Part shown: positions 1 to 64,000 of the stretch, piece after piece
Layout of the letters: every line of letters starts with the position of its first letter
Position numbering within the stretch: the first letter of the stretch is position 1
Source: Magallana gigas
Lineage: Eukaryota
Direction: 5' to 3'
Length of the DNA stretch: 64,000 nt
Assembly: GCF_963853765.1 (NCBI RefSeq)
Contig: NC_088858.1
Coordinates: 3,100,001 to 3,164,000 of the forward strand
Notes under the pieces: generated by a model
What the model saw: the letters and a program-made list of their open reading frames with translations, nothing else
Told to the model about the DNA's origin: nothing
The model's database searches: none
Translations under genes and position numbers: made by a program

Positions 1-1678
1 TTTATAATCATTCAACAAAAAAGTTGACTTTATTGTTAAAAGCAACATTCCAAGAGTTATTTATCCTGGATTATATTTTCATGCTCGTCGATCTCATCTC
101 AATAGTCTATGTGAAAACCAGTTTAAACCGGTTTTACAAAACAGCTGTTCTTGCTGTTACTTATCCACTCCCTCCGTGATCTGCACTTTATATCGATTTA
201 TTTAAGTAAACAATTGATTTCTTCAGTAAGGGAATGTAAATATAAGCATTAAATGATTTATTTTTGACGTCTTAATACGAGTAATTAAAGGGCTTTATGA
301 TAGACAAAAATTATAACCTTTAGTGTTATCTTGGAAAAAGATATTGGAAAATGGAAATACTTCATTTAGAATTGCTTGTAATCCATAGTATTACCATACT
401 TACTTGCTCAGAAGTAGAGAATAGCCGATTCAAGAGAATTGTTGTGAATGCATGTACCAGTCGTCTCCAGGAAGGACTATGGTCATGTGATTAGAATACC
501 TTTGTTATTTGCATAATTATTCAGTCTGTGTCTTTCTGCTGGTAATTTAAAAACCAGATTGAATAGAGAACCAAAGAAGGCATTTTGAAACTCCTATTAG
601 TTCAGCTAGTTTATATCTACTTTAGTGGATATTTTACACCGATTTCTCTAGATATGAAGGCTTTTGAAATAAAGCATTTGTTGGAATTTTGGACTCAAAG
701 CACATTTTATTGCAACGAAGTACCATCAATTACTGATAATTCACATGCTCTTTAAAATGTGGGGTATGTTTCCTGTGTTTAATAATGCAGGCTGTATATC
801 GTCTCTGGACTGGAACTTGTGTCCGTACTTTGCCATACTTTTTTCGATGTGTAATAAAAAATTTGCATATAAAGATAACATGCAAATTTTTTTTTTAAAA
901 ACTTCAACCCATCCATATTGGCACTACATTTCAGCAAAAACAGTGCATATATATAGTCTGAAATCAAATTTTGCAATACTTGAAACACATTGTAAGTTTA
1001 AGATGGTTAGATTAAATGCACCCAACTCAGAGGAATGAACACTGATTTACCTTTTTCTTCATATTTTTAAAGTATGTTTTGTCTATACCGGTAGATTTCA
1101 ATGATATACTTTTGAGAAATTCTGATACAACCAAATTCAGGAGTGAGATACCTTAATAAGGCTATTTCAAAAAGAAAAGCTATGAGCTGTTTTGTTTTGG
1201 GAATTGTTTGAATTATACCCGGCACTTTCCAGTATGTATTTAAAATATATATATATAACAAATACAGTATGTTTTTATAAATAATTGTCTGGAAAGAAAA
1301 GCGACCATATTATTTGCACTTCGATTGCTGAAGACACATTGTACTTGAGAAAAATTGATCATAAATCAATCTTTACTTCTTTAAAAATAGTAGTCAGGAA
1401 ATGATGCAAAATGTGCGCATGTGTCTATGGGAAGGTGGAGGAGAGGAGGATGAACTATAATCTATATTGCAGAAGTAAATAAATTTATTTTAAATTCCCT
1501 TAAAAGATCAAGTTCATCATTTTCTTCAAGAATTCTAAGTGGAATAAGAAGGATAATTGTTTGGGATAGCAATTGATGATGACATGAGAGGAAAATCTCT
1601 TTTGTGTAGCATTCGATGCAACAAAAAATGACAGAAATTCAAAACTGCTTGTTAAATGTATTGTTGTACTTTTTTCAG

Positions 1679-4600
1679 GCCTAAGCTGTCCACCACTCGA
1701 CAGAGAGAAAGCTATCCCAGAATTCCTGGAGTGGGTGAGGAAGCATGGAGTAGACATGAGCGCTGTGGAGATCACCAGTTTCCCTGACTGTGGGTATGGA
1801 CTGCAGGCCACCAAAGACCTCAAAGTAAGAATCGGAGAGATGGGTACTGTTTGTTCACCTTGAATATTTGGGTAAATTTTCATGTCAGAAATTATTTCAT
1901 TTGCACATGCCATCATTTGCAATTTAAGAAACTTTTTCATTGCATACAATACCAGACATAATTTCATTTAATTAGGTATATTGTTAATTACAATTCACCA
2001 ATAGTGTATGTCTGATTATTTCTGATTCGATTTTCTGACAATTTTTCCTGACCTGGCCACTTTGACATTGCAAAAGATAAAAAAAATACTACATAAAGGA
2101 AATATGCTTATAAAGTATTTGAGTTCCTATATGGGTGGTATATGTTATTTTTAGGAGACTGACCCGTTCCTGACAATACCAAGGAAGGTCATGATGACAA
2201 CAGGGACAGCCAAAGAATCACTGCTAGGTGAGAGTGTAATATTGTAAGGTGTGAGAGAGTAATATTGTAAGGTGAGAGTGTAATATTGCTAGGTGAGAGT
2301 GTGATATTGTAAGGTAACTGGTTACAACAGCAAGTTTTCTATATATACTCATTATAACAATAAACACATATCAATAACCATAATGAAGAGGACCGGTAAT
2401 TCAATTTAAATATCATTCATGGTTTCAGATAATAAAGAAATTCCTAACCAAGATATTGAATACTATAAAAGCAGAAATGATATGCTGTAATCATATATGC
2501 CAACTTTTGAAAATCTCCATGGGGGATTTTACGCGCAACATTTTCCTAGAAAGAAATTTCGCGACATTTTGTCGTGTAATTGCTTTGTATGTCTATTTAA
2601 CATTATATCCTAATGTGTTTATCAAACAATCTCCTCTTTCAAATGAAATCATAAATAAAGTTCATAACTTTATTTTCATATATTAAATCAATCTTTATTA
2701 AACCAATCTTTAAAATCTCAACAAACAATAAAAAGCATGGTATAGCAGTTCAAAAAGCACTAAGTTCTGCAACGCATTTGGCAAACAGGACCTCTGCTCT
2801 TGTGACATCTACAAAATAAAATGAATAATTCATAAATGCAATATTAAAAGGCATTTATGGGTCAAGTTGCTATAAAAAGTGAAAGAAAGTATTTATAATT
2901 GTTTCCTGACTTAAAATTCTTTATAGATATTATATATTAGCTTATTAAACAAATTTAGTTACCTTCATCTTGCTCCAATTTTGATTTCACAAAGAAGTTG
3001 GTAGCAGCAGGTGGCTTGATGTATGGCTGTTTTCATGTTCTTTGTAACATCATTCATTCCACCATGGCCTACCCTAAAATCCCTCAAAATAAAAATAAAC
3101 TAGAACTGTCCTAATGGGACTAATACCCCCGCAAGGCTAATTTCAAATGGGACAAAAATAAAGGTTTGGAACACATACAAAAAAAAAATTCTAGAATATT
3201 AAAAAAAAAATTAGTTAACAAAGAAAAATTAAAATCAAAATTGTCAGAATCTCACTGTAAATACATATCTATAACAGTAATACATTTACAAATGTATGTA
3301 TCTGATGATATATTTTTTTTTAAAAATTTAATTGATTTAAAGAAAAACCAACAAAATGACAATAACCCCTCCCTTTGCAGTAAATGGAAATACCGGTAGC
3401 CAAGCAATGCTCATCTGTTGATAAAACTTTCAATATCTTTCTAATAAGAGTCTTGACACATGCAATTAGTTGCTTCAAAATTTCCTCACTTTCTCCTATG
3501 GCACAATGGAACTCCATATCAGAAAATTGATCCCATAGGACTATGATTTTCTTTGATGAGCTTGTTAAATTTAATAAACTCCCAAAACATTACCATAATT
3601 ACCATACTATGTAAAAATATGTAAAAAAAAAAAAAAAATTAAATATTACAAACAATTTTAAAATTACCAAAACACTACAATCATATCAGTAAACAGTTTA
3701 ATAATAGCCCCAAAACCATCACCCATTTTACAGATTATCAATTTCCCCTAAACACATGCTCCATCTGAACCATGGCTCAGATAATGGCTCCCTTGGGACA
3801 AATGAATTCAGCCACACTTGTCTTTGATGTTCTTATTAGCTCCTAAGAATTAATCACTGACAAACAACAACTTTGCATTGTCAGTTGATAGAATACTTAT
3901 AAAAGAATATTTTTTTTTTATTAATTAAGACATAAAGACAAAAAATCTCCATCTGGATGTATTTATATAAATATATTTTAGAGTGTTTTCTATTAATTAA
4001 TTAATAAAATCTGTAAGGATTACCTCCCTTACTTTTCAACATTAGTGTACAATATATAGAATAAGGAAAATGAAAACTGTCATAAAATCATTAAATCTTG
4101 TCTGATCTTAAAAAAAATTCCAGGTGCACATCTTCAGATGGTGTTCAACATATGTACAAATTTTCAAACTGTTCCATGCAGTAATAAAAAATTCTATAGG
4201 GGGGACAAAGTTGCGTCTACAGACAGACGGACAGACAGACAGACGGACAGGGTGAAACCAATATACCCCCCTAAACTTCGTTTGCGGGGGTATAAAAATT
4301 GTTACTCATAAAGTTTAACATATCTATTCTTCTTGTAGATAATGTATTAGCTCTCAATCTCTCCTAGTGTCATGTGGGGTAACTAGAATTACCGGAATAC
4401 CCGCGATTTACCGAAATGCCCGGTGAAAACACCGAAATACCCTTCAAAAACACCAAAATGCTTCATTTGAGCACAAATATTTAACATCATAGTTTGAATC
4501 TAAGTGTTTAAATATATTTCCCAAATTTTCAGTTTGATAATGTAAGTATTTTGACATAAATAGCGATTTTTAACGTGTAGACATTGGGTCAAGAACGATA

Positions 4601-7600
4601 ACTCTTGCATGAATTGCTTTCACTCGAATAGAGGTGTGACATTTTATTCCCCAGAATAAAATAACTAAGAATTAAAAATACAGTTCATCAGCTTTTATTT
4701 TCTAATATCATATAATAATTTTACATGATTATACTATAAATATTCCTTTCTCTACCATAATTGCTCCTTTCGCTTGCACACGCATATAACACAAGTTCAA
4801 GTATCATAATGAATATACATGTCATCAAAAATCCATATAGAGTGGAAGCAACTATAAAAATAGCAACTATTTTAAAGACGTAATTCCTATCAGAATTGCC
4901 CCTTTCTCTTGCACATGTACATAATACAAGTAGCATAATAAATATACATGTCATCAAAAATCCATATAGAGTGGAAGCAAATATAAAAATAGCAACTATT
5001 GTAAAGACGTAAGTTCACATCATTTTAGAAAAAAATATCAAAAATGAGTAAGCATGGTGGCAGAACAGGATGCATTGAAATAAGGAAAAGAAAGTTCAAT
5101 GACTGGACATCACTCAAAAATAATTATTTAATGTACGAGAGTCGATTTCTACCCATTAAATGGGCACCTCAACAATAAGGTACGGCGTTCGCACTGAAGT
5201 ATCATTAAATAATTAAGATTTGTGTTTTTTAATTGTCTGGGTCCTTTCATTGACCTTCCTTTTCCTTTGACCTAATTTTTTCCCCAATGACCGTGGCTTG
5301 ACAATGGTCGTAAGTCCGTCTGTTGATGTCACAGTTTTTTGTCTTTAGGCCTGAAACTACGCAAACGTTTGTAGTGTCGGTCCCGTTCGTCTGTTGTTTT
5401 TGAAGCCCATACTGTTTTAGACATTTGGAATTGCTGGTGAGAATCTGTCCGATCGACACCAGCGCCCGTCGCATGCCCTTGTACTGAGCCTCAATTAATG
5501 AGGTCAGTATGTCAACCAAGTCAAGGAGAGGTTTTGACTTCCAGTCAATGGCCTGTTTGAGAACGTGGTTTAGGGATTCCGAATTATTATTTGTCCAAAC
5601 ATTTTCAATTAAACCTGAAGATAATGGTTTTTGAACTTTGTTTTTTAGATTTGGTTTGCGTTTCTTTTCAATTACAGTAATTGTGTTCATTGACCGCTAA
5701 AGAGATATATAGAGATATATCAGAAGTTGTTAGATATCTGTATTTGTGTGCTGGATATTAGTAGGTTGAAGATATCTGTTTATCTTTGATAGATGTAAGT
5801 AGTTTGTAGATATCTGTATCTGTATTTCTGTTATAGATATTTTTGCTTGTGTTATCTGTATTTTGATAGAAGATGTTAGTATTTATTTCTGTTGTAAATA
5901 TTAGTATGTTTTAGATATCTGTATTTCTGTTATAAATATCAGTATGTTATAGATATTTATTTCTGTTGCAGATATCAGTACTTTTGTTGCAGATAACTGT
6001 ATGTTGTAGATATCCATAATTCTGTTGTAAATATACATGTAAGTAGGTTGCAGATATCTGTGTTTCTGTTGTAGGACCCCTGATAGAGGAGGACCAGATC
6101 CTACAAGCCATGCCTAGCGTGGTTCTTGCTCTCCACGTCCTCTGTGAGAGACGACAGCCCGACTCCTTCTGGGAACCATACATTAGTATCCTTTCTTCAA
6201 TGATTATCTGAAAGCATATTTTCATAATAATGAGCTCCATTATGAAAGAATCTAACTGTTCGGTCTTCCTGAATTTTGCTCAGTTGATGGGCCTAAAATG
6301 AGAATTTGTTTGCAGTTGCCTTTGCAACTGACCTACTTAAAAAACCTCAATATTTAAGTTTTGAATTTTTTTTATGTTAAAGTTTCCAAATATATATCAA
6401 AAAATCTGTTTTGGATTTTTGAGTCGGCTCGCGAAGCGAGAAGACCCTTGCTGTTACCGGCAAGCTCGGATTTTGAGCACAACCGTGTTATAATCTTGCG
6501 CGAATGCAGATAGTTCTCATATTCTTACCCGTTTTATTATGAATAAAAGGTGTTATGAATGTCTTTTCTTTTAATATTCCATTCTTTAAATATCAATCGT
6601 TTTATAACTTCATGAAGACTCGTGTTATAAACCTTCCATTAATCACATTTCGGATATTTAAATGAATTAACGTATTCGCGCGTACGAATACATTGTTTAT
6701 GAACGACTTGTCTACTTACAAAATACCACGTGACATTTTTGCGGGAAAAATAGCGTGTGTTTACAGAAGAGTTGGAAGACGAGTACGAGTGTAACGAAAG
6801 CAACCTGAAGAAGTAGAAATAGACACATCGTAAGTTCTGAATTTTTGCATATTCTTATAGATGCTCAATTATTGTGTTATTTAAGGAGGAATCTCGTATG
6901 TTTAGAAAATCTTTTCCTGTTTTCTTTATAGCATGCAATGTAAACAAACGGGGGTTAATGATCCGTTAATCCAGATTGGCTATTTATAATAATCCGTCAT
7001 AAATAGGGAACGCTAACTTCAAACTGTAGTTAATTTACGTGATGACAATTAATTACTGCAGAAATTGCCGTAAATAATTCAGATTTGGTGTTTGCTCGAA
7101 ATAAAAAAGGAAAACAATAGCGTTTGAATCTTGTAAAATTAAGCACAAAAATATATTAAAGACTTTGTGTGTTTACATTGTGTTGAATTCTAAAGGAAAT
7201 TTTACTTGATATTGTTTGAATTACTTTGATTTTGTGCGAAACTTGTCATTTATATGATCTTGGAGATGATGTAAAATTGAATGCATTTATTGCTTTGACT
7301 TGGAAAAAACCCATATAATTGCTTGGAGATTGATCTTGGAGTTGATGAGATGACAAAAGTTGCTTGGAGATATATTATATTGTCTTTGGAGTGAACATTA
7401 TACAAGTTACATAATATTGAAATATAAAAATATCAAACAATGGGCATCGACTTGGAGACTTGGAGATCAAGAATTGGGACCCATTTTAGTTATTTAAGAA
7501 AGAAATCTTATCTCAGTTCTTTGTTTTCATCAAAGTGGATAAAATTTGATGTCAAAAAATATTTACTACTATGTTCAATATTATTGGTTTTGTGTGGTGA

Positions 7601-10600
7601 TGTTGAAGAAAATCCTGGTCCGCCACTTAATTTTCCAATTAGAGGTAAAATACACCAAGGTGATGATATATTCAGTTTAGATTCCCGTGGAAGACAATGT
7701 GTGTCATGTTGCTTGAGTTTTTTCTTGAATGTAATGATAAAGCCACTGAATTCAAAGACCTGGTGTTCTGATGATTTGGATACAGTGCTATACATTGGTG
7801 ATTACATTTACAGACATTCAAAAAAGCATATGAAACACCATGAAGAATATTTACTAGTAAACGATTTGCCAAATTATGTCACTATTGAAACCAATGCATT
7901 TTCTTGGACAAAACGTAAAACATATTTTGGAAATATTTCACCCAGTTTTGCTGCTGAATACCCTTTACTGCGTTTAGAGTTTGCACTCTCCATGTGTCTA
8001 TCAATTGACACCTTTGCGATCTTTGTTTGTAAAGGCAATGCTTTGGGAATTTCTCATTTTGAAGACCAATTTGTTGTCTTTGATTCTCATTGTAGGAATG
8101 AACAGGGTTTTTGTTGCAGTGAAGGTGCTAGTATATTAGTAAAAAAAGCAAATGTTTCTGAAATATGTGATCACATTAGATCCCTTTTCAAATCTTTTAC
8201 ATCTGATGGTACTAAGCAATTAAATGAACAATTTGAATTACATGGATTAGTCATTAGAAAAATAGCCATGACATCAATATCTAGATATAAAAGCAATGGA
8301 ATTGCAGTTTGCACCATACCAAGTGATGTCTTTCATGACACAACTCAAGAAATACTATTAGATAATGTATCATGTAGTTCTAACAACTTTAAACCCAAGA
8401 GTTCAAATAGATTTACCTTAGTAGATTTACCATTTGGGGACATTTCAGATAGTAACATTCTTAGAAAAAGAAAACGGGAAGGTCTAAAAGCATCTAGTAC
8501 ATTTGACACAAAAAGAAAAAAGAGTAATGATGAAACAGATGTGTTAATTGAAAAATTCCATAATTTGACATCAAAGGGACCAGAATATGTGTGTACTTCA
8601 TGTTGTCAAATATTTTTTAGACATTCTGTAATAATCATGAAAACTAAGAATTTCAAAGCATGTCTGATAAAGGATTGTGTAAAGGGCATCAAAAGTGTCA
8701 GTGGCATTGAATATATTTGTTATCAGTGTAATAATTATCTCAAGAATAGTGAAGTACCACCTTGCTCCATTGGTAATAATATGAGCTTCCCAGATGTTCC
8801 AGATGAGTTGAAAAACCTCACACAGCTAGAACAGCTGTTGATATCTCCTAGAATCCCCTTTATGAAAATAAGAGAATTACCAAGGGGTGGTCAATTAGGC
8901 ATCAAAGGCAATGTTGTTAATGTTCCTGCAGATGTAAACAAAACAGTTAGATTGATTCCAAGAAACATGAGTGAGAGTGAGACTATACCTGTTAAATTTA
9001 AAAGAAGCCTTAATTTTAAAAGTCATTTAGCATTTGAACAAGTACGGCCAGAAAAAATTCTAAAAGCTGCTAAATGGTTGGTAAATCATAGCAACCTTTT
9101 TCAAAATGAAGGAATAAGTGTTAATGAAGATTGGATGGTTGAATCTCAATTTGAAAATCCTTTTGTGCAGGAGAATGAGCATAATTTTTGTGATGAAAAT
9201 AATGAAACATTTCCTCAAAGTGATATTGAAGGGGATCAGAACAATGAATTAGAGGCAGGAAATTTGGACACACTTTTACATCCTGCAGACTTTAGAGAGT
9301 TTAATAGAATACTAAGTCTTGCCCCAGCAGAGGGAAACACACCTCTTAGTATGTTTCAAGACAAGTTTTCAGAATTCCTCTGTTTTCCTGGTTTATATTG
9401 TGGCCAACCTAGGGAGGATAACAACAAAAGGATTACACCTGTGCATTACAGTACCATTTGTAAATGGGAACTACGAAATGTTGACCGAAGAGTAGCACAA
9501 AATGTAACGAACATCTTTTACAAGCTGAAAAGAGTACAAATAAAACAAATTACTGACAAAGTGACATTGGCTATGAGAAAGTGTAAACTAAAAGGTAAGA
9601 AAGTCACAGTTGGTGAAATGCTTTCCGATGACAGTGTGAACAAAATTTTAAAATTGGATCAAGGTTACAAAATATTAAGAACACTTCGTGGGTCACCACC
9701 ATACTGGGAACGTGCCAAAAAAGATATTTTTGCCATGATACGGCAGCTTGGTGTACCAACTTGGTTTTGTTCTTTTTCATCTGCAGAAACAAAATGGTTA
9801 CCACTATTACATTGCCTAGGCAAACTTATTGATATGAAAGATTATTCTGATGAAGAGTTGTTGAATATGCCTTGGGCAGAAAAGTGTAGACTCATAAAAT
9901 CTGATCCAGTAACTTGTTCTCGATATTTTCACCATAAAGTGCAGGTATTTCTCAACACAGTATTGAATAGCAGTATTAACCCTGTAGGGAAAGTAAAAGA
10001 TTATTTTTTCCGTGTTGAGTTTCAGCAAAGAGGTTCTCCTCACATACACATGTTGATATGGATTGAAAATGCGCCATCAGTTCTTGCAGACAGTTTTGAA
10101 GATGTTGCTGATTTCATAGACAGATATGTTACTTGTAAACAAAACAATGACATAAAGGAACTAATTAATTATCAGACGCATAGACATGCCCACACATGTT
10201 TGAAAAAAGGTAACAAAATTTGCAGATTTGGTTTTCCTTTGCCCCCACTGCATAAAACCATGATTTTGCAAGGATTGAAAAAGAATTCAAATGAATTCTT
10301 AGAAGCTCAAAAGAATTACTTGAAAATTGAAACTTTATTAGATGAAATGAAATTGGGAACAGAATTGCCAGTAAAATTTGATGACTTTTTGATATCTTTA
10401 GATTTAACATTGACTGATTATATAACAGCTTTAAGATCAAGTGTTAAAGAAGGGCAATGTAAAGTTTTTTTAAGGAGAAATACATCAGAAATAAGAGTCA
10501 ATAGTTACAATGATACACTACTGAAATGTTGGGAAGCAAATATGGATCTGCAGTATATCCTTGATCCATATGCCTGTGCAGCATATATTGTGTCTTACAT

Positions 10601-13600
10601 ATCAAAAGGACAACGAGGTATGTCAAACTTACTTAGACGTGCTTGTGAGGAGGCAAAAGAAAGCGATAGTGATATAAGGCAACAAGTAAGAAAGGTTGGC
10701 AATGTTTTTCTGAATCATATTGAAATTGGGGCTCAAGAAGCTGCCTACATTCTCTTGCAAATGCCTTTAAGAAAAGCAACTAGAGAATTCATTTTCATTA
10801 ATACTAATGTAGAAGATGAGAGGGTAGTTTTGATAAAACCCACTTCTATTTTAAATGAAATGCCTCAAAATTCTACGTCCATAGAGGCTGATAACAATTT
10901 GAAAAGATACCAAAGACGTCCATTCACTATGGAAAAGTACTGTTTAGCTGAATATATTGCTTGCTTTAATGTTATTTTCTCGAAATGTAAGGAAAGACAG
11001 GATGAAAAGGAAGGTGAATTGCTCGAAGATAATTATGATCTAGACAATGTTGATAATCCTCATGAAACTGATGAGAGCAACATTGATAATTTTGATGAAG
11101 TTCATTTTGCAAAGGATGGCTCTATCTTGCGAAGGAGGAAAGTTGAGCGCATAATCTATTCTGTGGGATTTAACAAAGATCATGATAAGGAAAATTATTA
11201 TAGGGAATTGCTAATGCTCTATATTCCTTGGAGAAATGAAAATACCATAATTGGAGAGAGTAACTCCTATGAAGAAAGATGCTATATCTGTCAAAATACT
11301 ATTCAAAATGTAAGAAAAAAATTTTTCCAATCCAATACTGTGGATCTATATGAGATTGAAAGAGAAATTCGCTATGATGAGGAAAGTCATTCAACAATAG
11401 TAACAGAAATGCAAAACAAGGAAGATAAAGATACCTGTGATGGTGCAAGAAGTGCAAAAGAGTATGGCTGTTTTAACCCTGATGTAAATGGTGAAGAAAA
11501 CTATGATCTAGGATTGGATTTTGGCATAGGGAGAAAACAAGTTTCTAATTGTGATGAGCAATTAAGTGGTGAAATGTTAGATTCAGAGTATAGGGAATTA
11601 GTCCAGTCTCTCAATCAGAAACAGATGGAATTTTTTTACCATGTTCTTCATTTAGTTAAAACTACAAATGATCCAATTTACAACTTTTTGTCGGGAGGTG
11701 CAGGAGTAGGAAAAAGTGTGCTTTTGAAAGCTTTGTATCAAGCTTTGATTAAGTTTTATTCTCGAAAAGCAGGCGAAAATCCAGATGATTGTTCTGTATT
11801 GGTTTGTGCACCAACAGGAAAAGCAGCATACAATGTTGGGGGGTTAACGATTCATTCAGCTTTCAATATTCCTGCTGACCAAGGCTTCAAGTTTAAACCA
11901 CTAGACATGCAGCAATTATGTTCTTACCAGGCAAAATATAAGTCTCTTAAGATGATTTTTATTGACGAGATTTCAATGGTTGGAAAAAGAATGTTTAACT
12001 TTATCAATTTGAGGCTTCAAGAGATCATGGGATCTTTGATACCATTCGGTGGAGTGTCTGTTATCGCTTTTGGAGATTTATTTCAATTAAAACCGGTAAG
12101 GGATGCCTGGATATTTTCTTCTGGTTACAGTTCTGGTAATGAACTTGAAATTTTAGGCCCAAATTTGTGGCAAGATCTATTCTCATTGTTTGAACTGACT
12201 GAAATAATGAGACAAAAAGATGATCTACGGTTTGCTCAGCTTTTGAATAGGCTAAGGGAAGGAAATCAATCACCTGAAGATTTAAAATTACTAAAAGAAA
12301 GAGAGATAGATTGTGAAAATAACATCACATTGAAAATACCACATCTGTATACAACAAGGAAAGAGGTAGCTGAATTCAATGCAACAGTGTTTGAAGGTGC
12401 ATTCATGGGAAGGAAAACAACTGTAGAAGCTATTGATTCAATAGCAGGAGACTTGTCCTCTGAAATCAAAGAAAAGATATTATCAAAAATACCATTAGAT
12501 AGTTCAAAAACTAAGGGTTTGTCAAAGTTTCTAAATCTTGCTGAGGATTTGCCTGGGGAGTTAAGTATAAATGTTGATGTCAGTGATGGACTAACAAATG
12601 GAACACCATGTATTATAAAAAAGCTTGATTACAGAGTTTATGCATCTAAAAGATGTAGCATTGTTTGGGTTCTCTTTACCAGTTCAGATATTGGTAAAAA
12701 ATGTAGAGTGCAATTTTCTCATTTGTATAACAGTGACATACATTTGCTATGGACTCCTATTCTTGAAGTTACAAGAAAATTCCAATACAATTATTACAAT
12801 TCCTTCCAAATTACTAGGCGCCAATTTCCAGTTGCTTTGGCATCTGCTAAAACTGTGCATAAAGCTCAGGGTTGTACTCTTTCCAGTGCAGTTGTCCACT
12901 TGGGATCCAAAAAACTTGATCATATGTATTATGTAGCATTAAGTCGTGTACAAAATTTATCCTCCTTGTATTTGTTAAAATTTTTGGATGAAAATATAAA
13001 GGTTTCAAGTGCTGTAGAAGAAGAAATGTGTAGACTAAGACATAGTGCCAATGTCCAGTTATCAGTACCAGTTTTTTATGATGTAACTAAATTTCAGATA
13101 ATTTATCACAATGTTCGATCCTTGCACAAGCATGTTGAAGATGTAAAGAGGGATGTTCTTTTTAAAAATGCAAATATTCTTGCTTTTTCTGAAACTCGTT
13201 TAACAGAGACAGATATTTCTGCTTTGTATGAAATCGATGGCTACAACTTGCATAGATATGATGAAAAAAAAGATGATATTAATGATAGGCCTTATCATGG
13301 ACTTGCAGTATATTACAAACACTCCATGACTTTCAAAAATTTAGCATTCTTTGGAGTAGACATTGTACTTGGGAACTTGCTTTATAAAAACAGAAAAATA
13401 ATTTTATGTTTTCTATATTGTTCACCAAAAATTTCTGCAATGCACATTTTCAAAAAAGTATTCGAAAAACTATCAAAAGAGTGTGATTATTTTCAGATTC
13501 CCACAATAATAATGGGTGATTTTAATTACAGTGTAGAAACTTTGAGTGATTTTGTTTACAAGAAGTATTTGTTAAGGCAGGTTATTAACGAGCGCACAAC

Positions 13601-16600
13601 AAATTACAATTCATTAATAGACCATATATATACCAATTTGCATCCTGAAAGCATTTCTAAATGGGGGGTCTTGGAATCTTATTACTCAGACCACAAACCA
13701 ATTTATATTGATCTATTGTAGATTAAAAAATATCTCATAAATTCACAGTTTGATAGTCAAAATTTATTATTTTAGTCTTAGAGTATTGCCTGCTTTGTAT
13801 TCATTTTGTAATAATGCAAGTTGCACTCCATAGATAGTAAAATAACATTATTGATATCATTTTATAAATTTTATGTTGCACAATTAGAAATTGTACAGCT
13901 CATATATATCTAAAATTTTATTTTAGATGCCTACACTAGAAAGTTTGTTTAAAACCAAAAAAGATGGACCATACAGTGCGCCAGTTAATGTGAAAATTTG
14001 TGGAGTAGCTGGGGAGAAGACGTATGTAAATGCCAATGGCGAGGAGAAGAAGTATGCAGTCTTGGGCGTTGCTGACTCTTCTATGATAGCGAAGTGCACG
14101 TTGTACGATACAAGTAAATTAAAAGTTCTACAAGAGGGCAACTCGGTCATGTTGCTGAATGTTATTGTTAAAGACAATAACAGTTTGACTTTGACTACAA
14201 AGTCCAGGATCTCGAAAGTTGGGGATGTTAAAGTTTCGTCTGAAAAACAAAAAGCAGCTAGAGAAATAGCATTCCCACCAATGTCTTCAGAAGTCCCTCT
14301 GAAAGACATTGAGAAATCTCCAATAAAGAGCATGCTGTCTGTCAGAGGACAGATTGTCGCTGTAAGTATCTCTCATTTATTTTATCACACTCAAAATGAG
14401 GTTGTGAATAAATTGGTAAATCATGGAATTTATATTGCTGTTTAACTATTGTAAAACTCTTTAAGGATGTAATTAGTTCTTGCTCAGTTTTACCTGAAGT
14501 TTAATAAATGTTAATTATCTTTAAAGGAGGAAATTACCAGAACTGTTTCTGTAAAAGGCAGGGATACAAAAGTGAAAAGTCTAACCATCAAGGATGACAC
14601 TGGAAAGTGCAAGGTGTCACTTTGGCGTGACCTGGCAGCCTCTGAGATAGGGATTGGACAACATGTGAAAATATCAGATGTAGTTGTCCAAACTTACAAC
14701 AATGAGAAGTCTGTGTCCTCGACAACTCGCACCATTATTGAAGTAAGGGGATATAATAATGTGTTCATCAAAAAAAAAATTTCAATATTATTACTTAAAA
14801 ATTGATTTACAAATTTCTTGAGAAAAGCAATTTTTCCAGTTGCTTTTATGCAAATATTGTTTCATAATTCATCTAATAGCTCATTGAAGTTTAACCCACA
14901 CACTAAGCTCAAGTAAGAACCACTAAGCCAGAAGAGTTAATTAAACATTGTATATTTAACTTTTTTTGTTACGTCACCCTTTTCTCATGTGTAAGCTGTG
15001 GCCACAATATGCATGATATGTGCTTTAAATTTCACATATTATTTTTTAAGAAAAAATCTGTTAAATTTCTTGATGAAAAACTTACTGTCCAGATTAGACT
15101 TTATTGATGGGCCAAAATAAAACATGAATAATAATGCATGATGGATTTTATAGTTGTGTCAATCAAGAAACTAGGTGAAAATAAATGATAAAGTTTTAAA
15201 AGAGCAAAAACAAATGACTGAAAACAGGTGAGCTATAATGATTCTGGTAAGCATTGAAGGCATTTGAAGCACAGTTGTCTCTTCAAATGGAAACCATCAG
15301 CTTTTACCTTCCTTGTTTTATTTTAACAGGAAGTAGAGGCACCAAGATCAACTACTGTGACTTCCGAAATCATTGCTTTCAACATGGAAGATTCTTGTGA
15401 CATGTCTGTGGTCATTAACGATGGGGAGCTGTACCCTTCATACAAAGTGCAGTCTAGTATAATGGCAGCATATTTAAACTGCAATGCGGAAGACTTGGAT
15501 GATGTTCTTGCCACCAAATTGCCCTTTCAAGCAACTTTCAGCATTGAGAATGGAGAAATTGTAAACTTTGAGTAAATTTTTACACAATTGATATGTCTTG
15601 GTTAAGGATTCTTGAAAATTATTTGAAAATGTTTTTAGTTAATATTGTAAAATTTCTTAGTCCCTTTGCAAAGAAAAGGGATAAAAAAGACAATTGATCT
15701 TTTTTAAGAATGGAAATTAAACAAAATAGAGACAAAAGAATTTTAGTTCTTTTAATTTTTGAAAATTTTTAAACAAAGATGCGAGGCATGTTTACTTTCT
15801 CCTATTTTACTTGAAGTTATGTGACACGGTTTTTGTACATTTTTATAATGTTTTAATTAATACAAATGAAATTTTGATGTCTTTTGTTTAGAACCTCTCA
15901 GGTCAATCACTATGTATCTTTAGAACTAATTGACTTAGATCTGCATCCATATAAAGATCAGACTTTTTATGTAGCTAGTCAGTATTAACACACAAGCCCA
16001 TGGACTTTTTAAGTATCTAGTCAGTATTATCTTGTTAAATAATGTAAATTTGTAAATATATTAAAGAACATTTTTATGTGTATTCTCTCACATTTTTTTT
16101 GTTTTTGTGGTTTTCTTTTGTCATAAAGAACAAACTACATGTATGTAACAGTACATGTATAGACTTTAATTTTCCCTTTTTTGAATATTTTCTTGATAGT
16201 GTTTTTACTTAGTGTGATTTTTATTATTTTATTTTTAGTACCTGCAGTTATTTTGTTATGGTTCATATTTTGCCTTGTTTTCTTTCCACATGGAAAGTTT
16301 CATTCTAATAAATAAAATCATAGATGTATTAGTAAACATCTAATTTTCATAATACATGTATTTGATTTGCATTGCTAATGCAATGGTAATATTTTGCTGC
16401 TTAATGTTTGCTCCACATTAATTGTCTTGTGAGAACAATTAAGTGTGCATTAGTTCTATTTGCATTGTTATAAATTTTACTTTCATGTTAACTGAACATA
16501 CCTCTGCCTTTCATTTGTTTCAACACTTAAATGTGCATTATTTCATTGTCATTATCTGCCATATTGTTTCTCATCTGATATTGTCATTCTTAAGAAGGGC

Positions 16601-19600
16601 AAAGGAAAATATTTGCTTGATATACCTAAGCTGGTTTGTGATTGGATCATGTTAGGCCTATTCAGTATTAACAAAACATGAGTTCTAGTCTACAATTTTT
16701 ACATGGATTGTTTTTATGTGTATATGTACCCGGTATCATATTCCACAGGATTATTAGAGAGTTAACTTTTTTTTTTTAAACATTTTGGGGGTTTTTTTTA
16801 ACATTTTTTTTATACATTTTAGTTCACATTTCCATTATTTCATTTTATTGTCTATCATCAATGAATTGCAATCTTTACAACTTTTGTTATGTTTTTAATT
16901 TGAGTAGAATCACGAATTATAGATATACTTTGCTCATTAACACTAAATATTCAATTTCGGCGAGTATTATTTTCTTCGAATACAAACAGACCAAACGAAC
17001 ATACGAACATTAGAGTGTTTGTCTCATTTCATTTTTACATGTATCTTCTTAAACATGGCACTAGAATTTACAGATATTATTGTATCTGTTAATTAGTTAA
17101 TTCAAACTCAATTTCTTGAATTATTGTGCAGTATATATGACATTGGTTTTTTTTTTAAATCATTAATTAACTTGTAATTTTTTATTATGAAAAAATCTCA
17201 AACTGAACATATGTATAATTTTATATGCCATTTTCATTCTCTACATGTAGTTTTATATTTTATCTCCATGTTGTAGCTTTAGCTATTTTAGAAAGAGTTA
17301 TTCGGTTATAATAAAAAAAAAAAAACAACTTTTTGGTTTTCATATTCATTTAATTTTATATTTAAATATCTTTTTATCAATGGTTATTGGATTGAAGCAC
17401 TTGTCAATGATATGATATGTAAATGTTATACTAGTTTTCAATCGAACAATCCATTTCACTGGGGAAACAATGTTAATACAGAACATTTTTTTTATCTCAA
17501 TGCTTTCCTTTAAAGAGGCTGGATTGTCAACAAAATTAACCAACGGATATACCTTAAATTAAATTAGATATGGTATGTTAAGCTGTAAACTATTATTTAT
17601 GTGCTTTTTCCTATATATTTATATAGAGCCCTTTTTAAAAGGAAATCAAGACAGTCGTAAAATGGCCACAACCATTCAGCCCACTTTCAGTTCATGGTGT
17701 ACAATTCATTTCAATATTTTCTTAATGTGGTACCCATAATTTAACCTAATTTTTGGGGGAAATGTTATTTCAAAAACAGTCTCTGAAATGAGATTCAATA
17801 ACTTCAAGAAAAACAAAGAAGGTATTGTATCATCTCTTGCAGACCTTTAAATATTGACAAACATTACCAATAATATTTTCAACCAATGTAACGCGAGTCG
17901 ACTCTCAGGCCATTTAGGCCTTTGATTTTTAAATGTGTGTCAACACAGCTGTAAAAGACCTGTGTGAAAGGGGTGTTTCAATGAGATTACATGTTTTCCA
18001 TAATAAGTAAGGAATTCTTACTTGTATCTAAATAATTTTCACTAGACAATTATTGTTCAATAGAATATTAAATAATTAACATTTTTAGGTTATTTTCATT
18101 TTGCATAATAATACAAACCCTGCCTTGCACTCCAACCTTGCATTGATGAACTGTATTGGACTACATGTATATGTTATAAAATCAAGGTACACCCTTGTAC
18201 CTTACAGAAACACACGTATAAAGGAAGGCCAATTTAGTTCAGGAAAGAATGAGAACAATTAGCAATAATGTTAAAGTTATTCATTCAAAAACATTAGGGG
18301 TATTTAGAATGTCCTTAACCTTTGACACAGATGTCCTTCCTAACGAGTACACGACCCCTTTGTACTTCTCTCCAGAGGAGTTGCTTCAGCTCAAAGGTTC
18401 CCCTGCCCAAAGTAAGTGACTTTGATCCAATTACACAAAATAATAACTGAAACGAGGCAATATTTTGCAATACAATTACCGTCCTGTGTTTGTAGGTGAT
18501 TGCATTAAGCAGTACCGGAACATTGCCCGGCAGTATGCCTGCTTCTACAGAGTCTTTCAGGTCAGTGCAAATTATAGACCTTATTTTCCACTTTAAATAT
18601 TGACTGAAAAGGTTTATGCCATAAATAGGAGATATGTACTATAATATTTAATGTAATCTTTCAATTTGTTTGTTAGGATTAATGTATTTGACATTGTGGT
18701 TTAGTTTCATTGCTGAAATATTTCTACATCTTGCATTACAGACCAGCCAGAATGCTGAAAAATTACCAATCAAGGACTGCTTTACTTTTGATGATTACAG
18801 GTTTGTTGTAATTGTTTAAACCAACTGTCTGATGCTTTTACTGTTTCTCTGACAACTTGGGAATGAACCAGACAGGATATCCGTCTGATATTGGGTGACC
18901 TAGTATCAGTCTGATATAGATGGAAATAATATCAGTCTGATATTTGTTTGGAGTGACCTACCGGTAGTTATCCCTCCTCAGCTATTGTGTATCAACTGAC
19001 AAAGATCTTGAGTAAAACACAGGCCACTTTATAAATACATTCCTCTCTATTCTCATAATAAAATAAATAACAGGTGGAGCTCTTTATCAATTCATTAATC
19101 CAGACAATGGGTAGATGAGCATGTAATAAGTTATTTTATCATGGTTTCAGTGAACACTGAAGGATGCCACCATCTGTCTATCCAATAAATATGCATATTG
19201 GTGAGAATAAACATTATTGATCAATGTCTCTTTGTCCAACATCACTTGTCTGGAACATACTTTTTCTCCACTCCCCCCCCCCCCCCTTTCTTAGACCAAT
19301 CTGGCTCATACCTCACCCACAGAGTGTCTTTAGGTAAATATTGTGCAGACAAGGCTATTAAACCAAGTTTTTAGCTTAAAGATTAAGGTCATATATAGCA
19401 GATCTGTGTCTAAAGTCCTTGATAGGACTCCATTTTTTTCACCTTGGCCTTATCTGTCATATAATACACCACTGAGTACTTGTCAGACGAGATGTACAAG
19501 GATCTTGAACTAAATTTCCAAGTCAGAGGTTAAGGCCAAAGCGAAGTTCTCTGATACGCTTTATGAAAGGGGGCTCTTTTAGATGGTTACCTAATCAATG

Positions 19601-21795
19601 ATTTTAAGTTCATCATGAAACTGTAGTTGATACCAGGGTTTTATTTCTCCTACAGATGGGCAGTCTCTACGGTTATGACAAGACAGAACCAAATTCCAAC
19701 ACCCGATGGCAGCAAGATCACGTTTGCTCTCATCCCGATGTGGGACATGTGCAATCACTGTAACGGAACGGTGAGTCACCACCGGATAGTGGTATAAACC
19801 GTCTGTTGTGCGGTGCTCTGTACACACAAGGAATTGTTTTGTTAATATTGTAACATGAGCTATTTCCTTCACTGCCTAAACTGAGTTTTTTTCACCTGAT
19901 TACCTGTGTGAAAACCATGATTAGAGTCATTTGTTCTGATCTTTTTTTTGATGATTTGACCATGTTTAACATTGTAAATGCTTCAAAATGACAGTTTTGC
20001 TCAAATCATGGATTTTCAAGAACATTACATGTAAATAAAATATGCGTTCAACCTTTTTCACCTTTGTTAATACTGTTCTGATAAAAAAAATCCTGATATT
20101 ATTTCAGATCACCACTGATTATAATTTGGAAAAGGACTGTAGTGAGTGTTTTGCTCTGAGGAATTTCCAGGCAAAAGAGCAGGCAAGTATCTGAAGTAGT
20201 CAACTGGTTAAAAACTTGTTTGATAAAAGAAATACTTAAAGTTACTATAGTATAGCCAAAGAATAAAGTCAACACAGATAGTTAATCACATGTACTGGTA
20301 TCTGAAAAGTTCATCCAATAATCTTCCATCATCTGTCTGTTGACATTTTGATGTGAATTGATACCATGGTCACATTTTCTTCCAGATATTTATTTTTTAT
20401 GGTGCACGGTCAAATGCAGAACTTTTAATCCATAATGGGTTTGTTTATCCTGAAAATGAGCTTGACAGAATTGCTATTCGATTAGGTGAGTAGTCAGTAG
20501 AATAAAACTTGATAGACGCCCACAATCTGTCTGTGTTTTAATTATTAACCATGCTCTCTTGTTCTTAAGCTTGATTGTGTCCAACCCGCAATACAAAAAT
20601 CTTCAATGTTTCAGCGTGCAACTGCTACTCTATTTGATTGATGCGTAAAATCTCAGAAAAAAAACCATTTTAATAATAAAGAAACAGTACATTGTACATA
20701 TTTTACATGTTTTATGTATCTCTTTCAGGCATTAGTAAAGGTGATCCACTTTATGAACAGAAAAACGAGCTGCTGAAGAAGCTAGGATTGTCTGTGTAAG
20801 TGAACGCCGAGGAACAGATAAATGACCTCCTATCAAAAGGTTGATTGGTTTCACTTGATCACACTGAGCTAATATTTCAGGTTGAGGAATTTTTATATAC
20901 ACACTGGAATGATTCCTGTTGACCCCCAACTAATGGCATTTCTTCGAGTGTTCTGTATGTCTGAAGGTAGGTGTGACAGGAAGTTTGCAGAGATATTTTA
21001 CATGAACTATGATCTATTTACTAAAATGTACATTGATTAAAGTGACATCAATTAAAGTTTAGACTCATTTTTGACCTTTTATTATTATTCATGTAAAAAT
21101 AAAAAAATAATTCATAGAAAATTAAAGATAAATTAATGTAATTTGGGAAGAAAATATTTAACTTTATTATTGGAGATTGGCATGATCTACCTCTCCAAAA
21201 TTTACTGAAATACTTTTGTAATATTCTCTTTGACTTTACACACTGTTTATACATGTATTCTGTACTTATGGTTTTCTTGCCATTCTGTCAGAAAATCTCA
21301 AAGAGTTGAACTCCAAGGAGTTGTCAGAGGCAGACGCAGATCGACTGGGCGACATTGACGTTCCTGTGTCAGAGGAGAACGAGGAAAAGGCATGGGCATT
21401 CCTACAAACCAGGACCGCCCTCTTACTGCGGGCCTACGAAACATCTGAGGAGGTATAGCTTTTCCAACGTTATAATGTATAGAAGATCATAAAAAATTTG
21501 ACAATAGAGACTTTTAATGAATGATAATTACAGTTAGAAAAAATATAATAAATTAAGATATGATTATTAAGTTATTTATATTTAAGATTATTCAGTTATT
21601 CATATTTTAATGTTCTACTTAACTTTTTTTCAGGAGGATATTGAACTGCTGAAAAAGGAGGATATGAATATTCATGAGAGACTTGCTGTGCAATTAAGAA
21701 TGTGTGAAAAACGAATCTTAAAAGCAACACAAACTTATGCTGGGGAGCGAAAAGCATCTGTCAAGGGAGATAAATCTGAAACAGCAGCTGCATAG
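1679..21795 (+). CDS. SETD3: Actin-histidine N-methyltransferase SETD3 (5'-partial, 13 exons in window)
   Basis: Exons 1679-1824, 2155-2227, 6075-6185, 18331-18411, 18496-18560, 18742-18800, 19656-19770, 20108-20182, 20386-20485, 20729-20795, 20881-20966, 21292-21452, 21634-21795 join in frame. Peptides GYGLQATKDLK, WAVSTVMTRQNQIP, ALIPMWDMCNH, IFYGARSNAELLIHNGFVY and LMAFLRVF match SETD3 SET/Rubisco-LSMT motifs. No N-terminal exon was found in 1-1678. Confidence 0.95.
2228..2313 (+). repeat. Four 21-23 bp tandem units copying the SETD3 donor site
   Basis: GTGAGAGTGTAATATTGTAAG-type units at 2228, 2249, 2272 and 2293; each begins GT and ends AG. Confidence 0.9.
2730..3085 (-). pseudogene. 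Degenerate, intron-containing hAT-like transposase N-terminal relic
   Basis: Minus strand reads DFRVGHGGMNDVTKNMKTAIH (BED-finger-like). After a frameshift, a GT-AG intron (2809-2962) leads to DVTRAEVLFAKCVAE, resembling the hAT VTRAE.LF..F.AEH motif. Contains stops and a frameshift. Confidence 0.55.
3098..4296 (-). mobile_element. Non-autonomous Helentron-associated element (HINE/DINE-1-like)
   Basis: Perfect 12-bp subterminal inverted repeats ATACCCCCGCAA (3123-3134) and TTGCGGGGGTAT (4282-4293). Inner inverted repeat ATACCCCC (4263-4270), (GACA/GACG)n microsatellite at 4221-4250, GTCC..GGAC hairpin near 3108-3120, CTAG end on the minus strand, and T/A-run flanks. Confidence 0.85.
4745..5012. 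repeat. Two diverged ~130-bp tandem copies
   Basis: ATATACATGTCATCAAAAATCCATATAGAGTGGAAGCAA...AAAGACGTAA occurs at ~4813-4882 and ~4943-5012. Confidence 0.85.
5130..5168 (+). mobile_element. Orphan Helentron-like 3' terminus
   Basis: AATGTACGAGAGTCGA followed by hairpin CCCATT-A-AATGGG (5152-5164) parallels AATGTAACGCGAGTCGA plus hairpin at the 3' end of the large element. Confidence 0.5.
5230..5620 (-). pseudogene. Mutator-like (MULE) transposase C-terminal relic
   Basis: WTNNNSESLNHVLKQAIDWK (T.N..ES.N..LK motif). Frameshifted continuations read ...KTVWASKTTDERDRHYKR and TSTDGLTTIVKPRSLGKKLGQRKRK. Confidence 0.55.
5700..6074 (+). repeat. Degenerate low-complexity array resembling the adjacent SETD3 acceptor
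   Basis: Many variants of AGATATCTGTRTTTCTGTTGTAG precede the real acceptor ending at 6074. Confidence 0.7.
7440..13721 (+). CDS. Helentron polyprotein, 2093 aa: 2A-like peptide, tegument-like deubiquitinase, Cys-rich region, HUH Rep, Pif1 helicase, APE endonuclease
   Basis: DVEENPGP (aa 54-61); HQGD..F...SRGRQC and FDSH; C-x2-C pairs (CTSC, CYQC); RGSPPYW, VEFQQRGSPHIHMLIW (HUH at 10041-10049), YIVSYISK; GGAGVGKS (11694-11717), APTGKAA, DEISM, GDLFQL, TVHKAQG, YVALSRV; YHNVRSL, SETRL, MGDFN, IDHIY, SDHKPI. Single uninterrupted ORF. Confidence 0.95.
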   Translation: MGIDLETWRSRIGTHFSYLRKKSYLSSLFSSKWIKFDVKKYLLLCSILLVLCGDVEENPGPPLNFPIRGKIHQGDDIFSLDSRGRQCVSCCLSFFLNVMIKPLNSKTWCSDDLDTVLYIGDYIYRHSKKHMKHHEEYLLVNDLPNYVTIETNAFSWTKRKTYFGNISPSFAAEYPLLRLEFALSMCLSIDTFAIFVCKGNALGISHFEDQFVVFDSHCRNEQGFCCSEGASILVKKANVSEICDHIRSLFKSFTSDGTKQLNEQFELHGLVIRKIAMTSISRYKSNGIAVCTIPSDVFHDTTQEILLDNVSCSSNNFKPKSSNRFTLVDLPFGDISDSNILRKRKREGLKASSTFDTKRKKSNDETDVLIEKFHNLTSKGPEYVCTSCCQIFFRHSVIIMKTKNFKACLIKDCVKGIKSVSGIEYICYQCNNYLKNSEVPPCSIGNNMSFPDVPDELKNLTQLEQLLISPRIPFMKIRELPRGGQLGIKGNVVNVPADVNKTVRLIPRNMSESETIPVKFKRSLNFKSHLAFEQVRPEKILKAAKWLVNHSNLFQNEGISVNEDWMVESQFENPFVQENEHNFCDENNETFPQSDIEGDQNNELEAGNLDTLLHPADFREFNRILSLAPAEGNTPLSMFQDKFSEFLCFPGLYCGQPREDNNKRITPVHYSTICKWELRNVDRRVAQNVTNIFYKLKRVQIKQITDKVTLAMRKCKLKGKKVTVGEMLSDDSVNKILKLDQGYKILRTLRGSPPYWERAKKDIFAMIRQLGVPTWFCSFSSAETKWLPLLHCLGKLIDMKDYSDEELLNMPWAEKCRLIKSDPVTCSRYFHHKVQVFLNTVLNSSINPVGKVKDYFFRVEFQQRGSPHIHMLIWIENAPSVLADSFEDVADFIDRYVTCKQNNDIKELINYQTHRHAHTCLKKGNKICRFGFPLPPLHKTMILQGLKKNSNEFLEAQKNYLKIETLLDEMKLGTELPVKFDDFLISLDLTLTDYITALRSSVKEGQCKVFLRRNTSEIRVNSYNDTLLKCWEANMDLQYILDPYACAAYIVSYISKGQRGMSNLLRRACEEAKESDSDIRQQVRKVGNVFLNHIEIGAQEAAYILLQMPLRKATREFIFINTNVEDERVVLIKPTSILNEMPQNSTSIEADNNLKRYQRRPFTMEKYCLAEYIACFNVIFSKCKERQDEKEGELLEDNYDLDNVDNPHETDESNIDNFDEVHFAKDGSILRRRKVERIIYSVGFNKDHDKENYYRELLMLYIPWRNENTIIGESNSYEERCYICQNTIQNVRKKFFQSNTVDLYEIEREIRYDEESHSTIVTEMQNKEDKDTCDGARSAKEYGCFNPDVNGEENYDLGLDFGIGRKQVSNCDEQLSGEMLDSEYRELVQSLNQKQMEFFYHVLHLVKTTNDPIYNFLSGGAGVGKSVLLKALYQALIKFYSRKAGENPDDCSVLVCAPTGKAAYNVGGLTIHSAFNIPADQGFKFKPLDMQQLCSYQAKYKSLKMIFIDEISMVGKRMFNFINLRLQEIMGSLIPFGGVSVIAFGDLFQLKPVRDAWIFSSGYSSGNELEILGPNLWQDLFSLFELTEIMRQKDDLRFAQLLNRLREGNQSPEDLKLLKEREIDCENNITLKIPHLYTTRKEVAEFNATVFEGAFMGRKTTVEAIDSIAGDLSSEIKEKILSKIPLDSSKTKGLSKFLNLAEDLPGELSINVDVSDGLTNGTPCIIKKLDYRVYASKRCSIVWVLFTSSDIGKKCRVQFSHLYNSDIHLLWTPILEVTRKFQYNYYNSFQITRRQFPVALASAKTVHKAQGCTLSSAVVHLGSKKLDHMYYVALSRVQNLSSLYLLKFLDENIKVSSAVEEEMCRLRHSANVQLSVPVFYDVTKFQIIYHNVRSLHKHVEDVKRDVLFKNANILAFSETRLTETDISALYEIDGYNLHRYDEKKDDINDRPYHGLAVYYKHSMTFKNLAFFGVDIVLGNLLYKNRKIILCFLYCSPKISAMHIFKKVFEKLSKECDYFQIPTIIMGDFNYSVETLSDFVYKKYLLRQVINERTTNYNSLIDHIYTNLHPESISKWGVLESYYSDHKPIYIDLL
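7599..7622 (+). other. 2A/StopGo-like ribosome-skipping motif DVEENPG|P
   Basis: GAT GTT GAA GAA AAT CCT GGT CCG gives a perfect D(V/I)ExNPGP consensus, preceded by the hydrophobic LLLCSILLVLCG typical of 2A-like peptides. Confidence 0.8.
13927..15575 (+). CDS. Element-encoded OB-fold (RPA/SSB-like) protein, 3 exons, ~298 aa
   Basis: Exons 13927-14361, 14527-14742 and 15330-15575 have phase-0 GT-AG junctions. LGVADSSMIAKCTLYD and KSLTIKDDTGKCKVSLWRD are OB-fold-like (L.D.TG.....LW). Lies inside the Helentron termini. Confidence 0.75.
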
Positions 21796-23220
21796 TGTTG
21801 AAAAATGTATTGAAACCATGAAAGTGGCATTTTAAATCTTTTCATACCTTTTTGCAATGTCCCCTTTTTTAGTGAGAAAGATCCTTGTAAGTCCAATTAT
21901 GATATTGTGCTTGTTTATGGAAGTCAAGGCTAAACAGGCACTGATGAATCCAAGCCTTGAGGAGTTGAGGTATTTGGTTATGGCAATGCACTGAAAGAAT
22001 CTGTACCTGGGGTCAATTTGTTATGATTATTTTTTATAATTTGATGAAGATGATGACAATTTTTTAAAATATATTTATTTAGCTTTCTTAAAAATTTCAG
22101 TGATGCATCAAGAGAAGATAACTCTTGGAAAGGTTCAGGCTTACTGAATGTACGGAAGCTGCAATAATGAAGCCCTCTCCCAATTTTGGGGGTGGGAAAA
22201 GGGAACTCTTCAAAGAACATCAGATAAACAAAAATTGAAGAGGGCTTCATTCTTGCTGTTTAACTGAAAGTTTTGAGTCTTTAGTGTATTTTTGTTACAC
22301 AAGAATGTGTGAGTGAATCTTTGTGGATATCAATAAATCATGTTAATGCCTCCTGCCTTTTTCTCTTGTTTCTATCATCAAATTTATAATAAAAGTGATG
22401 TTGAAACATTCTCTTCTAAATGTATTGAATCAATTGACCATGAAGTATCGTGTGTGTTATACGATGTTTAGAAGTAAAAGCTATTTGTGCAATATAACCT
22501 TTTGTAATATATAATTTCATAAGAAGAAAAGGGAACCAGGAGGAAGAATAATCCTCAATGATTAGATATATGGGGTTTTTTTTGGGGGGGGGGGTGAAAA
22601 ACTGTTAATTTCTTGATTTTAAAATTGTAAATTAATTTAGCGATGCTAGACGGCGAACTATTTTTTTTCTTCGAATAATTGCTCTCTATTTTCAGAGACA
22701 TAAATAACATGTTATTTTTGTCTCTGCTATTTTATAATGTTTTTGTTGCATGTTGCAAGTTACTTGGTAAAAAATATACAGTAATATATTTATTATCAAG
22801 CATTATACAATAAAATGTCCTTAAATGGGATAGTACAGCTTTTGGAATGTTACGGTATTTTATTGATAGACTTTGTTAACACTACGAATTCCACCATTAA
22901 TTTATTTTATAAAAAACCAAACCAATTATGGTACAAACTATCAAATACCGATTTTACGTCACGCCTCACCTGCAGTCCTATGAGTCATGTGACCACTATT
23001 ATCGTTTTTTCATACCTGTGTGATGACACAGTTATTTTAGGGTCAACAGGAAGTGAAACATTTAAACGGGCAATGACTATTAACAATAAAAATTATTTCG
23101 TGGGTGTAGGATAAGAAACGATACATTGCATTCAACTGGACAAAGAATACCTGAGAGTTACCTGAGGCCGCAGGTATGGAATGGTAAAACCAATAATGGG
23201 AAGCTAAAAGAAAGTACAAC

Positions 23221-26200
23221 ATGGCGACTGTTTACAATTTGAAATGGAGTCTGACCGTGGGAATAATTCTGCTCTCATTCAATCTGACTTTGGCACAAGT
23301 TCCCATCACACCGCCCCCGTTAGGACCAAAGCCGGTGGTCTCCAACGGGATAGTGTACAATCTGTTTCACCTACACATGGTCCCGGAGATCTGTCGGCGT
23401 CCGTACGTGCTAGAGAAAGTTAACTTTGAATTTGGTGTTGTTATTAAAAAAGAGGAAAAAAGGGCGATAATGAAATCAGGTAGTCCCTATAAGATGAGGG
23501 GAAACATAGAGCTGGAACCAAGCAGCTGTCTGTGGATTGAACCAGGCACCATCTTCCACTTCAGTTCTGGCTATGGCTTTATTGTTAATGGAACACTTAT
23601 AGCAAGGGTATGTCCAGTTTATGTATTGATATTCTGTGATATTTTAACATCTATATTCGTCAATTAAATGATCAAACTTAAAAAACCATAAATGTTTTCA
23701 AATAGGGATAATATAGAGAAATTTGGGAAGCTTTATGACTGATAAAGTATTTTATTACATACCAGATTAAAATTTATGATACCTTAAGGTAATATGGGAA
23801 ATATTCATAATGTGACATACATCAGATCAAAATTAACATTAAAATCAAGCATGATTTTTTTATAAGTTTTACTTCTCAAAATAGACGTTACCTATAAGAG
23901 TAAAGTGCAGTGGGTTAGGGGCCCTAACTTAAAGCGGTAACTACAATTCTGAAAGTCAAGAGTTTGCATTCTGCTGGGGCTTTTTTTTTTTTTAATTTTT
24001 TAGTCAAATATTGTAAAATTTGAAAAATCTATGAACTGGTAAAAATATTTTGATTATGATGAACATTTATCCACATTTATTGATATTGTCAGGTGTCCCA
24101 TACTACTTTAAATTCACTTTCATTCTAAGAGTGTTTGTGGACCCTCATGGCTCTTAAATATATAATGTACCACTCGATCATCTGAGATAAGTCCATGATA
24201 ATGTCACCTTGTTCTCACAGGGAAGCGAGGAGGATGGTGGACGTATCGTTATGACACGAGACCCAGACAAAATCGACCCGTCGGAAGCACCGTTCCCAGA
24301 CGATGCTCGACTGGTGGATGGCAACACGACGACGGATGGACAGCTACAGCTGATGTATAGGGGGCGCTGGAGGGGCGTGTGTACAAATTTCGTAAAGTAA
24401 GATATCCTGCAGGAGGAGATTGCTAGCTATATATGTTTTAGCTATTAATTTCTTGTTGGTTGAAACATGTTTGGTTTCCAATATGCTGTTTAAGTTTTCG
24501 TACTTTATGAGCTTATAATGCTGAATGCACGAACTGTAATCATTTACTGGAACATTCTCTGGTCTGAAGTTATTTAAGTTAGTCAAATCATTCCAAGACA
24601 AGCCACTTTCCAAAACATGTATTATAGATCATAGATCACCACACAATTGCATGTATCTGACACTTCTACACTGTTTATTGGCATTAAACTATTGGTTAAA
24701 AACTGAAATCTTTAAAAAAAATCAAAATCATGAAAATGTCTTTTTTTTAGACGAAAAGTCTTCATTTTTTTTATATATTATTGAGTAGATTCACTGAACC
24801 AAGGTAATTAGGACCTTTAATCTTGCTGGCTTTCACAGGTCTGTATCAATATTAATTTTCTATTTGACAGTTATACAAAGATAGATGCTAACGTTACCTG
24901 TCGACACCTGGGCTTTGTGTGGGGCAACTTCACCTACCACTCCTTTTCTCGGAACAAGACCGACTACATGTTGTTTGAGCGTCCAGACTGTTCCGGATCA
25001 GAAAATAGCCTCTTTGATTGTCCGGGAAAACTCAACATCCGAGTTGGGGCCAATATCTGTGGTAAATAGTACTCGTCTATGAATGCTCTTTTAAACAGGT
25101 TTTAAACTTGAAATGAGGTGTTTATGCATGAGTGTATCAGGTAGTATTTGATTTTATAAAAGTGTGATTTTCGGAACAGCTGGAAAATCACCACACAATT
25201 ACATGTTGAGGTGCATTTGAATTTACTGTTTATTTGGTTCTATTATGCTGCTAGATTATAAATTCACAAGTTCTAGAATGTATTGTGGATTTGATATTAG
25301 AATGCTGTAACACTTGAGACATCTAGACATAATATTTTTCTGTTATTGTAGACGGACAGCAGGTGATAGGTTTCCAGTGTGAGGGGCTCCGTCCGGATCT
25401 GGCTCGGACTCACTGGAGAGGACTGGAGTTTTACAACGCCACGGTACAGTTCGTGAAAGACCAGAATCTGAACAGGACAGAGACGTACTCCTGGCTGGAG
25501 TACCTGGACGTCTGGTACGCGGGGCGGGACACCTACAGAGGGGGTGACATGGTGCACGGCCGGGCCTCAGTGTCGGCTAGCCCCCACGTACCACTGATGA
25601 ACAATGTGTCCATCATGTACGGGGCGTACGATGGCTTGAACTTGACCGAGTTGAGGGGGCGTGTTCACATTGCTAACAGCACTGTCTCCTTTAATCGAGG
25701 TAAATTTTATTTTGTGAAACTTAATCAAGTTTTAGGTTTTAAGTAGATGAGTAAAAAAATTTCATATGTGTGCCTTTTTTGAGCCATAATTCTTGGTTTC
25801 ATTGGTAACAATTAAATAATTAGCTTAATCTTTTAAAAAATTTCACATCTTTATTAATTTTTATGTTTATTAAGCTCATATTAAAATTTTTTTGCATTCA
25901 TCAAACCTGTTTACTATTTCACAGGTTACGGAGCATTCATTAAGACTGCAGTGGGCCAGGTGTTGATAAATATGACCAACATGGACAATAACTGGGGCGA
26001 TGGAGTCAAGATGTACATGACAAACTACACCATCCACTCCTTCCAGAAAGATTACCCCAACACCTACTCTTTTTGTCGAAGCAATGCTCTGGCCTTCCCA
26101 CGATTCCCTATCACCATTTACGAGAACATAATTGACGAGAGAGGACAGAAACCTCAGTTTGACAGTTATGATTGTCAGAAGGTAGTTACTTAAACATTTT

Positions 26201-29200
26201 AAGGGCAAAAAAATTTAGTTTCGAGCACTGGATGGTGATGAGATAGATTTTGTTTTATCTTTTACATCAATAAGTAATTATATTTGGCATTAAATTATCA
26301 TTAAATATAACCACCTGATGCAGTGTACATATTACATATATTAAAAAGGAGAAAAACTAACTTTCTGTTTTCAGAGTTACAGTACAGTGGACAAGAAGAG
26401 GTTGTCCCTCCACTTCTTCCTAATGGAGCGAGATGAGAAGGCCTCCGGAACCATCACAGTTTATGACGGCACTTCCACCATGAGTTCAGTCCTCGGGGTT
26501 TTCCCAGTCTCCAATGGGTCATTCCCGCAGTCTGTAACGACTTCTGGGAAGAGCATTACTATCAGGTTTCAGTACAGACTTCCACCAGAACCGACTATCC
26601 CAGGACAACACCGATGTAAAAACTACCGGGCATGTCTGAGATTCTTGCTTGATCTCGTCTCATATGACGGTAAGAAAGGCATTAGAATGCTGCATAAAGA
26701 GTTAAGCTTGACATGCGTGATTTCATGTTCAAAAATGTTTTTGAATGATACAAGTTAATGTATGGTAGAATGAGTATCATACCTAGTTCTACCTACATAT
26801 GATGATAGATGTAATAGTACATATACTCAGTACAGTATATTGTTTCAAAAAAAGATATCAGTTCTGATTGTTGTTAGATTATCATGTAAATATCAAACAC
26901 AATTGATCACACATGACTGTTGTCTGACTTTGTAGGACTGGACGAAGAGCTTCGGTTCATTAACTCCTCGGCCAGTAACAACACGGGGTACGGCGTAAAC
27001 GTCCAGGACATGCGCTGTAAGGTCTCCCTCAACTCGTCTGTGGTCTCCGACAATAACTACGGGGCCGGTGTCAGAGTCTACCAAGGGGCGGGTGAAATCT
27101 CCATCAACAACTCCAGGGTGGAAAGGAATGAAAGAAGTGGAGTGAACATAACGTACGCTGGAGGCTACCAGCTGGTCAACAATTCGTTTATCTGTGAAAA
27201 CCATGGTTACGGCGTCATTACAGAGTACGATCGGCTGAATAATACGCGAATACAGCATTCCCAAAAAATGGAAGTGGCGAAAGCTAAGTTTTTCTTCAAT
27301 GAGTGGATTGCCTTCAGGGTGGGAAACTACTGTAAGGAGGCCATGATTCTTGTGAATGAGAGCCACTTCAAGTATAATTATGATGAAGCCATTGAATTTC
27401 TATCCTGTAACTTTACGAAGAGTCCCCAGAAAAATGTCAATTTCAGTTTGGCTTACAACGAGTTTGACGGGAATAAGAGACATGGGATTCTGATGTCACC
27501 CCTGATTAACACGATCGGAATTATAACAAATAATACATTCATGAATCACAGTTTAGGAGCCTTGCGAATTGACAATGGTTACGATCTACTTGTCAGCAAG
27601 TGGTATGCGAAATTTGCAGTGAACTACAGAATTTTTGAAAACACTTTCAAAGAAAACCAGGGGAGGTACTGTGTAAGTCTACGATTGACCCAGAATGCTC
27701 CGAACCAGCATATGGAATTTAAGTTTAACAAAGTTATAGGGAACGCTATAAATGACACATCTCCATACTTGAATCCTCGAAGTCACGCTAATGCTCCGAT
27801 CATTGTGTCCTCCAGTAACATCGTAGTTCAGAGAAATCACATCTATAACCCTGATTCTGTAAGAGACATCGCTACACACCTTGTTGACCCGTCGGTGATA
27901 ATTAATGGCAGTCTGAATTGGTGGGAGACGATTGAACATAGGATTATCTATGATCGACTGTTTGATAGAGATGATCGTTATAACCTGGCACAGATGACTT
28001 ACTATCCTGTGTTAAAGGATGGCTGGCTGTATGGGGATAAAACAACCATCACTGACACAGAGTACAGATGGCCCTTCCAGAGGGAAAATAAAATCGGGGG
28101 AATCCTTGATGTGGAGGGGTTTACCACAGACCCCGACACAAAGCTGTACTACGTTGACAGGGATATATTCATAGTTCCCGGTGCTGTCCTAAAAATAAAC
28201 CCAGGAACCACCCTGCTGTTTGAGAATTCCATCGGCATGGTGATTCACGGTCGAATGATTGCTGATGGAGTAAGTGCGAACACCCCCATTTTGTTCACCC
28301 TGAATGAACCAGTGAACGAGACAGAGATAAGCAACAGAACGGATGCTGTGAGGCTGGCCGAGGGTCGAGATGCATATGAGGGTCGTTTAGAGGTCAATAT
28401 CAACGGTCGCTGGGGAGCAGTCTGTAAAAATGTAAGAATTTAATGTTGTACGTGGATTTGGATTACTTTATAGACAAGCAAAATGTGCCTTACATAAAGT
28501 TCTTGTTAAAACTTTCCATACAGAATTTACAAAAATACATGCTTATCATTAATACCAGTACTTGACATGAAATGAAGCAACAAAATTTCAAGGAAAATAA
28601 TATAAGTGCTCTAATGAAAGTAAAATTTACATGTAAAATTCATGTGGTGCATCAAAATTTTTTCTCTAAATTTTGAAATTAATTTGTTTTATGATCTTAC
28701 TGAAAATATATGTACTATTCATCCGTTTTTTAGGGGTGGATCCAAGAGAATGCGATGGTGGTGTGTCAGCAGCTGGGCCTGACCTATCACCCTGACTTTG
28801 GACTGGTTCACCAGCAGGTCCGGTCGTCCTCCGTCATCGAGCTGAGTTCTGTCACCTGTACTAACCTTGACACTGATATTAGGGAGTGTCACTCCATCAA
28901 ACGAGGTGACTTTGATTGTCAGTTTGACAATGTGGTCTACCTCAGGTGTCAGAAACCAACTTGGTCAGGTAGGTTAATTAATTAGTACATCGTGAAGTGA
29001 TTAGTAAAAATACACATGAAAGATGAATTGATTTAAAATGAAAATTAATAAAGATTCTGGCATTTTTTGAAAGACGTCAGTAAAAAAAATACAGCAATAA
29101 ATAAATGTAGCTTTTAGTATAATGTTAATTGTTTTTGGTTATGTCATGAAGTTGTTATTTTTTTATTGTTACAGGCATCACTATCCCTGCCATCCCAACG

Positions 29201-32200
29201 TACGGCCAAATATACGACACACAGATAAAGCATTTGATCATACAGAAGGCAGGTCAGCTGGACTATCAGGCCATGACCTTCACCCCTGCCCTTCGCATCG
29301 ACTACAATTTTTACAAGATCACCGCCCTACAGGTCACAGACTCAGTCTCTGATGGAGTGAACATCAAATACGCCAACCCGTTCACCGAGAATCTCTTTGA
29401 GAAATGTCACTTTGTGAGAAACCTAGGCAACGGCTTCCTCACCAGGAGCCCATTCCTAAAAATCACCGAGTCCACGATGAACGATAACCAGAAAGGAGGC
29501 TTTGTGTACGATCCGTTCTTCACAGAATACGAGGCACTTAGTGTCAGAAATTTTCTCCATCAGAGCCGCATGGTGTACTTTCAAACAAGAGATTACCAGC
29601 TGGGAGATAACTCGATGGCCTTCATTATATCTCAGCCAGGTATACAGGCCGAGAATCGAACATACACCATGCAGCTGTCTGTCAGCAGTTCCAATTATAG
29701 AATCACCCTCCAGCTACTGGACTACAATCCGCTGACCAATGTGGAGAAAGTGACGATTTATAACTCTAACAGGAACGGCATTTCTCCCACAACAGTCAAA
29801 TGGGAGATTGAAGAGGACCTGGTGGACTTCCCGATTACATCTAAGGGAGATAACTACCTCACCATCCAGGTCGTTGTAAGGGGAGTCCGATCTGGACGAC
29901 TAGCATTCGCTGCTCACTCCCGTAAGTTGATAAAATTGTAATCTTTTTTAATGCATAAAATGTTGTTAGTAATTTAAGTCAGAAAAGTTTTTAGAAGTTT
30001 GATAATGCAATATGTACAGTACACATTTTTTATTACATATTAGTATCATTACATGTTGTTGAAAAAGTTGAATGAAGAATTCGTTGCATAATTATTTACT
30101 CCAATTTTATATTCTCGTTTGCAGGACAATATTCCACTGCCCCCATAAATTCATTGATTGACGTCCATTTTGCCACAGTCAACAACAACTACCAAGGCAT
30201 TGTAACCAAACACTACAACAATCCGTCCAATGAAAAACTGGAGATTTTCCATCGCGTGGCAGAGGAAGAAATTCGCTTCACTAAGGTCGATATCAAAGAA
30301 AACCAGATGGAAGCTATGTACATTCCCAGTCTGACTAAGTACCATGAGCATCTGATCCCGACCCAGGAGGAAATGACAAGACCTGAAAGACTGGGTCAGA
30401 TCACTTACGTGCTTGATCAGTGTACTGTACAGAACAATGGGAAAGCCATCATAGCAGACCACAATCATGTGGACTTCTCAAACAATGTGTGGAAGTGGAA
30501 GATTCAGGCCTCCTCAGTCAGAGATAACAAGTATGGTGGATTGGAAGTGGAGCTTCCACGGGTGAACGACATCCGTGAGAAGAACAAGTGGCATTCAGTG
30601 CAGGTCAATCAGTCAACCTTTGAGAATAACAAAAACTTTGCCTTCACTGTGAATGGTTACTATGCCGATGTGGAGGTCAGTTACTGCAGGTTCGCTGATA
30701 ATGCTTGTCGCAGGGGACTGGTTCTGTTGGGTGGAATGGAAAAAGACCTGGTCATCTACAACAACGAAATGATAAACAATCAAGGGAAATATGCCATGCA
30801 GATAGACATGCAAAGTCATGCAGAATATAATAAGCCTAAAGCCTTCTGCCACTATAACAACATAAAAGGCAATAGACCAGGGCCCAACTGGTCGTTAAAT
30901 GTAGACTACACCCCGTCAACCTATGCAGTTTCTGTGTACGGAGTCCAGAACATAACCCTCAACAGAAACTTGATCCACAACCCCGACTACCAGTATGAAC
31001 TGATCGCCGGGGTTACCTCCCTGTCCCTGGAAAACAAGATGAATGTGAAGGAGAACTGGTGGGGGACTGCCATACAAGCCCAAATCATTGAGAGAATATT
31101 TGACTTTGATGACTGGAACAACTATGCAATAGCTGACTACTTTCCCCAGCTCACAGCTGACAATGTGAATAGCCTACCATCAACAGGGACACAGATTGAA
31201 AGTGGGTTTAACTTCCCCTCACTCAAAGGGAGAATTACCAAAAACATGGCTCTGGCCGGTTCCTCTACCTACTATGTCATCGCCGATGTTACAGTGATGC
31301 CCAATGCTAAACTGACTATCGAGCCGGGAACTAGACTCCAGTTTTATCCCAATGTGGGTATTCTGGTTCTTGGACAGCTTGTTGCTAGGGGACTGCCATA
31401 CAGTAGAATTTCTTTCCGACCGGTTGTTCCGGGACCAAACATCCCAAAACCTCTTCCTGAGATTGTCACTCAGAACTTCTACTCCAACACCATGAGACTG
31501 AAGCGAGACTCTGAGGGAGAAATCCCAGCAAACGAGGGGTTCCTAGAGCTGTATAACTCTTCGTCCAGTTCCTGGAATTTGATGTGTGATAATCAGTTCA
31601 ACAGAAAGACGGCTGAGGTGGTGTGCCGGGGTCTGGGAATGGAGACTCTCAATGTGGATGTGAGGTTCACCCACCTGTACGACCACTTTGTTTACAAGAA
31701 GCCCATGTACTTTGTCAAGGAGTTCTGGACTTACTCCTACTACTGTGTTGGTGATGAAAATTCTTTAGATGAGTGCCAAAGAAGAATAAATTATAAGATA
31801 CAGGACTGCATACAGGGAGCTAATTATACCTATATCCGGTGTGGCAAAAGGAATCTGGATTCAAAACTCTCTTATTGGGGCAACATTAGAATCGCCTCCC
31901 CAACGTACCAGGAGGATACGATTCGATATGTGCAGGATCAAGATCGGTCAGTGCTGGAGAACATTGATATCTACGGAGCTGGAATGTTGCACGGGGAGAG
32001 AGTGGGGGCCATTCAGGCCACCTACCGATCACCGAAAATCAACAACATCAACATCACAAACTGTCTGTGGAATGGACTGGACATCATCGCTCCTCGCTAC
32101 GAAATGAAAATCAAAACCATGAACATTGACCACAATCTTGGTTATGGCATCAACTTCCTGATTCTGAATGGAGAGTCGAGGAATGCAGATCAGTCTTCCT

Positions 32201-35200
32201 TCCGGCCACTTCTACAGAACACGGTGCCCTACTTCATGTCTGGGCTGGTGGACATCTGTAAGATGGAGAAGGAGCTGACCGTGAAGAACCGACTCATCAT
32301 TTACTACAAGTACTCCCAGAAGTTAGTGGACTGTGTCAAGGTCATCCGCAGCGAGAACCGCCTCCGTAAAGTGTCACTCAGGCTGCTACAGTTTAACTTG
32401 TATTACGACGAGTTTTATCGTAACTTACTGGAGATATACGATGGTAATACTGTGACAGAAGAAAACAGAATTGGAGTCCTTGATGCCCACAGTAAAGCCG
32501 AAGCCACAAGAACACGCTACCTGAGTAATTCTGATACTATTGGAGTCCACATCCATGCTTCCAATGCCTATGAGGACTATGGATTTATAGCGGAGATCAC
32601 CACATCCCCTCTCTCAGACCTGGCATATCCCGGTAATTTTTTAGCGGTAGTGAAGGGAATTTTGTTTTCTATGTTTACAAAAAATAATTTATAAATAACT
32701 TATTATTGTTCTTGTTACAAAATTGGCAAAAGAATATTGATGAAATAAATCTTCTTAGCATTAATTCACTTAACGTTACATCTATTAAAATCATACTCTG
32801 ACAGATGAATTGTATTTATTGTGTTAGTTTGTTTATCACGTGCTCAAAAGCAAAATATATTATGGTATCCTTTTAAATTACTGATTGCAGATAGAACAGC
32901 ATGTGTTACTACATGGGCTTTTAAAACTGAAAAAAAAAAAAAAATAATAGGTTTTAATTTTTGATTGCAGATAGTACAGTGGAGCACCGCTTTGAGCAGA
33001 TGATGGTTACAAACAATGAAGACGGGGCCATCCTCTACCAGAACGTGGGAGAGGTTTGTCCCTCCCTCTTCATCGACAGCTGTATGATCGAGAACAACGG
33101 CCTTGGGATCCTCAATCTTACGTCACACCCTGTCATTAACATTGGCATCCAAAACACCAAGATCTTCAACTTCCAGCACAACTTTGTCAACAGGAACAAG
33201 GGTGGGCTCTACTGCCAGGCACTCACCACCTCAACACAAAACCTCCTCCGTGGAAACATCACAAACAATGTCTTTTCATTCGGGAGCCATGGTGAGACTC
33301 TTAACATAAGTGGTCATCATTTCCAGAAGATGCATGTCTACGAGAATTACATCTTTAACAACTCGGCAGGGGATTATAGAGACAATGTCCATGTGCAGAC
33401 GGTGGGGATGAACTTTACGTTTAATGTGGTGGTGAATAATACTGGGCACCACATTGTGAGAACCTATAGTGAGGTGGATACCAGCGCCACTCAGCAATAC
33501 CTGGGAAACTACATCTACCAAAATAATGCCACCGCTTTATACCGAGCAGTGATGGCGGTAGGCAGTGGGAAACCCGAGTTCAAGAATAATTACCTCGTGA
33601 ACGAGGAAAGTGCATTTGAACTCCTGACAAATGAGAAACGAGAGTAAGTTAAAACGTGGAGTATTTAAACATATACAGTGTAACGAGATCATAGTTAAAT
33701 AAAAAAAGGAAATAATAATTATGATAAAATAGATGTATAAAAATCTGACAAGTTACTTTCACAAATTATGTTTTAGCTACATATATATTGGACTAGATCC
33801 ACACACAAAACCTTTTCATCAAATTTGTTATAATTGATGGAGAACTGGTATTCAGAGATCAGATAATTAGCTACAATCTTTAAAATTCCTTTACCATGTA
33901 ACCACAGCAAAACAATTGCCTTTCTAATCTTTTTTTTTTAAAAAGAATACCTGCAGTTATGTTTTCTGTAATTCAGATCGATACAAGGAATAAAGATCCA
34001 GGAGACAATTGTAGATGCCACGTACAACTGGTGGGGGTCAGAACGCCGGGGCTACATCAACGGGAAGATCTGGGATGGGCAGGACAACAGTTCTCTGGTG
34101 GAGGTCAACTTTGAACCCTACAGAGTGACCAACTCCTCACTCGTAAATGGTAGGTCAAGGTCAAACTAAAGCTATCAACAATATTTTGACATGTATGTTT
34201 AGTTTTGAATATTTTTAACAATTTGTACAGTATATCCTGTCTGTCTTGAAGAATATCGTCTACTGGTTAATGTTTGGAATCAAAATATCCAATTTATTCA
34301 AACAAGAAATAAAAGTGTCTGTACAATTTTTGTGTATTGTCTGTAGGTAAATGTCCTCCTGGCTGGACCTTGAATGCAGATCGTTGCTATAGATACATGG
34401 GGGCAGCTCTTCCCTATGCTCAAGCGGGCCAGTTTTGCAGAGTAAGTCTATGTGTGTTTGTTAACCACAAAAATAAGACAAAGCAATCAGATAGTATATC
34501 GATTTACTCACTATGAAATTGATAATTATTAATATCTTCAGTTAGGATTTATGTTGGACTTAGGTATCATCAAAGTTATTGTTTCCCATGGATACCCTTT
34601 GACACTAATTGGTCTTTCATTAGGATAACCTTGGATTCCTGGCTGAGGCCGACAACCAGGCCCCCTTCCTCCGCTACTTGTTACGGCTGACAGAGAATGT
34701 CTACACCAAGGACCTGAGGGTGTGGGTGTTCTCCGAGGTTGCCCCGGGTTACTGCAGTGCATTCCAAGATGACTATATTGTAGCTGAACAAGATTGTCAG
34801 AGGATTTTACATCCATTCATATGCGAGAAAGGTTTGTTGATAGAACAAAGTTGCATGTCAAATGTGTATAAATCAAATCATCGTTTGGAAAATAACTCAT
34901 ACATATATTTTCAATCGATTGTATTTTGAGGGCTGTTGGATATGAAAACTTAAGAAGAAACACTTCTCCCTAAATCTCTTTTTCTGTTACAGACCCATAC
35001 ATAAACCCGCCAGGAAGTGATGTTCTTGCCATAGCTATAGGAGTATCTGCTGGTGTGTTTGGTACCGCTCTAATTGTCATCATCATTCTCGCCATTCTAT
35101 GGAAAGTCAAGTCCAAGGGAAGAAAGCAGCAGAAATTTGAAAGGCAAGCGTCCATTCGCTCCTCTCTTAGGTCCTCAGTTAGGTCTCGCTCCAACATGAC

Positions 35201-37097
35201 TGTCTTGTCCACTGGGACCAACAAACGCCGATTTGACGATAAATATTCTGTGTCCTCTAAAGGGCACCTGATAGATGATGATGTCTCATTGTCTAACATA
35301 AGTCTTGAATCTAGAAGTCGAGGTAGGGAGAGAATGGATAGGTCTTTGGAACGTTTGGATGCACCTCACCTTGGCTCTAGAGATCGTTTAGATCAGGTTA
35401 ATTCTTCTAATGGGAGCTTGGGTATGATTTTGTCCAATGGACACACTGGCTCACAACACAGACTCATTAATGGGAAAGGAAGTTTTGACAGACTGAAAGA
35501 AGACTCTCCAAGGAATTCTCCCCGAAACTCTCCACGCTCCCAGAGACCCATCAGAGCAACACTGGGCAGAAATACTCAAGACAACAGCAGGAGTCGAGAA
35601 AACCTTCAACCTGAAGTAAGGCCTGTACAGCCACCCCAGCCTCCAAAGAAGGCAATTCTTCCCCCCGTGAAACCACCCCAAATAAGGCCGCCAAACCCTT
35701 CTATGGTCCCAGAGGAAACAGATGGGGGTTACACAGATGATGGGTTCTCTGAGCACGAGTTTGATGATTTTACGACCACTGCTGATGAAGCTGAATATTC
35801 CCCAAACAACAAACCAAACAGAGTGGAGAATCAAATCGAATCTCTGAGGAGGCTTCCCAATATTTCAGAGAAGCCAGCATATGGAAGTGAATCTAGTGTG
35901 AATATGGACCACAGATCAAAGCATCCCTCAAACTTTTTTCTCCCAGACACCCCACCCACACCCCCTCCTCCCCTCCCACTGGATTCCTATCCAATGAAAA
36001 CAATGGTCAATTCTCCGGTCCTGTCCGATGCTTCGTCAAGAAGGCCCACCCCCCAGCCAAGGGGCCGACCAGTGGCGCCACCTCGCTCCAACCTCGGCAG
36101 CAGTAAGGAGAGTCTTAACAGGAGTGTCAATCCACTTCACCTGAGTCAAGGAGACCTGAATCTCATCGACAAGAAACCCTCGTGGCTAAATGACCAAGTA
36201 AGAGAAACAAGTGCCAGCGAGAGTGACAGTGACTCGGAAAGTGTGAATGATTCGTTTAATGATGCAGGACACAAAAATAAAGCATTTCTGGAGAACGAGA
36301 ATCTTCCACGAACGGTGAGAGCCCCTGGATATACCCCGCCTCAGGATCAATCTGACAGGACGGATTACTCCTCTCCATGGAGAGATGTTAGATATCCGTC
36401 GACAAATCAAAGCAATTCTAACCTCTCGCGTGGTTCACGTGAAATGTCCAACATGGATTACTTGCAGGGGCCTTATTCAAACCTAGGATATGAAGGCAGT
36501 CAGGAAAACATTCCTTCTTATGATGAGGCCTTAAACGCCCCCATCAATGCCCCCTACAGTCCCGCCTACACAAACAGTAGCCTTCCTCCACCATACTCCC
36601 CGCCCTCTTCACAACCATTTTCACCCGTGGCTCATAATGTGCACTTCCTGCCCGGAGGTACCAATACCCAACATCCAGTGTACCGGATTGGAAGTGTGAA
36701 CAGTATTCCCATGTCGGGCAGTGACGGATTACCCCGGGACATAGCTTTCATGGACTATCGCATGGGGAGTCAAAGCACCCTCCCTAACCCCGATGGAAGC
36801 ATGCCTGACCTGTCCACTGGTGAGAGTCAAGCTGACCTTGCAGAGCCTGACCTTGACGATATGAATGACACGCAGTACCAGCGGGACATGGACCCATTTC
36901 CCCAGAGTCCACGTGGAGTTCCCTCCTACCAGCAGCCCCCTGCCCAGGATTTTCGGGAACCTCGCCGAACCCGGAGCAGGGAACAGCTGGATCGGGCCTC
37001 TCCGTTCTCACAGCGTAGTCGGGACAGTCCAGTGCTCTACCTGGATGACCAGAGACGGAACCAGCGGCGGCCTGAGCCGATAGAGACAGAGATCTGA
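23221..37097 (+). CDS. bark: Protein bark beetle / anakonda-like single-pass receptor (SRCR, CUB, beta-helix repeats, C-type lectin, TM, long disordered tail), ~3297 aa
   Basis: 15 in-frame exons: 23221-23607, 24221-24396, 24871-25061, 25352-25699, 25925-26181, 26375-26669, 26936-28431, 28734-28968, 29175-29921, 30125-32632, 32971-33643, 33977-34149, 34347-34441, 34624-34831, 34993-37097 (9894 nt). Signal peptide; three SRCR starts (RLVDG..DGQLQ, RLAEGRDAYEGRLEV, EGFLELY); NWWG repeats; CPPGW..CY lectin; TM AIAIGVSAGVFGTALIVIIILAILW. Confidence 0.88.
23900..23990 (+). repeat. Highly degenerate tRNA-like SINE head
   Basis: GTGCAGTGGGTTAG (A-box-like), GAGTTTGCATTCT (B-box-like), then poly-T. 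Confidence 0.3.
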
Positions 37098-37664
37098 TCC
37101 AATCCAACCAGTGATAAACTGTACCCAAGTATTAACTCATTGAAGAGGAACAAATTATCCATTGATGCTCTTAATACTCGCAAATCCAGTACTGATGAAT
37201 GTTGTTACTGATTACAGACATAACCATTATGAATTAATGATCTGTGCAATATTCTATCAAACAATTTAATTTGGTTAAGGTTGTAACATATCATGGATGT
37301 TTTTTATTTGTTGGAATTGAATTATTCTTGCTGGCCATAATTTGTTGTTATATACATGTATATGTTTATATATATATATCCACTAGTTAGGTGCTTGTAC
37401 ATATAAAGTATGTAATTTTATACGGTATGACATTAAAATATCAAACTAAACACATGTTTATGTTAGCCAGAATATTGATTTTATCTTAGACTAGTTCATA
37501 TTAAATAACCTGGAGCACATTTTTTAAAAGATTAATAGAATCAAAATTTTGACTTGATGCATCTTCTTCCTTCACATCTGGTGTTTTCTATTTGTTGACA
37601 AAGTTTGATATCTCTTTACTTTCACTTTCTCATTAACATCATAAGAGTTCTATTCATAACAAAG

Positions 37665-38354
37665 TTATCCCTGCATAACAAGAACAACAGACACGTCTAC
37701 AAATACTGCAATGTTTTTAGATAATCTACAATTGATGATTAAATCCAATTGATTTGTTTTGTTGAGATAATCGTTGTTCAGTGTGATAAGTGTGACTGCT
37801 TGTGGTACGAGACGTGTCTGTTTTTTCCACTGTCTGATGTAACCTCGGTGTTGTAACTCTCTTGTAGTGTCACCTGGTCCTCTCTCCACCTCTCCACCAT
37901 CAACAAAAGCCACACCTCTCTCCACACGGAGGAAGCTACTTACTCTCTCCGTAAAAGTAACCACTCGCTCAACCAAGGGGAGGCAATCCAGACCAATCTG
38001 CGTAAGACGGGTCACGCTCGGTCCTGTCAGGACATTCTGGAGACAAGTAGTCCGTCCAAGTCGTGCTGCGTTAGTTAGTACACTGTACTGAAGGTACTTG
38101 CTTCTTCTGGCTAATGTCTCATTCAGGGAATATTCAACTAACATTCCTCGTGTGACATTTTTGTTTTGTGCTTTAATTTTTCAAGACATTCTTTCTCGAT
38201 TTATGACATTCATGTCTGGATTGTGTGCCTCTAGTTGAGCGAGCATCAAGAGATCTAGTTTAGTGTGAGCCAAATGATATATGTGTGGTTGGTTCTGCAA
38301 ATGCTTCCAAGGATAGGTCTTTGAATGTAGGTCCCTATTCATTCCATCATTCAT
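37665..38354 (-). pseudogene. Unassigned reading frame with one in-frame TGA
   Basis: The 159-aa ORF (38144-37665) continues upstream in frame for 70 codons to an ATG at 38354, broken only by TGA at 38183-38181. SVLTNAARLGRTTCLQNVL is weakly ankyrin-like. Confidence 0.3.
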
Positions 38355-39464
38355 ATATCAAGTAAGTCTGGTTGCATCATCAGATTATGCTCCTCATTAA
38401 CTAAGTCATATCAGTGTGTTTGGTGGTGTATCAAGTGCTCATGTCTAATACTTATCATATGTTTCTTAAAATATATTGTGCATAATTTTTGTCTATACAA
38501 TATGAAACATATCAGATGCACTTCAAAATTGTGCAAGTTGTAAAAAGCTTAATTTATGAAATTTGTCTTATGGCATGCTGTGGCTCTGAAGACAATTTTT
38601 ATATACTTATATATTGCAATTGTCTTCATGCAATGATTTTATTTATATCAAATTTATGATGATTTTTAAAATATATTTTTAAATTTGAATAATAAAATGA
38701 ACAATTATCTAAATCTGTGTTATTTTTATTCTAGACTGTACATTTAAAAATGCATTTCATGCATTTTTCTTCTGTTGGTGATAAAAATTGTGTTGTGACA
38801 CATTTTGTATACCATTTTTGTTAAACTGAAAGCCTTGAATAATACATGTATATATATCTCACCTCCTGCTTATTTGTAAGAAAATCATTGGTGAACAGCA
38901 GTCACATGGAGACCATGTATATTCCATACACAGTCAGGAAATATGATGTCGGGATTTTTACCCAAATTGAAACTTGTAACTTTCTTACGAAACACTTGAT
39001 TTTCATTGTTTTATCAACTTTATGTCATGAACACTAAAGCAGTTGGTAAGATATAATCATAACATAGTTTGTAGTTGACCTATTTTATATAAATATGGTC
39101 GGTAAATTCCATATGGGGGCTCGAGCTTCGCACTCGTATAAAGTATTTTAGGTCAACTGCAAACCATGTAACTAATAAAATCACTTCATCTCATTGGTTA
39201 AAATATAAAATCACACAATTAAGATATCCTCATAATTTATAGATTATTTCCAGAAACCATAAGACTTGGGTTTTTTTTTCAAGGTTATAGTGAATACAAA
39301 GAGAAAGCTCATGAAATTAGAATAATTTAATGGATTTTCATAATTTTTTCATAGTAAATAAGGATATGTACAAGTAACAATGAGAAGCCTTTGACAATGA
39401 ATCAGGACTTCCTAACATGAGGTCTCTTCACTGATTACGATGGTTACACAGTCATATTACGCCC

Positions 39465-40982
39465 TCACAACATGAATGGAAGGTCTAGATTCTTCTCTCC
39501 GTTGCCAACATAACAAGATCCGTACATGTGAGTGCCGGGCACGTGGTAGAAGACGTAACCTAACCACAGTAGACTCCTGAGGGTCACCAGCCCACTGCCT
39601 CGCTCAAACTGCAAACTCCATGATCCTGCAAACAGGAAATGTTAAAATTCATCAAATAAGTTTGAAAAAAAAAATTCTGCTTTGTTTTATAGTTTCTCAA
39701 TTAATTTTTAGATTTTTAATCTTTTTAGTCAAAAGATGTATTACGATCATATATTCTAAAAATTTGAAATTTTAGAATTTGGTTGACTCTGCTTCTGTAA
39801 GTTTCTGTTCATCCTTTCTGACTGACCTTTAGGGATATCTTCCTCCAAGGTGTCCATGAAATCAATGGCCTTGTCAAGGTTGGCCTTTTGTAGCAGGCTC
39901 TTCTCCTGGAGGCAGATCGCGTCACGGAAGTGCATGTAGGAGCACAGCTTGGCAGATTCAGAAACTGACAGACCTACAGAAAGATTCATAACGTTCCATA
40001 AGTTGTTTCACATTTTACAACAGTATTAACATAACTAAGTGAATTGGCAACAACGTTTTAGCACATTTCATTCAGCTTAATGTCCATTAGGTGCACTCTT
40101 TTGTAATATTAAAACAAGCTTACAGAAGCTAAGCCCAAAATGCCCAAAAGATATGGTACACGTAATCAGTTGAAGAGGATGATGCACTTTATATTGAGGG
40201 CACTTACCTTAATGTGTATATTCTTTTAAAAAATTTACACTGTGATACATATAATCATTTTCCTTGTACTTGTAACTGTATTGTATTCTTGATAGATGTG
40301 GTAAGTTACCTTCAAAACTTCTGTTGGCATTGATTTTTCCATCTGGAGTCTTGATGAAAGCTGACCGTGGAACAATTTTCACATCTTCATCAATCTCGGC
40401 AATAACAGAGGAAAGCCTGTCCTCCTCTTTGATTGTGATCTACAAGTTTAAGGCACCATTGATTATCAAAGTAAATAAAACCCTTAATTTATAAAGAATA
40501 TAAATCCTTTACCAGTTATAAACCTCAACCCTCCACAATAGATACAGCTAGTTCACTTGTACTAATGACATATGGTGGTTAAATTAAAATGTTTTGCAAT
40601 AAGAACAACCAACTCGCGAAAAACTCTTCTAATCATCTTTACCAGACTGAGTATATGTACATGTAAACATTGTTTACCACCCATTGTGCAGTTCAACTCA
40701 TCTTCAACCTATCCTTCAACAACAATGTGTATTTTATAGACCAGTACATGTAAATGGAATCCACTACCCCAGAGTGTTTACAATACATTTCTGTACCCCT
40801 TCCAAAATTGAAAAATAGAAAAAATCCATCTCCAATTTTTTGATTTGTGTAAAGTTACCGTAGTTTCATTAAGTCCTTCAAGTTCTCCAGTAGCAGTTGA
40901 AAATCGCATTTTTGATTTCTGAAAGGTTTTCTACTTGCTTAAAATATATAGAACCTAATATACCAATATATGAATCTCAACA

Positions 40983-41048
<66 letters not shown>

Positions 41049-41583
41049 GTTTGTGCTGACACTCACTGTCTCCTCCTCTCCAGCTTCCTCGCCATCTTCA
41101 GACTTTTTCTGTTCTGTGTGCTCAAATTCATAGGAGGGATCACCAGTAAATCTTCCTTGGGCGAGTTTACTTTGTTCCCTCATAGCTTTAGTCGCTGGTG
41201 GCAACAGACCCCAATGTACGCAATCTTTGCTGAAGAATATACGTTTACATATAGTTTACACAATATTTTCAAAATGACAATTAAAAAACCATATATCTTT
41301 TCCTTATGTTTAATCGTTGTGGTTAAATGTAAGATATACGTTTTAGTCAAGTTTACCTGTAGAATGTTTTCCTGTTTTCCATTTCATCTCTACCAACTCC
41401 TTGTGCAATGAAATAATCATCTTTAACGCCAAGAATTTTCCCCCAGAAATAAACTCTGTGAAATTTGCCGGAATTCTTCAGAATAACAAGAGAAGTTTGT
41501 AAAGCTGCTTTTTGTTCTGGACTCAAGATAATTCCACTGCTCCCGACATAGTCAATGTTTAAATGAAGGCCTTCCGAATCCAT
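39465..41583 (-). CDS. RSPH9: Radial spoke head protein 9, 275 aa
   Basis: Exons 41583-41357, 41229-41067, 40439-40310, 39973-39827, 39625-39465 (828 nt). Peptides: FWGKILGVKDDYFIAQG, RFTGDPSYEFEH, KEEDRLSSVIAEID, GSWSLQFERG..V.LRSLLWLGYVFYHVP..YVGNGEKNLDLPFML. Confidence 0.95.
40986..41048. repeat. (CT)n/(GA)n microsatellite in RSPH9 intron 2
   Basis: About 30 CT units, starting about 17 bp from the exon 2 donor. Confidence 0.97.
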
Positions 41584-41980
41584 TTTTGAGAGCTGTTAAC
41601 TGCAATGAAGAAACCTCGAGTGGAAATCAAAACGCAAACAGTGTTGTCAGTCAGCGCTGTTGCCAAGGCGAAGTAAACATTGCGCATGCTTGACTGAGTC
41701 TTGTTCACTGAAACGCTTTGTATATTCAGCAACTAGAGTTAATTTTTTTCGATTCAAACAATGATAAGTAAAATGTATTAATAAAGCAATGAAGAAAATT
41801 GGGCTACATGGATAATACCAGTTATTAAGAAATATATATTCCGAGGATTAAGTTATTTTGAACAACCTAACTTTAACATGTTTAATTCACTTCCGGCGTC
41901 GTGTCAGATTGATTGACAAATGAAGCATTATTTTGTAGTTTGGTAAAAAACACTTTCTTTAATTTATTATTTTCAATAAG
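41584..41980. promoter_or_regulatory. Bidirectional promoter RSPH9/NUDT22 with RFX-like, forkhead and ETS motifs
   Basis: 397 bp between divergent ATGs. GTTGCCAAGGCGAA (41659-41672, X-box-like), GTAAACA (41673-41679), TGCGCATGC (41681-41689), CACTTCCGG (41888-41896). Confidence 0.6.
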
Positions 41981-43773
41981 ATGGAAAACGAAAGTATTGT
42001 TCTTTTAAGTGTTCCGTGCACACAGCAAATATGTGAATTAAATACGCATGTTGTCATAAACGAGAAATTCAACAGACGAAGACACCATGCTTATGATCAA
42101 CAAATAAATGCCAACTGGGATAAAAGAGTAAGAGAAAATCCAAAAATCTTTAACGGGACAAAGTTTCGCTTGTCATCTGTATCATTGTCTGGCAATGCAC
42201 TGCGTTTGGATTTAGGATTAACATGTTACAAAGATTTCCTTGGGACAAATTGGTCAGAGAATTCGAAGTCTTTAGCAAATGATGGTGTCAGAGATTTTCA
42301 AGACAGTCAAGCATACATGTCTGATCCACTCGGGGTCGGTGCTATTGTTCTGACTACAGACAATAAGGTCATGTTTCTGAAGAGGAGCAAACATTGTGCT
42401 GAAGCTCCAGAACTGTGGGACGTCCCTGGGGGTCACCCAGAGCCTCAGGTAAAAGGCAATGTTTAGGCCTGTAATACTGTAAATTCCTAATTAAATTAAT
42501 TAATTTAATTTAATTAATATCCACGTAAAATCGCGAGAAGCCCGTCTCGCATTATAAAATCTCGCTTTTAATTTTCGAACATAAGTAAACTACATGAAAC
42601 TATGATAAAATTTCGACATTCGCGATTTTATGTTCTCACGATTTGATGGAAAACTATTGAATCGCGGAATTAAGTACTAGTGTAAAATAAGGAATCTACA
42701 GTATGTGATAAATAATGTCCCAGGGTAAAGTACCCTGAGCCTCAGGTAAAAGGAAACATACCGGTACATGCTTGTAGTACTTTAAATGTGATAAATAATG
42801 TCCAAGGGTAAAATACTCCATATTTATAAGAGGAAACGATATACCAACAAATTCATCTAAGCATCTACTTACATGTTATATATGAGAAATCTTTAATCTG
42901 TATGGTTTAGCACTAAAATATCTACTGATCAATCATGACTAAAATTATATCTAGACATCTTATCCCTTGAAGGATAAATTTTTGTGTTTATGAAGGACAT
43001 TTACAATTCAGCTGGGATAAAAATTGTCACATCTTTATCTGTGGCATATTATCAATGAACTTTAAAAGATACATGTACATCTGGGCTCTAATCCCTATAT
43101 ACATGTATAAGAATTTTCATGGTTTCACTAGACCACCAGAATTATATACCATATGTTACAAAGTAGTAAACTGAAGTAAAATAAATTCTCTGAAGAATTG
43201 TATAAATTTAAAATACTCTTTTCATTAGGAAATCATTGGCAAAATTCCTTTAGAAGAGATAAAAATGCCCGAGTTGAATGACCAGAGAGTAGTGAGGGAG
43301 CTTTATGATTCCATCCTGAGAGAAGTAGTGGATGAAGTTAATGTACCAATCAGTTTCCTATCACAGCCAAACTTTATAGGCGTGGCCCAGAATATCTCTG
43401 CTGGGAAGCGACCAAGTAGTGAATTCATCATCAGGTTTGTGAGGTTCCATAAAGCAGTTCATAATGTTTGTGGTTTTTTTTTATAAAATAATCTGGGAGT
43501 AAGCAATACAACTGTCAGTGTAGCATAGAGGTCTTGAGGATATATGCACTTAACTCTGGCGATTTGTTCTACATGTATTGTAGTTGCAGCTTGTCATCCA
43601 CAGAGGTGAGGGACCTCTACAACAAAGGGAGCCAGGAGGAGGCGGAGGAGTCCACCCACATCCAGTTTGTTGACCGAGAGACTGTGCTTGATTTGACCCC
43701 TGACACTGACATGTGGTGCACTCTTGCTCCTTCAGCCAAAGGCTGCATCATGTTGTATAAACTCCACAATTGA
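41981..43773 (+). CDS. NUDT22: Nudix hydrolase NUDT22 (UDP-glucose pyrophosphatase-like), 287 aa
   Basis: Exons 41981-42448, 43229-43434, 43584-43773 (864 nt). Peptides: FNGTKFRL, LGLTCYKDFLGTNWS, SDPLGVG, WDVPGGHPEP, SILREVVDEVNVP, PSAKGCIMLY. Confidence 0.92.
42475..42703 (+). mobile_element. ~230-bp MITE (TA-flanked)
   Basis: Ends TACTGTAAATTCCT and AGGAATCTACAGTA are 13/14 inverted. Related copies at 59639-59853 and 58520-58700. Confidence 0.8.
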
Positions 43774-44327
43774 TGAAAGCTTTTATTCAAGTCTAATGTT
43801 TTTCTTCTTTTATAAAATTAATGAATTACTGGTCAAAGTATTTATTTGATTGGTGATTTATATTACATGCCTTTTATATTTCTTTGGTGCAAGAAAAAAA
43901 AATGAACAGCTTTAACATTTTAAGATCTTTTTAATATGAATATTTTCTAATTATTCAATGATTGGCAATGACATACCTTGATATAAATCAATCAAAACAT
44001 CAAATCAACAACCTGTTTGTGTTTATTACATTCCGTTTCTCTTCAGTACCATACATAAATGCATATGTAGCCGGCAGTCTTAAATATCCCTCTCATTACA
44101 AAATCTCAAACTTTTTATATGTTAAATATTTATACAAAGAGTTGTCATTAACCATGATACATGGAAGCCAAGGGCATACAATAGGGTTAGAAGCAAAGCT
44201 GGAATGAAAACATTAAAGCAGCTACAATAAGTCAAGAGTGTGTTCTAGGAACATCCACCAGTACTATACAACACTGAGAGCTGACAATCGTCACTAGAGA
44301 CACACTGTGTTACAGTTTAGGTGATGG

Positions 44328-47300
44328 TCAGTCTTGGCAGGCAGACATGGCCATGTTCTTCTCATCCACCAACTCCTTCATTGTGATGTCCATCTTTTCT
44401 CGTGAGAAGTCGTCGATGGGCAAGTCCTTGATGATCTCATAGGTGTGGTCGGGCTTGGTGCGGACCGGGAAGCTGTAAACCAGACCCTCCTCGATGCCGT
44501 ACGATCCGTCAGACGGAACCGCCATAGACACCATGCTACCCTGGAACAAAAACAATCTTTTACTTCAATGCAATGATAAGAAAAGACCATAGAAAGAAAT
44601 GCTAATGTGAATACAAAATTCATGTATATAAAGAATAAACATCTACAGAAATGCATATTTTCACAAACTAAATTGCTTTTAGGTTCTCATAAAAGTACAT
44701 CATTCATTTGTTTTTAATATTATTTTAATATATTTCATTTATTTCTATATATTTTGTAACATGAGAGGTTTACTTTCCTCCTTTCACCTGATTCTGTTTT
44801 AATATAATTACACATTCAGATTAATGAAATTGGTGAGATCCCTTCACAAAATTGTGATAGAAATCAGAATAGGGCATAATTTTTTTAATGACACCAAGAA
44901 AAGTTCAGCAAGTTGGTCCATAGTAAGTGTATGTGAGACTAGCTTTGGTGTTCTAACTGTATATATCAGAGCCTTAGCTGTGGTTTTCTGACTTATTGTG
45001 TATATCAGAGCCTTACCTCTGGGACGCCGAACCACCAGTCATGTACGTGGTCCACAATGGCTTTGGCGGCTGACATGGCACTGGAAAGCTTGCGGGCCTT
45101 GATCACGGCCGCCCCTCGCTGCTGAACGGTCTACAAGAACACGCCTCCTCATTAGCATACATTTGCCATCTTATATATAAATCATCAAGATGTTTATTTT
45201 TGTTGAATAATGTTTGATAGTGTAGTCAAGGAAAAAAAATATCATAAAGGGAAGCCAGCAATACCTTAACAAAGTCATTCTTGACCCAGTTGTCATCCTT
45301 GATGGCCTCCCGGGCCTTGACTTCCTTTCCTCCGACATTAACGACGGCGTAGGTCAGATCTGGATACTGTGTAGAGGAATGGTTTCCCCAAATCACACAA
45401 TTTTTTACCGCACTGTTTGGAACTCCCAACCGAGCAGCTACCTACAAAGAAATTGATTAAAGATATTAAGACTTTCGATTTATTTTACCTTTGAAGGTTT
45501 ATTAGATATTTCATTTTTACTGAGAAAATTGATACAAGTTAAAGTCTAATACCTATGGAAGCTTTGAGATCATTCATAAATAATCTTACTTGTATTATAT
45601 ATATATATGCAAGTATGTTTAGAAGATTACAAATCAGAAAGGACTTATTCATTTCTTATTTTATTTTTCCTATACAAATTGTTATCTTCATTCCTCTTTC
45701 ATTTTTTTCTGTCTTAAGATACTTAACCTTCCTTAGAATATCTACCCATAGTTTTCTTCATGTTCACCCACACATCATTGAATATTTCTTCCCTTTGCAA
45801 AATTTGAACAAAATTTGTTTACTAGTAACCTATGTGGCTATTTCCTCTTGATTGAAAATTGATTACTAACATCTGGGGTTTACCTGTGAGGCTGTGACCT
45901 ACCTGGTATAATTTGATATGTTTTCCACTGACCTTTTTTTAAAAGTGGTTTACCTACTGGTAGTAAATTTGAAGTGGTTTACCTACGACCTAATTTGATG
46001 TGCTTTACCTGTGACCTATATTCAATCAATGTCATACAAAGTTTACCTGTGACCTAGGTTTTGGACTTACCTGAGCCTGTGCTCTGTTTTGGTCCAGCCT
46101 GGTGAGCGCAGTGAAGTTCTGGGGAGGAATGGAGGGAGCGTATTTTTTACAGATGTAGGCGTTGGTGTTTGCTGGGTTACCTACCACCACCACCTGGGAA
46201 TGGCACAATATAATTAAGTTATGACACAACAAGGTGAACACGGTTATCATTAAATTCTTCTCAATGGGATTATCCCATGAATATGATCAAAGACAATTTT
46301 TGATAATCATTATATTTTTTCAAATGGTGCTATTCAACGTTATGCATTATGACTTATCATTGAAAAGAGGCCATGTCTGTGACAATGTTCCGCTCCAATT
46401 GAGTAGCCTACCTTGATTGTCTTCTTGGCCACTTTATCAATGGCCTGGCCCTGAGATTTGAAAATCTTGACATTGGCAGCCAGAAGATCCTTTCTCTCCA
46501 TCCCCTCGCGACGGGGCATGGCCCCCACCAACATGGCGACATCTACATCCTTGAAGGCTTCCATCTCATCACAGGATGGAATCACCTCTAGATAAACAGG
46601 AAAGCCACGTTAATCAACAACTCTTACTCATCAGTCGTGACCAACTTCTATTATCTTAATTCATATTCCGAATTATATATACTTTAATATATATGTGTTA
46701 CAGAGTAGTATTGACCACTGCAAACTCAAGTACATACTGGTTTTTAAAATTACAATATTGACAAACTCCAAATTGCAATTGATTTTATTGATTGGTTCAA
46801 TCATCAAATTAAAACCTAACACTGTATGTTGAATTGTGGTTTTTTCACCATTCCCTGGATTCCCACTCTCCATCACACATTTAATTCATTAAATTATCTG
46901 AATGACCTATTTGTGTGACAATACGACCATTTTAGTTACCATGGTACATCTACTTACGTTGTAGGAGGGGCAGAGAGCAGTCTGTCAGCTCCATGACAAC
47001 ACCATTCAGAACCTCCATCATGGGGGCAATGTCCAGCAGAACCAGAATGATTGGCTGAAAAAGTTAGGGGAGAAGAAACTATGTAATCATGTTATCATTA
47101 GAATAAAACTGTTTCAGATCACCATTTGAATTCACCACTAAAGACAATTCCTACCTGATCTTTGCCAAACACATCTCCCCTGGCTACGGAGTATAGGAGT
47201 GAGTAGGCAATCTGGCCAGCAGCTCCTGTTACAAGCACTTTCAGTGGTTCACCCTGCAGCGAGTCAAAGAATTCAGGTCAAAGCCAGCAACAGATCAATC

Positions 47301-48451
47301 AATAACAAGGACTATAAACACTCATCTTGAAATAAATCAAACCGTGCAAATATCTGATCTGATACATAAATCAATCATATCATTAAGAGGCTTTCCTGCA
47401 AAAGGGAAAATGTTCATTGTTGGAGCTGATCTATGGTCAGTCTCTCTGACTGTGGACATTAAAGGGATATAAATTTTAAGAAAGTGAACGTTGTCAACTG
47501 GTTACAGCCAAGTTAAGAAGTAAGTTGCAGCCATGAATTCAATGGCCTCTATAGAACGGTTTTTGAGGTCACAGGTGACACTAAAGATTATTTTACTTTC
47601 ATGTTAAATACTGAAATCTGATTTGTTTAGACGCAGTTTATAATTCGTTCTGTTACCCTCAGCATTAGCAACACACTTGGCAACTGGTAACACAACAAAT
47701 TGTTACATGTGCATAAATAATATGCGTACAGTTAGAATTCATGTAATTCCTAACAGAAGTCAGTTTAGGTTTTTTTTTAAACTGAGACTTTCAGTACCCT
47801 TCGCATCAGTTGACAATGGTTTTCTTGGGGGTGTCAAATTCAATTGTTACCGTCCTAAGCATATTATAATGTTGCTAGGTCTTGCATAGCGTATTGATGA
47901 GAAGCATGCCAGTATTATAAGCTTTATCTCAGTTAAATCGGAAGAAATGACCCGTTGATAGTTTTATTGGGAAAACAGTCACTGAACTCCTGGAACTTAG
48001 TTTGAATATTTCATTCTTGAAGTATCTTAATGCACAAACTACATTTTCCATCACTGATATAAACATTAATTAAATTATTTATTCTACATTGAAACAATAC
48101 ATTCAATAACATTTCTTGGTGATCTATATCAATGAAGTATGTTAATTATTTAAAAATAATAAAATAAAAACATCAATGTATCCTGCTATATCAGTAATAA
48201 ATAACGTGAACGGCATTTAAAGGTAAACCGATATTTAATAATCGTAATGGTCTTGATAGCTTAATTAAACCATTCCGCCTAATGACACACCTAAGGTCGA
48301 GCAACACGCAGTAACAAAATGACTGCTTGTTTCCTTCATTAGTCTAAAATGACAACTGATTTAGCATTGACAACCTTTTATATTGAAACTAACTTACAAC
48401 AAAACAAACTCAAAACCAACAAATGCACAGAGAAGTGAGAACATTTACCAT
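44328..48451 (-). CDS. MDH1: Cytosolic malate dehydrogenase, 333 aa
   Basis: Exons 48451-48449 (ATG only), 47253-47155, 47054-46958, 46587-46412, 46193-46071, 45441-45265, 45130-45017, 44540-44328 (1002 nt). Peptides: [73 protein letters not shown]. Confidence 0.97.
45878..46070 (-). repeat. Degenerate repeats echoing the MDH1 exon 5 donor
   Basis: Several TTTACCTGTGAC/TTTACCTAC units (CAGGTAAA-like on the minus strand) follow the real donor at 46070. Confidence 0.6.
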
Positions 48452-48558
48452 TTTTGTTTGTTTGCCGGTGTATTCAGATTTCCGTAGTCCACGAAGAGGA
48501 TGAAAGTTCAAGGTCGGTGTGTAGTTTAGAAACTGGTATGGTGACAGATTATTTTTCC

Positions 48559-49352
48559 GGAATTAATCTTAATGCAGAAATAAAAAATCATGAACTTTAT
48601 TCATTTTTATTTCAAACTTAAAAAATATATACCCATAGCCTAAAACAATTCAATATTGGCAATAGAAAAGAAAATATCATTTCATGTCAATTACGGAATA
48701 AAATAAATAAATAAATAAACCAGAAAAATATCATTACAAGTTTCACACACAAACCAATGTAGGAGGGAGTCAGTGGAGAACTACAGACTGATATTAAATC
48801 ATTTCAGCAAAACGAATCAATGCCATCATGCGTACTTAAGGAGATCGGGATAATTTTTTCTATCTTTTATTAAAAGTTATAATTCAACAGTGTACCGTGG
48901 CACTTATTCGCTAAATTATATTGTATGTTGTGTTTACTAAAGCTCAGTTGTACAAAGGAAAACTCTGAATTTTTTGAAAAGGTACGAATTAATAACAGGA
49001 CTGAAAGTTATTTCTTCTAAAAGCATTTGATTCAGTGAACTTTGTTGGGAAAACTTACAGTCTCGAAGGGATAAACATAAACTTATTCTATTCTACAGAA
49101 CACGTAAGATTTAATTCAACTATATTTTCCAACTGAACATGCATATAATCTTAGGTCCAATGGCAATTCGCTTTATTACTGTCTGCCGCTACCTTGGGAC
49201 TAATATTAAATTATGGAATAAGTTTGATGCAGAAATTAAAAACTCATCAACTTTATTAATTTTTATGTCAAAACTTAAAAAACATATAGTCATAGCCTAA
49301 AACAATTCAATATTGGCAATAGAAAAGAAAATATCATTTTATGACGGAATAA
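48559..49352 (+). mobile_element. Non-LTR retrotransposon ORF2 3'-region relics, ~140 bp duplicated
   Basis: 49200-49350 reads ..IKLWNKFDAEIKNSSTLLIF..KLKK..FNIGNRKENII. A 49-nt core CATAGCCTAAAACAATTCAATATTGGCAATAGAAAAGAAAATATCATTT is identical at ~48634 and ~49291. Confidence 0.65.
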
Positions 49353-49559
49353 AGCTTTAATTATTTTAAGGATTTTTTAATTGACGAGAATCGATGTTCA
49401 TACTGTGGGTCTGAATTTGACATTTTTCCCTCGAATGTCTAAGATACCCACAAAAAAGAGATGAACTTTTAAAACAAATTAATGACATTAGTGTACCTTT
49501 TCATATTAAAATTACTCTTTTATTGTAGTTCTGATTTCATTCTCCTTGTCCACAGTTTA

Positions 49560-50295
49560 TCCCATCCAACCTTTTTAAAAGCTTTTCATTCGATGATAAT
49601 TTAGATGCACCTGTGACGATCGGGGTCGCTTCAATGTTGATATTTTCGAGTTTCCTAAACAGGTCTAATGGTATATTATCTCAAATGATGTCCGCATATT
49701 CTAGTAATGGTCTATCATAAGAAAAATATAATAAATCCACGGATTTACGGTTGACTTAAAACTTATTTTTCCTGAGTATATTGAGTCTTGGTGATGCTTT
49801 GCAATAATCTAGTTTCTACATGAATTTTCCTATGATCTTGTTTTGAACAGATTTGTCCAAGGTGTTTATGGGATTCTACTTCCTGGATGGAATTTCCATT
49901 ATTTCTCAGACAGTTCTTTCTTGCTGGAGTCCAGAGCTTCACCTATTGTGTTTGTAATATCTAGTACATGTAGTTGATTGACAGCAGAATGTCCTGGTAT
50001 AAATCCTACTTGGTAACTGCATAAGAAAATTAATGGAATGAAGACGGTCCATAAGATGATTGAAAATACATCTTTCCAGGACCTACCGGTTATTGGTCGG
50101 AAATAGATAGGGCGAGAGTTAGTAATGTCATTACGACTACCTTTTTTACGAACAGGATTTACATTTGCTAATTTCCATGATTCTGGATAGGTAGATATTG
50201 GCAGATATCTGTTAAATAGTTGATATAAAGGATAACCAATGCTGGGTGATGCTTCTTTGAGAAGTATTGGATCTATTAGTTCGGACCGCTGGCTT
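49560..50295 (-). mobile_element. Degenerate LINE (CR1/L2-like) reverse transcriptase fragments
   Basis: IDPILLKEASPSIGYPLYQLFN...PESWKLANVNPVRKKG; QVGFIPGHSA; IQEVESHKHLG; KASPRLNILRK..RPLLEYADII. Stops, frameshifts and internal deletions. Confidence 0.8.
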
Positions 50296-50639
50296 TACTT
50301 GTATTGTACATGCACCATGCACATAATTTTATTGTACAAAAATACAATTGGGATTGGGCACAAATTCCATACCTTTAACCGCCATCTCCCAATACAAAGA
50401 TATACATGTAATACAATATATGTTTACACAACATGAATAAAGGTCCGTGAATAAAATGGCAGTTCATACATGTATATATGTTATTGACATGTATATGATT
50501 AACAATGGCGTACAGGTAGTTTTAAGATCAATTAAATCTTTCAGTGTTTTTTATTTAATTATAAACTGATGTAGATAAATGTTTGTTTTCATTGTCACTT
50601 ATTGCACTGTCACCCCAAAGTAAAACATGAACATTGACA

Positions 50640-50910
50640 ATGTATAGATTTACAATATGAACAATTTCATTAAATAGAACATTTCTGGCATCTTTGTATT
50701 TATTACATGTGAAACACAATGGTAAATATCTTCTAGTTTACCACACGAACAGAGTGGACTGTTAATAATATTACACCGAAATAAGTTATTTAGTGCATAA
50801 CTGTGACGAAGTGTAGTATGAATAATGTTCAGATATCTGTCACCATATGTAAACAAATTAGGTCTAGGTCTAAAAGTAAGTACATTTTCATTTTTAACAG
50901 AAAAAATCAT
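50640..50910 (-). mobile_element. LINE C-terminal zinc-knuckle-like fragment
   Basis: IIHTTLRHSYALNNLFRCNIINSPLCSCGKLEDIYH resembles the C.CG..E...H C-terminal motif of LINE ORF2. Confidence 0.65.
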
Positions 50911-51364
50911 AACATTATCAGATAGAATATCTGAAAAAATTAAATTTGAAATTGTATATATATAGTTTACGACTAAACCAAATAGACATTTGCGTTATCT
51001 TACCTCGTGTAAAATGCCTGTATGAGAAAAGATAAGATATATACTGTAAAATTTAAAAATCAACAAATCTGATAATTTCTTTTTAAGAATATTAAAAACA
51101 GTTTATACTAAACATGAAATCGATTTGTAACCCTTAAATATGTCAAATACTTGGAATATGTTGATTTAAACTAGCGTGTGCGTTGTAAAAACGGGTCATT
51201 TTTTTAGACCTTCGATGCGTTTTCTATATAAGGTTTAATGGAAATCAATTCCATTTCAGTCAACAAAAACGTGGAGAGATGACCAACTATACTTCAAAAA
51301 TGTCCTTTTGTAGCGCAACAATTGAACGTTTTGAAAAAAATTATTAAACACCGAACTTTGTTGT

Positions 51365-51435
51365 GACCGAAATGGCTCAGTGGTTAATGGACCAGGAATG
51401 AGGGTTTTTAGATTGTGGGTTCGATACCAACAAAA
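51365..51435 (+). repeat. tRNA-derived SINE-like head
   Basis: A box TGGCTCAGTGG (51373-51383) and B box GGTTCGATACC (51418-51428); no convincing cloverleaf. Confidence 0.55.

Positions 51436-64000: not shown

What the first reader, a model, noticed from the sequence alone, without database searches (positions are those of the whole stretch)
7440..7622. 2A/StopGo ribosome-skipping peptide at the head of a rolling-circle transposon polyprotein
Seen: residues 42-61 of the 2093-aa Helentron ORF are LLLCSILLVLCGDVEENPGP, a perfect D(V/I)ExNPG|P motif with the usual hydrophobic helix. Known: such peptides cause co-translational skipping in picornaviruses and occur in APE-type LINEs and some marine invertebrate genes. 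I do not recall them being characterised in Helitron/Helentron Rep-helicases. Inference: translation would give a 60-aa leader (MGIDLETWRSRIG...NPG) plus a 2033-aa Pro-initiated DUB-Rep-Pif1-APE protein. Unskipped product would keep a signal/membrane-anchor-like helix, so skipping could switch the transposase between nuclear and membrane/secretory fates. Together with the DUB and SSB gene, this looks like a virus-style polyprotein strategy in a DNA transposon.
Basis: partly seen in the sequence, partly recalled or inferred. Interest (0 to 1): 0.85.

Follow-up and report, generated by a model that had tools for sequence, protein, structure and literature searches.

The report
LINE-type 2A leader on a Helentron
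An intact rolling-circle DNA transposon (Helentron) starts its single giant gene with a conserved 60-residue leader ending in a textbook 2A "ribosome-skipping" peptide, and the same leader also heads LINE retrotransposon genes, so two unrelated classes of mobile DNA share one translational control cassette.

Summary
Residues 42-61 of the 2093-aa ORF (window 7440-13721, +) read LLLCSILLVLCGDVEENPGP, a canonical class-A 2A/StopGo element. About 4e-6 such motifs are expected by chance per ORF.

It is under selection. 31 of 153 relatives carry D[VI]ExNPGP, always just upstream of the same deubiquitinase domain, and the codons at conserved residues differ synonymously.

New here: the 2A is the tail of a bipartite leader. 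The head is an N-terminal motif, M(G)I(S/D)(I/L)Ex(Y/W)RxxIGx(F/H), followed by a variable linker, a Leu-rich helix and the 2A. A profile of the N-motif alone finds the same leader on APE+RT ORF2s of non-LTR retrotransposons. So this is the known LINE-type 2A leader in a new host, a VTD-DUB/Rep/Pif1/APE Helentron.

No paper in the searched library links Helitrons or Helentrons to 2A.

Likely mechanism (inferred, untested): co-translational release of the 60-aa leader, then a Pro61-initiated enzyme at reduced yield. "Virus-style polyprotein" is better read as "LINE-style leader". The 2A is absent from many related Helentrons.

The parts
7440..13721 (+). Single uninterrupted 2093-aa Helentron ORF: leader-2A, VTD DUB, DUF6570, Rep (HUH), Pif1 helicase, APE endonuclease.
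   Evidence: ORF list and translation. Pfam domains. Catalytic motifs are intact: HUH at 868, YxxxY at 1049, Walker A at 1419, and APE N1891/E1918/D2027/H2085.
7440..7487 (+). Conserved N-terminal leader motif MGIDLETWRSRIGTHF. Family consensus: M(G)I(S/D)(I/L)Ex(Y/W/F)RxxIGx(F/H).
   Evidence: M1, R9 and G13 are invariant in the 17-leader alignment A2. The motif is found only at residue 2-3, and 15 of its 16 carriers have a strict 2A; the other, P0024, has a decayed one. Synonymous codon changes occur at conserved residues. An HMM of this block alone finds LINE ORF2 N-termini at E down to 1.9e-7.
7488..7562 (+). Variable, basic linker of the leader (aa 17-41). Over aa 1-40 there are 9 K/R and 3 D/E.
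   Evidence: Poorly conserved and variable in length. The whole leader, Met1 to the Pro of NPGP, is 57-228 aa in A2; P0003 carries a repeat expansion in the linker.
7563..7622 (+). 2A/StopGo element (aa 42-61): Leu-rich helix LLLCSILLVL at -19..-10, then CGDVEENPG|P. The predicted skipped bond is Gly60|Pro61 (7619|7620).
   Evidence: Sequence. Six Leu lie at -19..-10. The AF2 model has helix 38-51 and loop 52-61, which matches the helix/loop geometry of active eukaryotic 2As. The last 10 residues are identical to a viral 2A in L092, and 13 of 14 match L096.
7623..8339 (+). Viral-tegument-like deubiquitinase (VTD) domain, aa 62-300, starting right after the 2A. Catalytic residues are Cys87, Asp215 and His217.
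   Evidence: Pfam PF04843 scores 43.9 bits. AF2 pLDDT exceeds 95 over most of the domain. The Foldseek top hit is 8ADD, a zebrafish Helentron VTD (E 3.8e-17, TM 0.88), followed by MCMV M48 USP 2J7Q. C87, D215 and H217 are at least 90% conserved in A3.
8463..8522 (+). Bipartite NLS-like basic cluster RKRKREGLKASSTFDTKRKK (aa 342-361), downstream of the 2A.
   Evidence: Regex on the translation. The NLS function is inferred only.
9591..10607 (+). Rep (HUH endonuclease) region, with HIH at aa 868-870 and YIVSY at aa 1049-1053.
   Evidence: Pfam Helitron_like_N, 4.1e-28. Motifs.
11610..12302 (+). Pif1-type helicase, with Walker A GGAGVGKS at aa 1419.
   Evidence: Pfam PIF1, 1.1e-25. Motif.
13107..13694 (+). 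C-terminal APE-type endonuclease, the feature that makes the element a Helentron.
   Evidence: Pfam Exo_endo_phos, 5.3e-9. Catalytic motifs.
6416..7439 (+). 5' non-coding part of the element, shared at about 99% identity with other copies. It contains CTTGGAG repeats near the ATG.
   Evidence: Eight Logan contigs from different runs align to window 6416/6423..9302 at 98.6-99.7% identity. Six of the window's twelve CTTGGAG sites fall in 7259-7465.
13927..14745 (+). First two exons (13927-14361 and 14527-14745) of a downstream intron-containing OB-fold (RPA/SSB-like) gene that travels with the element.
   Evidence: GT/AG borders are read from the sequence. Exon 2 gives sub-threshold OB-fold hits: CDC24_OB3 at 24.5 bits and tRNA_anti-codon at 20.5 bits. 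Exon 2 is 72.9% identical to the matching position downstream of relative P0002 in L013.

Best explanation
Residues 42-61 are a working class-A 2A/StopGo element. It forms the C-terminal end of a conserved leader of about 60 aa, built as follows: the N-terminal motif MGI(S/D)(I/L)ExYRxxIGxF, a basic variable linker, a Leu-rich helix, then GDVEENPG|P.

This leader heads the single ORF of an intact, recently active Helentron (VTD-DUB, Rep, Pif1, APE).

Proposed mechanism. The Leu-rich helix sits in the ribosome exit tunnel. The Gly60-Pro61 bond is not formed and the 60-aa leader is released. In a fraction of events the ribosome resumes at Pro61 and makes the 2033-aa DUB-Rep-helicase-endonuclease, which carries an NLS-like cluster.

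The leader is homologous to the one that heads ORF2 of APE-type non-LTR retrotransposons. I therefore assign it the role proposed for those elements. It detaches a small leader product from the enzyme and lowers the yield of enzyme per mRNA, limiting the element's own dosage.

What is shown: the sequence, its conservation, its homology to LINE leaders, and the geometry. What is inferred: the skipping itself, the reduced yield, and any function of the leader.

My confidence that the 2A skips at all is about 0.8. The figure given below is for the combined statement, including the throttle role.
For: 1. The motif is perfect and not due to chance.

2. Conservation across relatives.
- All three full-length relatives (25-49% identical over the N-terminal 330 aa) carry D-V-E-x-NPGP in front of the VTD domain.
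- 31 of 153 representative homologues carry the strict motif, always 0-25 aa upstream of the VTD domain.
- Positions outside the search regex are conserved too: -8 is G or N in 30/30, -9 is S, C or A in 26/30, and -12 is L in 21/29.
- The pattern is nearly all-or-none. Only 2 decayed forms occur among divergent relatives.

3. Selection acts on the protein. In five DNA loci the conserved Gly, Val, Glu, Asn, Pro, Gly and Pro codons differ synonymously. All five loci have an upstream in-frame stop and an A(-3)/G(+4) start context.

4. Geometry matches active eukaryotic 2As. The AF2 helix spans 38-51, so it ends at -10, and a loop follows to +1. Snell & Matreyek 2026 describe a helix at -19..-10 and a loop at -9..+1. 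Six Leu lie at -19..-10. In that study 3-6 Leu marks the 'skipping plus reduced protein abundance' class.

5. The leader is a module shared with LINEs.
- The N-motif co-occurs with the 2A in 16 of 16 carriers, one of them (P0024) with a decayed 2A.
- An HMM of the 15-aa N-motif alone finds 16 ORF starts at E<0.01. 15 have a 2A 55-113 aa later in the same ORF; in L073 the 2A lies in another frame. 11 are followed by APE-like sequence.
- Pfam confirms APE in eight of the ten ORFs scanned, with RVT_1 in L059, L082 and L041.
- Odon 2013 reports LINE 2As 40-80 aa from the ORF2 N-terminus. Odon 2013 and Luke 2013 propose down-regulation of the downstream product.

6. The element looks active. All catalytic motifs are intact, and copies about 99% identical occur in many sequencing runs.
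Against: - No experiment shows skipping in this host, and no transcript or peptide data were available.
- The 2A is missing from many related VTD-Helentrons and Helitrons. This includes a 21-row clade, and P0137 and P0056, which have no 2A within 600 and 3000 nt upstream. It is therefore dispensable for transposition.
- The throttle role is borrowed from proposals for LINEs and from reporter data in human cells.
- The strongly conserved N-motif suggests the leader itself has a function that a pure throttle model does not explain.
- The conservation logo comes from sequences selected by the motif, so invariance of D, E, N, P, G and P in it is circular. Only the flanking positions and the codon data are independent.
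Confidence: 0.55

Rival explanations
1. The leader is itself the functional product. The 2A exists to release a small protein of about 60 aa. This protein has a conserved cytosolic N-terminal motif and a C-terminal hydrophobic helix, like a tail-anchored protein. It would serve a need common to LINEs and Helentrons, such as binding a host factor or localising to a membrane. This is compatible with the best explanation but shifts the main purpose from throttling to making a second protein.
For: - The N-motif is as conserved as the 2A and shows synonymous codon variation.
- It occurs only together with a 2A.
- It is retained in front of unrelated enzymes: VTD-Rep-Hel, APE-RT and OTU.
- 25 of 34 leaders, including 10 of 11 LINE leaders, have a 19-residue window with Kyte-Doolittle mean of at least 1.6. 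In several the window lies 15-16 residues upstream of the 2A core, beyond what skipping needs.
Against: - The leader matches no known family (Pfam).
- AF2 confidence for aa 1-30 is low, at pLDDT 55-65.
- Hydrophobicity is not universal: 9 of 34 leaders fall below the threshold, and P0019, P0027 and P0139 are far below it. The window is borderline at 1.62.
- No partner or activity can be proposed from sequence.
Confidence: 0.3
2. Dual targeting. Chains that skip yield a cytosolic or nuclear enzyme. Chains that fail to skip keep a signal-anchor-like helix and are sent to membranes or the secretory pathway. This partitions the transposase, as shown for sea-urchin NLR 2A-like signal sequences.
For: - Precedent in Roulston 2016.
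- A positively charged 40-aa N-region (9 K/R, 3 D/E) precedes an apolar stretch, as in type II anchors.
- Most leaders of this class have TM-like segments.
Against: - The Roulston elements are 26-aa sequences at the very N-terminus and are predicted as signal peptides. Here the apolar run is only 12-13 residues and starts at residue 41. Its 19-residue hydropathy is 1.62, at the threshold.
- Leu enrichment at -19..-10 is already required for skipping.
- Some family members have no hydrophobic helix.
- A nuclear DNA transposase gains nothing obvious from secretion.
- No signal-peptide predictor was available.
Confidence: 0.15
3. Inactive relic. The leader and 2A came in with a captured or recombined LINE 5' end and are carried passively. 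The motif no longer skips, or skipping has no consequence.
For: - The same leader occurs on LINEs.
- Many related Helentrons do without it.
- Odon 2013 found some motif-bearing LINE 2As nearly inactive.
Against: - The 2A and N-motif stay intact across VTD-type relatives whose flanking sequence is only 21-50% identical. Their codons vary synonymously.
- Decayed forms are rare outside dead copies.
- The upstream context matches the active class.
Confidence: 0.07
4. Chance occurrence of an eight-residue pattern in a long, AT-rich ORF.
For: None beyond the shortness of the motif.
Against: - About 3.8e-6 matches are expected per ORF.
- 0 of 100 shuffles gave a hit.
- The motif recurs at the same position in dozens of relatives.
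Confidence: 0.01

Closest known systems
N-terminal 2A-like leaders of APE-type non-LTR retrotransposon ORF2 (Heras 2006; Odon et al. 2013, PMC3708506; Luke et al. 2013, PMC3894237)
   Same: - A 2A sits 40-80 aa from the N-terminus of a transposable element's single long ORF; here it ends at residue 61.
- It has the class-A core and a Leu-rich upstream helix.
- It occurs in marine invertebrates, molluscs included.
- The leader is directly homologous: the same N-terminal motif and 2A head APE+RT ORFs L059, L082 and L041.
   Different: - The enzyme behind the 2A is a VTD deubiquitinase plus Rep/Pif1 of a rolling-circle DNA transposon, not APE-RT.
- The element's own APE lies 1800 aa away at the C-terminus. 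It is not detectably close to the APEs of the leader-bearing LINEs (no phmmer hit at 1e-3).
- The term searches I ran in those two papers found no mention of a conserved N-terminal motif; I did not read them in full.
VTD-containing Helentrons (Erven, Hofmann et al. 2022, PMC9741609; PDB 8ADD)
   Same: - Same element class and domain set: VTD DUB, RepHel and C-terminal APE.
- That paper reports them from molluscs, cnidarians, insects and vertebrates.
- The window's DUB model superposes on the zebrafish Helentron VTD 8ADD (E 3.8e-17, TM 0.88).
   Different: That paper does not mention NPGP or skipping. A large clade of the VTD tree lacks the leader and has long N-terminal extensions instead.
Viral class-A 2A peptides (FMDV F2A, Thosea asigna virus T2A and relatives)
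   Same: - Identical core. The window's CGDVEENPGP equals that of viral contig L092, and 13 of 14 residues match L096.
- Same presumed ribosomal mechanism.
   Different: - Viral 2As separate large functional proteins in mid-polyprotein. Here only a 60-aa leader is split off.
- Six Leu at -19..-10 is typical of eukaryotic peptides, not viral ones.
2A-like signal sequences of sea-urchin NLR proteins (Roulston et al. 2016, PMC4981915)
   Same: A hydrophobic 2A-like element lies near the N-terminus, and its unskipped form could target membranes.
   Different: - Those are 26-aa elements at the extreme N-terminus of host immune genes and are predicted as signal peptides.
- This one is preceded by a conserved 40-aa segment, sits in a transposon, and is only borderline hydrophobic.

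Membership tests
Class-A 2A/StopGo peptide | C-terminal D(V/I)ExNPG|P core in frame, with the ORF continuing from the Pro | tested here: met
   GDVEENPGP at aa 53-61. The ORF continues for 2032 more residues.
Class-A 2A/StopGo peptide | Helical, Leu-rich or hydrophobic tract at about -19..-10, followed by a loop to +1 | tested here: met
   LLLCSILLVL has 6 Leu. The AF2 model has helix 38-51 and loop 52-61. The criterion comes from Snell & Matreyek 2026 and Rao 2025.
Class-A 2A/StopGo peptide | Measured co-translational separation of upstream and downstream products, abolished by mutating NPGP | not testable with these tools
   This needs a reporter assay or N-terminal sequencing.
LINE-type N-terminal 2A leader | 2A lies within about 40-80 aa of the N-terminus of the element's long ORF | tested here: met
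   The 2A ends at residue 61. In A2 it ends at 57-107 in 15 of 17 leaders; the other two, with expanded linkers, end at 157 and 228. The criterion is from Odon 2013.
LINE-type N-terminal 2A leader | Sequence homology of the leader outside the 2A core | tested here: met
   An HMM of the N-motif alone, built from VTD-type leaders, hits LINE ORF starts L027 (1.9e-7), L016 (1.2e-6), L059 (1.4e-6) and eight more at E<0.01. Pfam confirms APE or RT in the ten ORFs scanned from this set.
LINE-type N-terminal 2A leader | An APE-RT (ORF2) enzyme follows the 2A | tested here: not met
   A VTD DUB, Rep and Pif1 follow, and there is no RT. It is therefore the same leader in a different element class, not a LINE.
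Helentron (rolling-circle transposon) | Rep with HUH and two-Tyr motifs, a Pif1 helicase and a C-terminal APE endonuclease in one ORF | tested here: met
   Pfam. Motifs: HIH at 868, YIVSY at 1049, GGAGVGKS at 1419, and APE N/E/D/H.
Helentron (rolling-circle transposon) | Characteristic termini, subterminal palindromes and TT target site | tested here: inconclusive
   The 5' limit is about 6416, judged from where other copies stop aligning. The inverted-repeat scan gave no convincing termini. The 3' end was not located.
VTD (viral tegument-like) deubiquitinase | Papain-like VTD fold with a Cys/Asp/His active site | tested here: met
   Foldseek hits 8ADD and 2J7Q. PF04843 scores above its cutoff. 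C87, D215 and H217 are conserved.
VTD (viral tegument-like) deubiquitinase | Ubiquitin or NEDD8 cleavage activity | not testable with these tools
   This was shown for zebrafish Helentron VTDs by Erven et al. 2022, not for this protein.
2A-like dual-function signal sequence (Roulston 2016) | Element of about 26 aa at the extreme N-terminus, predicted or shown to act as a co-translational signal sequence | tested here: not met
   The 2A starts at residue 42, behind a conserved 40-aa segment. The apolar run is 12-13 aa and the KD-19 value is 1.62. No signal-peptide predictor was available, so a signal-anchor function is not excluded.

The most novel reading that the evidence does not exclude
The leader (N-motif, hydrophobic helix, 2A) is a portable expression cassette that has moved between retrotransposons (LINEs) and rolling-circle DNA transposons (Helentrons). 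It encodes a released micro-protein with its own conserved function, common to both element classes. It would be more than a translational throttle: a previously unrecognised shared 'gene' of unrelated mobile elements.
Probability: 0.3. Interest if true: 0.8.

Novelty: new variant of a known kind. Interest (0 to 1): 0.62.

Why it matters
2A/StopGo recoding is known from RNA viruses, LINE retrotransposons and a few host gene families. Here it appears, under selection, in a DNA transposon that replicates by a rolling circle. The whole leader, not just the eight-residue core, is shared with LINEs.

This has three consequences:
1. The list of element classes that control their enzyme through ribosome skipping grows.
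2. There is concrete evidence for exchange, or common inheritance, of a translational control module between unrelated transposon classes. This adds to the already known LINE origin of the Helentron APE domain.
3. The conserved 15-residue N-terminal motif is a testable handle on the long-open question of what the peptide upstream of transposon 2As does.

Practically, annotation of Helentron proteins in invertebrate genomes should allow for two products from one ORF. The family also offers dozens of natural Leu-rich 2A variants for studies of skipping and yield.

Tried and rejected
- Two homologous-protein searches restricted to the leader found nothing new, because too few shared words passed the length filter. 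These were window aa 1-61 and P0027 aa 1-92. All three searches of that tool are now used.
- The look-up of encoding contigs had no record for P0168 and P0117 and no DNA for P0038.
- Supplementary tables of the two large 2A catalogues (Rao 2025; Snell & Matreyek 2026) are not held. I could not check whether Helentron 2As sit unannotated in their lists.
- Upstream DNA of P0137 (600 nt) and P0056 (3 kb) has no 2A or N-motif in any forward frame. Their lack of a leader is real, not a gene-calling artefact.
- The inverted-repeat and tandem-repeat scans did not reveal the element's termini.
- I considered that the leader and the APE were captured together from one LINE. This is not supported: the window's APE gives no phmmer hit (E<=1e-3) to the leader-bearing LINE ORFs, and the two parts lie at opposite ends of the ORF.
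- N-myristoylation of Gly2 is rejected. Many family members start M-I-S with no Gly, and position 6 is usually not S/T/A/G/C/N.
- A DNA-level explanation for N-motif conservation is rejected for the family as a whole, because the codons differ. The window's own lineage does, however, repeat part of that DNA in its 5' UTR.

Full report
**1. Observation**

The ORF at window 7440-13721 (+) is uninterrupted and encodes 2093 aa. Residues 42-61 read LLLCSILLVLCGDVEENPGP, at nt 7563-7622.

An in-frame stop lies five codons upstream of the ATG. The ATG has A at -3 and G at +4.

A degenerate DNA pattern for D[VI]ExNPGP matches once in the 64-kb window, and none of 100 dinucleotide-preserving shuffles gave a match. 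From the ORF's own composition, 3.8e-6 matches are expected per ORF.

The next in-frame Met is residue 99, which lies past the catalytic Cys87 of the first domain. A complete enzyme can therefore only be made by translating through the motif.

**2. The element**

Pfam finds five domains:
- Herpes_teg_N at 72-222
- DUF6570 at 437-565
- Helitron_like_N at 718-873
- PIF1 at 1391-1621
- Exo_endo_phos at 1890-2085

The catalytic signatures are all intact: HIH at 868, YIVSY at 1049, Walker A GGAGVGKS at 1419, and the APE N/E/D/H residues. A bipartite NLS-like cluster lies at 342-361. This is the Rep-Pif1-APE architecture that defines Helentrons.

I predicted the structure of aa 1-330 with a 61-sequence alignment. 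Mean pLDDT is 85 and exceeds 95 across most of residues 62-300. The best PDB match is 8ADD (E 3.8e-17, TM 0.88), followed by the MCMV M48 ubiquitin-specific protease 2J7Q.

8ADD is the VTD deubiquitinase of a zebrafish Helentron (Erven et al. 2022, PMC9741609). That paper reports VTD-Helentrons from vertebrates, insects, cnidarians and molluscs, and shows ubiquitin/NEDD8 cleavage for the fish enzymes. It contains no mention of NPGP or skipping. Cys87, Asp215 and His217 are at least 90% conserved in the alignment.

Downstream lies an intron-containing gene. Its second exon (14527-14745) gives sub-threshold OB-fold hits, and it is also present behind the closest relative.

Eight contigs from different sequencing runs match window 6416/6423-9302 at 98.6-99.7% identity. 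The family is therefore young and multi-copy, and its 5' limit is near 6416.

**3. Conservation of the 2A**

All three full-length relatives found with the N-terminal 330 aa carry D-V-E-x-NPGP directly before the VTD domain. They are 25-49% identical over that stretch.

An exhaustive HMMER search of 1.84 billion representatives gave 864 hits. Among the best 150 plus those three:
- 31 carry the strict motif, always 0-25 aa upstream of a VTD domain.
- 110 VTD occurrences have at least 30 aa of upstream sequence available. Of these, 25 are strict, and two are visibly decayed (DVATNPGP and VIESNRGP). The rest have none.

Invariance of D, E, N, P, G and P in a logo built from motif-selected sequences is circular. 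Three lines of evidence are independent of that selection:
- Positions -8 (G or N, 30/30), -9 (S, C or A, 26/30) and -12 (L, 21/29) are conserved.
- The pattern is nearly all-or-none.
- In five DNA loci the conserved residues use different synonymous codons: GGT/GGC/GGA, GTT/GTA, GAA/GAG, AAT/AAC, CCT/CCA/CCC, GGT/GGA/GGG and CCG/CCC/CCA.

Near-identical dead copies of the window's own family show the expected scattered damage, such as NLGP and NFGL.

On a tree of 142 VTD domains the 2A-bearing rows are clustered. They still need at least 6 changes on well-supported branches. One clade of 21 rows with long N-terminal extensions has none. P0137 and P0056 have no 2A within 600 and 3000 nt upstream.

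The 2A is therefore selected where present, but it is not universal among Helentrons.

Named hosts include the nemertean Lineus longissimus (with 2A) and the abalone Haliotis asinina (without).

**4. The leader is a module, and it is shared with LINEs**

Every 2A-bearing relative with a complete N-terminus starts with M(G)I(S/D)(I/L)Ex(Y/W/F)RxxIGx(F/H). In the 17-leader alignment, M1, R9 and G13 are invariant, as is the 2A core. The linker between them is unalignable and varies in length. P0003, whose leader is 228 aa, carries a repeat expansion in it.

The motif occurs only at residue 2-3. Fifteen of its 16 carriers have a strict 2A, and the other, P0024, has a decayed one. Its codons also vary synonymously.

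I scanned metagenome contigs with the leader alignment, which returned 71 loci. In many of them the same N-motif and 2A are followed not by a VTD but by the start of an APE domain.

Pfam confirms this:
- Exo_endo_phos plus RVT_1 in L059, L082 and L041
- APE in L027, L024, L047, L025 and L039
- a Helitron architecture in L021
- an OTU protease in L072

I then built an HMM from the 15-residue N-motif of VTD-type leaders only, excluding the 2A. Searched against 3986 ORF segments, it gives 16 hits at E<0.01. Fifteen of them have a 2A 55-113 aa later in the same ORF, and in L073 the 2A lies in another frame. Eleven are followed by APE-like sequence.

The Helentron leader is thus homologous to the N-terminal 2A leader of APE-type LINE ORF2. 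Odon et al. 2013 placed LINE 2As 40-80 aa from the N-terminus in molluscs, echinoderms, cnidarians and others.

The window's own APE gives no hit to these LINE ORFs. A joint capture of leader and APE is therefore not supported.

**5. Mechanism**

The AF2 model gives a helix over residues 38-51 and a loop over 52-61. This is the helix at -19..-10 and loop at -9..+1 that Snell & Matreyek 2026 found typical of active eukaryotic 2As.

The window has six Leu at -19..-10. In that study, 3-6 Leu marks peptides that skip and also lower protein abundance. Most retrotransposon 2As fell into that class.

Odon 2013 and Luke 2013 argued that the LINE 2A down-regulates the downstream enzyme.

My best explanation is therefore as follows. 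The 60-aa leader is released co-translationally. The ribosome resumes at Pro61 to make the NLS-bearing DUB-Rep-helicase-endonuclease, at a reduced yield per mRNA. All of this is inferred; nothing here measures skipping.

The conserved N-motif argues that the leader also has a function of its own (rival 1). 25 of 34 leaders have a TM-like 19-residue window. This includes 10 of 11 LINE leaders. The window is borderline at 1.62.

However, the Roulston 2016 elements are 26-aa sequences at the very N-terminus. Here the apolar run is 12-13 residues and starts at residue 41.

**6. Literature and novelty**

No paper in the searched library holds Helentron with 2A-like, Helitron with NPGP, or Helitron with 2A-like. 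None of the following mentions Helitrons or helicases:
- Odon 2013
- Luke 2013
- Rao 2025
- Snell & Matreyek 2026
- the 2026 PNAS StopGo structure paper
- the 2026 viral 2A landscape preprint

The Helentron VTD paper does not mention 2A. The large catalogues may contain such peptides unannotated; their tables were not available. Subscription-only literature and Repbase reports were not searchable.

I rate this a new variant of a known kind. The peptide is canonical and the leader architecture is known from LINEs. The host is a new element class, and the leader carries a conserved N-terminal motif that I did not find described.

**7. Verdict**

- Confidence that this is a functional 2A is about 0.8.
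- Confidence in the combined explanation (functional 2A acting mainly as a leader-release and throttle device) is about 0.55.
- Interest is 0.62.

Noticed in passing
window 7259-7465: Six of the window's twelve CTTGGAG sites cluster in 207 nt, all on the + strand, just upstream of and across the start codon. The 400 nt upstream of the ATG share 12 seven-mers with the first 48 nt of the ORF (shuffle mean 0.95, maximum 6). The 5' UTR therefore looks like degenerate partial duplications of the ORF start. The closest relative, L013, has one such 12-nt copy 31 nt upstream, and more distant relatives have none.
   Followed up: partly
window 7718-7723: The window has a T6 run here and an intact frame. 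All eight near-identical Logan contigs, from different sequencing runs, have T5. This shifts the frame after codon 94 and gives a 95-aa product (leader, 2A and the DUB N-terminus), with the rest of the ORF open in another frame. Most sampled copies may be frameshifted, or short-read assemblies may miscall the homopolymer.
   Followed up: partly
window 13927-15400: A downstream gene with GT/AG introns (exons 13927-14361, 14527-14745, and a further one from about 15331) encodes an OB-fold-like protein. It is conserved at 72.9% DNA identity behind the related element in L013. It is probably the RPA/SSB-like accessory gene of Helentrons.
   Followed up: partly
window 5732-6074: Tandem repeats with 38-nt and 21-nt units (ATATCTGTAT-type) lie a few hundred bases upstream of where other copies of the element start to align (about 6416). 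It is not known whether they belong to the element or to its flank.
   Followed up: no
window 26920-33647; 41981-42466; 60217-61227: Long ORF pieces elsewhere in the window look like host gene exons. They give right-handed beta-helix plus SRCR domains at 26.9-33.6 kb, a NUDIX fragment at about 42 kb, and a WSD/D-TOX E motif at about 60.2 kb.
   Followed up: no
L001 8001-8684 (P0003 aa 1-228): In this distant relative, which lacks an APE domain, the linker between N-motif and 2A holds about five tandem copies of a unit of about 21 aa (SHCATATQLNQQAIVPLLQTI). The leader is stretched to 228 aa while both ends stay intact, so the spacing between N-motif and 2A is not constrained.
   Followed up: no
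L044-L081 (WLWD/WLWI contigs): A high-copy family in one assembly has the form MGRHRYPAPHWESS...KLLLLCGDVEANPGP|YNKGKLTSIQCDVKM. It has no N-motif, and most copies have only a short ORF after the 2A. It is another uncharacterised repeated element carrying a 2A.
   Followed up: no
L042 22-1250: Four 2A motifs (..IAGDVE[LQ]NPGP|SASSSMGSVNNL..) recur at spacings of about 300-470 nt, in different frames, on a 1.3-kb contig. This looks like a tandem array of 2A-containing units.
   Followed up: no
P0013, P0018, P0028, P0031, P0036, P0039 and similar: These proteins have 3-8 tandem VTD domains and no Rep, helicase or 2A. They form a separate, well-supported clade of the VTD tree. They probably correspond to the multi-copy inactive insect VTD proteins described by Erven et al. 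2022.
   Followed up: partly

What the first reader, a model, noticed from the sequence alone, without database searches (positions are those of the whole stretch)
6416..17930. Complete, probably young autonomous Helentron inside a SETD3 intron
Seen: both asymmetric termini (13-bp subTIRs with one mismatch, a 5' GAA-loop hairpin, a 3' AGGCC/GGCCT hairpin, T-run flanks), a 6.3-kb ORF without a stop, and intact-looking HUH, Walker A/B and APE motifs. The element accounts for ~11.5 kb of the 12.1-kb intron 6186-18330. Inference: a recent, possibly active and polymorphic insertion. Intact autonomous Helentrons with defined ends are much rarer than their non-autonomous derivatives.
Basis: partly seen in the sequence, partly recalled or inferred. 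Interest (0 to 1): 0.7.

Follow-up and report, generated by a model that had tools for sequence, protein, structure and literature searches.

The report
Intact polymorphic Helentron in oyster SETD3 intron
This is a complete, protein-coding rolling-circle transposon (Helentron) in an intron of an oyster's SETD3 gene; other oysters lack this insertion and carry copies elsewhere, so the family moved recently, but such elements are common here and the kind is well known.

Summary
Window 6416-17930 is an 11.5-kb autonomous Helentron in a SETD3 intron.

What is there:
- 13-nt subterminal inverted repeats with one mismatch, a 5' GAA-loop hairpin, a 3' AGGCC/GGCCT hairpin and T-runs at both ends.
- A 2093-aa open frame: leader with 2A motif, tegument-like deubiquitinase, Helentron-type Rep, Pif1 helicase, AP endonuclease.

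Evidence that it is young and mobile:
- The genome holds three copies with identical ends and different flanks. One is 99% identical and also intact. One is broken by insertions.
- DNA contigs from two other studies carry the empty SETD3 allele.
- Three samples carry the element at sites that are empty in this genome.
- All 19 reads laid from a poly(A) RNA run are sense-strand. Their variants do not match this copy.

Related elements: a 66%-identical intact sister family and a ~940-bp non-autonomous family share the termini.

Why it is ordinary: this genome has over 130 Rep matches, dozens inside 2000-2900-aa open frames. Oyster autonomous Helentrons are in Repbase. This scan already reported another full-length Helentron elsewhere in this genome. 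It is a new member of a known kind, of moderate interest.

The parts
6072..6185 (+). SETD3 exon upstream of the insertion (matches human SETD3 residues 139-176)
   Evidence: PDB sequence search E 1.7e-11. RNA contigs of run X16 begin at 6072 and continue into the next exon.
6416..6420 (+). 5' T-run (T5). Ownership between element and target is ambiguous.
   Evidence: The run is T5 in 14 of 21 family members and T6 in 5. The empty allele has T8 in all.
6421..6433 (+). 5' subterminal inverted repeat GAGTCGGCTCGCG
   Evidence: Read. The first 20 nt of the core (6421-6440), which begin with this repeat, occur exactly at 16 genomic places and with up to 2 mismatches at about 39, against 3-4 for the reversed control pattern.
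6423..6445 (+). 5' hairpin: GTC..CTCGC-GAA-GCGAG..GAC. This is the inverted repeat complementary to the subTIR, as in HINE left ends.
   Evidence: Minimum-free-energy fold -5.9 kcal/mol. It is conserved in the sister and non-autonomous families.
6446..7439 (+). About 1 kb 5' leader. It is non-coding and holds 19 upstream ATGs. It carries CACGTG and an E2F-like GCGGGAAA at about 6738-6756. A possible intron at 6830-7406 is not supported.
   Evidence: RNA contigs run unspliced across 6563-7070 and 7081-8048, and no joints were found.
7440..13721 (+). ORF1, 2093 aa: the Helentron polyprotein
   Evidence: The frame is equally intact in the C10 copy. Between the two copies pN/pS is 0.23.
7440..7622 (+). 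61-aa leader ending in a canonical 2A/StopGo motif (LLVLCGDVEENPG|P)
   Evidence: The motif is identical in the 66%-identical sister element and detectable in 4-5 Helentron families of this genome. Its function was not tested.
7653..8105 (+). Tegument-like (VTD, peptidase C76) deubiquitinase domain. The catalytic Cys87 (GRQC) and His217 (FDSH) are present.
   Evidence: Pfam Herpes_teg_N E 2.6e-11. PDB 8ADD, a zebrafish Helentron VTD, E 2.3e-10, with both motifs aligned. Erven et al. 2022, PMC9741609.
8748..9134 (+). DUF6570 region, preceded by CxxC zinc-finger-like motifs
   Evidence: Pfam E 5.7e-23. CxxC pairs at aa 385 and 427.
9591..10610 (+). Rep (HUH) endonuclease domain, with Helentron-type motif 2 FFRVEFQQRGSPHIH and the two-tyrosine motif YIVSY
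   Evidence: Pfam Helitron_like_N E 4.1e-28. Motifs. The diagnostic signature is defined in PMC4067079.
11610..13080 (+). Pif1-like SF1B helicase (Walker A GAGVGKS at aa 1420, Walker B IFIDE at aa 1506)
   Evidence: Pfam PIF1 E 1.1e-25. PDB Pif1 helicases E 6e-30 and Helraiser 7LCC E 4.7e-17.
13107..13694 (+). C-terminal AP (apurinic/apyrimidinic-type) endonuclease domain
   Evidence: Pfam Exo_endo_phos E 5.3e-9, covering profile positions 3-225 of 225. Catalytic motifs HN, SET, GDFN and SDH.
13927..14361 (+). RPA-like gene, exon 1 (145 codons, first OB-fold-like half)
   Evidence: Read, with a GT donor at 14362. Weak replication factor A matches, E 0.0024. 59% aa identity in the sister element.
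14527..14742 (+). RPA-like gene, exon 2 (72 codons, OB fold)
   Evidence: PDB Replication protein A 3E0E E 1.4e-5. NCBIfam replication factor A E 4.5e-8. 76% aa identity in the sister element.
15330..15575 (+). RPA-like gene, exon 3 (81 codons plus stop)
   Evidence: Read. 39% aa identity in the sister element. The splice sites are inferred from sequence and reading frame only.
15576..17891 (+). 3' non-coding region. It is the most diverged part between copies (2.1%).
17509..17687 (.). About 180-bp dispersed repeat carried inside the 3' region. It is not tandem.
   Evidence: 239 first-look candidates at 68-88% identity. It occurs once per locus and TRF finds no arrays of it.
17892..17904 (+). 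3' subterminal inverted repeat CGCGAGTCGACTC
   Evidence: The 30-mer that includes it is exact only in the 3 copies, and a close variant occurs at 6 more sites.
17907..17921 (+). 3' hairpin AGGCC-ATTTA-GGCCT
   Evidence: In the sister and non-autonomous families the stem is kept while the loop changes to CTTCA.
17926..17930 (+). 3' T-run (T5 here, T4 in the other two copies, T2-T5 in the non-autonomous relatives)
18331..18411 (+). Next SETD3 exon (matches human SETD3 residues 179-200)
   Evidence: PDB search returns SETD3 chains only, E 0.025 for 28 aa. An RNA contig joins it to the upstream exon.

Best explanation
Window 6416-17930 is one full-length copy of a young, low-copy autonomous Helentron family. 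It is an endonuclease-encoding rolling-circle (Helitron-superfamily) DNA transposon. It lies in sense orientation in a T-run of a normally 0.64-kb SETD3 intron of an oyster, and the insertion still segregates in the species.

Shown:
- The element has conserved asymmetric termini.
- It left no target-site duplication.
- The target is a T-run.
- An empty allele exists.
- Other individuals carry insertions at other sites.
- Two copies have intact coding capacity.
- Sense-strand poly(A) RNA of the family exists.
- A non-autonomous family shares the same ends.

Inferred, by analogy with Helraiser and other HUH systems:
- ORF1 is translated as a polyprotein.
- Its 61-aa leader is split off co-translationally at the 2A motif.
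- The tegument-like deubiquitinase shields transposition proteins from degradation.
- The Rep domain nicks one strand at the 5' terminus and binds it through a tyrosine.
- The Pif1 helicase peels the strand off 5' to 3'.
- The 3' subTIR and hairpin signal termination and second cleavage.
- The RPA-like two-OB-fold protein coats the single-stranded or circular intermediate.
- The AP endonuclease nicks T-rich target DNA, and the strand is pasted in without duplication.
For: - Termini and their conservation.
- Three copies with identical ends and unrelated flanks. The C10 copy is 99.0% identical over 11,525 bp and also has an intact 2093-aa frame. The C5 copy is broken by three insertions.
- Domains and catalytic motifs. 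The Helentron-specific Rep signature is as defined in PMC4067079.
- RPA-like gene.
- Empty allele: contigs of runs X2 and X3, from two studies, run from the 5' flank at 6420 straight into TTT plus the 3' flank AAATGTGTGTCAACACAG....
- Non-reference insertions: the element's 5' end is joined to other flanks in X2, X3 and X16. Those flanks map to T6 sites without an element in this genome.
- Purifying selection: the ORF differs at 0.30% (10 synonymous, 9 non-synonymous; pN/pS 0.23), against 0.8-2.1% in non-coding parts.
- RNA: all 19 reads laid from poly(A) run X21 are in sense orientation.
- Non-autonomous partner: at least 18 full-length ~940-bp copies share the 5' 25 nt and the 3' ~36 nt.
Against: - No transposition event, circular intermediate or enzymatic activity was observed. 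Competence of this particular copy is not shown.
- The variants in the X21 reads (T6608, G7893, A8126) match the X2/X3-type copies, not this copy.
- RNA contigs of X16 include the 5' end joined to flanking DNA. They could therefore be read-through transcripts, pre-mRNA or DNA carry-over.
- The filled SETD3 junction was not confirmed in a run independent of the assembly.
- T-run bookkeeping is off by two. The filled site has T5+T5 and the empty site T8, while the constant 5' T5 would predict T6.
- The hairpins alone are not statistically significant.
- The 19 upstream ATGs in the leader argue against efficient translation from a 5'-terminal start.
Confidence: 0.88

Rival explanations
1. It is an intact-looking but no longer mobile relic. 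The family stopped moving some time ago, and the presence/absence differences are old insertions still segregating in a very polymorphic species.
For: - There are only three copies in this genome, one of them decayed.
- RNA is at a very low level (19 reads in about 1% of a large run).
- The non-autonomous relatives are old, 82-91% alike.
- No de novo event was seen.
Against: - Each of the three other samples has at least one insertion site that is empty in this genome, and the SETD3 insertion is absent from two of them.
- The copies differ by only 0.1-1%, with pN/pS 0.23 in the ORF.
- Two frames of 2093 codons are unbroken.
Confidence: 0.2
2. The 'empty' allele is not the ancestral pre-insertion site. 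It is the product of precise or near-precise excision or deletion of the element.
For: - The empty site has T8, where the constant 5' T5 of the family would predict T6. A small footprint is conceivable.
- Excision is reported for Helraiser. This rests on my own knowledge and was not checked here.
Against: - Three other sites show the same clean T-run empties.
- The empty form is the one assembled in both independent DNA runs, which fits a low-frequency new insertion.
- Length changes in homopolymers explain two T more simply.
Confidence: 0.07
3. It is an assembly artefact: a Helentron copy was wrongly placed in the SETD3 intron of this assembly.
For: No contig of X2 or X3 bridges 6420/6421 with this window's flank.
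Against: - The element's ends fall exactly within one T-run, and the two flanks are contiguous in the empty allele. A misjoin would not do this.
- The copy has private variants relative to the other two copies.
- The stretch contains no N.
Confidence: 0.02
4. It is a domesticated host gene derived from a Helentron, not a transposon.
For: The long frame is intact and under purifying selection.
Against: - It has complete conserved termini and several copies at unrelated sites.
- It shows presence/absence polymorphism.
- A non-autonomous family shares its ends.
Confidence: 0.01

Closest known systems
Autonomous Helentrons as defined by Thomas, Vadnagara & Pritham 2014 (PMC4067079), for example Helentron-Mo and the Nematostella families
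   Same: - Rep-helicase with a C-terminal AP endonuclease.
- Helentron-type Rep motif 2, with S between G and P and F-x-R before it.
- An extra RPA-like ORF and an N-terminal cysteine-protease/deubiquitinase domain.
- SubTIRs, with the 5' one a few bases from the end.
- A 3' subTIR followed by a short palindrome 8-35 bp from the end.
- Insertion in T-rich DNA without target-site duplication.
- Short non-autonomous partners (HINEs) that share only the ends.
   Different: - The RPA-like gene has two introns here. It had none in the mite element.
- ORF1 starts with a 61-aa leader ending in a canonical 2A motif. That paper does not mention one.
- The family is low-copy and very young.
Crassostrea gigas Helentron/HINE repertoire: Cg_HINE (Vojvoda Zeljko et al. 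2020, PMC7492417) and the Repbase Helitron-n_CGi entries cited there
   Same: - Same host group.
- Same left-end layout: subTIR plus a complementary IR hairpin.
- Same right-end layout: subTIR plus palindrome.
- One-mismatch subTIRs predominate in Cg_HINEs as well.
   Different: - Neither this element nor its ~940-bp partner carries a central satellite-like tandem array.
- That paper could not link any of the 10 Repbase autonomous Helentrons to its HINEs. Here an autonomous family and a HINE share their ends.
Helraiser / canonical Helitrons (PDB 7LCC)
   Same: HUH Rep with two tyrosines fused to a Pif1-like helicase (E 4.7e-17 to Helraiser). The presumed mechanism is rolling-circle 'peel and paste' without target-site duplication.
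   Different: - There are no 5'-TC and 3'-CTRR ends.
- The target is a T-run, not A|T.
- It has subTIRs and a 5' hairpin.
- It has AP endonuclease, deubiquitinase and RPA-like modules.
Helentron-encoded VTD deubiquitinases (Erven et al. 2022, PMC9741609; PDB 8ADD)
   Same: The N-terminal domain matches the zebrafish Helentron VTD structure (E 2.3e-10), with the catalytic Cys and His motifs aligned. The paper lists molluscs among the hosts.
   Different: There is a single VTD and no OTU domain. It is preceded by the 2A leader.
2A-like sequences at the start of APE-type non-LTR retrotransposon ORFs (Odon et al. 2013, PMC3708506)
   Same: A canonical D(V/I)ExNPGP motif sits near the N-terminus of a mobile-element polyprotein of a marine invertebrate that also encodes an APE-type endonuclease.
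   Different: The host element is a DNA (rolling-circle) transposon, not a retrotransposon. No held paper contains both '2A-like' and 'Helitron'.

Membership tests
Helentron (autonomous) | Rep/HUH domain with Helentron-type motif 2: (F/Y)-x-R-(V/I)-E-x-Q-x-R-G-S-P-H-x-H | tested here: met
   FFRVEFQQRGSPHIH at aa 856-870. The signature is defined in PMC4067079. Pfam Helitron_like_N E 4.1e-28.
Helentron (autonomous) | Two catalytic tyrosines (YxxxY) in Rep motif 3 | tested here: met
   YIVSYISKG at aa 1049. It is identical in the C10 copy and in the sister element.
Helentron (autonomous) | Pif1-like SF1B helicase fused to Rep | tested here: met
   Pfam PIF1 E 1.1e-25. PDB Pif1 E 6e-30. Walker A and B are present.
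Helentron (autonomous) | [quoted passage not shown] | tested here: met
   Exo_endo_phos E 5.3e-9 over the whole profile, aa 1890-2085. Catalytic motifs are present.
Helentron (autonomous) | Subterminal inverted repeats, with the 5' one 2-4 nt from the end and the 3' one upstream of a palindrome 8-35 bp from the end | tested here: met
   13-nt subTIRs with one mismatch at 6421-6433 and 17892-17904. The palindrome at 17907-17921 ends 8-9 nt from the 3' end. The exact 5' offset is ambiguous within the T-run.
Helentron (autonomous) | Insertion into T-rich sequence without target-site duplication | tested here: met
   Filled versus empty allele at SETD3. Three further reference-empty T6 sites. All 21 family members have a 5' T-run.
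Helentron (autonomous) | Accessory RPA-like and cysteine-protease/deubiquitinase coding capacity (frequent, not obligatory) | tested here: met
   RPA-like three-exon gene. VTD domain.
Helentron (autonomous) | Non-autonomous partners (HINEs) sharing the termini | tested here: met
   A ~940-bp family with at least 18 full copies. Its 5' 25 nt are identical and its 3' 36 nt are 89% identical.
Helentron (autonomous) | Actual rolling-circle transposition (strand nicking, circular intermediate) | not testable with these tools
   Only indirect evidence is available: insertion polymorphism and sense RNA.
Canonical Helitron (Helitron1) | 5'-TC and 3'-CTRR ends, 3' hairpin about 11 bp from the end, insertion between A and T | tested here: not met
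   The ends are T-run+GAGTCGG and GGCCTTTGA+T-run. The target is a T-run.
Helitron2 | Asymmetric terminal inverted repeats with Rep-helicase but no endonuclease | tested here: not met
   An AP endonuclease domain is present.
Cg_HINE-type satellite carriers | Central array of satellite-like tandem repeats between the two end modules | tested here: not met
   TRF finds no array of long-period (satellite-like) repeats in 6000-18500, only three short low-copy rows of period 12-13 nt, and nothing in the ~940-bp partner. The 180-bp repeat at 17509-17687 is dispersed, not tandem.

The most novel reading that the evidence does not exclude
The family may be mobile today, and its polyprotein may really be split by the conserved N-terminal 2A/StopGo motif. 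That would be the first 2A-type recoding signal described in a DNA (rolling-circle) transposon. It would sit in a natural Helentron with defined ends, a matching non-autonomous partner and known empty sites, which is a ready-made system for working out Helentron transposition. That mechanism has so far only been inferred from Helraiser.
Probability: 0.35. Interest if true: 0.55.

Novelty: new member of a known kind. Interest (0 to 1): 0.35.

Why it matters
Helitron-type elements are the most abundant transposon superfamily in the Pacific oyster genome. One genome paper (PMC7992393) found no autonomous elements and concluded that they are probably inactive remnants. Another (PMC7492417) could not link the autonomous Helentrons in Repbase to the non-autonomous ones it described.

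This locus is a concrete counter-example:
- An intact, transcribed family with insertion polymorphism.
- Exact ends and a filled/empty allele pair.
- A non-autonomous family that shares its termini.

It also adds 11.5 kb of sense-oriented coding DNA to a 0.64-kb intron of a conserved housekeeping gene, the actin-histidine methyltransferase SETD3. That could serve as a marker or affect splicing.

The limits on its importance are clear. The kind is well described. Dozens of similar intact frames exist in this genome. Polymorphic rolling-circle insertions in Crassostrea have been reported at population scale (bioRxiv 10.64898/2026.02.10.705023). This scan already reported another full-length Helentron with HINE ends in the same genome.

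Tried and rejected
1. 5'-leader intron (GT at 6830, AG at 7405-7406), proposed from the sequence. RNA contigs are continuous across it and no joints were reported. Not supported.
2. Central satellite array or microsatellite as in Cg_HINE. TRF found no satellite-like array.
3. The 180-bp multi-copy segment at 17509-17687 as a satellite monomer linking the element to a Cg_HINE. It is dispersed and occurs once per locus. Rejected.
4. Matching the subTIRs to the published Cg_HINE table. Supplementary Table S2 is illegible in the held copy, and the end motifs are absent from the text files.
5. Exact look-up of the 2093-aa protein in the protein collection. It is not present, so no public name or species label was obtained.
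6. The first dN/dS calculation used a frame shifted by one base. Its synonymous/non-synonymous figures are void and are replaced. The per-region mismatch counts stand.
7. Hairpin significance by shuffling. It is not significant for either hairpin alone.
8. Search for head-to-tail junctions of the family ends. Only one was found, with a G between the runs. This is uninformative about circles.
9. Not run, on purpose:
   - The large representative protein search, because the family scans had settled the protein.
   - Structure prediction.
   - Any search or fold of the joined three-exon RPA-like model or of a spliced SETD3 model. These were searched exon by exon only.

Full report
**Setting**

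The window is G000:C6:3100001-3164000 of a 564-Mb assembly in 29 contigs. The species name is coded and I did not establish it.

**Observation**

- The only long open frame in 6000-18500 is 7440-13721, 2093 aa, on the + strand.
- At the 5' end, T5 (6416-6420) is followed by GAGTCGGCTCGCG (6421-6433). This overlaps the hairpin CTCGC-GAA-GCGAG at 6428-6440.
- At the 3' end, CGCGAGTCGACTC (17892-17904) is the reverse complement of the 5' repeat with one mismatch. It is followed by AGGCC-ATTTA-GGCCT (17907-17921), then TTGA and T5 (17926-17930).
- A 13-mer with at most one mismatch placed this way at both ends has a chance expectation of about 1.6e-4.
- The hairpins alone are not significant against shuffles (z -1.2 and -1.9). 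Their weight comes from conservation.
- The flanking exons 6072-6185 and 18331-18411 match consecutive parts of human SETD3, residues 139-176 (E 1.7e-11) and 179-200.
- An RNA contig joins the two exons.
- The element therefore fills 11.5 kb of intron 6186-18330. Without it the intron would be about 0.64 kb. It lies in the same orientation as SETD3.

**Boundaries and copies**

Whole-genome searches with the two junction regions found two further copies. Their similarity begins at window 6415/6416 and ends at 17929-17937. Their flanks are unrelated.
- C10:31431155-31442660 is 99.0% identical over 11,525 bp and has the same unbroken 2093-codon frame.
- C5:2905883-2931492 is 94-98% identical. It is interrupted by insertions of about 4.3, 9.7 and 0.2 kb and has stops in the frame.

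Divergence between the C6 and C10 copies differs by region:

| Region | Mismatch |
|---|---|
| ORF1 | 0.30% (10 synonymous, 9 non-synonymous; pN/pS 0.23) |
| 5' leader | 0.8% |
| RPA region | 1.0% |
| 3' non-coding part | 2.1% |

. The frame has therefore been under purifying selection along the lineages that separate the copies.

**Empty allele and polymorphism**

I laid two DNA contig sets, one RNA contig set and one raw poly(A) RNA run on window 6000-11999.
- In both DNA runs (X2 and X3, different studies), a contig follows the 5' flank to 6420 and then continues with TTTAAATGTGTGTCAACACAGCTGTAAAAG. That is three T plus the sequence that lies directly after 17930.
- This is the empty allele, GGA-T8-AAATGTG.
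- No contig of those runs joins this flank to the element. Contigs show presence, not absence.
- The breakpoints lie inside the two T-runs as predicted, and there is no target-site duplication.

In the same runs the element's 5' end is joined to other flanks: four contigs in X2, one in X3 and one in the RNA run X16.
- Three of these flanks could be placed in this genome.
- At each place the genome has a T6 run and no element.
- So the SETD3 insertion is absent from two other samples, and each of three samples has at least one insertion this genome lacks.
- The variant patterns define at least three closely related haplotypes: C6-type, C10-type (also seen in X16) and an X2/X3-type.

**T-run bookkeeping (unresolved)**

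- Filled site: T5 + T5. Empty site: T8. Only two T are net-inserted at SETD3.
- Yet the 5' run is T5 in 14 of 21 members of this and related families, and T6 in five.
- The 3' run varies from T2 to T5.
- That pattern would fit about four element-owned T at the 5' end and predicts a T6 target, as seen at the three reference-empty sites.
- Homopolymer length variation is the simplest explanation, but I could not test it.
- Thomas et al. describe the same ambiguity (PMC4067079).

**Coding capacity**

ORF1 carries the following, from N- to C-terminus:
- A 61-aa leader ending in LLVLCGDVEENPG|P, a canonical 2A motif.
- A tegument-like VTD deubiquitinase at aa 72-222.
  - Pfam Herpes_teg_N E 2.6e-11.
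  - PDB 8ADD, a zebrafish Helentron VTD, E 2.3e-10.
  - Catalytic GRQC and FDSH are aligned.
- CxxC pairs and DUF6570.
- The Rep domain.
  - It has the Helentron-diagnostic FFRVEFQQRGSPHIH and YIVSY.
  - The signature is defined.
- A Pif1-like helicase with Walker A and B. Pfam E 1.1e-25, PDB Pif1 E 6e-30, Helraiser E 4.7e-17.
- A complete AP endonuclease domain with its catalytic motifs.

- It has three + strand exons, 13927-14361, 14527-14742 and 15330-15575 (298 codons). GT/AG borders keep the frame.
- Exon 2 matches Replication protein A OB folds (PDB 3E0E E 1.4e-5, NCBIfam replication factor A E 4.5e-8). Exon 1 matches weakly.
- The exons were searched one by one.
- The splice sites rest on sequence and on conservation of the three exons in the sister element (59, 76 and 39% aa identity). 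They do not rest on RNA evidence.

**Relatives in the genome**

- A sister family has the same 5' 20-mer, a 3' end that differs mainly in the hairpin loop, an intact frame 66% identical in protein, the same three-exon RPA-like gene, and an identical 2A segment. Its non-coding DNA is otherwise unalignable. Examples are C1:66893253-66904189 and C1:25840250-25852372.
- The leader with its 2A motif is detectable in four to five Helentron families of this genome.
- A ~940-bp non-coding family shares the 5' 25 nt exactly and the 3' ~36 nt at 89%. It has at least 18 full-length copies that are 82-91% alike, and 815 first-look candidates of which 40 were scored. It has no tandem array. It is a HINE-type partner of this clade.
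- The Rep domain has more than 130 matches in the genome. Dozens sit in open frames of 2000-2900 aa without stops. Intact autonomous Helentron frames are therefore not rare here.

**Expression**

- In the raw poly(A) run X21, about 1% of the run was read. All 19 reads laid on the stretch have the first mate on the minus strand, which in most stranded libraries means + strand RNA, sense to the ORF. None fell in the 200-bp intron flank.
- Their variants fit the X2/X3-type copies, not the SETD3 copy.
- RNA contigs of X16 cover 6416-11999 without splicing at depth 7-12. Depth is 0 in the intron flank and 72 in the SETD3 exon.
- One X16 contig carries foreign flank DNA at the 5' end, so read-through, pre-mRNA or DNA carry-over cannot be excluded.
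- Transcription of the family is therefore supported at a low level. Transcription of this copy is not shown.

**Mechanism**

Shown:
- Conserved asymmetric ends.
- A T-run target with no duplication.
- Presence/absence alleles.
- Intact catalytic motifs.
- A partner family with the same ends.

Inferred from Helraiser and HUH biology (my own knowledge, plus PMC4067079 and PMC9741609):
- Rep nicks the 5' end and is linked to it through a tyrosine.
- Pif1 unwinds the strand.
- The 3' subTIR and hairpin stop the process.
- The RPA-like protein coats the single strand.
- The AP endonuclease opens T-rich target DNA.
- The deubiquitinase protects transposition proteins.
- The 2A motif releases the leader.

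**Comparison with what is known**

- The element meets every testable defining feature of Helentrons. It fails those of canonical Helitrons, Helitron2 and the satellite-carrying Cg_HINEs (see the membership table).
- Already published:
  - Autonomous Helentron-type elements of C. gigas exist in Repbase.
  - VTD domains in mollusc Helentrons.
  - Polymorphic rolling-circle insertions in Crassostrea populations.
- One genome paper stated that no autonomous elements were detected and that oyster Helitrons are probably inactive. The present data contradict that statement.
- This scan had already reported a different full-length 16.9-kb Helentron with HINE ends elsewhere in this genome, and VTD domains in Helentron proteins. 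I did not re-test those notes.

**Verdict**

The finding is correct and well delimited, but it is an ordinary new member of a known kind in a genome rich in such elements. The least ordinary feature is the conserved 2A leader. It is the subject of a separate note, and I found no mention of it for Helitron-type elements in the held literature.

**Limits**

- Only one read-laying run was available, so the 3' junction, the assembled individual and the other two copies' sites were not examined.
- Repbase could not be queried.

Noticed in passing
window 7440-7622: ORF1 opens with a 61-aa leader ending in a canonical 2A/StopGo motif (LLVLCGDVEENPGP). The motif is identical in a sister element that is only 66% identical in protein, and it is detectable in 4-5 Helentron families of this genome. 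No held paper contains both '2A-like' and 'Helitron'. It is the subject of a separate first-stage note.
   Followed up: partly
L010:951-1914 (G000:C2:19686836-19687799) and at least 17 other sites: A ~940-bp non-coding family shares the 5' 25 nt and the 3' ~36 nt with this Helentron. Its copies are 82-91% alike. It holds a second internal copy of the 5' hairpin region about 310 bp in, and it has no satellite array.
   Followed up: partly
L076+L077 (G000:C1:66893253-66904189); also C1:25840250-25852372 and C8:42421288-42428040: A sister autonomous family has the same 5' 20-mer and a 3' hairpin with the stem kept and the loop changed (ATTTA to CTTCA). One copy has an intact frame of about 2124 aa and the same three-exon RPA-like gene.
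   Followed up: partly
window 17509-17687: An ~180-bp dispersed repeat (239 first-look candidates, 68-88% identity, once per locus) is carried in the 3' non-coding part of all three copies. Its kind is unknown; it could be a MITE- or SINE-like fragment.
   Followed up: partly
window 6738-6756: The 5' leader contains CACGTG (E-box) and TTTTGCGGGAAAA (an E2F-like site) about 700 bp upstream of the ORF1 ATG. The leader also has 19 upstream ATGs. The transcription start is unknown.
   Followed up: no
G000 genome-wide: About 100 sites start with GCGCCGGCTAGCGAAGCGAG. They have the same GAA-loop hairpin as this element but a different subTIR, so they are probably the left end of another, much more abundant HINE family.
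   Followed up: no
L078 (G000:C1:8939489-8939517, minus strand): A single end-to-start junction of family termini: ...AGGCCTTTGATTT G TTTTTT GAGTCGGCT.... It is either one element inserted at the T-run next to another, or a tandem.
   Followed up: no
G000:C5:2905883-2931492 (L059-L061): The decayed third copy is split by insertions of about 4.3 kb, 9.7 kb and 0.2 kb. One inserted stretch has a 478-codon and another a 315-codon open frame. I did not identify them.
   Followed up: no
window 6416-6420 / 17926-17930: The base before the 5' T-run is A at 13 of 17 sites, and the T-run target is often followed by A. The overall target looks like A-T(5-8)-A, reminiscent of the T-rich nick sites of APE-type retrotransposon endonucleases.
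   Followed up: no

Follow-up and report, generated by a model that had tools for sequence, protein, structure and literature searches.

A short in-frame extension with a PTS1-like end behind the MDH1 stop codon of oysters and other molluscs, a probable mollusc form of MDH1x

We analyzed a stretch of 64,000 nucleotides from the oyster Magallana gigas (RefSeq assembly GCF_963853765.1, contig NC_088858.1, positions 3,100,001 to 3,164,000 of the forward strand; hereafter, the window), which encodes an MDH1 orthologue on its minus strand. Comparison of the DNA behind its stop codon with that of other lineages makes it likely that this gene carries the mollusc form of the dual-targeting device MDH1x, in which a minor share of a cytosolic enzyme would be extended through its stop codon and sent to peroxisomes. 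The device was described in vertebrates, where readthrough of MDH1 at UGA CUA G exposes a peroxisomal targeting signal of type 1 (PTS1; PMC5133446, PMC4207609). For human MDH1x, readthrough is about 4%, either Trp or Arg is inserted at the UGA, import depends on the PTS1, and readthrough depends on the stop context alone (PMC5133446).

The host gene is an expressed gene for cytosolic malate dehydrogenase, with 333 codons in eight coding exons. Motif scans and stop-to-stop translations placed MDH-like exons at 47.3 kb to 44.3 kb, and stranded poly(A) RNA reads and RNA contigs supplied six exact splice joints (CT..AC on the plus strand, corresponding to GT..AG). The exon 1 junction comes from the loose end of an RNA contig at 47254, which maps uniquely to 48450-48479. 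All seven introns of the spliced model are GT-AG. Exons 2 to 8 were defined by the RNA joints and translation:

48449..48451, minus strand: start ATG, the final triplet of an exon 1 that is otherwise 5'UTR; a GT donor comes next
47253-47155, minus strand: coding exon 2
47054-46958, minus strand: coding exon 3
46587-46412, minus strand: coding exon 4
46193-46071, minus strand: coding exon 5
45441-45265, minus strand: coding exon 6
45130-45017, minus strand: coding exon 7
44540-44331, minus strand: coding exon 8 (last)

The spliced product is complete, with 333 residues and the C-terminus ...NMAMSACQD. The last exon has pig and human cytoplasmic MDH as its best PDB matches and is 95% identical to a Saccostrea cucullata protein named "malate dehydrogenase, cytoplasmic-like," an identity that points to an oyster of the family Ostreidae as the source of the window. 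Relatives bear that same name in Saccostrea and Ostrea and contain the Pfam domains Ldh_1_N and Ldh_1_C. The length of the product, the PDB matches, and the domains and names of the relatives together identify the gene as an orthologue of the cytosolic NAD-malate dehydrogenase. Its mRNA runs continuously from the last coding exon across the stop codon and the extension and ends near 44040-44089, and the RNA reads and contigs contain no extra joint leading out of the last exon.

On the minus strand, the end of the gene reads ...GCC TGC CAA GAC TGA CCA TCA CCT AAA CTG TAA. The initial annotation had called a UGA-C stop followed by PSPKL and a UAA, and both the sequence and the coordinates are exactly as it described:

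44328..44330, minus strand: first stop UGA, annotated and proposed to be leaky; TGA in 13 of 14 lineages
44327, minus strand: +4 base C, in the context UGA CCA U; C in 12 of 14 lineages
44313..44327, minus strand: extension CCA TCA CCT AAA CTG, encoding PSPKL; five codons in ten lineages
44321-44313, minus strand: PTS1-like tripeptide PKL
44310..44312, minus strand: second in-frame stop UAA, which puts K-L at the extreme C-terminus; its position is kept and its codon varies
44040..44309, minus strand: rest of the 3'UTR to the poly(A) region; RNA depth ends at about 44040-44089, and an RNA contig ends at 44089

PKL directly precedes the TAA and thus occupies the position of a PTS1, although the tripeptide itself is non-canonical. 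The UGA and the +4 C of the high-readthrough motif are present, but positions +5 to +7 are C-A-U in the oyster and U-A-G in the full motif. As for polymorphism, two raw RNA runs hold five SNPs in the last coding exon, three in the stretch of 3'UTR from the extension to the contig end at 44089, and zero in the 21-nucleotide stop-extension-stop block, counts that are too few to be informative.

We compared the DNA after the MDH1 stop codon of the window with that of 13 other lineages, among them Ostrea edulis and additional oysters, bivalves of other groups, the abalone Haliotis rubra, and what is probably host DNA of the clam Acesta and the worm Osedax. The Acesta gill and Osedax bone metagenomes were identified from sample and contig-set accessions (SAMN14086996, Ga0072491). 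The first stop, the extension, and the second stop, abridged where marked by dots, are as follows:

Window: TGA CCA TCA CCT AAA CTG TAA, PSPKL
L001-3 (last exon 97% identical): TGA CCA TCA CCC AAA CTC TAA, PSPKL
L004-7 (last exon 91% identical): TGA CCC TCC CCC AAA CTC TAA, PSPKL
L008-10 (last exon 100% identical to Ostrea edulis): TGA CCT TCA CCC AAA CTC TAA, PSPKL
L011-12: TGA CCA GCT TCT AAA CTT TAA, PASKL
L024 (metatranscriptome): TGA CCA GCT TCT AAA TTA TAG, PASKL
L013 (vent metagenome): TGA CCG CGT TCC AAA CTC TAG, PRSKL
L014-16 and L025: TGA CTT AAT CAC AAA CTT TAG, LNHKL
L017-18: TGA CTC ACT AAC AAA CTT TGA, LTNKL
L019: TGA CTT TAT AAC AAA CTG TAG, LYNKL
L104 (genome of the gastropod Haliotis rubra): TGA CTG TTA GGA CCC AAA CTT TAA, LLGPKL
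L022 (metagenome from gills of the clam Acesta excavata, PMC8755941): TGA AAG ..., KCTAKL
L020-21 (bone metagenome of Osedax mucofloris, PMC8645421): TAG GAT ..., DDVVVAILHSKL, ending HSKL
L023: TGA CTA GGC ..., LGKPAQGDGGRDSPSRL, ending PSRL

All 14 lineages with verified DNA, the window included, possess an in-frame extension whose last residues, with the next stop right behind them, are x-[K/R]-L. It is 5 to 17 residues long, with exactly five codons in ten lineages (PSPKL, PASKL, PRSKL, LNHKL, LTNKL, or LYNKL). At +5, oysters and the mussel-like lineages have C and the others have U, and +6 varies freely. The context is UGA CU in L014, L017, L019, and Haliotis and UGA CUA G in L023. The residue at -3 of the tail drifts among S, P, H, N, and A. 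The initial annotation had suggested aligning MDH1 3' ends across molluscs in search of UGA-C plus an in-frame [SACP][KR]L stop; that search came out positive, and in Haliotis rubra, in oysters including Ostrea edulis, and in other bivalves alike, TGA-C is retained together with a brief in-frame extension that closes with x-K-L. Separate from these 14, further lineages are known from gene calls that read TGA as Trp. Six lineages inferred from such calls have tails ending in NKL, SKL, SKL, ANL, SRL, and ANL, and one tail among the calls ends in KYL, which is not PTS1-like.

Gene calls of this kind raised a reading that we rejected, namely, that relatives have TGG in place of the stop, so that the tail would be constitutive and the species of the window would have undergone a recent nonsense mutation. 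It came from protein fragments retrieved with a 70-residue query from the last exon, which read ...QD-W-PSPKL, ...EN-W-PSPKL, ...DS-W-PASKL, and ...ES-W-PRSKL. The contig DNA has TGA every time. The W is an artefact of calling TGA as Trp; TGA also underlies the W's inside intron-derived parts of these open reading frames, and the gene calls of the relatives fail to translate to the query under the standard code. The artefact proved useful in that it displays the predicted readthrough peptide of several species.

The substitutions within the extension follow its reading frame. Among the ten lineages with five codons, K and L are invariant and the two residues before stop vary more. Synonymous changes are frequent, with all four CCN codons used for Pro (CCA, CCC, CCT, and CCG) and CTG, CTC, CTT, and TTA used for Leu. 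The first stop is always TGA in these ten, and the second is TAA, TAG, or TGA; each of the triplets 3' of the second stop varies at all three positions. Between the window and L011, the 21-nucleotide block is 81% identical, in contrast to a flanking 3'UTR that cannot be aligned (13% identity) and to saturation at the exon's third codon positions (25% identity). Because the whole 3'UTR is fairly conserved among oysters (64 to 98% identity along its whole length), conservation between oysters is weak evidence by itself, and the case therefore rests on the distant taxa; outside the extension, the 3'UTR cannot be aligned with that of more distant bivalves.

Dinucleotide shuffles give the rate at which such endings arise by chance. 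For the 3'UTR of the window, 0.9% of the shuffles had an in-frame [KR]L end and 1.0% ended in a broadly PTS1-like way; for the UTRs of all lineages, each shuffled in turn, about 1.0% ended in [KR]L and 0.27% in the classical [SAC][KRH][LM]. Reading the UTRs off-frame never gave a PTS1-like end, and as a negative control, 0 of about 10 bacterial MDH loci from the same metagenome scan had such an ending. The pattern in the window could be a chance occurrence if taken singly, but its recurrence in 13 of 13 other lineages rules chance out. Stop context and hidden signal are thus conserved in all 14 lineages with a protein-coding pattern of substitution, which indicates that purifying selection acts on the protein encoded by the stop-extension-stop arrangement in bivalves and at least one gastropod.

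Together, the conserved TGA-C, the extension, the terminal x-K-L, and the coding-type substitutions support the proposal of the initial annotation that the oyster enzyme may be dually targeted as is vertebrate MDH1. By analogy with the vertebrate system, ribosomes would mostly terminate at the UGA and yield cytosolic MDH1, and a small fraction would decode it with a near-cognate tRNA (for Trp or Arg, as in human MDH1x), adding X-PSPKL. The new C-terminal PKL would then act as a weak PTS1 bound by PEX5, and a minor pool of MDH1 would be imported into peroxisomes, possibly along with unextended subunits of the dimer. There, it could run a malate/oxaloacetate shuttle that re-oxidizes the NADH generated by beta-oxidation.

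Both elements of the putative oyster device look weak. Readthrough may be small because the context is UGA CCA U rather than UGA CUA G. Work in fungi and human cells found an influence of the second base behind the stop and points to U at +5 (PMC4207609); even the context UGA CUU G supports readthrough of just 0.27% (PMC4359377). The 110 nucleotides after the stop fold worse than their shuffles (z = +1.5), giving no sign of a stimulatory RNA structure in that segment. PKL is a weak, non-canonical PTS1. That it belongs among the non-canonical variants had been assumed from the outset, as had vertebrate MDH1 readthrough, and the literature bears out both assumptions: PKL of zebrafish Idh1 is called a PTS1 and HKL of G6pd a weak one (PMC8919083), and PKL of chicken IDH receives a predictor score of +1.3 in Fig. 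S3 of PMC4207609. With an extension of such brevity, the signal draws its positions -4 to -12 from the acidic MDH1 C-terminus (...SACQD), which is devoid of the basic residues that usually help a PTS1.

The alternative that fares best is that readthrough does yield the extension and selection keeps it, for some purpose other than peroxisomal import; the tail might, for instance, be a degron, a motif for interaction, or a tag for stability. We regard this as unlikely. The comparative data show selection on the peptide, whatever its function, and three of the residues found at -3 (P, H, and N) do not belong to the classical [SAC] set. The invariant part, however, is what defines a PTS1, a basic residue and then Leu at the extreme C-terminus as set by the second stop, and this K/R-L end is kept in extensions of 5 to 17 residues that are otherwise unrelated in sequence. 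Moreover, the same enzyme uses the device for peroxisomal import in vertebrates (PMC5133446, PMC4207609).

It is very improbable that a conserved but non-coding element of the 3'UTR, for example, a microRNA or protein-binding site, follows the stop and merely resembles codons. Such an element would fit the oyster 3'UTRs, which are conserved far past the extension, as well as the AAA codon, which is identical in 10 of the 10 five-codon lineages. It would not account for the variation at synonymous positions, which includes a switch from CTN to TTA for Leu, or for the retention of the frame and of the position of the second stop while the identity of that stop changes. Nor does it explain why distant lineages with unrelated nucleotide sequences still end in [KR]-L-stop.

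Slightly less credible still is that the extended protein arises through A-to-I editing of the stop codon (UGA to UGG, Trp) instead of readthrough. Editing would explain why UGA is conserved, as the sole stop that one A-to-I edit turns to Trp, and it would explain the conserved in-frame tail equally well. However, two raw poly(A) RNA runs with depths of about 44 and about 13 contain no T>C change (plus strand) at 44328, and at a reporting limit of 5% and 3 reads, neither run has a base variant at 5% or more anywhere within 44310-44330. There is also no stable double-stranded structure around the stop, and one lineage has TAG, which a single edit does not convert to a sense codon. A chance open frame in the 3'UTR or a UGA that encodes selenocysteine deserves next to no credence: an ending with a likelihood of about 1% per single sequence is to be expected somewhere among the thousands of stops in a genome but is found here in every verified lineage, an Rfam scan of 43800-44600 (E up to 10) returned neither a SECIS element in the 3'UTR nor any other match, the TAG of one lineage also speaks against selenocysteine, and MDH1 is not known to be a selenoprotein.

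The proposed mollusc form of MDH1x can be compared with three sets of known systems. Vertebrate MDH1x (Hofhuis et al. 2016, PMC5133446; Stiebler et al. 2014, PMC4207609) is the closest, and it shares with the oyster the enzyme, a UGA followed by C, an in-frame extension, a basic residue and Leu directly before the second stop, and phylogenetic conservation of context and signal. It differs in adding 19 residues after UGA CUA G and ending in CRL (mammals) or SRL, whereas the oyster would add 5 after UGA CCA U and end in PKL. Context and signal thus look weaker in the oyster.

Mammalian LDHBx (Schueren et al. 2014, PMC4359377) resembles the oyster case in being a redox-shuttle dehydrogenase with a short extension (18 nucleotides, 6 residues). 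It has a UGA CUA G context, an SRL end, readthrough of a low percentage, and piggyback import of unextended subunits. Unlike the oyster device, it concerns a different enzyme, is restricted to mammals, combines the canonical CUA G with SRL, and has been verified experimentally.

The third set comprises Ustilago Tpi1, Rpe1, and Art1 along with the IDH of Drosophila and of Aplysia (Stiebler et al. 2014 and its Fig. S3), in which UGA C(U) plus a cryptic PTS1 gives dual localization, as is proposed for the oyster enzyme. These are different genes, and all have CU after the UGA, in place of the CC seen in the oyster and mussel-like group. Aplysia IDH (TGA CTA, N16-SKL) indicates that the device had already been noted in a mollusc, in another dehydrogenase. 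Deep conservation is likewise not a new idea, since Stiebler et al. state that the cryptic PTS1 of MDH1 is conserved in animals down to Hydra (PMC4207609). The literature that we searched contained no paper devoted to mollusc MDH1 readthrough.

The oyster case is a further instance of a known mechanism and introduces no new principle. Its distinctive features are the minimal extension of five residues, the CC rather than CU context of the oyster and mussel-like group, and the drift at -3. A more speculative reading, which we put forward with considerable doubt, is that pteriomorph bivalves (oysters and the mussel-like lineages) possess a distinct minimal device of five residues behind UGA CCN, with Pro replacing the CUA codon. 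In oysters, a change from SKL to PKL would have made the tripeptide weaker by design, and readthrough and signal strength would be co-tuned so that peroxisomes receive just a trace of this very abundant enzyme. Should UGA CCN prove to be efficient in molluscs, a new context would be added to the UGA CUA G rule, and the oyster extension would rank among the shortest functional readthrough extensions known.

More broadly, the comparison would extend MDH1x, a textbook example of functional stop-codon readthrough, to molluscs. The hidden signal has been maintained across bivalves, a gastropod, and probably annelids despite turnover in the length and sequence of the extension. The lineages offer a natural series of contexts (UGA followed by CCN, CUN, CUA G, or AAG, and UAG followed by G) and another of signal strengths (SKL, SRL, AKL, PKL, HKL, and NKL), which could be used to study the co-evolution of readthrough rate and PTS1 strength. 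For oyster biology, a peroxisomal malate/oxaloacetate NADH shuttle is predicted, and for annotation, the putative extended MDH1 isoform is one that current gene models miss.

The peptides that reading through the stop codon of MDH1 would append in relatives are displayed in database proteins through gene calling in which TGA is read as tryptophan. This code was used for many ORFs predicted on animal-DNA contigs from Logan and ENA. It follows that a "W" in such proteins can stand for a stop codon, and these calls could mislead other analyses. The affected proteins, and those in which no readthrough is needed, are as follows.

Database proteins matching MDH1, by how the PTS1-like C-terminus would be reached
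Proteins and loci with TGA=Trp calling: P0001, P0152-P0155, P0011, P0028, P0037, P0099, P0180, P0192; loci L001-L013
Relatives with a PTS1-like tripeptide (type-1 peroxisomal targeting signal) in the ORF: P0003, P0015, P0022, P0074, P0170, P0351, P0370
Tripeptides in the latter, as listed: SHL, SHL, SRL, CKL, ANL, GKL, ANL

Some MDH1 relatives have a PTS1-like tripeptide in their normal ORF and make readthrough unnecessary, among them a relative from the hemichordate Glandiceps talaboti (ANL). Lineages appear to alternate between constitutive and readthrough-dependent signals, like the Drosophila case (SNL), for which Stiebler et al. (2014, PMC4207609) remarked on such switching.

Three proteins (P0004, P0159, and P0161) give 66-residue matches with 77% identity to the last MDH1 exon (window 44331-44540), differing from the oyster exon almost exclusively by P>S/F/L, T>I, A>V, and H>Y. 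This is the pattern of C-to-T conversion, and the three look like assemblies of bisulfite-treated reads from the same MDH1 gene rather than paralogues. The 79-residue ORF P0026 (region of window 44436-44534) matches residues 1-37 of the exon identically, to ...HTYEI, past which it departs into unrelated sequence. It could represent a contig of chimeric origin or an allele with an insertion, or else stem from a rare alternative junction. The RNA reads show no joint of that kind.

Within window 44081-44461, RNA depth drops ~2.4-fold immediately past the MDH1 stop codon, from 103 to 44 in poly(A) run X22 and from 35 to 14 in run X21. The drop is probably the ordinary loss of coverage close to a short 3' end, and a proximal poly(A) site may instead be its cause. 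A block farther into the 3'UTR stands out between oysters.

Conserved feature of the MDH1 3'UTR
Window about 44100-44165, minus strand: block around ...CATGGTTAATGACAACTCTTTGTATAAATATTTAACATATAAAAAGTTTGA

This block is near-invariant in four oyster lineages, including Ostrea edulis, while the flanking UTR diverges, and it is probably the polyadenylation region or a regulatory site.
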